Positions 1 through 64,000 of a stretch of 64,000 nucleotides of DNA are shown here, piece after piece. Source of the stretch: Antedon mediterranea (taxonomy: Eukaryota > Animalia > Echinodermata). The notes under the pieces were generated by a model, which saw nothing but the letters and a program-made list of their open reading frames with translations, made no database searches and had not been told where the DNA came from. Both the position numbers and the translations under genes were made by a program. The DNA lies in assembly GCF_964355755.1 (NCBI RefSeq), contig NC_092674.1, positions 30,442,001-30,506,000 of the forward strand. The letters are read 5' to 3'. The number at the start of each line of letters is the position of its first letter. The stretch's first letter is position 1.

Positions 1-3000
1 CGATCTGGACGTGGACGGAGACCTACTAGATGACCTATCAAACTTTACACCTGATAAATAGAAAATTTAATTTATATAAAATGTTATATTTACACAACCC
101 AAAGTTTTGGGACAATATTTTTACATAGTAAATATAGGGCTTACCTTTCTTTTCCTTCTCTTTATCTTTTTTCTTTTTCTTTCTTCGTCTGTGTCGCTCT
201 CTTCCTCTATCTTTGTCCTTTTTCTTTTTATGATGTTTTGGCTTTTCTTCCTCTTTCGTTGCTTTATTCTCCTCATGTATTGTAGAGTGAAGACTAAAAG
301 TGAAATAATTCAAAGTTTATAAATAATTAATAAGTCGGTATAGTAGTATACAATTCTTACTGATTGTTATTTGTATGACATTAGATGTTATAAGTAGTGC
401 AACAAAAGGTGTTTTACTTTTGGAAATCGACTCCTTGTAAATCCCAAATAAACCGTAAAGCAAAGTTGTAGCGGGATTTGGTGATCTTCACAATAGAGTT
501 TCTTTGGACGTTTACCTGAAACAATACAATAGTTTATTAAAATAATCCTGGTTTATGTTCTGTAATACCGAAGTGGCTCTCTGTTTCAATATCAAATAAT
601 ATTGTCTTTATGTACTACACAACACATGGATTTCATCAAAATAAAAATATGGAAATGTAATGAAAACCTTTTAGATAAATTTACAAACTTACTGCTTTGT
701 TGTTGAACTTAATTATGGTGTAAAACTTTGCTTGTTTCGCTTCATGAATCGGTGTGATTTGAACCATTCCTGGTACCCAACATTGGTAGGGCACTTTTCC
801 AGTTTTGACCAATACATAATCTGCCACCTGTGAAATAGATAAACTTTTTGTAGATTACAAGTGAGTACAGATCATCTTGTAACAAACTGGGTTAGTGCTA
901 CCAGACTGACACCATGAATATGTGAATATTGTAGCTCAATGTATGTATTGGCCTATCTTTGATCTTGAATCTACACTCAATGTGTAGATAGAGGTTGGAC
1001 ACTCAATGTGTAGATAGAGGTTGAAGAGGAGAGAGCTAGTCAAACAAAGGTGACCCTTGGTGGTCAAACTTAGAGATCAGCTTCGAGATGTTTTTAGTGA
1101 AAGTGGTCGCAGTTGTGGAGTATGGAAGGGTACTCCAGTCTCTGACTGGAAATAACAAATTCCATTCTCCCTATGGCTGAAACATTGTGATGTCATGTTT
1201 CTTAGGTCGATTTCAAAAGAATAATCAAGGCTTGGGACTACTGTATATCAATTTTATATCAACTTACCCTGAGATAGGGACACGGCCTGGCACCACTCAT
1301 AGGAATAACAAAACGTGATGGTACTAAACGCTGAGTTGTATCGTAGAACTGGACTTCAATGTGACGGGCATTTGGAACATCCACAACAGTGCCTATTAAA
1401 TTTATATATTATTATTTCGTTTATTTTATATTTAATGAGTTCATGGTTTGGGAGAAAGCATCTACAGGTACATATATTTTGAAAAATTGAAAAAACCCAC
1501 ATGTATTGAAATTGTTGTCATTTTTTTAACATAACTTCTAGAAGGGATCCATGATAATAATGACTACCAATTACTGCTTTATCTATGTTCACTTTAATAT
1601 CTTTTTTCTATTTTGTATATTCATTCATTATTATCTAAATAAATATTATCTGAAATCTGAAATAACATGATGGTACAGTAGTGTCATGGTAAATGTGTTT
1701 AGCATCATTGTACAGAGCTTTCATGGTATAGGTTTCAGCATCATGGTACAGTGTCTCGGTAGTGTCATGTTAAAGGTGTCACATATCAGGCTGTTATTTC
1801 TTTTTTTTAATCATAGAAACTCATCAATTAATCTCCTTTATAACCGGTTTACCTTTATAATAGAATCCGTTCTCATCACTCCGTGCTATCACATGCATTC
1901 CTTTCATTTTGTCTAAGACACAGCGAACTCGTTTCTTACTAAGAGCCTTCTTGAGTGGTTTGTCTGTAGTTTTGTGGCTACCAGTAACCAAAGCATTGAG
2001 GCCCTAAATAGAAGAGAACAAAAGATTTGTAAGGGATAAAGAAGATAGAATATATGTAGAAGAGATGCATGCTATATGTCCATTTATTTCGTAATACATC
2101 AAAAGATATAGACAGAACTTTTCATTTTATTTGCTGCTAGCTACGGTCAAAGTTCACGTTGAATAGCCATTTTGAAATAAAAATAAACAGCTGAAAACAG
2201 TAAAGAAACAAGAATATTAATGAAAATGCATAGGCCTACATAGAAAGCAGTGAAATAGCAGACAAACCAGCTCAAACAAAACTCTTAGAAAAAAACATAA
2301 AACAACAAAGAAAGCCAGTGTACATTCATGCAAGGTTTTTTCAGTTTATTTGTGAGTTTGCAGCTAAAAATACAATTAAAAGTTCAATTGTTCATTATAA
2401 TCATATAGAAATACAGTATATAAGCCCTATGGCAATGTTTAATGTATTGGAATAATACAATATTAACATTCATTCCTACAGTACATTAAATTTGTTCAGT
2501 ATAAATACACCAATTTATAAAATCTCCACCTAAATTTGTAAAATACATTTTTGGTTAATCTAGCATTGTTTGTTACATTTCTATCTATTTAAATTTTTCA
2601 ACTTTCTAAAAAAAATAATAGCACTAACTTAGGATATGTTCAGACTATAAAATCCTAACTTTTTCCTTTCAATCTTTTAAACTATAATATAGTAATTTCT
2701 TTATTACAATTATTATATAAACTTAATCCGAATCTCGCAAGCTAACACCACCATCATTCTCATCTACCTCATAACTTAGAGCATCGCTCCTCCTCGAAGC
2801 ATCACTCCTCCTCGATGTATTGCTCCTCCTTGATGAATCGCTTTTCCTTGATGCAGCATCATCTGATTCAACATTATCAGAAAATCTTGTACGAGGCGAA
2901 TCATCTTCTCGAGGTGTACTTGCTGTGACTTTGGGAGTTTTTCCATTACTTTCCTTCACAGCATTTCGTAGGTCTTCACTCTGCTGAAGATAGCGGTGAG

Positions 3001-6000
3001 CTTTTTCAATCTCTTCTTCTAATAGGATGATGTCCTGTTCTTTGATTGGCCAACCAATTCGGTCAAGCGCCTCCAAACAGTCCCGTCGATTTTCTATGAA
3101 GGAGACTGGTATATCCGAATCAAATCTATAAAAAAACATTTTAGAATTAAAATTTGACTCGATTTGTATAGTGCTTTTGTACAGTAATTCTCCTCAACAA
3201 ATGTCAGAATATAATATACAGTATAACTTACTTGTCTTTTTCTTCTTGTGGTAGAGCTCTCCAAACAACCTTGTCCAATCTCACCATATACTCCACGATG
3301 GCTTTTTGTAGTTTCTCTTCATAGGATTCAAGATTCACTGCACTGGGGTTGATTAGCTGAACTTCATGTCGATTACTGCCAGTAGTATGAGCAAGTGGAA
3401 TCACCTTAAAAAAACACACACAGAAAAGTTTATAATTCAGAAGTAAGAATTGTCCCAAGGGAAGAGGATTTATTTCAGGTTTAGAAATAAGAACCTCTGC
3501 AGAGCAAAATAAAGAAACTATTAGAAAGTCTAGTCAACTACTAACCTCATCAAAGACCTTGGAGATGACATGTTTGTCTAAGATAGGAATGTATTTTGAC
3601 CTTTGTCGTATCATCGTTGGGCCTAAAGCATCTATAATTGTCAGTTTTTTAGCAGAAAGACCATGCTTTTTTAGCCACTGCCTTGAAGACATCTCAAGAG
3701 AACTCTTCTTCTTTGTTTTCTTCTCTTTCTTTACAGGTTCTGGTCGTTCAATTCCTGCTTCTGTAAAAAAAAAAACATTGTTATTCTTATTTCTGTATTA
3801 CAGGTTCAATTGACTTTGTCCAAAGCTTGAAGATTATTTACACAAACTTGTATCAATACAAACTATGTTCAGAATGAAATTCTAGGTGTTTTCTGGTTCA
3901 ATTCCTGAATAATAGATATTAGATGGTAGATGGTGCAAAATAGTAAGCATTTTTATTCAGATTAAATGATCAATTTCTGTATTTCAATCAACTTACTTCT
4001 AAGTACATCAGTGTACCTCTCCCATTGGTTGTCCATTAACTCTTTTGTTTCTGGCAACACCCAATCTTTTTGTCCTGTTATTCTTAACAGACTTGTTTTA
4101 GTATGATCTGAAAAGAAAAAACAAACATACAATGAGAGGGACAAGCAGAGCAAGATGGAAAAATCTATTTCGTTAACAATTGAGTCATTGACAACTTGAA
4201 TGCTGTACAGTAAAGCATGCAGTTGTCTCTGTGGAATCTTTTATAAGAGGATTGAGGACCCTTGCCTAGGAATAAAGCTATCAAGCAAGTACACACCATA
4301 CAGTAATATTCAGTTTCCACTTACATGCAATATTAGGCTTGGACAAATTAGATTTCTTAGAGTGTAAAGTTGGTCGAGGAGGGTACGTAGATGTTCGACA
4401 TCTTTCATGGCCACCTGATGACCTATGACTAAGAGCTGATGTGGGTCGTTGTTGAAAACCTTGAGACGAGGCTGGTCTTGTAAGATGGAATTCATTTGAG
4501 GAGCTCAGTGACAATGTTCTTCCTTTCCCGGACATTGGCCTAGATGATCTAGAGTAATATAATGAAAATGTGGTTAGGGGAAATATAAGTTGAAAAATAT
4601 TAGCATTTACTATTAGCAGTTATCAAGAAAAAAGAAGAATTTAGAATCTGTTGACAACCCAAAAAAAACAACATAAAATTGTTCACCTTTTTCCATTATG
4701 ATTTCGGCCACATCCTTGAGACTGATTATTAGAGTTCCCCCAATCTAGCAGAGCGCACTGAGCACGTAGTTCAGATAACTTCTTTACATCATCTTTTCCT
4801 TTCTTTATCTCCTCCTTCAACAGACTTATGTCCTCACTTTCAAATGGTGCAGGCCCAATTCGTTCCCCCATGTTCTCTGAGTAGTAGTGGTATCGTCCAC
4901 CAGTGTCTGCTGCTAACTGTGACAGGAATTCGTTCGCTTCTACATCGTTGCAGTTGAATGATATTGCATGAATTGGAATGGAGTTTTGTAATTGCACTTG
5001 AGCTAAAATAGATTTGGTTGGCTGCAAAAAAGGCATTATAAATTAATTACAATAAACAACCCAAAGATGGGTGGTATTCAAATACCAGTCATACAGTACA
5101 ATTCTAGTCATTATAAGGAACAAATGTACACGCGCTCTCTCTCTCTCTTTCTCTCTTATCGTATATTTAGTATAAATCCAATTGGAACAACCCATGTTTC
5201 ACCTTCAATTTATTACTTACATGGTCTGGCCTTCCATCTGTCAAAAGATACACAGCTTGTGTTCCTGGGTCAGACAGAGCAATCTTTAATGCAGCTAGAG
5301 TATTCGTTGACCCTGTCACATTTAACCCTCGAACCCACTGCCATGCACTTTGGAGACTGTCCTCATTCACATCCAACATACGGTCTCGCCAAGAATGAGC
5401 TTTACTTCCAAACTGTGTCAGGTTGAATTTCATTTTGTGTCGAAGTTGTTCCTAAAGAAAAAAACAATATGAAATGACAGTCATTTTAATAAACACATAA
5501 AAGTAAACAGGATTTTTTACAATTTTTGTTAACATAAAAACCAAAAAACTTGTAATACCTGCATTAGACGATACAATCTGTCTTTCACTAAGTTGAGATG
5601 GTTCTCCATTGAGTTGGATGTGTCTATCAAGATATAAACTTGCTCTTCTATGATGGTACCAAACAACTCACGACTACCCTGCTGAAGCCAGTCAATCCTG
5701 TAAAATTCAAAATTCCAATATTATTTTAATTAGTGTAAAACTAGAATAACTTTCTGTAGGCTTCAAAATAACAAGATTTTAGAAAAGTCACAGTCATCAA
5801 TTACAAAAATCAAAGTTAATTTATTAGTACAGTAAGTTTGACATCAGTTTTAAATTGCGTACCTTCTCTGAAAGTCATTTACAGCCACAGTCATTTTCTT
5901 TTCAAATGTGCGGTGAACTTCAGCTGTCACATGTACATGTTTCACTGTGCCATCCTTCCACTTAAAATGGCAAAATTGGTTGCAGTACTTGGCATTTACA

Positions 6001-9000
6001 AGTTTGTTTCTTGTGTCCTGCAAAACATGTATCAAACAGATATAATAATAACACACTACTTTAATACAGTATTTAACTTCTATATAATGATTTCTTGCGG
6101 TGATGCTAATTTGCTGATCACATTAAGAAACTGACAAATGTGAAGAAGCAAAAAGGGTTTTGATGTAGCAATGAGACTATTAGTGAACTATTTAGATTAA
6201 ATGTAGTATGGTTTAAACATTACTTACAGCATCAGTGTATTCATCATTAGGAGGGCGCTGCAGGTTGACAACTCCATCGCAGTGTTTGAATGACACAAGT
6301 CCAAGTGCATCATAGAGGCCAAGTTTGCGAGACTTTAAACCATGGCTCTGAAGCCACTCTCTAGACCCCATGTTTTGTTCACTTCGTTTCACATCAGATG
6401 GTGATGGAGCGATTGCCGGAGTCTCTGTATTAAATAAATAAAATATATTTATAAATTCAAATATTTAGATTGCTCTTTGTATAGTTGGTATAAACTTTTC
6501 ATTCATTGCTTTGTACACAATTTTGCATTATTTTATGAAAATGAACACTGATTAAGAAGAATGTCTGAATGGAAAAACTGGAGAAAACAAAGAAATTCAG
6601 TGCTACAGTAGGGTGGAGATTAAGAATCGTCATTTTGTCATGGTGAAGTAAGGACACATAAAATAGTATTATAAAACCAGAGAGGGGTTTAATGCTGATG
6701 ACATACCTGGTTTATTACTATCAACAGCTGAGTCTGTTAGTAAAGATTGCAGATCAGCCAGTATGTTACGTGCTTCTTCAAGCTCACTCCATACCAGGAC
6801 AACATCTTCTCTTGTTCCAGCTCCAGGAGGTATTCCACCCAGCTTAATATGGCTGTCTAGTGTGTATCCACTTGTGCCTACAACGTCTGCATCCAGTTTA
6901 TTGAAAGCAAATGCATGGAATCTTGAAAACAAAAAAATAATCAAAAATCAAGAAAAAAAAAATTTGTTTTAAATAGAAACTCTCCCAGACCCAATTTTTG
7001 TTTAGATTATTTTATAAATAAACTAGAAACCAGTTCAAGAGTCCAGACCAGATTGGCCAAAAAAGTAAGTATTCTTATCTTTTATGAACTGCTGCATTTA
7101 CTTATGAGATGTTTATCAAAACCAAAATAGGCTTATTTTCAAATCACTATGTTCAAAACACTATCTAACTACCAATCTTATACCATATTATAATATATGG
7201 TAGATTTTTCATTTTTGATAGATTTGGCCTTACCTGCCACCAGTGAGCTCGGATGCTTGTCTTAGAAACTTAATGGTAGTTGAGTCTGTACTGTTGAAGG
7301 CTACAGTGTTGACTGGTATAGGAGCACCTTTCATCTTCTGTAAGAACAGCTCTGTGTTTGTTTTAGCAGAACTACCTTCAGAGAAGAGGTAAACGGCTTC
7401 AATCTGAAACGAATTACAATAAATAAAGGATTAACACATCACGTTCAGTAAATTGTTAAATTTTGGAAAGTTGTAGCTTGGTGGTTTAGATATTATCATT
7501 ACTATTAATCTCTCATATATGATCCTCAAGATTCAAACATTTTTCTCATGACAAAAACTACACTCCATTCCCAATGACTGATAATAAGACTTATTAACCT
7601 ACAGTATTACTGTTTATGTAGAGAGAGCTTCTTGTGTTTATGTTTGTCTTGTGAATAGTACATAAAATCACTTTATGGTTATCTATTGCAATGTGCCTAA
7701 TTTGAAGAGAAAAACAACAAATAAAATCTATTTACATTTTCATCATTGAAAGCTTTTACAATTCCTTCCAAGGCACTGTTCTGTGTAGTAGCTGCAACTT
7801 TGTCAAGATCCAGCAACCAGTCAATGGCACTGTTCAAGCTCTCTGCAGACATTGGCACAGCATAGGGCTGGAATGACACTTGATCTTCAGCAGCTCTGAA
7901 ACAAGATAAAGTACAGTATCAAATTAACACCTTAAATGAAAGAGTAGTTGCAAACAAATAGAGATAAAAATAGCAATTCACTTTGAGTAAATAAATGGCT
8001 TCAACCATGTATCATGCATACAGTAAATGTCATCTTTGTTGTCGTTCCTAAAGTCAATATCGGTTGTTTAAAATGTTTGTAAATTATAAGTTTTGGAGAA
8101 TATACACTTATAAATACTGTTGTATCTTATATCTTCATTTGAAAAACTTTTATAAGTCTGGAAAGGCAAGTTTACCTTATAAGATTAAGTTTGGCCACCT
8201 GTGATCCTTGCTCCTCAATGACTTTAACAATAGCATTACGACAGTGTTCAAACTGTCCCGGTGAATGAGTTTTAATGTCAATAACAATTGATATACATCT
8301 CTCTTCAATTACACCAAAGAATCGTCTACTCTCGGTTGTCAACCACTCGATTCGTTTCTTGTAAAGTAATATTGCTTGAAGTAGACTGTTTTCAATCTGT
8401 TTGATCTTCTCTTTGCCGACATTCAACTGAAATTTTAACAATCCTTTTTTAATTTTGATAAAAAAAGTTTATTCAATGCAACACTCACTTATTCTGATTT
8501 TTGACAGTGCTATGAGCAATGATCGTTGGAATGCTGCTTTCAAAATGGAACGATTGATTGATTGATTGATTGATGCTAAAGAGTGAACTCCCACTTACAT
8601 TCGTAATAAAATAATGTTTGGTTTATATTCTATTATTCATTTCTGTAGATGATCAAATAAAAATTGAAATGTCGAATCATGGCTTTGAGTCCCTCTAACT
8701 TTTTGAACATACATGGTTAATTACCTTTAGATGTTTTGAATTATATAGTTTTTTCAATTTTCTTACATTAACATTGTAAACTGTACCGTCTCTTCGTGGA
8801 TATCGTGAGAAAAGTCCTTCGCCATAACGAGAACAAACAGGCTTCTTTAAGGCTTGATCAAAATCTTGAAAAAAGGGTAAAAAATAAATGGATATACTAT
8901 ATGTCTAATATTAATATAATTATTTTTATTGATAAATGATGATTTAAATCATTTGTAGTTAGCACTTTAGGGAAGAGAAGCACAATGGTACTATGGGCTG

Positions 9001-12000
9001 CAGATACAAGAGAACGACAAGGAACACACATTCTACCCCTGACTACCAAAGTTTTCACTTTACTGTATATTAGATTAGAGAACATGCAACGTATTCTGCA
9101 TGTTCACTTTCAAATAGGTTATTATAATAGCTTTATCATCATCAAAAACAGATTAGACAAACAATCTGAAACCAGCAATCTAATATTATCACCAACAAGT
9201 TGGCTTAAACAAATAATGAACATCAGACAATAGACTTTTTACAGAATACAGCATACAGTACGTGTACAGACAATAGACGTCTGATGGTAGTGACATGATG
9301 TTGCTAGCCAACCATTCACTCTACAAATTCAATTTCAGAATGTGTGTCATCAAACATACAATCTGTTAAAAGATTGTCTGATTTTTAAAACAATTTCATA
9401 TGCATCCGACATTGAGAAACTATAGCCAATTATAAGATGAATTTATTTGAGGTTTAGGGAGGGTAACCACTAAAGCTACAAACATCTCTCCAGTACGTTC
9501 CTTTATATGTTGTGATATAATGTATATCAAAGTAATTTATTTTGCTTACCATAGCAGGGTTGCTAACTTCCATTTTTTATGAAGATTGTGCATTTTGTGA
9601 CAAAAGCACCAAATTTGGCACAAACCTTCTTTAGGGTATATCTAACAATCCTAGAAGGGGTGCCCAAAAATCGGAACAATTTAACGACGTCATTTGGACC
9701 ACGCCCTTTTTTTAGTATTACGTAATTAGGTGAAAACTCAAATCTTAGTATATACATACCAAGTTTGGTATCAAATTAAAACTCATGACATGTACATTGC
9801 AATACACACATAGCAAATATATGATTTCTCTTCAGACGGAATATATAGGTCAAATAATGTAATTTTCTGTCATATTGAAGGGAATTTCAATCAAAACGCG
9901 CCAATATTGGGCTATGTTATGAACATTGTAGTTATAAGAACAACAACATTCATTTTTGTAATAGAACTACAGTACTAATATATATTTATCCTGTATCAGT
10001 TACTTTCCTTTAACATAATATTAGGAACCACCGAAAAAAAGTATATAAAACATATACTGTATCAAACTTGGCTCAATAATCACTGGACTAAGTAAACAGA
10101 CAAAAGACCATTTGACTGACAATTATGGCGTTAGCATCCATAACAATACATGGAGGTGATTTTCAACTTTACTTTTATGAAATTATTTATCTGGAAACAA
10201 ACACTTATAATGGTACAGAGTTGCTAGATGACGAACAAGTTCCACGGCATGGGTAACAAAGACCAGTGCAAAAAAGACCTGCTGAACGGCACTTGCAGTT
10301 CCCTGAGCAATGCAGGCAACCAATTCCTCGATAATTGTTCAGAACTTCTGGTCTTGGATGCTCGAGATTGTGCCAATAAAAGTGCAGTAGTGACAGTTCG
10401 TACAATTCAGGATGTAGGTACTACCCAGTACCAACAATATTTCAAGGAAGTTATTCTCGACAGAAGTGTTGCAATTCAACAAGCCATCAAACAGAATAAG
10501 CTGCCGTTGTTCAACACACCATGGTCAAAATCAGTGTCCAAAACAAAGCAACAAGTTAAGAGTTTAAAAAGTGACTGCAGCCTATTCAGTCGACTGTATA
10601 TTGCAAGTCAATCTAGTGATGGAGTTTTGGAAGACATCTTCATGCATGAAAACCAGCCATGGCAACCCTCTTTGGCAGTAAATGGAAAGCTTCGACTACC
10701 AACTAAGAAGTCTGAGTTTCTACAGCATTTGGAGACTGAAGGCCAGCCTGAACCTCCTACATATTGTGACGTAAAGGTGTTTGACAGAGCTGCTATTGTC
10801 TATGCCCTTTCCAGCACCCATGCATTTACATTTGATGACTACGGTGATAAGGTGAGTACATTTCTTTGCATTCAGGATTGTATCTATTGTTTAACCACCA
10901 CATAATTGGTCACTTCTATATGCGGATCGTTATTCTTGTATCATTTGTATGACAGGTCTTTCTACCGTGGACCAGACAGCAGCTGCAGAATAGTAACAGA
11001 ATTGATATAGTGTGGGACACTTACAGAACAGATAGTCTTAAGCAGTCTACAGGAGAAAAAAGAGGAAAGGGGGTCAAGAGGAAAGTTGGGGGACAAACAA
11101 AGATTCCAGGGAATTTTCCAGACTTTCTGAAAGATCCAGTAAATAAAGAGGAGTTATTTACTTTTTAACTACAAAGGTGTCTACCCATGATTACTCTGAC
11201 TGCAAAGAAGTTTACATTACATCAGGTAAGTTTTATTATGATACATACTTATTTATTTTGTTTGTAACCAAACGATTAATTTACTTATACAGTTTCATAC
11301 CAATAATTAATTAAAAAGGCATATTAAATTAGTAAGTAATTCTTGATATATGTCCTGTAGGCGAGTCTGTTGTATGTTGACATCTACTCAACCTATGTCA
11401 ATCTGCGACCATGAAGAGGGATGTGCATTCACATTGATGATGCCTTAAAGAAAGGTAGCAGGGTTATTTTGGTGCGTACAGTTGATACTGATGTCGTCGT
11501 TATCTTGGTTGGTATTTTCTGCAATCTAATAGCCTGTTATCTTGGTACGTGTATCTGGGTCGCATTTGGCATGCGTAAGCACTTCCAATATTTTAATATA
11601 AATACCATCTGCCATAACCTAGGAGAGGATAAGTCAAGAGGGCTGCCAGTTTTTCATGCATTTACTGGGTCCGATACTACATCCCAGTTCTTCGGAAAAT
11701 CAAAACACTCCGCATGGGAGACGTGGAACTCATTTCCAGCAGTCACAGAAGCCTTTCTTTTCATGGCACATCACCCTTTCAAATCTCTAGGAGTCAACTC
11801 ATCTCAATTCCAGTTGCTAGATGAGTTTACATGTCATCTATACGACAAGACAAGTACTTTAAGAAGTGTTACTAAGCTAAGACAAGATCTTTTTTCAAGA
11901 AAGGCACGGACAATGGACAACATTCCTCCTACACAGGTAAGGGGAGCTTCCATATAATTGTCAATTGTCGTTTAATAATTTATTATCAGATTCATGTTTT

Positions 12001-15000
12001 TCTTTCATTAAAAGGTAACACCAATCTTTAAATTGTTTATTGCAGGATGCACTTTTACAGCATTCCAACAGATCCATATACCAAGCAAGCATTTGGACCA
12101 CCAGTCTACAGCCACAGCAGAATGCTCCATCACCAGAAGACTTTGGTTGGACTAAAACCGGCAGTACATGGACACCAGTCTGGACAATACTACCTGAAGC
12201 ATCCAAGGCATGTAGGGAATTGCTAAAGTGTGGCTGCAAAAAGTTGCCTTTTTGCTCAGGGAACTGCAAGTGTCGTTCAGCAGTGCACTGGTCTTGTTAC
12301 CCATGCCGTGGAACTTGTTCGTCATCTAGCAACTCTGTACCATTATAAGCGTTTGTTTCCAGATAAATAATTTCATAAAAGTAAAGTTGATAATCACCTC
12401 CATGTATTGTTATGGTTGCTAACGCCATAATTGTCAGTCAAATGGTCTTTTGTCGGTTTACTAATAGTCCAGTGGTTATTGAGCCAAGTTTGATATAGTA
12501 TATGTTTTATATACCTTTTTTCAGTGGTTCCTAATATTATGTTAAAGGAAAGTAACTGGTACATGATAAATATACATTAGTACTATTACAAAAATGAATG
12601 TTGTTGTTCTTATAACTACAATGTTCATAACATAGCACAATATTGGCACGTTTTGATTGAAATACCCTTCAATATGACAGAAAATTACATTATTTGACCT
12701 ATATATTCCGTCTGAAGAGAAATCATATATTGTTTATGTGTGTATTGCAATGTACATGTCATGAGTTTTTATTTGATACCAAACTTGGTATGTATATACG
12801 AAGATTTAAGTTTTCACCTAATTACGTAATACTAAAAAAAGGGCGTGGTCCAAATGACGTCGTTAAATTGTTCCGATTTTTGGGCACCCCTTCTAGGATT
12901 GTTAGATATACCCTAAAGAAGGTTTGTGCCAAATTTGGTGCTTTTGTCACAAAGTGCACAAAAAAAGTGCTAAGTTACCCTGCTACCATACTAAAACCTT
13001 TTCACGACATTAAGCAGATCTCTCACTGCATTTCTGAATTTCTCGGTTGCCCTTATTATGTAAGAGTAATCTCACTCCTTCCTGCCCTTATGTTTGCCAA
13101 AAATATAATCATTTGGATAAATGTTCATACGTTAACTTACCATCAAAATGTTTAAATCCAATGGAGGACAATATCTGTCCAAGGTTCAACCTGTTTTTCT
13201 TCAAGCCGTATGTAGCCAGCCACTTCTTTGATGATATCAAGGAGGACACATCAGGCTCCCATACCTTTTTCTTTGTTGGTTTTTGTTTTACGTATGACTG
13301 TATATCTTCAACTGAAACATTGATATCAGATTTCGACCCATTTGTAACTCCGGAAATCGGCAAATTTGGTAGGTCAAATTTGGGTCCTATAGGAACAAAA
13401 TTTTAAAATATCAACAGAAATATTATTTGAAAAGTTATTGTATGTGCAATTTTAAAATGATAATTAAATAAACACAATAGGATAACTTCGAAGATTTTAA
13501 ACAGCAATAAAAATACTGTAGTATTACATATTTATTATCTGTACAGGTACTGTATATAATTCTCCAGTTAATTATCAATAACAATGTTACATTATATTTG
13601 TTATTGATTAAATTACTGAAAATATGACATGTGGGTACCAGTGGCTGGATAAAATATGACATGTGGGTACCAGTGGCTGGATAAAATATGACATGTGGGT
13701 ACCAGTGGCTGTGGATAAAATATGACATGTGGGTACCAGTGGCTGGATAAAATATGACATGTGGGTACCAGTGGCTGTGGATAAAATATGACATGTGGGT
13801 ACCAGTGGCTGGATCTCAATGGATATACAAATAAAATAAGCAAAAACCTAAATCAAAATGAAAGAAATTGCAGAGCTTTTGAAAACACTATTCCTTCAAC
13901 AGTTAGTTTTTTTAATTTATTTTTTATATTATGTTAAAAATTATTTGATTATATTAGTTAAGTATTTGAGAATGAAAAAAACTGGAATGTATGATGATGA
14001 GTGACTGATTAGTAAGAAAATAAACAATTCAGAAAGTGCAAAAAGAAATTTCTGAAAATGTGATAAAATTAGTAAAGAAAAGCTAGTACACTCTCTAGAA
14101 AGATTTCACTACACTTCTACCAGATCACTGTTTTAAATTTTACAATAAAAGAGACAAAAATGGTTAATTTTAAAATGATACCATGATAACATTAGTAAGC
14201 TGCACCTTGGTGCAGTACAAATGTACTGTAGAGGTATACGTGTGCAAAACAATTTTTGTGTTCAAGTAACTTTTTGATTTTAGATGATAATTTCTGCATC
14301 AAAAGAGAAATAGTGAGATAAGTTAAGCTCTGTCTACACTATCAAACTATTATCAAAGTGGTACCAAATATGGTAGTGATATATCCAAATATGGTAGTGA
14401 TATATCCAAATATGGTAGTGACATCATCCATGTCTATATATGGGCACATCACATTTTGTTGTCACATAAAGTTTGATAGGATAGAGCTTAAAAAAAAGTT
14501 AGTTGATTAGTATGTGCTCCTTCATTCGTCACTTCAAACAACTTACTATGCTGGTCAGAAAGAGGAAAGTAAACTCGGTCACGTTCTATCTCGTACATTT
14601 CAATTAGTTTTTATATCCTAAAATGAGCAGTTACACCAAGATAATAAAATGAAAATTGATAAAGATATATTTCTTACAATGTAAAATATTCAATGAATGT
14701 ACATGTGTTTTTAAATTGTACATTTTTTTTCACATTTTGCTGCGGATACTTCTGCAACTGCACCCAATTAATATCTTTATTTGAGCTGCTGCAAATAGAT
14801 TGCCCCACCAAAACAAAATATGCAATTATGTATGACATATTCTCGTTAATTATGATTCCGACAAATGTTTATTTATAATTTCAAAACATTTTTTATGTGC
14901 CCATCAACATTTAAGACAAACATTTTGAGGATTTCATACTGGAAGTCTAATATCAGTGTAGGCCTAACTACATGTAAATCAACAGTCTAGACTATAGGCC

Positions 15001-16291
15001 TTCTATAGTATGCCTCCGGCTGCTTTTGCACAGTAATTCAAACAGTACTTACAGTATTACGGTCAGTCTAATTACCGAAAACAACCGAAAATAACCGAAA
15101 ACAACCATAAACAACCGAAAACAACCACAAACAACCGAAAACAACCATAAACAACCAAAAACAACCATAAACAACCGAAAACGAACCGAAAACAAACCTA
15201 AAACAACATAAAATAATCTAAATACCGAAAACAAATTTGTATAATATTTTTTTAATGTCGCCCTCTATTGATGGGTGTTTCTAAATCTAAGACCATAACA
15301 GAGACAAAAAACCGCGCGCGCAAAAGCCAAGGAAGACCCTACGATGACAGTGTGCACAAAATACAACTAAAAATCGTACAATCAATCAATTGATAACATC
15401 GCATTTACTTACAGAATCTATAAAAATATTTTAATTTTAGTCTTTCGATTTTTGATCCAGAAACCAGCGCATTACTCCTTGTTTTTGAGTTCGTGTTGTG
15501 TCCGTTGGATATTGTGCTCCGCCAACAGAGCAAACAGAATTTCTATGTTTTTCCTAAAACAAATGATAATAAATGATACTTGACTTGACTTGACTTGACA
15601 ATAATTATGAATATGTTAATCCATAGTATAGAAAGTAAATTGACTATGGTTAATCATGATCAATTTAATTATAGATTTTCAAAGATAAATTATACAAAGA
15701 TACTAGGGACTATAAAGTATACTATCCTTAATCGCTTCAGTATTCACTTAAGTGACGAAACCGGGGACGAAAACGCAAAGTTAGGTAAAATCATGCTTTG
15801 TTTTTGAAAAGACTAAAAACGAAATGTGTTTATAGATTTTGTAAGTAAATGTAGTCTACGGTGTATTTCATTGAATTTGTACGATTTTTAGTTGTATTTT
15901 GTGCACACTACCATTTCGTAGGGTCTTCCATGATTTTTGCGCCTCTGTGTATGGTCTTAGCTTTAGAAACACCCATCAATAGAGGGCGACATTAAAAAAA
16001 ATATTATACAAAATTTGTTTTCGGTATTTAGATTTTTTAAATTTTGTTTTCGGTTTGTTTTCGGTTTGTTTTCGGTTGTTTACGGTTGTTTTCGGTTGTT
16101 TATGGTTGTTTTCGGTTATTTTCGGTTGTTTTCGGTAATTAGACTGACCCCAGTATTACTAAGAAGTATTTAGGCCTAACGTCGTGACAGTGAGAGATAG
16201 ACTCTATGACACGTTATACTTTAATAACTATATGTTTTCTTAAATAATAGGCTTACTAATGATATTTATGCTTACCTAAATGTGAACTCAT
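1..16291 (-). CDS. VWA3B: von Willebrand factor A domain-containing protein 3B, multi-exon, 3' end outside window. Approx. coding exons: 16276-16291, 13140-13386, ~8767-8865, 8176-8428, 7735-7895, 7234-7403, 6707-6921, 6228-6425, 5862-6018, 5560-5697, 5221-5451, 4687-5022, 4326-4548, ~3996-4107, 3546-3761, 3232-3405, 2724-3126, 1852-2003, 1269-1392, 694-828, 361-515, 145-294, 1-50
   Basis: GT-AG-bounded exons give MSSHLGPKFDLPNLP..., SLISSKKWLATYGLKKNRLNLGQILSSIGF, RIEWLTTESRRFFGVIEERCISIVID, RFHAFAF...LGGIPPGAGTREDVVLVWSELEEA and the VWA motifs LIDTSNS / GSTNTLAALKIAL / AVYLLTDGRPD. These match my recollection of vertebrate VWA3B (SLISSEKWLQLHGLKSNKLTLKQILSQIGF; KLPPGAGVREDVFLVWQEMEEA). Confidence 0.9.
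1015..1215 (-). mobile_element. Possible degenerate LINE 3' fragment in a VWA3B intron
   Basis: Higher-GC stretch whose minus-strand translation contains ...FPVRDWSTLP..., resembling the SFFPRTIRDWNSLP end of CR1/L2-type ORF2; disrupted by stops. Confidence 0.3.
9552..12985 (+). mobile_element. Non-autonomous AcademX-type DNA transposon (internally deleted) in a VWA3B intron
   Basis: Termini TAGCAGGGT...ACCCTGCTA flanked by a 3-bp duplication CCA (9549-9551 / 12986-12988). Long inverted repeats ~9552-10320 and ~12243-12985. The internal protein has XPG/FEN-like nuclease motifs and a Cys-rich C-terminus, the architecture described for Academ. Confidence 0.8.
10315..12348 (+). pseudogene. Truncated Academ transposase C-terminal half (XPG/PIN-like nuclease plus Cys-rich domain) with 3 spliceosomal introns
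   Basis: Motifs LFSRLYIA, HENQP, RIDIVWDTY, VRTVDTDVVVIL, LPVFHAFTGSDTTSQFFGK, IPPTQDALLQH and CGCKK..CSGNCKC. Introns at 10852-10955, 11226-11360 and 11937-12045 (all GT-AG). Frameshift near 11165; the HEEADTR motif is reduced to HEE at ~11410-11420. Confidence 0.8.
13618..13814. repeat. Minisatellite, ~32-35-bp unit x6 (aaaatatgacatgtgggtaccagtggctggat)
   Basis: Direct tandem copies visible; explains ORFs 13435-13794 and 13613-13843. Confidence 0.95.
14326..14488. mobile_element. PIF/Harbinger-type MITE, family A (AGCTCTGTCTACACTATCAAAC...GTTTGATAGTGTAGACAGAGCT)
   Basis: Terminal inverted repeats flanked by TTA/TAA; internal ccaaatatggtagtgat repeats; nine copies in the window. Confidence 0.75.
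15061..16150. mobile_element. Mutator-like foldback element with ~300-bp inverted arms containing 10-bp subterminal repeats (aaaacaaccg)
   Basis: GGTCAGTCTAATTACCGAAAAC at 15061 is inverted at ~16128-16149. Perfect 9-bp duplication CAGTATTAC at 15052-15060 and 16151-16159. No coding capacity. Confidence 0.85.
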
Positions 16292-16399
16292 AACTCAACA
16301 AGGTGTTCTATTTATAAAAATTCCATTATCTACCGGCTAAGTACGAGTACTTAATGCTTCATACTCAGCACCGTGAATTTTCATTTCGTTTTTGTTTTG

Positions 16400-16445
16400 G
16401 TCTCAGTTGCCAGGGTTGATGACGTAAAATAAACCAATCAAATTG
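16400..16445 (-). promoter_or_regulatory. Candidate VWA3B proximal promoter: X-box-like GTTGCCAGGG, TGACGT and CCAATCA
   Basis: Motif cluster ~110-150 bp upstream of the VWA3B ATG. The RFX X-box match is imperfect. Confidence 0.35.
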
Positions 16446-16991
16446 CTTCATTCTTTGATCAGTATTAAGTCCTCGTTCACAAACAAAAATGTTACTAAAA
16501 TTAATTTTTCAAGTTTTAATCTAATTATAAATACATTTCAAAATACATAATATTACGTACATAATTTTAATCAAAATTAATTATTTCTGATTTTATCATT
16601 CAATCAAAATATACCAGACCTTAAAAGTCTACCACAGTGGGCGTGTTCATTGTATTACATTATACTTTCATACAGACGTTCTTTGGTAAAACATTCGACC
16701 ATGCATAACTTGCCAATATGGTATATTGTATATACCTCAGGGAAGTGATGAGATAATGGAGCTATATATCCAATACCAAATTGGCGAGTAAATCATGTTT
16801 TACTTTAAATTAAATGTATACGCTCTTCCACAAGGTAAATTGTTAGTTATACATACAGACTATATTAAAACAATGATTTTGAACACGTAGGGCATTTCTT
16901 TGAATTCTTTCCTATTGTCGTTTTGTGGTAATTTACAGCTTTTTATATGTTTAACAAACGTACATAATCAATTGCGTCTGCATCATGCTAG

Positions 16992-17014
16992 ACTACAACT
17001 TCCGGTAGTGACGT
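16992..17014. promoter_or_regulatory. Promoter-like motif cluster: ACTACAACTTCCGG (ZNF143/THAP11-like plus ETS core) and TGACGT (CRE)
   Basis: Motifs seen directly in the sequence; function inferred. Confidence 0.35.
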
Positions 17015-17149
17015 AATCAGCATATTTTTGGTAATAAAACTTTTTCACTAAGCTAGGGAATCTTCTGATATCAATATTCATTAGACCGTACTTTAGTTAG
17101 CCAATCAAAATAAACGTATAAACAATTTTGCGGCGATGTTGTTGAAGTA

Positions 17150-20100
17150 AAATATACTGTGTTTTACAATAACCAATTTGGTTAGAGTAAAACACAATGA
17201 TAAAGAATAGGAAACATTTAATAATATGATAAATGTCATTACATAGCAATTTATCACTGTGTTTTACTATAACCAATTTGGTTAGAGTAAAACACAATGA
17301 TATAGAATAGGCAACATTTAATAATATGATAAATGACATTTACATAGCAATTTAGCACTGTGTTTTACTATAAACAATTTGGTTAAAGTAAAGCAGAATG
17401 ATAAAGAATAGGAATTCAATAATATGATATATGACATTTACATAGCAATTTAGCACTGTGTTTTACTATAACCAATTTGGTTAGAGTAAAACACAATGAT
17501 AAAGAATAGGAAACATTTAATAATATGATATATGACATTCACATAGCAATTTAGCACTGTGTTTTACTATAACCAATTTGGTTAGAGTAAAACACAATGA
17601 TATAGAATAGGAAACATTTAATAATTTGATAAATGACATTTACATAGCAATTTAGCACTGTGTTTTACTATAACCAATTTGGTTAAAGTAAAACACAATG
17701 ATAAAGAATAGGAAACACTTAATAATATGATAAATGACATTTACATAGCAATTTAGCACTGTGTTTTACTATAACCAATTTGGTTAAAGTAAAGCAGAAT
17801 GATAAAGAATAGGAATTTAATAATATGATATATGACATTTACATAGCAATTTAGCACTGTGTTTTACTATAACCAATTTGGTTAGAGTAAAACACAATGA
17901 TAAAGAATAGGAAATATTTAATAATAATGATTATTTACATAGCAATTTAGCACTGTGTTTTACTATAACCAATTTGGTTATAGTAAAACACAATGATATA
18001 GAATAGGAAACATTTAATAATATGATAAATGACATTTACATAGCAATTTATCACTGTGTTTTACTATAACCAATTTGGTTAGAGTAAAACACAATGATAA
18101 AGAATAGGCAACATTTAATAATATGATAAATGACATTTACATAGCAATTTAGCACTGTGTTTTACTATAAACAATTTGGTTAAAGTAAAGCAGAATGATA
18201 AAGAATAGGAATTTAATAATATGATATATGACATTTACATAGCAATTTAGCACTGTGTTTTACTATAACCAATTTGGTTAGAGTAAAACACAATGATAAA
18301 GAATAGGAAACATTTAATAATATGATATATGACATTCACATAGCAATTTAGCACTGTGTTTTACTATAACCAATTTGGTTAGAGTAAAACACAATGATAT
18401 AGAATAGGAAACATTTAATAATTTGATAAATGACATTTACATAGCAATTTAGCACTGTGTTTTACTATAACCAATTTGGTTAAAGTAAAACACAATGATA
18501 AAGAATAGGAAACACTTAATAATATGATAAATGACATTTACATAGCAATTTAGCACTGTGTTTTACTATAACCAATTTGGTTAAAGTAAAGCAGAATGAT
18601 AAAGAATAGGAATTTAATAATATGATATATGACATTTACATAGCAATTTAGCACTGTGTTTTACTATAACCAATTTGGTTAGAGTAAAACACAATGATAA
18701 AGAATAGGAAATATTTAATAATAATGATTATTTACATAGCAATTTAGCACTGTGTTTTACTATAACCAATTTGGTTATAGTAAAACACAATGATATAGAA
18801 TAGGAAACATTTAATAATATGATAAATGACATTTACATAGCAATTTATCACTGTGTTTTACTATAACCAATTTGGTTAGAGTAAAACACAATGATAAAGA
18901 ATAGGAAACATTTAATAATAATGATTATTTACATAGCAATTTAGCACTGTGTTTTACTATAACCAATTTGGTTATAGTAAAACACAATGATAAAGAATAG
19001 GAAACATTTAATGATATGATATATGACATTCACATAGCAATTTAGCACTGTGTTTTACTATAACCAATTTGGTTAGAGTAAAACACAATGATATAGAATA
19101 GGAAACATTTAATAATTTGATAAATGACATTTACATAGCAATTTAGCACTGTGTTTTACTATAACCAATTTGGTTAAAGTAAAAAACAATGATAAAGAAT
19201 AGGAAACACTTAATAATATGATAAATGACATTTACATAGCAATTTAGCACTGTGTTTTACTATAACCAATTTGGTTAAAGTAAAGCAGAATGATAAAGAA
19301 TAGGAATTTAATAATATGATATATGACATTTACATAGCAATTTAGCACTGTGTTTTACTATAACCAATTTGGTTAGAGTAAAACACAATGATAAAGAATA
19401 GGAAATATTTAATAATAATGATTATTTACATAGCAATTTAGCACTGTGTTTTACTATAACCCATTTGGTTATAGTAAAACACAATGATATAGAATAGGAA
19501 ACATTTAATAATATGATAAATGACATTTACATATCAATTTATCACTGTGTTTTACTATAACCAATTTGGTTATGGTAAAGCACAATGATATAGAATAGGA
19601 AACATTTAATAATATGATAAATGTCATTACATAGCAATTTAGCACTGTGTTTTACTATAACCAATTTGGTTAGAGTAAAACACAATGACAAAGAATAGGA
19701 AACATTTAATAATAATGATTGTTTACATAGCTAGCAATTTAGCACAATGTTTTACTATAACCAATTTGGTTATGGTAAAGCACAATGATATAGAATAGGA
19801 AACATTTAATAATATGATAAATGTCATTACATAGAAATTTAGCACTGTGTTTTACTATAACCAATTTGGTTAGAGTAAAACACAATGATAAAGAATAGGA
19901 AACATTTAATAACATGATAAATGACATTCACATAGAAATTTAGCACTGTGTTTTACTATAACCAATTTGATTAGAGTAAAGCACAATGATAAAGAATATG
20001 AAACATTTAATAATATGATAAATGACATTTACATAGTAATTTATCACTGTGTTTTACTATAACCAATTTGGTTAGAGTAAAACATTTTAACTATGATAAA

Positions 20101-20260
20101 TGATATTTAGCACTGTGCTGGATACAGTAAAACACAAATTAAGAATAGGAAACATATAATAATATGATACATTTACATACAAATTTAGTATTGTGTTTTA
20201 CTATAGCCAATTTGGTTACAGTAAAACACAATGATAATGAAACATTTATTATATGATATT
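17150..20260 (+). repeat. Satellite array, ~100-bp monomer x ~30, with internal palindrome and 8-mer higher-order repeat
   Basis: Period 101 bp (17451 to 17552). Diagnostic variants recur at 797-bp spacing (17311/18108; 17371/18168). Confidence 0.95.
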
Positions 20261-20289
20261 ATTTACATACCAAAATATTATATTAAACA

Positions 20290-22160
20290 TATCTTATTAT
20301 CTAAACGTTATGAAAAGAATAGGATACATATAATGTAATAATATAATAAATACAAGTTACATAGTTTATCATCTTGTTTTACAGTAAAAGCAATTTGGTA
20401 ACACAGTTAAACACAGTGGTAAAGAATAGATACTGTTTTAGGTTATATAACCCTAACCCTAGTTTGAAGCGACATAATAAATTCATCGCGAAAAAGTACG
20501 TATCGTATTCAGAAACTTTTGAAATTTGTTAGATATGTTTAATAGGTTCTTACGTCTATAAAACAAACAAAAAATATAAATTTCACAAAAAATTCGTGAT
20601 TTTAATAATTTGCATTTCTAAAAATGTACACTTATGAAATACTATACATTTTCCAACACATTTTTACTTCATTGATGATTCCCAGAAATCAAAATAAAAC
20701 AAATTATGATATTTCTTTTACATTATAGATGTAAGAACCTATATTGAACATGTACCAAATTTCAAACGTTTTTTAAGACGATACGTATTTTTATCGATGA
20801 ATTAAGTATGTGATCGCTTCAAACTAGGGTTAGGGTTAAATAACCTAACAGTTCATTCTTTAACACTGTGTTTAACTTTTAACCAAATTGGTTTTAGTAC
20901 AACACAATGATAAACTATGTACATTTTATTTTTCATATTACATTATAGGATACATATAATGTAATAATAATAAATACAAGTTACATAGTTTATCATCTTG
21001 TTTTACAGAACCAATTTGGTTACACAGTTAAACACAATGATAAAGAATAGACACTGTTTTAGGTTATATAACTCTAACCCTAGTATAGTTTGAAGCGATC
21101 ACATACTTAATTCATCGCGAAAAAATACGTATTCAAATTTGGTAAATATGTTCAATAGGTTCTTACGTCTATAAAACAAACAAAAAATCAAAGTTTCAAG
21201 ACAAATTCGTGATTTTAATAATTTGCATTTCTAAACATTTACACTTATGAAAGACAATACATTTCCAACACATTTTTACTTCATTGATGATTCTCAGAAA
21301 TCAAAATAAAACTATTAGGATATTTCTTTTGCATTATAGATGTAAGAACCTATATTGAACATATCTACCAAATATCAAACGTTTTTCAAGACGATACGTA
21401 TTTTTAGCGATGAATATTAAATATGTGATCGCTTCAAACTAGGGTTAGGGTTAAATAAACTAAAACAGTTCTATTCTTTATCACTCACTGTGTTTAACTT
21501 TTAACCAAAATGGTTATAGTAAAACACAATGATAAACTTATATGTCAATTTTATTTTTCATAACATAAAATGTTTGATATTCTTTATAATATTTAATATT
21601 ATATTTTAGGCCTACTATTAATGACGTATAAATGCACACTACATCTGAAATAACTTTCTACTTCATTGGCGATTTTTACCAAAAAAAAGAACTAATTTTG
21701 TTATGTATATAGAGCAACCTATTATAACATGTCTTGTATGATTTTTATCTCGTTTCAATGACATTTTATACTACAATTCAAATGAAAAAGCATCACAAAA
21801 AAATACGTCTGGTATTCAAAAAGTTTCTAAACTCGGTACACAGAAAAAAGGAAATGTTGAAAATGTATGGTCTTTCATAAGTGTGAATTTTTTGAAATGC
21901 AAATAATGGAAATCATCGATTTGTCTTGAAATTTATAATTTGTTTTGTCTTATTGAACATATCTATACAAAATGTCGAACGTTTCTGAATACGATACGTT
22001 TTTTATCTCGATGAATTTATAATGTCGCTTCAAACTAGAGGGTAGGGTAGTAACCTAACAAGTATCTATTCTTTATCACTATGTTTAACTGTGTAACCAT
22101 ATTGGTTCTAATAAAAAACAATGATAAACTATGTAAATTGTATGTTTCATATATTACATT
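20290..22160. repeat. Tandem ~620-bp palindromic units (20290-20945, 20945-21570, partial ~21790-22160) with paired telomere-like hexamers
   Basis: aaccctaaccctagtttgaagcga ... tcgcttcaaactagggttagggtt bracket each unit, and each unit is flanked by degenerate copies of the 100-bp satellite. Confidence 0.8.
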
Positions 22161-22475
22161 TTTGCCAAAAAAAATTATTGGGAATGTTAAATTTCTTTTT
22201 CATGACATATATCTACAAATTTCAGAAGCTTTTGAGTACGAGTATTTTACGCGATGTTTTTTTATCCTCATTTTAATATTTTGGTAATGTAATTCACATA
22301 AAGTTTTGTATCCAAAAATTGTTTATTCTTGGGTAGAAATGAGGAAATAAATAGTATTCCTGTATAATATAATAATCAATAATAAAGTATAAAAAAAGTG
22401 TTGTGTAAACGAACGTTTTTTACGCTTCGAATTTTCTGTTACATTATGTTTGAATTGAAGCTACAGATATTGAAT

Positions 22476-22510
22476 CATGGACCTATAAATTAGTAATTTA
22501 TAGGTCCATG
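22476..22510. mobile_element. 35-bp palindrome (17+1+17) with 7-bp target duplication; candidate P-superfamily excision footprint
   Basis: attgaat|CATGGACCTATAAATTA g TAATTTATAGGTCCATG|attgaac. Confidence 0.65.
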
Positions 22511-22790
22511 ATTGAACATATCGTCACTCACCACACATTTTTTGTTTTGTATTTTGAAAGTATTTATTCTAAAGAACAATTGATGCAAACATCAACTGCG
22601 TAACTTATTTCATTAATTAATTATATTAATTATAATTTGGCGATTATTCGTCACACGAAGAGTCGAATATCGATTCGTCTCGTCATGGGCCGGAAGAAAA
22701 CGTGCATTGCGCACACTGTTTACGCGCCTCAACAATAAACGGCGAATATGCGATTCGTCACTTATGGAACGCCGTTTTACACAAGTTTTT

Positions 22791-23677
22791 GGCGATGATA
22801 AAAATTGCGTCGATGATGAAATTGCGTCGATGAAAATTGCATCGACGCAATGTAGATTGCGTCGATGCAATGTAGATTGCGTCGACGCAATTTACATTGC
22901 GTCGATGAAAATTGCATCGATTAAAATTGCGTCGATGAAAATTGCGTCGATGAAAACTGCATCGATGAAAATTGCGTCGATGAAAACTGCATCGATGAAA
23001 ATTGATGTGATGAATTTAATTGATTATGAAAATTCCAAATGGTTTTAATTCAATCAATGATGAAATGACTACTAGTAAAGTAAATGATGATGTTAATAAT
23101 GATGTTAATAATGTTATTATGTTGCTAAAAATTGACGGTTTCTGAATATTTTGATATGATAAACATGTTTACCGCTTGCGCTAGCGCGCGTTATAGACAA
23201 GCGCACAGTGATCGCGCACTAAAACAAGGTTGAAATATATGCACTGATTAACATTTTAGTGATTTATTGTCAACACATTTTAGCAATGGATCCATTATTG
23301 TCCTTTCGGACACATTATATCTTCTAGCTAATTGCTTCCGTTAATCCACCAGTTCAGTACATAAAATCCAGAGGTCCAGCATCCATGACATCATATTCAA
23401 ATCATACCGGCAGGGAGATCGCAATTTTCATCGATGAAAACTGCATCGATGAAAATTATTTTTTTTTTCATCGATGCAGTTTTCATCGATGCAGTTTTCA
23501 TCGACGCAATTTTCATCGACGCAATTTTCATCACATTAACGCAATTTTCATTACATCGACGCAATTTCATCGACGCAATGTTCATCACATCATTATATCA
23601 ATACTATATTCATCGACGCAATTTTCATCACATCGACGCAATTTTCATTGCATCATCGACGCGATTTTATCATCGCC
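22791..23677. mobile_element. Nested MITE/foldback with inverted 15-bp repeat arrays (aaaattgcgtcgatg)n / (catcgacgcaatttt)n
   Basis: ggcgatgataaaaattgcgtcgatgatg at 22791 is inverted at ~23651-23677. No clear TSD. Explains the (IASMK)n ORFs. Confidence 0.7.
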
Positions 23678-24059
23678 TAAACTGGCATTCCACACTAATT
23701 GCGTGTGATCTGATTGGTGTATTATAAATAAATTCATCGCGATGAATTTTTCAGTAGATGTAATGAGACAGTTCAGTAGATGTAATGACAGTTAATTTAA
23801 TTGTTCTGCTCTTTTTGTACAAATCTATACTACTTTATATTATGGATTTTGTAGTACTGTTAAAATTATTAAATCTCTGGAAGTGTGTTTTACGAGTATG
23901 TCCGCAAATTTATGCGTTTACGGTTTTAAAATGTGAGTTTTAAATAGCGAACATGATCTTGTTGGTGCACTACGCACGCAGTATTCCAAAATGTCTTACT
24001 AATTGGGAGAAAATCATATTGTATCATATCATATTATATCCATTCTTTAAATTCATATT

Positions 24060-25600
24060 CTTTATCCAAAACTAAATTGGTATAGTAAAACACAGTGCTA
24101 GCAATTTATCATATTATTAAATGTTTCATATTCTTTATCATTGTGTTTTACTCTAATCAAATTGGTATAGTAAAACACAGTGCTAAATTGCTATGTGAAT
24201 GTCATTTATCATATTTTTAAATGTTTCCTATTCTTTATCATTGTGCTTTACCATAACCAAATTGGTTATAGTAAAACACAGTGCTAAATTGCTATGTAAA
24301 TGTTATATATCATATTATTAAATTCCTATTCTTTATCATTGTGTTTTACTCTAACCAAATTGGTTATAGTAAAACACAGTGATAAATTGCTATGTAAATG
24401 TAATTTATCATATTATTAAATGTTTCCTATTCTTTATCATTGTGTTTTACTCTAACCAAATTGGTTATAGTAAAACACAGTGATAAATTGCTATGTAACT
24501 GTAATTTATCATGTTATTAAATGTTTCCTATTCTTTATCGTTGAGTTTTACTCTAATCAAATTGGTTATAGTAAAACACAGTGCTAAATTGCTATGTAAA
24601 TGTTATATATCATATTATTAAATGTTTCCTATTCTTTATCATTGTGTTTTACTCTAATCTGATTTGTTATAGTAAAACACAGTGCTAAATTGCTATGTGA
24701 ATGTCATTTATCATGTTATTAAATGTTTCCTATTCTTTATCATTGTGCTTTACTCTAACCAAATTGGTTATAGTAAAACACAGTGCTAAATTGCTATGTA
24801 AATGTCATTTATCATGTTATTAAATGTTTCTTATTCTTTATCATTGTGTTTTACTCTAACCAAATTGGTTAGAGTAAAACACAGTGATAAATTGCTATGT
24901 AAATGTAATTTATCATATTATTAAATGTTTCCTATTCTTTATCATTGTGTTTTACTCTAACCAAATTGGTTATAGTAAAACACAGTGATAAATTGCTATG
25001 TAAATGTAATTTATCATGTTATTAAATGTTTCCTATTCTTTATCGTTGTGTTTTACTCTAATCAAATTGGTTATAGTAAAACACAGTGCTAAATTGCTAT
25101 GTAAATGTTATATATCATATTATTAAATGTTTCCTATTCTTTATCATTGTGTTTTACTCTAATCTGATTGGTTATAGTAAAACACAGTGCTAAATTGCTA
25201 TGTGAATGTCATTTATCATGTTATTAAATGTTTCCTATTCTTTATCATTGTGCTTTACTCTAACCAAATTGGTTATAGTAAAACACAGTGCTAAATTGCT
25301 AAATGTCATTTATCATGTTATTAAATGTTTCTTATTCTTTATCATTGTGTTTTACTCTAACCAAATTGGTTATAGTAAAACACAGTGCTAAAAATTGCTA
25401 TGTAAATGTAATTTATCATATTATTAAATGTTTCCTATTCTTTATCATTGTGTTTTACTCTAACCAAATTGGTTATAATTTATTTAATTTCATTTCAAAA
25501 GACATTTACCTAAATTGCTATTTAAATGTCATTTATCAAATTATTAAATGTTTCCTATTATTTATCTGGTTATATAGTAAAACACTGTGCTAAATTGCTA
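24060..25600 (-). repeat. Same ~100-bp satellite as 17150-20260, inverted, ~15 copies
   Basis: Reverse-complement monomers; nearly identical spurious ORF translations on opposite strands (19739-19927 minus vs 25206-25391 plus). Confidence 0.95.
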
Positions 25601-25644
25601 TTGTATTAAGGACGAGTTCCGAGAAGATGTATTCAAAGCTACAA

Positions 25645-25694
25645 CCAATCAGAACAGTGTTAATCAATATAGTCCATGGCTACAGCCAATCAGA
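25645..25694 (+). promoter_or_regulatory. Two CCAATCAGA (NF-Y-type) boxes 41 bp apart, upstream of the ZDHHC ATG
   Basis: At 25645-25653 and 25686-25694, inside the right end of the 9-kb element. Confidence 0.45.
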
Positions 25695-25908
25695 AACGTC
25701 CAAATCGCAATAACCCCTAGGCTAATAGAAATTATTGGTCCGAGTAGCCTTTTCAACCAGACGTTGCGAGGTTTAAAAAGTAAAACATGATTTACTCGCC
25801 AGTTTGGTATAGTTTATATACCTGGATAATGACCAGCAGAGTAGCTAGAGAAATGAATCACCGAATTGTAGTTTTCTCTTTCATTGTGAAGTAGTTTAGG
25901 CCTTAAAA

Positions 25909-28900
25909 ATGGGCGTTTTAAAGACTTGTTTGAAGACTGCAAGCTGGTTCCCCGTGTTGTTTATTTCGCTTGTAGTCGCATGGTCCTACTATGCATATGT
26001 TGTAGAGTTATGTTTTTGTAAGTATGGTATAAAAATCTATTTTTCCTAGGCCGGTATACTATAATTTACCTAGCTAGTCTAGCCTACAATTTGTGGCCTA
26101 CTGCTAGTAATTTGATGACGTTTGGGCGGCGATCACAGCAGCAGCAGTGGGGGTGACAGTACCACTGTCGATCAGACATTATTCTCACTGTCTTTTCATA
26201 TAGCCTCATTTAGATCCAAAAGATTGAATTTTTATAGAAGAAAAATTAAAAAAAATTTCTTTCCAATATGAATATTAATAATAAAGGTTTACTCATGCAT
26301 GTAAATTTCAAAATATACCAACAAAATATGCAATTAATTGATAAATTTAAATCATAAAATAGGCCTAATTTAATATAATAATAATAGATATGTTGAAAAA
26401 GGTGCAATCATGAATTTGTTAATGTTTTTTTCTGGCAATAAATGAAAATTTTAATTATATATGTCACGTGTACCAAAAATAAAAATAAATCTATCAAAAA
26501 ATGTGTTCAGTCATATAGGGCCTACATATTATTATTACTAGTTTTATAAATAATATAAAAAGAAAGAATATCTAATTGTAGGGCATCTCCACTGCCTGAG
26601 TTAATAAGGTTTATCGCAAATAGCGGACGCATACATACGTATGTTGTTTGTACTTTGTGACATTTGCTCCCAAACCCATCCCATCAAAATCAAGCTACTG
26701 TATTTATGATAAACCTTATTCAAAGTCTTCTTACTCCACTACCTTTACAAGTAAAATTATACTTAAAAATTTAGATTTTTTTTTTCAGATACACTTGCTA
26801 CAGATCCTTATAATAACATTGGACAAGCTGGTAAGTTTTCTCATTCTTAATGCGATATGCAGTACTTAGACAAGAAACATCACAATATGCATACATTTAC
26901 ATGTCTAGTCAAAATGCAAAGTAACTGTAAAAAAAGCTATTCAACATTTAACTTTAGAATTTACAGTTAAGTATACTTTAATAACATGTTATAAACACAA
27001 CAGGCACAGAACATGAATTCTAAAACCGCCCGGTCATAAATTGAAATTTAATTGATTAATTTGAAATGATATATTTTTGAAATAATAGAAAACTTGTTTA
27101 GTACTTACTTAATTTAAAATCATTTTGTATAATAAAATTGGTATGGTAATATCATTATCAATTGAGTTTATATATTTTATTAACAATTTTTCTATTATTA
27201 TTATTATTTTATAAATCAAGTTATTATACAATATTCCATCTGCTATAATTTGTTTTAAAGATGATAATAAATATTATGCATGTGATCCTGTTTTGTAAAT
27301 TTTCCAATCAATTTTCTGAATAACAATTAAATGTTAGTAAGTTGACATTTAAACGGTCTGATTGCCCGGCATCAACTAATGCAATCGAAATCTTGAATGA
27401 ACGACAGCGGCGGATAAAATTTGACATCGTCGGTTTGAAATTATTACTATGTGTATGGATAAGATGTAAATGTCATGGTTAACATGCATTGACACTTGAT
27501 ATCATATGTTATTCAAGAAAAAGGCATCATGAATAATAATCTGTAAAGATCAGGATGGGGAAAAAAGAATGCACAATGATGAACACAGTAACTATTCTAG
27601 GTCTTTTGATATCTTACTACTAATACTGTACACTACCTGTAGTACTCTCATGGTACAGTAGGATCCCCCTTATTAATTTAACTCTTTCCTGTTTACAGTT
27701 TATGTTAATAATAAACTTACTGTAGGAAAAATGCAGTCTTATTACATGTATTTAGTTTAAATTTATGTTCTTTAAAAGTTGAATTATATTTGAATTTTTG
27801 ACATACTTAGTATTTAAAACACCTTTGCTTGGTCTGTTTGTAACCTCTCGCTATGAACTAACTATTTATGGATGCCTTGACCACCCTCATATATGAAAGA
27901 ACTGTTTTAAATACAGTATCTAATTAATTAAAAGGTCACATGTTTTTTTTATGAATTCAGATGTTACAATTGTACTGTATATTATCATATTTTACTCTTG
28001 TCAACAGACGTAAATTTTTTTTTATAATGCCATGTTCTAGTAACCCACAGAAAACTTGGAATCATCTTCCTCAATCTCCCTCTTTCTGCTCACTATCAAA
28101 CTTGGACAAAAATTAATGTCCATTTATGAGCACATCACATTCTTTTGTCACATACAGATAGATAGTGTAGACAGAGCTTTAGTCTGTGGTACACAAATGT
28201 TTGTAAGTTGTATGAGTAGAATAGGGGTAGATCCGCTTGTTCTTCTTGACCACTGTTGGAAATTAAGTAGGGTTATTGTTTATGTTGTAGCAATGTTTTT
28301 ACATTGAAAATAAACTTAATTAGAAATGTTAAACCCATACAGTACTTTTTATCCTTTAAGCGTTGAATATTTTATAATTGTTTTTTATTAAAAATAAAAG
28401 TAGTTATAAATTCAATTGAGTTATAGAATTATTGTCAACATATTTTACTGGAGGCAGACAATCTGTTTCAATTCGTATTATCTATGGAACTTTATAATTT
28501 GCATAAATCAAATCATTAGGGATCAAGAATTGATGATTTAGAGTTCACATGTTGTTGGGTCAATACACGACAAATTTAGCAAAGTTGTTGAAGAAAAGTA
28601 CAATTGTATTACTTTATTTGTTCTAATTCATTCATTATATTTATTTTCCATAAAATAAAACAAAATAAAACAAGTAGATCAATGATGATTAAAATGATAT
28701 GGTACTGTATACAGTAAAATGGAAGGATGCCTTTATAGGACAAAATGTCACTTAAGCTAAGGCCACCGGTGATAAACAAATTCCACAACAAATTGAAATG
28801 AAAATTATAATAATAATGAAATTGTAGATTGAAATGATATGTTGGTGTAAGTTGTGATTGTGGACATGAATCATAAATACTTCAAGTTAACATTAACTAC

Positions 28901-31900
28901 TGTCATTTCCTAAAATCATTACGACAATTTACTTTATAATGCGAGTACGTGAAAGTGATATTTGAAATATGTATTTGGATTGTACTTGCTTGCTATTTAT
29001 ACTGGCAAACAACCAGCCTAGCAAACAAAATACCAGACATCTTATTTCTGTACCAATATCTCCAGAGACTAAATAGCTAATTATGAAACCATTTTTTTCC
29101 TTTCGTTCTTTTAATTTGATTATTATAATCAGTATTACACCGGTACTCATTAGGTCAACGAAAGAAACATTATTAATAATAATATATGATTTTGCAACCA
29201 ACAATGATTTGCTAATGAATTTACGCATAGGATAATGATATTATAATTGTGTTGTTGTTGTAGACATATTGTCATAGTATTATTAACTGCATAATCATCC
29301 CATTACAGTAATTGGGTTCATAAATGAGGAAGAATATAATTCCCTGAGATTGTGTGTGGATTGGGGTTTCTTTTGGTCAATGTAGTAAATATGTTAAAAG
29401 TGTTGTTTGTGTTACTGTGAGTTTTAAAGCTCGGTTCTATAATACTAGAGACCAACACAAGGACATAATCGCAATTTAAGTAATTTGACCAATCACTGGC
29501 GATGGATTATTTGAATTGTCGTTCATCATTAGTAAATTCTCTTACGTCTACAGTACGTTGTTGCTTTGCGTCTGTATATAGGAACCAAACTTTACTACCA
29601 GGACGCAGCGCAAGCATGTATAAATGCATGTAATTTGATCTATACAACCAAAAGTTTTTCTTTTGTGATTAATTTACATGTGTAGCATTTACAGTATGTC
29701 ATTGCATCACATTCTAGTGTGAACAAGCCTTGTCTACCTGTGTAGCATTTACAGTATGTCATTGCATCACATTCTAGTGTGAACAAGCCTTCTCTGTCTA
29801 CACTGTCAAACTAGTTTGACAAAAAAAGTGTGATGTGACCAAAATTTGGTAGTGATATCCTCAAATATGGTAGGGATATAACATCATCATGTCCATATAT
29901 GGGCACATCACACTTTTTTTAATATTGTAGACAGCGCTTTAAAGATGAATAATTGACATAGAGGTAAGAGAATCCAGAATTGGTTTGAGTTTTTATAAGT
30001 TATAATAATTTTAAAATTATTTCTTTTTTTCAGTGGTGTACCTTATATTTTATCATATATTATTGGTGATGTTTGCATGGTCATATGCCAAGACAATTTT
30101 TACGTCTGGTGGAGCGATTCCGGACGAGGTAAATAATTAATGTTTAAATTCATTCTTCTAAGCTAATAAATAGTTTATAGTCAACTACAGTATATTCAAA
30201 CGATGTGAACTTTTGTTTAGTGAAACATAAACAGTGTTTATCTATCTTGAAACACTGAAATCATTATTTTAATGTTGAGGAGTCATGTATGGCAAACCAA
30301 GTCTGTAATCAATCCAAACCATTTACCGTCAAACCATTGATTTGGTTTTTCAAAGAATGATTTGGATAGAAAAAATAGATGATATGTTATTCAATTGTTT
30401 GAATTGAGTACTTTTTGGCAGAATTGGCTCATCATAGTTCCTATTCTGTTACTACTTTCGCTGTACTTAAGCCTCTAGTTCTTATGTGTCTGTAGTTGTA
30501 AATCATTATTTATAAACTTAAGCATAGAATCTATTGTAAGTTGATGCTTTTAGACATAGGAGCATATTTACAGCAATGTAGCGGATATTTCTGAAGCAAT
30601 TTCATTAGAGACATTATTTTAAATGAGCTTAACTGTCATTTGAACTTTTTTGCAGCATTTTATGCATGTACAAATCAATGTCGTTCTACACTGGTGTTTT
30701 TTTAGTTCCACAATCTAAAAACCATTTCAACAAATACAATAAAATAATAAGAAATAACTAAGATATCAATTTTATTTGTTGCTGGTTTGAAATCCAAATC
30801 CATTGAAAATTAACATAAAGACATTTTGTCTTTATGTTATTAAAATTGCTTGTTTGCTTTAAGGTCATCTATTTTAGCTCCAAAGTAAATCCCTTTTTCT
30901 AAAAATGGATTATTCTAAAAAAAAGTCTAGAATTGATACAAATTATGTGCACATAACAAGTGTGATATTTAACTACTAAACTCTCTAATGGCTTTCTATG
31001 GATATTTTTAATAATTATTTAATTTTTTTGTCTCTGTTTTTGTAACAAATTATCATATAATTGTTACTTTCACTAGACCTACTGTATAGTATAATTACTT
31101 CTTAATAATTAATTAATAATAAAATACTAAATATTGTATTTTATAAACCATCACCACAGTCCACTAATAAGTTTGATTACATGATAATAAAACAAACTCT
31201 GAAGATAATGAGTGATTAGTCATTATCAAATTCAATATTTTGAACTAAAATCTGTATATTTATTTATATTTCGTTTTATAGTATAATATATTATATTTGT
31301 TAGTTTTTTTCTATACAATACTGTATAATTGCTGCTTCCTATTGGTTGATGATTTCTTTATTTTTTTGTTTTTTTTAAATAATAAATTGTTTTTTTGTAG
31401 TTTTACTTATCAAAGGCAGACTTGGAAAGAATTGAAGCTGAAGATAGAACAGATAGAAAAGATGAAATATTAAAGCAGATATCGCATAATCTACCTGTAC
31501 ACACTAGAACTCTAGGAGGAGGTTAGTGTTCAAGATTTGTAATGTTGTAATCATTAAACTAAAAAAAAAGGATCTTGCAGATCAGGCACATGATATATCC
31601 AGAGAGAGTTGTTATTAAATAATAACAACTCCCTATATAACAAAAGTTCTTAGGAATAGTAAACTGCTTTTTGTCCCCCCCCCCCCCACCTTCCCTCCTA
31701 CTTTTTCTATGACACCCCATTCTCTCATCAATACCCTTTCCCCTCTCAATCCTCTTTCCTCAATCAAGTTAACTGGGCAGAACAAAATAATGGGGTTGTA
31801 ATGTACATTTGGCCATTTTACCATTTTCCTGTAATACAGTACAGGGATTATACTGTAGTACAGAGAACATTATATGATAATGATTTCTACAAAAGATAGA

Positions 31901-34900
31901 GCATGCAAACACTTTCATGTTTTCTGTGATTTGATTTCAGGTATGCGTTACTGTTCTATATGTAAATCTGTTAAACCAGACAGGTGCCATCATTGTTCTG
32001 TATGTGAAAGGTAAGAATAAGCAGATATGTAATAATGCATCCCTCGTCAAGACATTGCTTTAATAATTGCCTAATAAGGACAAATTCTTCATATTCAAAT
32101 TCTTCATATTCAAATATATCCAAATTTTAATGTCTTTCATTTATTTATGCATAGTAAACCTTTTTTGAAAAGAAAAATTGAATGTTCACATGTTTCTAGG
32201 AATTGTATTATATTTTATATGGTTAATATCATTTTATTTTCTTAACTATTGGTGATATAAATGCAAAATATATGATAAAAACCATTAAACGCATGGTATT
32301 AATGCGTTTACTGATGCGTATCCTCATAAACGAGGTCTCCTATGAGAAGGGCAGTTACTAAATGCCTCGCGGCCATATGCTTGATATCTTTATCTATATG
32401 ATCATAAAGACATTTAAGATGCAGTCAAATTCAAAGATTTAAATTAACATGCTTTTAGTTCAATTATAGAAAATGTACATGCAACCATTTTGATGTAATC
32501 TTAATACCATAAGATAAAATGCAACATTTGTTGAATGAACTAATAAAATAATAAAATGTGTTATTTTTTTTTTAGTTTTAAAATACCTTTTCAATCCTTC
32601 CTACTTTAATTAATGATCTGTCTCTGTACATTCTCAATCATAATTGTTGAATCTTTGTATAATATTTTATAAATTTTACATTTAATAATTTTGTTTGCTT
32701 GAAGTAGTGAAAAAAAACATTTTTTTTTATATTCCATCCACCATGTCTCTTTATATAAAATGCTGCTTCAATGCTGTACAGCTCAATCTTGTAGTGTCGG
32801 AGGACACTCAGTCACGCTTGAATGAATCTCACGACAATTCAGTGATAACATCACAGTCATATATTAATGTTGGTACATTAGTAATCTACTACTTTAGTAA
32901 AGCTATACATTAATGGAATATATGTACATTTATTTAATGTGCTTCAGTTTTATAGGGGTTAGCTTATAAAATATCTTTTTATTTTTCTCAAGTAAAATAT
33001 AATTTTTTTTTGTGTTTGAATATTAAAAACATCTTACTGTATTTTCAAAATTATGAATATTTTTCTCCGACCTGCAGCAGGTCATGACCTGACCTGTAGG
33101 TCAAAGTCTGACCTGTATGATGCAACATGTAGGGACAGTGACTGACTTATTTTAGTGTCTATGTCGTCCCTCGACCAAATGACACTTTGTTGTTTTTGTA
33201 TATATAAGTTTTCTCATCTAATTATAAAGATTTTTTTTGGGAAAAATTCGCTTAGCTTATAAATTGTATGGATGTTTTTGTTTTGCAGGTGTATTTTGAA
33301 GATGGACCACCATTGTCCGTGGGTTAATAATTGTGTTGGATTCACCAACTATAAGTTTTTCGTTCTGTTTCTGTTTTATGCATTGACTTACTGTTTATAC
33401 GTAGCTGCCACGGTCCTCCCATATTTTATTAAATTTTGGTCGGTAAGTACAATTTGTTCTTTCACACTTGCTCTGGTACAGCTCTGGTTCCAGTTCAGTT
33501 TAGAGTACAACATTAGAGACTTTTCTGGATGTAGTTATTAGCTTCCAAATGTGGAATAAATGTATTACAAAATGTTTCATCCATTTTTTTGTTTGTTGGG
33601 TATAATAAGCCTACCATTTTGAATCAGATTTGTACTCAAGAAAATCAACTTATTCAGAATCGGTTCCTACATACATGAATAACTGATAATTGTTAATTTG
33701 CAATCTTTTCTCTTTTTGTTTTGTTTGAAATAAAGGAAATGCATAAATGATTAAGATGAAATGTTAAAAATATTGCATGTTATCTTGGACAAAATTTTAA
33801 CGCTGATATTTTATCAGAATTATTTTAAATTGAAACAAATGTTGACAGCAAAGTCACATTTAAGTGCATTTAACAATAAATGATTCATTACTATGCTTGA
33901 CAGCAGCAAAGGATTAGTATATAGTGTACATTGCAATCAGAATCTATGTACACATTTCTACATTTGGAACATTCAAAACACATTATTTTTGGTATTGAAA
34001 TATACCATGCATGATGAAAAATAGGTTAAAAATGTAATAACTTAATGTAAAAATATATGAAAATATTCAATGTGATAGACCACTTTAAATAACAATATCA
34101 ATACTTATTTTGTTTTTTTTTAATTAAGAAAATAACATTTCTTGTTGATATTGATTTGTTTTTTTGCTGTGGTTGCAACATTCAGGATGTAGGCGGTGCA
34201 GATATGAGCTTCCAAGTAATGTTCCTGTTCCTAATGGCAGCCATATTTGCGCTTAGTGTAGTCACCCTCTTAATGTACCACATCCAACTGTCCGGCATAA
34301 ACCGTTCAACACTAGGTAGGCCAGCTTTGATATTTATACTTTTAAATTTCTTTTTTCATGTTGGTTAGGGAGAGTTGGGTGATGAGTCTAGCAAGTTTCA
34401 TATTTTGTTCCTGTTTTTCGCGGCAGCCATGTTTGCCGTGAGCGTTCTTGCTCTACTAGGAATGCACACTCACCTCGTTCTCACCAACAGGAGCACCCTT
34501 GGTAAGACTTTTGGTTCAAAGGTCGTGTTAAGGCTGATAATGGTATTCCTTTATTTCACAGTGAATAGAGACTTTTCTCAATGCCTCGTAAACCTGATTC
34601 ATTCCATTCCAAATACTTCTGTTCATCTCTATTTACATTCTTACATTAAAACGAAAACAACAATTTTATTTTAATTTAACTTTTTATCATTAAGCAAAAT
34701 TAGTAAACAAAATCCAGTTTCAAAATCGTTTGAAATTGACCTTTCTTTCAAAAAAATTGTACATTTTAAATCTAATTGCTGGTGTTCTTTACTAGCACTG
34801 CTACACAGTATACTGCTCGCATAGATTGTGAGGCATCATCTAGGTACCTTAAATGTCCCTCAAATTCAACTCTATTCACCACCTTTTCTTTATTGTTATC

Positions 34901-37900
34901 CGTCTACATACGACTGAACCTTTCAGATTATAACATTATTTATTTTTTGTTTGTTGACTTTGTTTTTGTTTCCTAATAGCATGAATATATGGTTTGTATT
35001 TTTTTTACTGGTTTGGTACTGTAAACATTATTTTGTTTTTACGTTAATTGCGAGGTTGCAATATTAATAAATCTGATATTTTGGTTTTGGTTTTAGTGTT
35101 TTCTTTTTGTTATGTTTTATTTAGAAATCAATAGTCACAGTTACAAAAAACAATTTTACTATGTGTATGTTTTAATCTATTATTATTTTTATCATTATTC
35201 AATATATATTTCTTACAATTATTTGTGTTTATAAAATATAATTTTGCTTATTTTAATCAAAAGAATGTTTATACATGTACCCATCATGGTGTGTACCAAA
35301 AGTAATATTTATTACCCACTCTAAATTTTGGAGTAATTATTTCATGCCAGTCCTACTTTCACCTATCTTGTTCAAGATGGCAAAGGCAACTTACTCTGGT
35401 TCATGTTCAATATCATTGACTTAAGCTCTGTCTACACTATCAAACTTTATGTGACAAAAAAATGTGATGTGCCCATATATGGACATGATGATGTCATATC
35501 ACTACCATATTTGGGCATATCACACCAAGTTTGATAGTGTAGACAGAACTTTATGCAGTAAATGAATGCTAATCTTTATAACATACAATTGCATGTATTC
35601 AGTGGAAACATACTTATTCTTTCATTGATTAACATGGTTATAACTTACTTAGAGTCGTTCCGTGCTCCTGTCTTCCGCCACGGACCAGATAAGGAAGGAT
35701 TCAGCCGGGGAAGTTTCTGCAACAACTTCCGTGAAGTATTTGGCGATGAGAAAAAAATGTGGCCACTACCAATCTTCACAAGGTATAAATAATTTTGTTT
35801 GTGTAATCAATTTGTTTACATGTTTCCATTCTGCTTGTTTTGTGTCCTGTTCTCATTCTAATATTTTTGCAATTTGTTTAAATCTCAAAATCTCAATCTC
35901 ATTTCTCAGTCTCTCTAAACAGAACCTACTATATTTAAAATATATTTTGTTTGTAATGTTGTTACTCATTCATAATAACATTAAATTAACATTCAATATA
36001 TTTTGTTGACTAACTGTAGTAAAGGAAGCGGGTCAATGTTTCCTAACTACTACAATAATGCTCACATGTTCCCTCCGTACCGGTGAGTACAAGGGTAGCA
36101 CACATTGCACAGTTCCCTCCGTACCGGTGAGTACAAGGGTAGCACACATTGCACAGTTCCCTCCGTACCGGTGAGTACAAGGGTAGCACACATTGCACAG
36201 TTCCCTCCGTACCGGTGAGTACAAGGGTAGCACACATTGCACAGTTCCCTCCGTACCGGTGAGTACAAGGGTAGCGCACATTGCACAGTTCCCTCCGTAC
36301 CGGTGAGTACAAGGGTAGCGCACATTGCACAGTTTCCTTCGTACCGGTGAGTACAAGGGTAGCGCACCATGCACAGTTCCCTCCGTACCGGTGAGTACAA
36401 GGGTAGCGCACATTGCACAGTTCCCTCCGTACCGTTGAGTACAAGGGTAGCACACATTGCACAGTTCCCTCCGTACCGGTGAGTACAAGGGTAGCGCACC
36501 ATGCACAGTTCCCTCCGTACCGGTGAGTACAAGGGTAGCACACATTGCACAGTTCCCTCCGTACCGGTGAGTACAAGGGTAGCGCACCATGCACAGTTCC
36601 CTCCGTACCGGTGAGTACAAGGGTAGCACACATTGCACAGTTCCCTCCGTACCAGTGAGTACAAGGGTAGCGCACATTGCACAGTTCCCTCCGTACCGGT
36701 GAGTACAAGGGTAGCGCACATTGCACAGTTCCCTCCGTACCGGTGAGTACAAGGGTAGCACACATTGCACAGTTCCCTCCGTACCGGTGAGTACAAGGGT
36801 AGCACACATTGCACAGTTCCCTCCGTACCGGTGAGTACAAGGGTAGCGCACATTGCACAGTTCTCTCCGTACCGGTGAGTACAAGGGTAGCGCACATTGC
36901 ACAGTTCTCTCCGTACCGGTGAGTACAAGGGTAGCGCACATTGCACAGTTCCCTCCGTACCGGTGAGTACAAGGGTAGCACACATTGCACAGTTCCCTCC
37001 GTACCAGTGAGTACAAGGGTAGCGCACATTGCACAGTTCCCTCCGTACCGGTGAGTACAAGGGTAGCGCACATTGCACAGTTCCCTCCGTACCGGTGAGT
37101 ACAAGGGTAGCACACATTGCACAGTTCCCTCCGTACCGGTGAGTACAAGGGTAGCGCACATTGCACAGTTCCCTCCGTACCGGTGAGTACAAGGGTAGCA
37201 CACATTGCACAGTTCCCTCCGTACCGGTGAGTACAAGGGTAGCGCACATTGCACAGTTCCCTCCATACCGGTGAGTACAAGGGTAGCACACATTGCACCG
37301 GTGGTGTCGCCCCAAAAACATTAAATTGTAATGGCAATGTAGTAGCTTAGTGGTTAACATGTCTAAATCTGTATCTACACTAGCAAACTAGTTTGAGTTG
37401 CCCAAATATGGTAGTAATCATCACCATGGGCACATAACATTTTTTTGTTACATAAAGTTTGATAGTGTAGACAGAGCTTCGTATAGTATAGTACAAGGAA
37501 TTTTATTTTATACCATATATTAATGTGGATAATTCTTTTTCTTCCGTTATAACTGGGCTAAGTTGCACCCAGGTGAGGATGACACACATATAGCAACTTT
37601 CAAAGGATTCCTTGTAATCGCACAGGTGCCACCAAATGGAACTCATTCATCATTCCACAATGACAATAATGAACCAAATATTAATGTGAACTACCTCAGT
37701 GGCTCCGGTCAAGTTTGACCTACATACCAAATCTCATTTTATCTAAATCCTAAACTAATATATTTACTTTTATTACATCTAATGTGTGTCTTTTCTTTTT
37801 AGTACCATGTCATGGTTTTTTGGGGAAAAGTAGTTAAAATCAAAAAAGTAGAAAACATTCAATAGTTTTATCAACCATGATTTATTATTAAAATGAAAAA

Positions 37901-40900
37901 TTAACAATGTTTTTATCTTTTCAGCAAAGGGGATGGCATACGCTACCCTATACAAGCTAGAGATGAAGATTCTGACCGCCTTCTGGATGGTCCACCTGAA
38001 GATGACCTTGAAAGTGAGATGACCAGTGGAGCGGAAGATTCTAAAAATCAAGGTATGAGGAAATAAACAATTTTTACTATTACAAGTGTTTCTACTTTGA
38101 TACAATAATAGCATTTAAGGTAAGAATGTCAGCTAATGGATTTCTGATTTTAAATTTGTGAAGACTGCCCTCATCTCTAAATATCCAACGAGTGTCTTCG
38201 ATTAGACTATCATAACTTTGTTGCAGTTTTCTTTGCTCTTGTTGCTGTTTTCATGTTGTTTTCATTGTGTTTTTGTAGATTGTATACTTTACTGTACACC
38301 ACATAAACGTTCTATGTTGCTATTATCTTCTGGATACTACCATACCATTAGAATCTGCTTTTTAACACATTTCAAAATATCTTTTTATTTCCATAACATA
38401 AGTTAAACTTTTTCCATGGACACTTGCATAAACAACCCATTCAAGACACCAATTATGCTTGTCTAAAGCTCTGGTTACACCATCAAACTTTATGTGACAA
38501 AAAAATGTGATGTGCCCAAATATGGAAGTGATATGCGCAAATATGGTAGTGCTATGACCATCATGTCCATATATGGGCACATCACATTTTTTTGTCAAAT
38601 AAAGTTCGATAGTGTAGACAGAGCTTTAGTTTACAATAAATGGGCAAAACTGTTACCTACTAACTTTTTCCAAAGATACTGTCACAACCAGTAGTGGATC
38701 CAGGATTGTTTTTAAAAAGGGAGCACTAACACGTATTAATAGTCATAAATATCAAAAAGTATTTTATAATTTCAAAAGGGGTAGCACACCCCTTCCGAGA
38801 TCTGCCCCAGAAAACTAAAACTCATTGTTGCTTTCTGCATTGTTGATAATTTTCTTTGCTTTTTGTTTAGGAAAAGGAAACTTGCATGCAAGCATTCAGG
38901 AGAGTGTCAACTACAGTACAATTATCGAATCAGATAAAGCCCCTCTAAGAGAAGTGGCTCAGCCAAGTAGGATATAATCTTCTTCCTGAGTGGCTAGTTG
39001 ACTTTTAGCTCCGCCCACTTTTAGCTTAGCACCATCAATCAGCTTTTTCCTTTTATATATTATGTTTGTGAATTGTTGTCAGGATTTGATCATGTTTTTA
39101 ACTTTGCTCTTTTCAAAGCTCCATACTTTTAATCTATGTATAACATTTGCTAATGTTATTTTAAGCAAACATTTTTTAATGCATTCACATCATCAAATTC
39201 TTGACTGAAATTAAAACGTTTTGTTGCAAAAAGCATTGAAGCATGTTATGTTTACATTTTGTGGGATTCTTTAGTTGTGTTTTTTCTATCTCACTGTATT
39301 TTAATGTTTCTTCTTTTGCAAACCTTTTGTGAATATGTGTACACCATGTAATATCTTAACACATTTGATGAACTTTCACCTACAGTATTCAAACAATGTT
39401 CCTCACTTTCTAAAGCTATGTCTACACTATCAAACTTTATGTGACAAAAAAATGTGATGTGCCCATATATGGACATGGTTGTGATATATCACTACCATAT
39501 TTGGACACATCACACTTTTTTTGTCAAACTAGTTTGATAGTGTAGACAGAGCTTTATGGTATATATATTTTTATTGTAGTATTGTGGCTTAAGCAGCCTT
39601 TCATGTTGTAGAGAAAATCATTTTTTAAACATTTTTCTTTTTAATGTTTTATACCTTTAAAGTTTATAGTTTATAACTCACTACACATATCAATAACTGA
39701 TGGCAACTTATTACTATTGAATCTACATCTTAATTTTTGTACTAACACTTTATAACACTTTATTCTTAATTCTCTTTCCTTTATTTCACTTATATGTTAG
39801 ACATGCATATTTTTTACCATAAATATCATGGTACTAGTAGCAATATATAATACAGTGGAAACGCTATTAAGGGGAGACCTTCAGGACCAACAAAATGCCC
39901 TCTTAATAGGAGTTTGCTGTAATGTTAAAACATACATTGCCATTTGTTCATTTTACAAGTGTCCTCTTAATAGGAGTTTGCTGTAATGTTAAAACATACA
40001 TTGCCATTTGTTCATTTTACAAGTGCCCTCTTAATAGGAGTTTGCTGTAATGTTAAAACATACATTGCCCTTTGTTCATTTTACAAGTGCCCTCTTAATA
40101 GGAGTTTGCTGTAATGTTAAAACATACATTGCCATTTGTTCATTTTACAAGTGTCCTCTTAATAAGAGTGTCCCCTGTTTAAGAGTTGGCCATGGTATTA
40201 AAACATATATTGCCCCTTGTTCATTTCACACAGTGTCCTCTTAAAAGCATTGTCCCCTCAATAACAGTGTCCTCTTAAAAGCTTTGTCCCCTCAATAACA
40301 GTGTCCTCTTAAAAGCATTGTCCCCTCAATAACAGTGTCCTCTTAAAAGCATTGTCCCCTCAATAACAGTGTCCTCTTAAAAGCATTGTCCCCTCAATAA
40401 CAGTGTCCTCTTAAAAGCATTGTCCCCTCAATAACAGTGTCCTCTTAAAAGCATTGTCCCCTCAATAACAGTGTCCTCTTAAAAGCATTGTCCCCTCAAT
40501 AACAGTGTCCTCTTAAAAGCATTGTCCCCTCAATAACAGTGTCCTCTTAAAAGCATTGTCCCCTCAATAACAGTGTCCTCTTAAAAGCATTGTCCCCTCA
40601 ATAACAGTGTCCTCTTAAAAGCATTGTCCCCTCAATAACAGTTTCCTCTTAAAAGCATTGTCCCCTCAATAACAGTGTCCTCTTAAAAGCATTGTCCCCT
40701 CAATAACAGTGTCCGAAAGGAGAGATTGTACTATATTATACCTTAAAGGAAGACCAACACACAATTCTCTGACTGTACCAAATTAAAAGCAAATTTTTAG
40801 AATGTTATTGCCATTTTTGTGTTGATAACATTCCAAATTTATTTTAATCTTTTTTCAGTGCATATTAAAATATTTTTTAATTAACTAATTTGTTTTTGTT

Positions 40901-40944
40901 TTTCAGGTGGAGCCATAAATTATTCTGTTGAAAATGAACAGTAA
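25909..40944 (+). CDS. ZDHHC20: DHHC palmitoyltransferase, ZDHHC2/15/20 family (likely co-orthologue). Exons: 25909-26017, 26789-26830, 30033-30128, 31401-31521, 31941-32010, 33289-33442, [34186-34315 or 34369-34501], 35653-35782, 37925-38052, [38871-38977 or -38966], 40907-40944
   Basis: Spliced translation [35 protein letters not shown]..., [71 protein letters not shown]...[24 protein letters not shown]. All junctions are GT-AG and phase-consistent. Confidence 0.92.
26604..26719. mobile_element. Short MITE with TIR taaggtttatcgcaaatagc (second copy at ~46367-46550)
   Basis: Inverted termini; internal tttgctcccaaa...ccatc core shared by both copies. Confidence 0.55.
28082..28178. mobile_element. 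Harbinger-type MITE family A, partial
   Basis: cactatcaaac...gatagtgtagacagagctt. Confidence 0.65.
29427..29590. mobile_element. Degenerate Harbinger-type MITE related to family B
   Basis: aagctcggttcta...taggaaccaaact with an internal gaccaatcac core. Confidence 0.45.
29790..29938. mobile_element. Harbinger-type MITE family A, preceded by a 60-bp tandem duplication (~29678-29791)
   Basis: ctctgtctacactgtcaaac...tgtagacagcgctt. Confidence 0.7.
35424..35550. mobile_element. Harbinger-type MITE family A
   Basis: tta|agctctgtctacactatcaaac...gtttgatagtgtagacagaact|tta. Confidence 0.8.
36068..37298. repeat. GC-rich minisatellite, 44-bp unit x ~28, in a ZDHHC intron
   Basis: gttccctccgtaccggtgagtacaagggtagcacacattgcaca, period 44 (36068 to 36112). 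Confidence 0.97.
37366..37478. mobile_element. Harbinger-type MITE family A (degenerate)
   Basis: tctacactagcaaac...gtttgatagtgtagacagagctt. Confidence 0.65.
38467..38625. mobile_element. Harbinger-type MITE family A
   Basis: agctctggttacaccatcaaac...gatagtgtagacagagct. Confidence 0.75.
38689..38810. mobile_element. Degenerate hAT-like MITE
   Basis: cagtagtggatccagga...agatctgcccc resembles CAGTGGCGGATCCAG...GGATCCGCCACTG termini; no clean TSD. Confidence 0.35.
39414..39553. mobile_element. Harbinger-type MITE family A
   Basis: agctatgtctacactatcaaac...gtttgatagtgtagacagagct. Confidence 0.8.
39853..40732. mobile_element. Tc1/mariner-like MITE expanded by internal minisatellites (64-bp x ~4 at 39899-40165; 34-bp x ~14 at 40231-40714)
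   Basis: ta|CAGTGGAAACGCTATTAAGGGGAGACC start and degenerate GAGAGATTGTACTA|ta end; tandem units read directly. Confidence 0.6.
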
Positions 40945-41928
40945 CATACTCAGTGCATCACGAAATGTTGTTATTTCTGATTAGCTCGATGTGGCCTAGG
41001 AAGGCAATCAATGTAGTCTACAAAGGCATTCAGTGTGGCCTATGAAGGCATTCAATGTGGCCTACAGGTTCATTCAATGTAGCCAATAGAGGCAATGTGG
41101 CTTGTATGTTTATACAAACAACGGTGTCAACACACATGCGAATAGTAAACTAAAGTTACCGTACATAAATATCATGTGTAAAATTTTCCTATGTGTAAAT
41201 ACCATGTACTTGTGTAAAAATATCAAATTGCTAGTAGGAGTTATGTATAGAGTATATGTGTTTAGAATCTTTCTTTTATAAAAACATATGTAAAATAATA
41301 GGCTAAAGATGATTTGCTTCACAAAAGCTGAGAGCATAATAGTAGATAAAATAAAATGTCACATATACGCATACTACACATGTAAATGTGATATTCTCTT
41401 GAACTTTTACTGAATGTACAAAATATTCACCTGGTGTAAATTCTATCTGTGTAGATACTTTATATTAGATATGAAGTCCCAGTTTAGTATGTAAGCTTAG
41501 TTCCTACTACCAGGGGTGCAGGTGTAAATTATAAACTGACCAATGACGAGTGATGGTGCACCAAATCAACACATTGTCATTGGTCAAATGTTTATCTACA
41601 TTGTAGCATTTGGTATTTGTGTAAGTACGTGCGAGTATCATCTAGGTGCCGCGGCCGCTATGTGTAAAACAGGTCGGTCAGATGTGCAGCAGTTTAGTTG
41701 CATGTGTAGATATATTTCCATGTGGAACTTCCATGCATATGTAGCAATAGGACCAAATTTCTGATGCCTTTATAGCTTATTATCCTAGTCCAGCACAAAA
41801 TAATAGATTTTATAATGTTCTGAAAATATTAAATTATTGATGTAGATGTGTCTTATAAATATTTGCTATTCTACAATATTGATGTTAATTTTTAATAGAC
41901 CTAGCATGCAAGTGTACAATAATTATTA

Positions 41929-42047
41929 AGCTCTGTCTACACTATCAAAAAAGTGTGATGTGCTCAAATATGGTAGTAATATAATTTTATCGTATCCATA
42001 TATGGGCACATTTGTTTGTCACAAAGTTTGATAGTGTGGACAGAGCT
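41929..42047. mobile_element. Harbinger-type MITE family A
   Basis: tta|agctctgtctacactatcaaa...tttgatagtgtggacagagct|tta. Confidence 0.8.
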
Positions 42048-42612
42048 TTAAGGTTTGAAGACAAAGCCTTGCTCATTTTGTTGATTTAATTTTATCCGAT
42101 TATCGTTCGTTGGTAAATGATGTAAAATATATTTAGAATTTAATATTTATGTCTGCTGTACATGGTGGTACTTTAATATATATTTAGAATTGAAATGTAC
42201 GAAAAGAAAATAATTTTATACTTATGCTTTCTTTCTTTTTTTTTTTTTGATGTAGGACTTTTTATCCTATTTTAAATAGCTGATAATTATACTAATAATG
42301 TGATTATACACCCCACCAGTATATAGCAAATAGTTGCACAAACAAATTTATTTTCCAGACCCTGCAACAATCCTAAACATTTGAAAATAGAGGTTGACAA
42401 TAGTAAATAATGCATAGTAAATGATGGATCATTATGACCTTATATAGGCATATAATTTCTAAATATGACTGTATTACTTTGTAAATTTAGTTCCGAGACC
42501 CAGCAACAGCAACAATATCCTAAAGATGTTTACAAATAGAGGTTGACAAATTTCTGAATATAGGTAGACCTACTACTATTTTCTAAATGAGATAGAGCGT
42601 AGGTAAGGTAAT

Positions 42613-42712
42613 CAAGGCCGTAGCGAGAGGTTAAAAACAAACAAAATTTGACGATCCGTGCAGTGGAATTTGAGTGGGTTGTGGAATTTGGAAATTTCTG
42701 TCTACGGCCCTG
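42613..42712. mobile_element. Short hAT-like MITE remnant
   Basis: caaggccgtag...ctacggccctg inverted termini; TSD not clean. Confidence 0.4.
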
Positions 42713-43210
42713 GTAATGTATCGCACAAAATATTCTTCCTTAAATTTAGGCATATCATTACTAAATATGAGTGTAGGTGTACTGTACTACTATACTATTT
42801 TGTAAATGTCAGCGTTAGGTCATTAATGCTCCAGAAAGAAACCTACAGTATTATTTATAATTAACATATCAATAATAATTTCATTTAAGTGTGGGTCAAT
42901 AAGATATACCTTTTTAACGTAATATTCAAATTATTACTCTTTCAATGTTAGTTATGTTTTAAATACAGTGTAAAATGGTCTTTATTCTTAAGTACGTACT
43001 CAACTTAGTATGGTGTGTTTCACCTGTATATTTGATTGGTTGAACTCTATTTGTTTTACTTTTACACATTTGTATTTGCAATGAGTAAATAAATCCAATA
43101 TTGTTTTCAATAATGTGCATTAATTGTTTTCTGAAATAAAAACAATGTTGCGTTGAACTCCGTTGTACTGTTTTATTTACTATTGAGCACTGTGCTGTCC
43201 ACTATGTTTA

Positions 43211-43371
43211 AAGCCTTGTCTAAAACTATCAGACTTTATGTGACAAAAAAATGTGATGTGCTCATTTATGGACATGGTGGTGTCATCACTACCACATTTG
43301 GTCATATCACTACCATATTTGGGCACATCACACTTTTTTTGTCAAACTAGGTTGATAGTGTAGATAGAGCT
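43211..43371. mobile_element. Harbinger-type MITE family A
   Basis: agccttgtctaaaactatcagac...gttgatagtgtagatagagct|taa. Confidence 0.7.
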
Positions 43372-44437
43372 TAAAGCACGACACTGTATATTGATATGAT
43401 GTAAAGCGTTTTAAAATATTTAAAAGTTTATCATTATTTACATTTATAAAATGTGTTGACAATTTACAGGCTTCTTGAAAATTGTTTTTGAGACGGAAAA
43501 TCTCTTATAAAAGATAACGCCCATTTAATTGCAGTTATGAGAGGCCATCGGGGCCAAAATGATGATTCAAAAGTTGCGAAAAGCAGACGATATGGAGGCC
43601 TACCTTGTTTTGGATAAAAAACAAAATACGGATTTTTTGGACGTGAGATCAGTTTGAAGTACATCATTATTCACTTATAAAAGGTAAGTAGAACTTTATT
43701 ACCTTATTTTTTAATTGCCTAGGCATCTAATTACTCGTTTAAGATTACAATTTTCCGCTAGGCTAGGCCTGGTCCAAAAGTTGAGATAGGCTAAGTCGCC
43801 TACCTAGTTCAAGACCAGAGTCTGAGCGGCCGCGGTGATGATTCTTAATCGTAATGACCGGGCGGGCCTGAAAATAATTTCCTAATTCAATCTTTGTTTA
43901 GATTATTTTGTTTAATACGTAATTAAGATTGATTATGTTAATTTATTGCAATACATCATGTCCTGGATGAATACAAATATAGGCCTACCAAGCCAAGCCT
44001 TTTCAAGTTATGATGAATAGGCCTATTTTTGTTGTCGTCGTAAATTGTGATATTCAGCACTGTTGAGTTTTCTAAGATTTGCATATTACCACTGCAAACA
44101 TGATCAGGACAAATGCTGGATGTTTTAAATGAAATATTTGATTTGTTTGTTTTATGAAGTTAGTCAGCGCATTATTATTTAATGTTTAATGTTTTAGGTA
44201 AGAAATAAACATGTTCATATAGACTGACCTAGTAATTTGTTGAATAGGCCACTTGAGCCTTGCAGAAACTAAAGAAGAAATGAACTGATTTTATGTTTTG
44301 CGTCCCGTTTTTATTAGATAGCTTCTTGCTTATTTTATTCGTATCTCCATCCATGTCCACAACATTGTTTCAGTAATTTGTCATTGAATGTATAGTCATG
44401 ATGTATCACATGTGTCATACTAAAAATATCTTCTAAA

Positions 44438-47400
44438 TTATTTCGTCGAATTTCCTTTCACATTACTTAATGTACTCATCACTTTTTTGCTTTTCCCTTC
44501 AAGTACTTCAGTTACCAACGTGTCCTTAAACGAGTACCATGCTCTGCCCTCACGAATTTTCGTCAAAGTTTCTTTCGGTTGAGGAAAATTGATTGCCTAA
44601 AACAAACAAAAAGTTTATCCACCTGCACCTAATTATCAAAACCTTTTAGAAAAACAGATGTAATAATTCCTATGCTTTTGAAGAATGTTTGCCTTGTTGA
44701 ATGTTGTAACACAGTAAAGCTTGTTCCCACTAGGACGCAACGCAATGACGTTAAGCGTAGTTCCCACTAGCGACGCAACGCAATGACGTTAAGCGTGGTT
44801 CCCACTAGCGACGCAACGCAATGACGTTAAGCGTGGTTCCCACTAGCGACGCAACACAAGGACGTAACGCAACGCAAGTGAATTGACCAATCACAAGCGT
44901 TGTGATTGCTAACTGTCTATAACTTCGCTTGTCATTGGTTAAAACGCTTGCGTTACGTTTACGTCCTTGCGTTAGTGGGAACCAAGCTTTAAGCGCGCCG
45001 CAAGTATTCACGGCGCGATGGATTATAGGAACTGTCGCTTGTAATTGGTCAAATTGTGTTGCGCCTATATGACGTTGCATTGCATCCTAGTGAGAACCAA
45101 TCTGTAATCGATATTTTGAAGCTTTTTAAAGATTCCATCACCTACCATCGTGTTAATTGTTTGCAACATCTTTATGGTATTTTCATTTTTAAAAAACTTC
45201 TTAGAAACAAGAATGCAGTGACAACCCTCACTGACTAAGCTTAGTTTGTTCTTAGACTTTCGTAATACGGTTTCCAGACCCTGTGAATTGAACAATTTCC
45301 TACAGTCACCATATTTGAAAAATAGTTTTATATCATGTTAGGCTTTGGTTCAGAGAAGGGGTTATTGCTACAGGAGTCCTTCAATAATAAAGGTATACCA
45401 GGTACACCTATATCTAGATTTCGCCAGTATCATAGGCATATTTGGTAATACAACATCACATGTTTCACATATATCCCTTAGAGTATCATATACCATCACC
45501 TAGCCATTGTCCTTCCATAGGCACCACATATGCGTTACATGTATTACCAAATCATTGACACTATGGGCAAATATTGTAGTGTGTGGAGATACCGCACTGA
45601 GAATCCAGGAAAACCAGGGAAGAGATATTTCACTTCATGGATTTACCAAAGTAGTCCATTGGAATTAAGTTGATTCTTTCGACTTCATGGGCTATCCTTG
45701 GTTTCTTATTTAATGTATTTGCTTGTAAATTGTTTGTATTCATTGCCTTGTAATCTTATGTTGAAACCGAAGAAAATAAAATAAAATCAGTCATATACCG
45801 CACGCGCAGTATGTTGAATGTTATGGAATCAGTTAATAAGTAAAAACATGATGTAAACAAGTTGTAATGTTCATTATTCCCATCACATTTCCTAATTAGT
45901 AATATGTTTTAGTACAACTTACAAACACGGATCCAGCGCCAAGCTCAGCTATCTGTGCGTACGTTGTAACTGTGTTATGTTTGATGACAGATTCATTGAT
46001 TTCATATTCCATTGGATTATCTTGTACCTGTAAAACAATTGCAAATAAATATTTTTATAAAACATCTCCGTAGAATCATGGATTAAGGAATTTAATCCAT
46101 GGTAGAATGAAGTGAATATTGGATTGATGTATTACACTTGCATTCAGCAAATAATCTTTTTTTCTCCAACCTCTTTTTCTGTTAAACCGCTTGCAGTAAA
46201 CCCAACTCGTTTCCACGTTCTCTGGATACCATCACAGTTAATAGGTTCTGTAATATTGTCTATGTTTTAAAATTAAAACAAATTAGTTTATGTAATTATT
46301 CTTATAATTATTGTTGTGTAGGTCACAGGTCATCTCTGAATAAGTAGCATTTTTATCATCGATGTCATAAGGTTTATCGCAAATAGCGTGCGCCAATGCA
46401 AGATAGGAAGGGTTTGGGAGCAAACGCCGCCACAACGCTTACCTACGTGATTTGTTGGTTGTACGTACGCGTCGTTACGTTTGCTCCCAAATCCTTTCCA
46501 TCATGCATTGTGCAATGGCATTCTTCCCGAAATCAAGCTATTTGCGATATTATCGCATTATTCTTCGTATAATTTTAAACTAATCTTTATCAAACAAAAT
46601 AAAAGTTCTGTTATATCTTAAAAGTACCGACCTTCATTTTTTAACTGAAGTTGTTGAGGAGACTGAATAAATATCTTCTGAAAATCATCATGTCTAAAAT
46701 GTTCAAATCTCTTCGGTTGTTGTAACTTCTTCTGTAAAGAAACATTTAAAGCACAATAATTCAAACAAATGAACGCCCAAAATCCTATAAAAAGCTTTTT
46801 AAACATTTAAAAACATTTAAACAATAAAAGTCAGTATTATATTACCTCTACGTCATCAAATATAGATGTTCGCTTATTGAATATTCTATCAACCGGGACT
46901 TGAGCAGTGTTTATCCTTTTCTTTGTTTCGAAAAATGACACTGTTTGGTAAAATAATAGTGATTAACTGGCAATTAAACATTTTGTTTGAAAACCTAAAC
47001 AAACCAATCATTGAATTGAACAACAACCAAGGTAACCGAATACTGTATCTTGTGGTCACAAGTAAGATTTTATTGCGTAATTTAAACTGCGCAAAAAGTT
47101 TGTAATACTACTTAAACACAATGTTTATACATACTACTCTTTCTCAGAACCGCAGTAGTTTTCCAGTCTTCTTTACGTCTGCTGCAGTAATCGACTTTTG
47201 AATGCGGTCGTTTGATTGGTTCTGATATTTCAGAGACTACCTTACATTTTCCCTGAAAAAAAGATAGGGATGGGGAAGAAAGTTGTAAATTGTTTAAATC
47301 CTGGTTAGTTAGTCTAATTACTGTATAATCAATTTTGGAACTGTAGTAGCAGTACTCTGTAGATACATTGATGACCTTATTATACTACTGTAAAACTTGA

Positions 47401-50400
47401 AATTTAGACATTATGTTAGACACACCATATCGAGGTTTCTCCACTTACCGATTTTACTATAGCAATATGAGCAGCTTCATTGACATTTCGTAAGATCACT
47501 GTTTCTGGTCTGCAGAAAGACAACATTTGTAAACACATCAAACAAATCTTTGTTAACTGTATTCCTACTACAAAACAATACCACTCTCCTCTAATTCAAC
47601 ACCAATTTTCACCAAAACCACCAACAAAAATCAGTTTATTTCAATTAGCCCAAATCGTAAATGTTTTAATTATCTAATAGTTCTTCCTGTCAAGTTATAA
47701 TTTAAGCTTGGGTTCCCATTTGGAAGCAACGTAAGGACGCAGTTAATTTTACCAATCACAAGCGTTGGATCATTCGAACTGTCACCTCTCATTGGTCAAC
47801 TCGCGTGCGTTTCGCTTACGTTGTCCTTGCGTTGCGTTCTAGTGGGAACCAACCTTTAAAGCTTGCCACTAGCGACGCAAAGCAAGAACGATTTGACCAC
47901 CAATCACAAGCGATTGATTATTCAAACAGTGGCTTGTCATTGGTTAACTGGCTTGCGTTGCGCGTACGTCATTGCGTTGCGTCCTAGTGGGAACCAACCT
48001 TTAAGAATGAATGTTGTTCTTACTTGTAATAATCACAGGTAAGATTGCTGTAGTTAGACTTTAATTCATCAACTGGTAATCCCCAGAAAAGTTCTTGTGA
48101 TTTACAGAATTTGATGAGTTCTTCACGGTCCTGTTCTAATGGGTCACGAATTAACCTTTGGAAATCCTAATGTGGTGGTAGAAAGGTCCTACAGTATTAA
48201 TTGGACGTATAGAGCAAACACAAAATACGTCACTTGGTAATAACTATGTAAAGCGTGGTTCCCACTAGCGACGCAACGCAGCAACGTTTTGACGCAAAGT
48301 GCTGTATTGCGTAATCACAAGTGCGAACCGACGACGAAACAGTGCTGCAAACATCGCAGGTTTGATTTCACACAGGCGAGGGCAAACACAATTATTAGAA
48401 GGGCATTTTCTTACGTTGCGCAGATTGCGTTACGTTGCGTCGCTAGTGGGAACCACGCTTGAGCTATCAATGCTTTTGATTAAAGTGGCTCAAGAGTTGG
48501 TAAATCAACATACCTTCTTTTCTATCATTAAAAGCTCGACATGATCTTTGCAGACGTAAGTGAACTTACGCGGTGTATCACGCAATAGTTCATGACCCTG
48601 CAAATACAAGACAATACAAACTTTAACAAATTATCAATACAACATTTGGATTATGTTAAGATAAATCAATTTTTATTCATAGAAAATGTACACCATTTTT
48701 TATTCAATTTGTGCTTAAATCCTGGCTACCATTTGAACGCAATGCAAGTACGTAAGCCCATCATAAGTTACGGAAAATTGACTAACAATCACGACGCGGT
48801 GGATCCGGACTATCTCTTGTGATTGGAAACCAAATGTTAACTTTTAATTGTTTACACGATCGACGCAACGCGACAGCGTACGTACAACGCGAGTATTTTG
48901 ACAATTACATGGCAATCCCATTACAGATCTACCGTTGGTTGGTCAAATAACTTGCATTACAGTACGTGTACATCCTTATGTCATAATATATAGACAAAAC
49001 TTTACCCCAAAGGCGTCTCCGTTTGAAACTTTAGCAACAGTTCTGACAAATGTCGTTCCATTTCTGTAGTCCATTTCACGTTCATTCACTAGACATGTTC
49101 CTGATAACATAATGTAGAAACCCGACGCACGATGCCCTTCTTTTAGAATCATTCGTCTATGTTCATATCTAGAAACAAAAATACACTGATTCAGCTACAA
49201 TATATTGTCACCCTTTCCTGGCTGGTAATTTGTGTATGGGTGCAGTTATCTTGGCCTAGTGTAGCGCTCCCCTCATGTGTACACGCCCTGTGACCTCTGA
49301 TAAGTCCCCCCCCCCCCATAGTGTACTGTATGATTGGATCATCTCGATCCTTGGTTTTCTGTGTTTTTTTAAATTTTAATTTTAATGTAATGTAATACCA
49401 GCAGAAACTTACGTAACGAAATGCATAACTTTAGCTAGTGACAGCTGAGTTTGTTTTGAATAGTTTCCAAAGGTTTTATTGCTTCTTAGTAAGGCTATAA
49501 CCTGGAGAGGCTACAGAAAAACATTCAGATTCAGTAAACTTTTCAGCGTAAACAACATGATTTATTGTTAGGCATATTGTAAATCATTCGATTTATTGTA
49601 AGACGACATAATCAGAACCTTTTGGAACATTTTCACCAGTGTTAGCCAAGTGAAATGAAAATAATAATTAAAATATTCCTGGCAAATAATGAATTAAATA
49701 AATCCAGCATGTGTTTTTATCAATGTAATGTACTGGAAGGCTATTTCATCTACAACATTATAATATTATTGTTTACCGTTTCTAACTCTTCTTGTTGTCT
49801 TCTTTCTGGTTTCTTCGTTAATATCAGTTTAAGTTTTTCTGATCCTCTTTTCTGAAATGTATAAGAAAGACGGTACAGTATGACTATGTTCGAAAGAAAA
49901 TTGTACTTTTTATTTAGAGAAAGTGTGTAAGTTGTTATGTCCTGTTAAATACCGGTAAACCTTTTTTTATAAGTGTTTACAATTTCTTCTTTACAGTCTA
50001 TTACTAAAAACATTCTTACTCTAATAGTTTTACTTACAAGTCGTAAATTAGACAACATACATCGGTGAAATGCCAAGGAATCCTCTATATCAGCTCTTAT
50101 GAAAAGATCCATCTCTACTAACGACCACAGTTTTGTTTCATCAAGTTTCACATAGCTGTAAATAAGTATCAATAATAATTCATTCTCATAAATACATTCT
50201 GATTGATTAGTTACATAGTCGTTTTCGTGCTACCTTACCTGGATAAACCTGTAATATCCCGAGGGAGACTATTTTACGATAACAATTCCTTTAGCACCCC
50301 TTTTATAATAATGGACTAATCCGACAATTTTAGTAAACTGACTGCATTTGTATTTTGATAGATCTTCCATAAATAAACATGAAAATGATACAAAAACACT

Positions 50401-51823
50401 GTTGGTTTTTATTGTGGGGTCATTTTGGAAAGTTTACTTGTGCATTTTGTGTAAATGTATTCAGCTTGTCTTCCGTCTATCAATATATTTGTTTCTGCAG
50501 TACATTGCTTGGGTTTATCAAACGGTTTGTAGGTTTCAATGACACCGAAATTTTACTACGACTTTTTAATGCACTATGTCGACCTGTTATTGAATATGGT
50601 GCTCCTGTGTGGGATCCACATCAAAAACAACATAATATAGCTATTAACAAGTCATTAAGACGGCGGGTTACTAAATTGTGTGTTGAAGGCGATTTCACTG
50701 ACAGGCTTAAGATACTAAATTTACCAGATATGGTTCAAAGAATGAAATTTCATAGTATAATTTTTGTAGTTAAGTGTTTGCATAATTTAATTGATTTTGA
50801 TATATTTGAATACCTTACAATTAATTCTCGGTATCCAGAGTCCCTCACCTTTAAACACATGTATGCTAGAACTAATGCATTTAAATACTCCCTGTTTGTT
50901 AATTTCCCTCGAATATGGGAATGTATCCCGCATAAAGTTCGTAACAAAGTCCTGTTTAACTTTGGGGGGTTTAGAAGGGATTTGAAAAAATGTATTACTG
51001 ATATCGAATTCATCTAGACTATCTCTGTGTATTTATGTCTATTACGTTTTTCGTACTATTAGTTGGGAAAGCCACTCGACAGTGCAGTTCTTTTGAACTG
51101 ATCCACTTTTGGTTACCCGCATGTGCTAGTACTTTTGTTCTGTTTTGTTGATTGATGCCGTACCTTGTTTATGATTTTTGTATGTTACCTGGAAATTGAA
51201 TAAAAAAAAAAAAAAAAAAAATACATCACGGTCATGCGTCATTTGAGCGTCGTTTATGACATGAACACGTACCTTTTCAATGCGAGACAAATGGCAGCAA
51301 TAACACGAACTGTTTTGGAAACTCTTCTAAACTTGTTATATGGCTTGAATTATAAAGAAATAAAATCGTTAAAAAAACAAACAAAAAACACGTATGTGAC
51401 GTCATTTTCACGCTATAGAGGAACGTACAGTATTTTCTTACCGTTTCATTAGCTCTTGTGGAGATCTGAAACAAAAATATAATTTGAGAAACTTATGATT
51501 GTAAATTATTGTAAAAGGCTGATTATTTGTTACCATACAAATAAAGTTACAGCAATGCATAATGTCTACAATATGCACAAATAAAACATTCTAGTGTGCA
51601 TTGAATTGATAAATATAAGCCCAAAGTCACGAACCTGTTGGATGGTATGTTGCCGTCGTGTTTGAAGTGATTTTCTAACATTCCTCAAAGCATCTAGCGT
51701 CACATTATCAGCACTGTAACGACATTGCTCCTCCAAATATGTTGCCCGTGTTGAAAGCATAGTTTTGCATTTTTGAAAATGAGACGGAAACACGTCAGTT
51801 GATGTTCTAGCGATACTGGCCAT
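44438..51823 (-). CDS. Cyclic nucleotide-binding domain-containing protein (CNBD2/CNBD1-like, two cNMP-binding domains). Approx. exons: 51635-51823, 51443-51466, 51273-51343, 50038-50155, 49777-49851, 49412-49500, 49005-49168, ~48514-48597, 48024-48166, 47449-47509, 47132-47252, 46846-46942, 46629-46735, 46139-46260, 45923-46027, 45146-45299, 44438-44596
   Basis: Hand-spliced translation MASIARTS...PYNKFRRVSKTVRVIAAICLALK...LILTKKPERRQQEELETVIALLRSNKTFGNYSKQTQLSLAKVMHFVTYEHRRMILKEGHRASGFYIMLSGTCLV...VAKVSNGDAFGGHELLRDTPRKFTYVCKDHVELLMIEK gives a canonical cNMP-binding fold. A second domain follows (...IAIVKSGKCKVV...LSLVSEGCHCILVSKKFF). Stop TAA at 44438-44440. Confidence 0.82.
44718..44988. 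mobile_element. Harbinger-type MITE family B (AGCTTGGTTCCCACTAG...CTAGTGGGAACCAAGCT) with left end tandemly repeated
   Basis: gttcccactagcgacgcaacgcaatgacgttaagcgt repeated 3-4 times; the right TIR is followed by tta. Confidence 0.75.
46077..46101. mobile_element. 25-bp palindrome with perfect 7-bp target duplication; candidate P-superfamily footprint
   Basis: gtagaat|CATGGATTAAGGAATTTAATCCATG|gtagaat. Confidence 0.7.
47705..48000. mobile_element. Two adjacent Harbinger-type family B MITEs
   Basis: Both end ctagtgggaaccaacct (~47855 and ~48000) and share a gaccaatcacaagcg core. Confidence 0.7.
48252..48459. mobile_element. Harbinger-type MITE family B (long subtype)
   Basis: agcgtggttcccactagcgacgcaacg...cgttgcgtcgctagtgggaaccacgct; near-identical inverted copy at 51842-52043. 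Confidence 0.8.
50504..51221 (+). mobile_element. 5'-truncated LINE (CR1/L2-like ORF2 C-terminus, 3' UTR, poly(A)) in an intron of the CNBD gene
   Basis: LLGFIKRF...LLRLFNALCRPVIEYGAPVWDPH...RLKILNLP...YSLFVNFPRIWE is the post-RT region. AATAAA runs into poly(A) ending at 51221. Possible TACAT duplication at both ends. Confidence 0.85.
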
Positions 51824-51841
51824 ATTTCTGTCAACCCCTCA

Positions 51842-52043
51842 AGCGTGGTTCCCACTAGCGACGCAACGTAACGCAATCTACGCAACGTAAAAAAATGCCC
51901 TTCCAATAATTATGTTTGCCCCCCGCCTGCGTGAAATCAAAGCTGTGATGTTTGCAGCACTGTTGCGTCGTCGGTTCCCACTTGTGATTACGCAATACAG
52001 CACTTTGCGTCAATACATCGTTGCGTTGCGTTGGAACCACGCT
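51842..52043. mobile_element. Harbinger-type MITE family B (long subtype)
   Basis: Inverted copy of 48252-48459. Confidence 0.8.
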
Positions 52044-52555
52044 TTAACGGTTTAGTTTGACCAGAATGATTTTGTAGTAATAGACCTGCGTTGCAACGTT
52101 TCTATGTCGGCCTTATATATATATACATATCCTACATGATCAGGTTGCTTTCTACGTACCGTTTAGGATCATTATGTCTCTAGCAAATTACAACCATCCA
52201 TCTGACGTGCTTCGTTGACTGTTATGCCAACCCCGTTAGAAGCTTATGTTAGGTCTCGTTTTTTATGTTCGTATCAGATTGTTGTCGTTCAAAACGATTC
52301 TATGCTATCGATTTATCTGATTGGTCGATAGTAAGCTTTGCACAATTGTTTTTGTACTGTGTTTATAATGTTGATTGTTGAAATCTTGTCATCAATAAAA
52401 ACATTACCAATACATTTTGAACAAATACTTGAAGTAAATAATTAATTTGGTCTAAAGGCCAATATTCAAGGTCAATAATCTGTCATCATTTTGTCATTGC
52501 TAATTAGTAGGGTTAAAGATTATTGTGATAAAAGTTTGAAATCGATTGACAATTA

Positions 52556-53303
52556 AGCTTGGTTCCCACTAGCGACGAAACGTAATGAAGCCTACGCAAC
52601 GTAATGCTTGGTTCCCACTAGGACGTAAGCAAGTAGACCAATGACAAGCGACAGTTTGAATGATCCATCGCTTTTGATTGGTCAACTCACTTGCGTTGCG
52701 TCCTTCTGTTGCCTCTCTATTCAAATTCAAATTCAAATAAACATTTATTTCTTTCATTCATATTTGAGTAAAAAAACATTATAATTTCTGATATTTTATA
52801 AATAAATATTTTTTTTTTTTTAGAGATATAATACAGTAAATCATAATGTATAAAAAGATGATTCAGTTATATACAAAATGAAAGAGGCAAAAAAACCCAA
52901 GAAAGTATCGATCAATTGGAAACAAAAATCCAATTGAAACTTGTATGTTGGGAAGCCATGTAAGAATATTATATACTTATATATATAAATGTAAACATAT
53001 AACTACACATACACAAAAAGATCAACAGACACACACACACACCAACAGAAAAGGAAGCAATTTCGAAAAAGTATTAATTAAAAATATTACAAAATAGAGA
53101 AAACAATTAGTTATAATTTGAAATAAGTCTAAGTCTATAGTCGGAACCAAGCATAAGGAATAATAATAATGCCCGCCTGCGTGAAATCAAACTTGCAATG
53201 TTTGCAGCACTGTTGCGTCGTCGGTTCCCACTCGTAATTACATAATACAGCACTTTGCATCAATTACGTTTGCGTTACGTTGCGTCTTCAGTGGGAACCA
53301 CGC
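52556..53303. mobile_element. Family B MITE (52556-53153) interrupted by a retroposon 3' end, followed by a partial family B copy (~53170-53303)
   Basis: The left TIR aagcttggttcccactag and right TIR tagtcggaaccaagc are separated by the 52719-53130 insert. Confidence 0.65.
52719..53130 (-). mobile_element. Non-LTR retroposon 3' end with (TTTGAA)n tail; same family as 60261-60590 and 63938-64000
   Basis: Reverse complement matches 60261-60590 over ~330 bp, including the (TG)n, AATAAA and tail. Confidence 0.8.
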
Positions 53304-53764
53304 TTTAATGCTAAGAATTGTTTTTTAATAGAAAATCACACTGACCTGCTACAGCACCTATCAAAGGTTGAGATTAGTAGTCTATAGCATTGCACTTAAT
53401 TGTATTGTAAATATAAAACACTACAAAATAAATGTTACCAGAGGACTTACAAAACAATGTTTAGCAGTAGAAATTATGTTGGTTCGCGGGTATTGAAATG
53501 AAATAACAACAACAAAAGTTGAAAAATAGTATCAGTGTTATTATAATGACGTTATACAATATTGTACGTACAATGTATTGTATTTCAACAAAAGTGTTTA
53601 TGTTCTACATGAAACAAAAAAAAAAAACAAAAAAAATAAGCGTGGCGCAACGCAATCAAAAGCCACAGTTTCAATAATCCATCGCGTCATGATTGGTCAA
53701 AATACTTGCGTTGCGCGCTAACATCCTTGCGAATAATGGTGTTTACCGCTGTTGTAGCCATATA

Positions 53765-54105
53765 AAAACAAGGCCAACAGCCATAAGTCGCGTGCTCTCA
53801 GAAAAAAATGAACTTTCAAAAAGTAATGTACTTTAAAACTTTTCTGTACATCAAAACAGTTCAAAAAGTACAGAAAAGCGATAAAACGCATAGTGATACC
53901 GGGCCGACAGACAGACCGACCGACAGACCGACCGACCGACATAGTGAACTATTGAGTCGCGTCCACCCACGCGACTATTGTCTGTACATCAAAACAGTTC
54001 AAAAAGTACAGAAAAGCGATAAAACGCATAGTGATACCGGACCGACAGACAGACCGACAGACCGACCGACATAGTGAACTATAGAGTCGCGTCCACGCGA
54101 CTAAA
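53765..54105 (+). mobile_element. Helentron/DINE-like non-autonomous element with duplicated core (related inverted copy at ~57088-57204)
   Basis: aaacaagg start, (GACC/GACA)n microsatellite, 3' hairpin gtcgcgtccacgcgac followed by taaaaa; core duplicated at ~53843-53976 and ~53981-54102. Confidence 0.6.
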
Positions 54106-54436
54106 AACACACAATTAAGACATAAATAATATGCACGTACTGTATTGTTTTAAAATTTATTTTTTATAAACGGCTGCCGGAATTTTCACCGGCTTATTCT
54201 TATTTTTCTTCGCTGCTTTTAGCCGGTATTGGTTTTCTTCTTGCCCAATGCATTCTTAGAACTAACATTTTATTTAATACAAAGGGAATACATTAGTTAA
54301 ACTATATATGTGAACATTGGAGAAGGAAATAGTTATGCTAATACGAAAGTCAAACATCATACACATAATTATTCTAGCTAGGAAGTTAAATTACTAAAAA
54401 CATTGGGATCATTTTCCTTCATATTATGAATTCGTT

Positions 54437-57400
54437 TTACAATTCATCGCAGAGGATAAAATCACTAGTAAGTTCTGTGAAATAAAACAAATTAAAGATT
54501 ACCTATATATTGTCTTTTGTTCTTTTAATTGGATATACTAAAATTCTACATTTTACTAAAAAAAGGTGGAGAAGAAAGAAAGAATTGTTTTGAAAAACAA
54601 ATCTTGTCTCTTTTATGTAGCGCCCCTAGCGGCCACTTTATTTGTTTGAAAGAGCTCAATTAATTATGACACGCCACATGGGCAAAACTATTTAGCCTTT
54701 AATGAACAAATGTCTCATACTTACCAAAATCGCAATTTCTTCCTGTAATACAAGGTAAGCAACTACAGTGATAAGTAGAACCACGCCTACTACATGTACC
54801 ACCATTCTGACATGGGTTGGATAGACAGGGATCTACACCACTATTTCCTGTGAATACGGAATAAAATGAATTAATTACTAATATAAAGCAGTGTATAAGT
54901 GCAAGTTAGAAAGTAAATACCGGCAAGAAATAACAGTGGTTTTTAGTTATAACTCTATATTCTCGCACATTAAAAAATATTTGGTTTTTGTACCATTTAC
55001 CCTTTGGTCCTTTTGGTCCCTGTGATCCTTTTGGTCCAGGTGGTCCTTGTGGCCCTTGTTCCCCTCGAACTCCTTCTGTCCCATTTGATCCTTGAGCTCC
55101 TCCTGGTCCCTTTGGTCCTGGTGGTCCTTGTGCTCCGCGATCTCCGTCTGTCCCATTTGGTCCTGGTGGTCCTTGTTCCCCTTGAGCTCCTTCTGCCCCT
55201 TTTGGTCCTTGTGGTCCTCCTGATCCCTTTGGTCCTGGTGGTCCTTGTGCCCCTCGAGCTCCTACTGATCCCTTTGGTCCTGGTGTTCCTTGTAACCCTT
55301 GTTCCCCGCGAGCTCCTTCTAATCCTCTTGGTCCTAGTGGTCCTTGTGGTCCCATTGACCCTCTTGATCCCTTGTACCCTGGTTGTCCCGGTTGCCCATT
55401 GTCTCCGGCAGTTCCTAATAAATTGCACCAATTATGTCAATAAAATTAGTACTGTAGAAAGTTACAAACAAACAATAAAGTAAAACTAGAAGTTTTTTTT
55501 TATAGAAATAACGAAGGCTAGGGTTGGATTGCAATATAAAGACTAGGCTTAGACTTAAGCCCGACGCAATGCGCAAATGAATCATTTTGAAGCATTAAGT
55601 TTCAGTGATTCGTCTTCTGATACAATTTGGTGCCAGAATTAAGAATTTAAAAATGATATTGCGAAAAAATGTAATTGCAATAACAGGACCATAATATGTA
55701 AAACAGGTGCAATATCTATACCTGATGTGGTTTTATCCTGTCTAAATAAAATAAAATAAAAAAATAAATAATTGTCGTCGTATGGAACGCCAAGCAATAA
55801 CATATATGCCAACGTATTAGGATAAAACACATTTTTATTAATAGCCATATTATGAATTATAATCCTATACAAAATAAATAAATCGTTCAACTACTATAGT
55901 ATAATCTTATACAAAACAGAGTAAAAGTAATCACTTACCTTGGTCCCCTTTCGGGCCCTTTAGACCTATAGTAAAAATAAATGATGTTCATTTTTTTATT
56001 TTTTTTATTAAACCTTATTTAGTGAGGGTGACCCTAAACAGGTTATGCTGACAATCAAAGGGCCATTATAAAAACATTATAAAAAACATATGTGGAAAAA
56101 GAAAAACAGATGATCTATGTTAAAAAAAATATATACATAAATACAAAAATATAGCCTACAATACTATACCAGGGAAGTGTAATTTAACTCTTCCCTGACT
56201 ATACAAAACGTTGAGATTTTTCTTTTGGAATTAAATATTTTTTTAGAGCAGACTTAAAATTGTTTATTGTTACCTCATTTTTTAGTTTGGTGTGGGTATA
56301 TTCAGGTATGTTGGTGCTCTATAGATAAAGCTGTTCTTAAAATTTTCGGTTTTAGGGAAAGGTACGACAAATGTCCTCTCATTGACACTTCGGTGAATTA
56401 ATTCATTCGGTTATTAATTGATTATTGAACATATCCTAAATGTTTTTTCTGAAATGTGATTATACATTTTCTTGTCTGCTTCTTTTCTGTACTTCTCACT
56501 CACCACGTTTGCCCCTTTTCCCTGGCTTCCCTACACCAACTTCGCCTTTAATTCCAGGAGAACCAAACAATCCAGTCTCACCTTTATTACCCATATTACC
56601 TTTTAAATAAATTTTAAAAAATTATTGTCTTTGTAGTGTAATAAAATAAAATCTACAAATATTAATAAAGAATGTAATATATTATTTATCAATATTTGTA
56701 GAACATTTTATATATCAAAAATATATGTTGACCAATTTAATTCATTTGTTTGGTTAATCTAGATGTGTTGACTACTAAGTAATGTGAACAAACAATATGT
56801 TGAAGTCATGATAATTTATTACGCATATCTACCTACCCTTTTCTCCTTTACTGCCCATCGCACCATGTTGTCCGGGGATACCAGGTACACCTGAAATGTT
56901 TAAACGTTATTATTGTCACTATATTGTATGACGTCATGACATCACCACTGCACTCCGTCGTCATAAATACCTGAAATGTTATTATTGTTACTATTGTTTG
57001 AATTCATCGTCATAAACCAAATTGTACCAACACATTACTTCAATATTTCACCATCACCACACTCGTAACATTTTATTTAGTTGTGGTTTTTAGTGGCGTG
57101 CCAAGACGACTCTATAGCTCACTATGTCGGTCGGTCGGTTGGTCGGTCGGTAAACACTAACTCAAATTTGCGCACGCGACTGCAGCAAATGTATGGTCTT
57201 GTTTATCAGAGAAACATTCGCACATTATTATTAATATTATTAGTGTTATTATTATTATTATTGCTATAATTTACCCCAAATAATCTCTTTCCTCACCTGG
57301 AGCTGCCGGAATTGGGCTGTTACCCTTCGGGCCTTTTGGGCCTGGTGGTCCTGTAGGGCCTGAAACAAATAATTATAAATATAGAAAAATTTACAGAAAT

Positions 57401-60400
57401 AGCCCTAGTTGATTATGCCTCCTCCACCCAGATACTTATTATTATAATTGGCCCAATTTGAAATATTCAAAATACACATAAATGAATATTATAAATACTA
57501 CGTTAATATTCGTCGTCAAACGATTATTCAGTATTCTCGCAATTCATTTATACTTCAAGTTCAAGTTCAAGTTCAAATTTATTCACATAATGCAAACATA
57601 TACAAAATATAAAAGATACAAGTGGTTGGAAATTAAGTAAATAATAGTTGCATTATGCCTGGAGAATACCATTTAAACCCCAAGGGGCTTTAAGCCTGGA
57701 TCCACCAGAAAGAATAAAAAAGTTACATACTACACAATTCATTTATACTTACACACTACGCAATTCATTTATACTTACATACTACGCAATTCATTTATAC
57801 TTACACACTACGCAATTCATTTATACTTACACACTACGCAATTCATTTATACTTACATACTACGCAATTCATTTATACTTACACACTACGCAATTCATTT
57901 ATACTTACACACTACGCAATTCATTTATACTTACACACTACGCAATTCATTTATACTTACACACTACGCAATTCATTTATACTTACATACTACGCAATTC
58001 ATTTATACTTACACACTACGCAATTCATTTATACTTACACATTACGCAATTCATTTATACTTACATACTACGCAATTCATTTATACTTACACACTACGCA
58101 ATTCATTTATACTTACACACTACGCAATTCATTAATACTTACACACTACGCAATTCATTTATACTTACACACTACGCAATTCATTTATACTTACAAACTA
58201 CGCAATTCATTTATACTTACATACTACGCAATTCATTTATACTTACATACTACGCAATTCATTTATACATACTACGCAATTCATTTATACTTACACACTA
58301 CGCAATTCATTTATACATACTACGCAATTCATTTATACTTACACACTACGCAATTCATTTATACTTACATACTACGCAATTCATTTATACTTACACACTA
58401 CGCAATTCATTTATACTTACATACTACGCAATTCATTTATACTTACATACTACGCAATTCATTTATACATACTACGCAATTCATTTATACTTACACACTA
58501 CGCAATTCATTTATACTTACACACTACGCAATTCATTTATACTTACACACTACGCAATTCATTAATACTTACACACTACGCAATTCATTTATACTTACAG
58601 TACATACTACGCAATTCATTTATACTTACACACTACGCAATTCATTTATACTTACACACTACGCAATTCATTTATACTTACACACTACGCAATTCATTTA
58701 TACTTACACACTACGCAATTCATTTATACTTACACACTACGCAATTCATTTATACTTACACACTACGCAATTCATTTATACTTACATACTACGCAATTCA
58801 TTTATACTTACATACTACGCAATTCATTTATACTTACATACTACGCAATTCATTAATACTTACACACTACGCAATTCATTTATACTTACACACTACGCAA
58901 TTCATTTATACTTACATACTACGCAATTCATTTATACTTACACACTACGCAATTCATTAATACTTACATACTACGCAATTCATTTATACTTACATACTAC
59001 GCAATTCATTTATACTTACACACTACGCAATTCATTTATACTTACATACTACGCAATTCATTTATACTTACAGACTACGCAATTCATTTATACTTACACA
59101 CTACGCAATTCATTTATACTTACATACTACGCAATTCATTTATACTTACATACTACGCAATTCATTTATACTTACACACTACGCAATTCATTTATACTTA
59201 CATACTACGCAATTCATTTATACTTACACACTACGCAATTCATTTATACTTACACACTACACAATTCATTTATACTTACATACTACGCAATTCATTTATA
59301 CTTACACACTACGCAATTCATTTATACTTACACACTACGCAATTCATTTATACTTACACACTACGCAATTCATTTATACTTACATACTACGCAATTCATT
59401 TATACTTACACACTACGCAATTCATTTATACTTACATACTACGCAATTCATTTATACTTACACACTACGCAATTCATTTATACTTACACACTACGCAATT
59501 CATTTATACTTACACACTACGCAATTCATTTATACTTACACACTACGCAATTCATTTATACTTACATACTACGCAATTCATTTATACTTACACACTACGC
59601 AATTCATTTATACTTACACACTACGCAATTCATTTATACTTACATACTACGCAATTCATTTATACTTACACACTACGCAATTCATTTATACTTACATACT
59701 ACGCAATTCATTTATACTTACACACTACGCAATTCATTTATACTTACACACTACGCAATTCATTTATACTTCACACTACGCAATTCATTTATACTTACAC
59801 ACTACGCAATTCATTTATACTTACACACTACGCAATTCATTTATACTTACATACTACGCAATTCATTTATACTTACACACTACGCAATTCATTTATACTT
59901 ACATACTACGCAATTCATTTATACTTACACACTACGCAATTCATTTATACTTACACACTACGCAATTCATTAATACTTACATACTACGCAATTCATTTAT
60001 ACTTACACACTACGCAATTCATTTATACTTACACACTACGCAATTCATTTATACTTACACACTACGCAATTCATTTATACTTACACACTACGCAATTCAT
60101 TAATACTTACATACTACGCAATTCATTTATACTTACACACTACGCAATTCATTTATACTTACACACTACGTAATTCATTAATACTTACACACTACGCAAT
60201 TCATTTATACTTACACACTACGCAATTCATTTATACTTACACACTACGCAATTCATTTATTGTTGGTGTGTGTGTGTGTCTGTTGATCTTTTTGTGTATG
60301 TGTAGTTATATGTTTACATTTATATATATAAGTATATAATATTCTTACATGGCTTCCCAACATACAAGTTTCAATTGGATTTTTGTTTCCAATTGATCGA

Positions 60401-63079
60401 TACTTTCTTGGGTTTTTTTGCCTCTTTCATTTTGTATATAACTGAATCATCTTTTTATACATTATGATTTACTGTATTATATCTCTAAAAAAAAAAAATA
60501 TTTATTTATAAAATATCAGAAATTATAATGTTTTTTTACTCAAATATGAATGAAAGAAATAAATGTTTATTTGAATTTGAATTGAATTTGACTTACATAC
60601 TACGCAATTCATTTATACTTACATACTACGCAATTCATTTATACTTACACACTACGCAATTCATTTATACTTACATACTACGCAATTCATTTATACTTAC
60701 ACACTACGCAATTCATTTATACTTACATACTACGCAATTCATTTATACTTACATACTACGCAATTCATTTATACTTACACACTACGCAATTCATTTATAC
60801 TTACACACTACGCAATTCATTTATACTTACATACTACGCAATTCATTTATACTTACATACTACGCAATTCATTTATACTTACACACTACGCAATTCATTT
60901 ATACTTACACACTACGCAATTCATTTATACTTACACACTACGCAATTCATTTATACTTACACACTACGCAATTCATTTATACTTACACACTACGCAATTC
61001 ATTTATACTTACATACTACGCAATTCATTTATACTTACACACTACGCAATTCATTAATACTTACACACTACGCAATTCATTTATACTTACACACTACGCA
61101 ATTCATTTATACTTACATACTACGCAATTCATTTATACTTACACACTACGCAATTCATTTATACTTACATACTACGCAATTCATTTATACTTACACACTA
61201 CGCAATTCATTTATACTTACACACTACGCAATTCATTTATACTTACACACTACGCAATTCATTTATACTTACACACTACGCAATTCATTTATACTTACAC
61301 ACTACGCAATTCATTTATACTTACATACTACGCAATTCATTTATACTTACATACTACGCAATTCATTTATACTTACACACTACGCAATTCATTTATACTT
61401 ACACACTACGCAATTCATTTATACTTACACACTACGCAATTCATTAATACTTACACACTACGCAATTCATTTATACTTACACACTACGCAATTCATTTAT
61501 ACTTACACACTACGCAATTCATTTATACTTACATACTACGCAATTCATTTATACTTACACACTACGCAATTCATTAATACTTACATACTACGCAATTCAT
61601 TTATACTTACACACTACGCAATTCATTTATACTTACACACTACGCAATTCATTTATACATACATACGCAATTCATTTATACTTACACACTACGCAATTCA
61701 TTTATACTTACACACTACGCAATTCATTTATACTTACACACTACGCAATTCATTTATACTTACACACTACGCAATTCATTTATACTTACACACTACGCAA
61801 TTCATTTATACTTACACACTACGCAATTCATTAATACTTACACACTACGCAATTCATTTATACTTACACACTACGCAATTCATTTATACATACATACGCA
61901 ATTCATTTATACTTACACACTACGCAATTCATTTATACTTACATACTACGCAATTCATTTATACTTACACACTACGCAATTCATTTATACTTACACACTA
62001 CGCAATTCATTTATACTTACACACTACGCAATTCATTAATACTTACACACTACGCAATTCATTTATACTTACACACTACGCAATTCATTTATACTTACAC
62101 ACTACGCAATTCATTTATACTTGCACACTACGCAATTCATTAATACTTACATACTACGCAATTCATTTATACTTACACACTACGCAATTCATTTATACTT
62201 ACACACTACGCAATTCATTTATACATACATACGCAATTCATTTATACTTACACACTACGCAATTCATTTATACTTACACACTACGCAATTCATTTATACT
62301 TACACACTACGCAATTCATTTATACTTACACACTACGCAATTCATTTATACTTACACACTACGCAATTCATTTATACTTACACACTACGCAATTCATTAA
62401 TACTTACACACTACGCAATTCATTTATACTTACACACTACGCAATTCATTTATACATACATACGCAATTCATTTATACTTACACACTACGCAATTCATTT
62501 ATACTTACATACTACGCAATTCATTTATACTTACATACTACGCAATTTTCATTGTCGGTGTTACGTTTCACGATGTGCTGTTGAGTCTAAAAGGAAATAC
62601 ATTTGTTTGTTTTGTTTTACGTTTAAAGTATAGTATACTGTTTTATATATAGCTCAATGTTTGTATGACACAAAGCGGTAGAATGCAATCAAATTTGTAT
62701 CTCTTTTTGATTATGATTTCCTTACAGTGTTGGTATTTTACAGAAAGGTATATATGAAGATATCAATTGACGCGCGCGTACAAAGTCCGTACCATAGTAT
62801 CAAGATTTTAACGCACGCGTCAAGCGTTGTCGCCTCGTTTGTTGCGTTACAGCAACGATACAAATAAGATGGAATTATACTCACCAGGTTATTACTTATT
62901 TTCTCTTCATACACATGAACTTTTGATTTCATTTCGAGAAACAAGTATTCTTGGTTGAAGAAAATCACAGCAACCACAATAGAAATGATGACGTTGAAAA
63001 ATAGCTGTCCACGTGACGACGACGAAACATTACGATTGGTTGTTTCACCAAGAATCCCGTACTCTTTCTCTGTTGACAT
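54437..63079 (-). CDS. Type II transmembrane collagen with C-terminal EGF-like domain. Exons: 62885-63079, 62535-62586, 57297-57359, 56837-56890, 56504-56599, 55940-55965, 55001-55413, 54725-54847, 54437-54474
   Basis: MSTEKEY...LFFNVIISIVVAVIFF (TM) | TQQHIVKRNTDNENCVVC|PTGPPGPKGPKG, then long Gly-X-Y exons joined in phase 1, then DPCLSNPCQNGGTCSRRGSTYHCSCLPCITGRNCDF (EGF) | ELTSDFILCDEL*. All junctions GT-AG. Confidence 0.8.
56170..56197. mobile_element. 28-bp palindrome with perfect 7-bp target duplication; candidate P-superfamily footprint
   Basis: actatac|CAGGGAAGTGTAATTTAACTCTTCCCTG|actatac. Confidence 0.7.
57555..57722 (-). mobile_element. Retroposon 3' end with (TTGAAC)n tail inserted in the outermost 26-bp satellite unit
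   Basis: The minus strand reads AATAAATTTGAAC(TTGAAC)n; the satellite monomer is split on either side. Confidence 0.55.
57723..62547. repeat. 26-bp satellite (acttacacactacgcaattcatttat) x ~170 filling a collagen-gene intron
   Basis: Direct tandem copies; the 26-aa periodicity of the spurious ORFs equals three 26-bp units; interrupted at 60261-60590. Confidence 0.98.
60261..60590 (+). mobile_element. Retroposon 3' end inserted into the satellite without TSD
   Basis: The monomer ttcatttat|acttac is split exactly; the insert ends AATAAATGTTTATTTGAATTTGAATTGAATTTG. Confidence 0.85.
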
Positions 63080-63937
63080 CCTACTTTAAGAAAATATCAA
63101 CATGTTCACAAAATTTTAAAATCACAATTTAAAGATATATTGTCCCCACAATGAAAATGAAGGTTAATAAATCAGACTTTGAATAGGCAAATTTTGCAGT
63201 TTTAATATTTAAATTGATTAACTTCCGTAGCAATTTTAATAAAGTTATTAAAAAGAAATAAAACAAAAATAATAATTTTACTTTAAAAAAATATAATAAA
63301 CGTAAAATGTATCTAAAACCCCAGACACACATTTTTGCCATTTTATGCCTTATGAATGAATAACCATTATTTGGTATTAAAAAATAATACTTTTGGATAG
63401 ATATTCTCTGACTATGGTAGGCCTAGCTTACCTTGTTATTTGCCAACCAATTACCATGTAGTAGGCCTAGTACCAAGATTCCTGATACACGGTACGGTAT
63501 ATCAATATTGACGGAAACGAAGATCCAGCGGCCGCTTTCAGTAATTTAATAATCCTTTTGGATAGATATTCTCTAACTAAGGAGGCCTAACTTACCTTGT
63601 TATTCTAGTACACCAGTATGTTCTCATCTATCTAAGGTAACCTACTATGAACGTACAGAACCTATCATTGTCTTTTTTGGTATACTCCACTTGACTACCT
63701 GTCAGTCAGAGTTTGTGAATCTTTAGTCGACATAAATTAATTTGTAAATATATTCATTAAGTCTGGAATTTCTATTTTAGTGCCTGACGTATTCTCCCAT
63801 GTACTGCTTCATTCTTCTGTTTAACTCTCCTCATTTTATCATGTAGTGACAACCATTTTCCTTCATGCTTTTTTCCTTAGTACGATGTATTATGACATGT
63901 TTCCCATTCGAATGAAAGTTCGTACGTGCTGGTATAT

Positions 63938-64000
63938 AATTCAATTCAATTCAATTCAAATAAACATTTATTTCTTTCATTCATATTTGAGTAAAAAACA
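63938..64000 (-). mobile_element. Third copy of the (TTGAA)n-tailed retroposon, continuing beyond the window
   Basis: caaataaacatttatttctttcattcatatttgagtaaaaaaca, essentially identical to 52734-52779. Confidence 0.8.

What the first reader, a model, noticed from the sequence alone, without database searches (positions are those of the whole stretch)
57536..62586. A satellite made from the gene's own exon-intron junction: ~170 tandem 5' splice sites
Seen: on the collagen sense (minus) strand, exon 62586-62535 ends ...GAA AAT TGC GTA GTA T|GTAAGTATAAATG, and the 26-bp monomer (AATTGCGTAGT(A/G)T|GTAAGTATAAATG) is exactly this junction, repeated for ~4.8 kb. Using the first donor gives NENCVVC|PTGPPG in frame with exon 57359. 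Reading past it gives TGT AAG TAT AAA TGA, so every downstream donor yields a premature stop. Established: GTAAGTAT is complementary to the U1 snRNA 5' end (AUACUUAC). Inference: array length could act as a splicing/NMD rheostat, a U1 sponge or a recursive-splicing ladder. Read-through would give a collagen-less membrane stub. How the spliceosome picks the first of ~170 near-identical donors is an open question.
Basis: partly seen in the sequence, partly recalled or inferred. Interest (0 to 1): 0.82.

Follow-up and report, generated by a model that had tools for sequence, protein, structure and literature searches.

The report
Repeated splice donor in collagen intron
In an animal's membrane-collagen-like gene, the end of exon 2 with its splice signal is repeated 174 times into the next intron while near-identical sister copies likely keep a single signal, so this is likely a tolerated by-product of a repeat type already known from human and lancelet genes.

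Summary
A 26-bp unit spanning the exon 2 donor of an intact 9-exon gene (likely membrane anchor, collagen, EGF) is repeated 174 times (62547-57723, minus strand), giving 164 GTAAGT donors; any downstream donor adds a stop. Two repeat insertions interrupt the array. Public DNA contigs show near-identical copies that likely have one junction (intron about 198 nt, against 5,175 here) between the same 7-bp direct repeat that ends the array: the signature of microhomology-seeded duplication. The one RNA contig across this junction uses the first-donor position but comes from a sister copy, so donor choice on the array-bearing copy is untested. The arrangement is known: human F7, IFI6, CBS, LMNB2, PDGF, ABCA7 (12-427 units) and lancelet 'mirages'; F7 minigenes use the most upstream donor. 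A recursive ladder lacks its signals (0 AG|GT, no pyrimidine tract); sponge and selected rheostat are unsupported. A second such array (27 donors) lies in a DHHC gene in the same window. This scan's notes list 71 findings holding these words in at least 32 genomes. Verdict: new member of a known kind, low interest; its value is the natural with/without-array pair.

The parts
62885..63079 (-). Exon 1 coding part: start codon, predicted short cytosolic tail and hydrophobic membrane anchor
   Evidence: hydrophobic stretch judged by eye; sister-copy RNA contig covers it; no homologue found
62535..62586 (-). Exon 2 (52 nt, phase 0 to 1); its last 13 nt start the repeat unit
   Evidence: skipping shifts the frame; RNA contig joins exon 1, exon 2 and exon 3-like sequence
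62522..62547 (-). Unit 1: 13 exon nt + 13 intron nt, the authentic donor at 62535|62534
60591..62521 (-). Array, first block (units 2-76), with a repeated run of 15 units starting at 62521 and 61955
   Evidence: longest run in 300 shuffles 14, mean 7.5
60261..60590 (.). 330-bp dispersed repeat inserted inside unit 76; likely a retroelement 3' end (tail type recalled)
   Evidence: 99.4% over 329 nt to 53047-52719 (inverted), 98% over 57 nt to 63998-63943
57723..60260 (-). Array, second block (to unit 174)
57554..57722 (-). 169-bp insertion inside the last unit, ending in a short tandem tail; high-copy in the DNA runs
   Evidence: depth bins 57520-57740
57538..57553 (-). End of the last unit plus the 7-bp direct repeat AATTGCG that closes the array (microhomology arm)
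   Evidence: a relative's contig leaves the array sequence exactly after this arm
57360..57537 (-). Unique 3' part of intron 2 with the acceptor
54436..57359 (-). Exons 3-9 (57359-57297, 56890-56837, 56599-56504, 55965-55939, 55414-55001, 54847-54725, 54474-54436): collagen repeats, one EGF domain, stop
   Evidence: Pfam Collagen E 5e-22 and EGF E 4e-7; introns 3-6 seen as CT..AC joints in run X1

Best explanation
This is a young minisatellite that spans the exon 2 splice donor and likely arose by slippage between two 7-bp direct repeats 26 bp apart, then expanded; the spliceosome likely uses the first donor and treats the rest as intron. Shown: the anatomy, the intact frame, the stop behind the first donor. 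Inferred: a single-junction precursor (from related contigs), birth by microhomology, first-donor use by exon definition or 5'-to-3' scanning as in human F7, and removal of the few transcripts cut at donor 2 or 3 by nonsense-mediated decay. The array is then a tolerated passenger, kept harmless because only the first donor gives an open frame.
For: Array closes with exactly the 7 bp that start the unit. A 149-nt DNA contig in X2 and X4 lies on 62578-62515 and has 85 letters left over; contigs of the same depths (38.1, 8.15) carry a 1-nt gap at 57508, and the far end works out at 57453, 84 letters against 85 expected: one junction, no array. A second version (106 nt, in 3 of 3 DNA runs) leaves the window sequence after 62516. 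All 9 exons are open and all 8 introns GT-AG. The one RNA contig over the junction continues at the first-donor position into exon 3-like sequence, 27 of 30 letters, next best place 22 of 30. Units differ 1.6% from the commonest one and take insertions and indels. A second donor array sits in a DHHC gene 21 kb away. Precedent; microhomology model.
Against: No RNA contig shown to come from the array-bearing copy crosses exon 2/exon 3: the contig differs by 8 substitutions and a 3-nt gap in 172 nt of exon 1 and has 7 other letters at the exon 1/2 joint. The link between the two halves of the single-junction contig rests on equal depths and length arithmetic, not on printed letters. A single-junction state could also come from collapse of an array. 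Repeats of 5-8 nt flank the other 7 donors of this gene too (1 of 7 reaches 7 or more), so the seed alone is not special. F7 data are for 5-9 units in mammalian cells; IFI6, CBS and ABCA7 show some use of the next one or two donors.
Confidence: 0.7

Rival explanations
1. The array is an unselected expansion that lowers output of this copy (more donor-2/3 use, slower intron 2 removal, exon 3 skipping or early polyadenylation in the inserts), making it a weak member of a small gene family whose main transcript comes from a sister copy.
For: The deepest spliced contigs in X1 (depth 375-529) come from another copy; the only listed X1 piece identical to the window in this gene's unique part is unspliced, depth 5.1 (54890-55078). 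ABCA7: longer VNTR goes with lower expression and more skipping of the next exon. Exon 3 is 63 nt and phase-symmetric, so skipping would stay in frame.
Against: Contig depth cannot rank genes and contigs drop rare variants (tool caveats); one run only, RNA status a guess. No sign of decay in 353 codons.
Confidence: 0.2
2. The array is a selected regulatory device: NMD rheostat, U1 sponge or recursive-splicing ladder.
For: 164 donors with 8-9 of 11 matches to the recalled U1-complementary consensus, as good as the gene's real donors (6-9 of 11); a stop lies directly behind donor 1.
Against: 0 AG|GT and no pyrimidine tract; near-identical copies likely do without it; the commonest unit has lost the -2 A (114 of 164); array-type sequence in X1 works out at depth about 43 for all units together (weak hint, may be DNA); U1 is very abundant (recalled); the stop is ordinary AT-rich intron sequence; in ABCA7 one-unit retention was about 2% and did not track length.
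Confidence: 0.06
3. The array is an assembly artefact, or a dispersed satellite that landed by chance beside a similar exon end.
For: X4 shows no deep array contigs (34.6 at 62512-62536) although labelled the same sample as X2 and X5. Summed array depth is 1,260-1,520 times unique depth, 7-9 times the 174 units assembled, so more monomer may exist elsewhere; no genome was held to check.
Against: Array sequence is very deep in 2 of 3 DNA runs and X5 has unit-to-unit loose ends; the unit continues the exon's codons exactly and the exon is needed for the frame; the array holds private variants and insertions; overlapping short contigs are summed, so the ratio is no copy number.
Confidence: 0.04

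Closest known systems
Human minisatellites whose first unit spans an exon-intron boundary: F7 intron 7 (37 bp, 5-9 units), IFI6/6-16 (25 pseudo-sites), CBS intron 13 (15-20), LMNB2 (100 bp, 10-15), PDGF intron 4 (81 bp, 16-18). PMC1557585: abstract, introduction, first results sections and passages read; the primary papers on the other four genes were not read.
   Same: Unit = exon end + donor + intron start, repeated into the intron; copies keep the GT.
   Different: 7 to 35 times more units; invertebrate; two insertions inside; donor use on this copy not observed.
Human ABCA7 intron 18 VNTR (25 bp, about 12-427 units; PMC5954066, passages read)
   Same: Same unit size and a length range that includes 174 units; each unit carries the donor; retention of one unit gives a premature stop.
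   Different: The ABCA7 unit begins at the GT rather than inside the exon; length polymorphism and expression effects are measured there, not here.
Lancelet 'mirages' (Adh3, troponin C, globins BflGb6 and BflGb9, PGBD5; PMC3087553 and PMC3902484, passages read)
   Same: Tandem duplication of an exon-intron boundary in a marine invertebrate, several per genome, reported not to disturb splicing.
   Different: Far more units than the 3-6 given for BflGb6; likely not a lancelet (earlier AI notes call this genome a feather star, not tested here).
Microhomology-mediated tandem duplication (Haber and Louis model as cited in PMC13167724, passages read; original not read)
   Same: Single-copy segment flanked by a short direct repeat; array ends in that repeat.
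   Different: Direction (expansion, not collapse) is inferred.
Host protein: type II membrane collagens such as MACITs (PMC4678570, abstract only)
   Same: Predicted short cytosolic tail, membrane anchor, collagen ectodomain.
   Different: Short, ends in an EGF domain; no R-X-X-R next to the membrane; the abstract says MACITs were not identified in echinoderms. Not filed as a MACIT.

Membership tests
Splice-donor-reiterating minisatellite ('mirage') | Tandem unit spans an exon-intron boundary, first unit at the authentic junction | tested here: met
   junction position used in a sister-copy RNA contig
Splice-donor-reiterating minisatellite ('mirage') | Downstream copies keep the splice signal | tested here: met
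   164 GTAAGT in 174 units
Splice-donor-reiterating minisatellite ('mirage') | First donor used, normal mRNA made | tested here: inconclusive
   the only RNA contig over the junction is from another copy
VNTR | Unit number varies between alleles of the same locus | tested here: inconclusive
   single-junction versions exist but allele or paralogue cannot be told; three versions need at least two loci in a diploid
Microhomology-mediated tandem duplication | Single-copy precursor flanked by a short direct repeat that also closes the array | tested here: met
   7-bp repeat at 62547 and 57544; relative's contig departs after it (link inferred from depth and length)
Recursive-splicing (ratchet) sites | Acceptor AG directly followed by GT, with a pyrimidine tract (definition recalled) | tested here: not met
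   0 AGGT in 62547-57538; pyrimidine share 0.35, longest run 2
Dispersed satellite family | Monomer arrays at unrelated loci | tested here: inconclusive
   none elsewhere in the 64 kb; no genome held
MACIT collagens | Juxta-membrane furin site and conserved C-terminal 34 residues | tested here: not met
   K-R without the upstream R at the juxta-membrane site; C-terminus is EGF; no alignment to MACITs was run

The most novel reading that the evidence does not exclude
After a recent gene duplication, one copy of this membrane collagen was dimmed by a self-amplifying donor array: unit number sets how much transcript leaks to downstream donors and decay, so paralogue dosage is tuned by a mutable repeat while sister copies with a single junction give full output. 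The family would be a natural 1-versus-174 experiment on 5' splice-site choice.
Probability: 0.1. Interest if true: 0.55.

Novelty: new member of a known kind. Interest (0 to 1): 0.2.

Why it matters
As a type it is ordinary. Its use is practical: near-identical gene copies with one and with 174 junctions in the same animal would let one measure whether the first-donor rule found for 5-9 units in human F7 still holds at this length in an invertebrate, and the precursor-plus-array pair records how such repeats are born. Two arrays in one 64-kb window suggest a general mutational process, not a special device.

Tried and rejected
No genome held, so no genome-wide monomer or paralogue search. Exon 1 protein: 19 candidates, none at E 0.01; 0 hits in 1.84 billion representatives; atlas hits 0.75-0.80, uninformative; no Pfam family. 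No paralogue inside the window by tblastn. No run on record as RNA was listed; X1 is a guess that behaves as RNA through its spliced joints. Introns 7 and 8 were not seen as joints (4 of 6 introns in the stretch were); a hole proves nothing. RNA fold of exon 2 plus five units: z -0.33, no special structure hiding the donors. PMC10078293 passages gave nothing specific. Earlier notes near this place and in look-alike windows: none. Paper searches: (minisatellite, splice donor, echinoderm, intron boundary) listed 4 papers, none by title an echinoderm case; the library lacks most subscription papers and no supplements were read. A 3-nt AG-NNN-GT spacing occurs in 167 places in the array but was rejected as a micro-exon for lack of a pyrimidine tract.

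Full report
Observation. The minus strand carries a 26-bp tandem array from 62547 to 57723. It has 174 units and a 7-bp remnant at 57544-57538. The unit is the last 13 nt of the exon at 62586-62535 plus the first 13 nt of the intron. A search with up to 3 mismatches finds 163 copies, all in the array, none expected by chance and none elsewhere in the window. There are 164 GTAAGT donors: 46 with the real donor's context, 114 with G instead of A at -2, and 4 others. Against the recalled U1-complementary consensus they match 8-9 of 11 positions (one copy 7), the gene's real donors 6-9 of 11. Two insertions break the array: 330 bp inside unit 76, 99.4% identical to an inverted copy at 53047-52719, and 169 bp inside the last unit. 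Both end in short tandem tails, which from memory is typical of retroelement 3' ends. The 163 full-length units differ from the commonest by 1.6%, and a run of 15 units is repeated near the exon end (longest in 300 shuffles: 14). The array is young and still turning over.

Host gene. Nine exons with GT-AG introns give an open frame of 353 codons: predicted membrane anchor, C-x-x-C, collagen repeats, one EGF domain (Pfam). Exon 2 is needed for the frame. Donors 2, 3 and 4 each give an 86-residue product ending at a stop right behind donor 1; since that stop precedes all later donors, the same holds for all of them, and six later junctions would make such RNA a likely NMD target (rule recalled). 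Exon 1 found no homologue in three searches. Earlier AI notes call this genome a feather star; I did not test that.

RNA. Of 5 runs listed, none is on record as RNA; X1 behaves as RNA. In it 4 of the 6 introns in 54300-57740 appear as CT..AC joints at the predicted places. One 435-nt contig joins exon 1 to exon 2 and leaves the window at 62533; its loose end matches exon 3 at 27 of 30 letters, next best 22 of 30. The junction is therefore real and at the first-donor position. But that contig is not the window's copy: 8 substitutions and a 3-nt gap in exon 1, 2 in exon 2, and 7 other letters at the exon 1/2 joint that fit a divergent DNA version seen in X2 and X4. Donor choice on the array-bearing copy is thus untested. 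No listed X1 contig runs from exon 2 into the array; the depth bins are explained by the spliced contig plus one array-type contig of depth about 43. Contigs drop rare forms, so this shows no absence.

Single-junction relatives. In X2 and X4 a 149-nt contig lies on 62578-62515, stops exactly after the 7-bp repeat, and has 85 letters left. Contigs with the same depths (38.1 and 8.15) carry a 1-nt gap at 57508, and the far end works out at 57453, that is 84 window letters against 85 expected. I read this as one contig joining exon 2 to the unique end of intron 2, an intron of about 198 nt instead of 5,175. The joined letters were not printed, so this is an inference. A second version, 106 nt, in 3 of 3 DNA runs, leaves after 62516 with 38 letters over. 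With the array version that makes three, so at least one is a paralogue. The array is in public data: depth 44,392 in X2 and 354,965 in X5 against 29 and 282 on unique sequence, with unit-to-unit loose ends in X5; X4 shows none, which the tool's record filter may explain. The ratio (1,260-1,520) exceeds 174; summed overlapping contigs can do that, but longer arrays elsewhere are not excluded (no genome).

Mechanism. The precursor has the 7-bp repeat once in the exon and once 26 bp later in the intron; the array is 174 units plus that repeat. This is the pattern of the Haber and Louis model as cited in PMC13167724 (passages). Such seeds are common: the other 7 donors of the gene have repeats of 5-8 nt around them. 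Expansion into the intron leaves the first junction untouched, so the gene stays intact. First-donor use is inferred from F7, where only the most upstream working donor was used even when stronger ones followed (PMC1557585), and from lancelet mirages, reported not to disturb splicing. Some leak to the next one or two donors is likely, as in IFI6 and CBS (cited there) and ABCA7, about 2%.

Recursive splicing needs AG|GT with a pyrimidine tract; the array has no AGGT and a pyrimidine share of 0.35 before its AG, against 0.53-0.71 at the 8 real acceptors. A U1 sponge needs abundant RNA; nothing suggests it. A rheostat has partial precedent in ABCA7, where longer alleles go with lower expression and more skipping of the next exon, though next-donor use did not track length. 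A length effect here cannot be excluded (0.2 as a side effect, 0.06 as a selected device). Against my reading: the deepest spliced contigs come from another copy and the only listed window-identical X1 piece in the unique part of the gene is unspliced, which would fit a weakened copy, but contig depth cannot rank genes.

Comparison and novelty. It works like, and meets the structural definition of, the splice-donor-reiterating minisatellites of human F7, IFI6, CBS, LMNB2, PDGF and ABCA7 and the lancelet mirages. Its size lies inside the ABCA7 range (12-427 units). A second array of the kind, 27 donors, is predicted in a DHHC gene in the same window. This scan's notes hold 71 findings with these words in at least 32 genomes, some with over 1,000 units (8 shown, unchecked AI notes); they gave me the term 'mirage' and PMC3087553, which I then read in passages. 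One search for an echinoderm case listed none by title; the library is incomplete. Verdict: real, new member of a known kind, interest 0.2.

Noticed in passing
window 36020-37298 (+): Second donor array: a predicted 63-nt in-frame exon (36020-36082) of a DHHC palmitoyltransferase gene (Pfam DHHC E 3e-18 on 33293-33442) has its end and donor repeated at a 44-bp period, 27 GTGAGTA donors; read-through meets a stop at once. No RNA check.
   Followed up: partly
window 34186-34316 and 34369-34501 (+): Two neighbouring similar exons in the DHHC gene (47% identical over 43 aa), likely mutually exclusive. The exon at 36020 and the one at about 37925 also start alike (S-K-G-x-G) and may be alternatives.
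   Followed up: partly
window 60261-60590, 52719-53047, 63943-63998: Three copies of one repeat around the collagen gene, two 99.4% identical and inverted to each other: a recently active element.
   Followed up: partly
window 57294-57515, run X1: A low-depth contig (5.94) from another copy keeps 156 nt of the end of intron 2 while introns 3-5 are spliced: intron 2 may be removed late in at least one copy.
   Followed up: no
window 54700-63200, runs X2, X4, X5: Several divergent versions of the gene co-occur in the DNA runs (for example a 90-nt skip at 54898-54989 and a version differing by 13 letters at 62767-62919): a small gene family not contained in this window.
   Followed up: partly
window 17156-20084 and 24103-25477: Two arrays of a 101-bp unit in opposite orientation, about 94% complementary.
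   Followed up: no
window about 46000-51840 (-): Downstream gene with a weak cyclic-nucleotide-binding match (E 0.008, below the Pfam cut-off).
   Followed up: no
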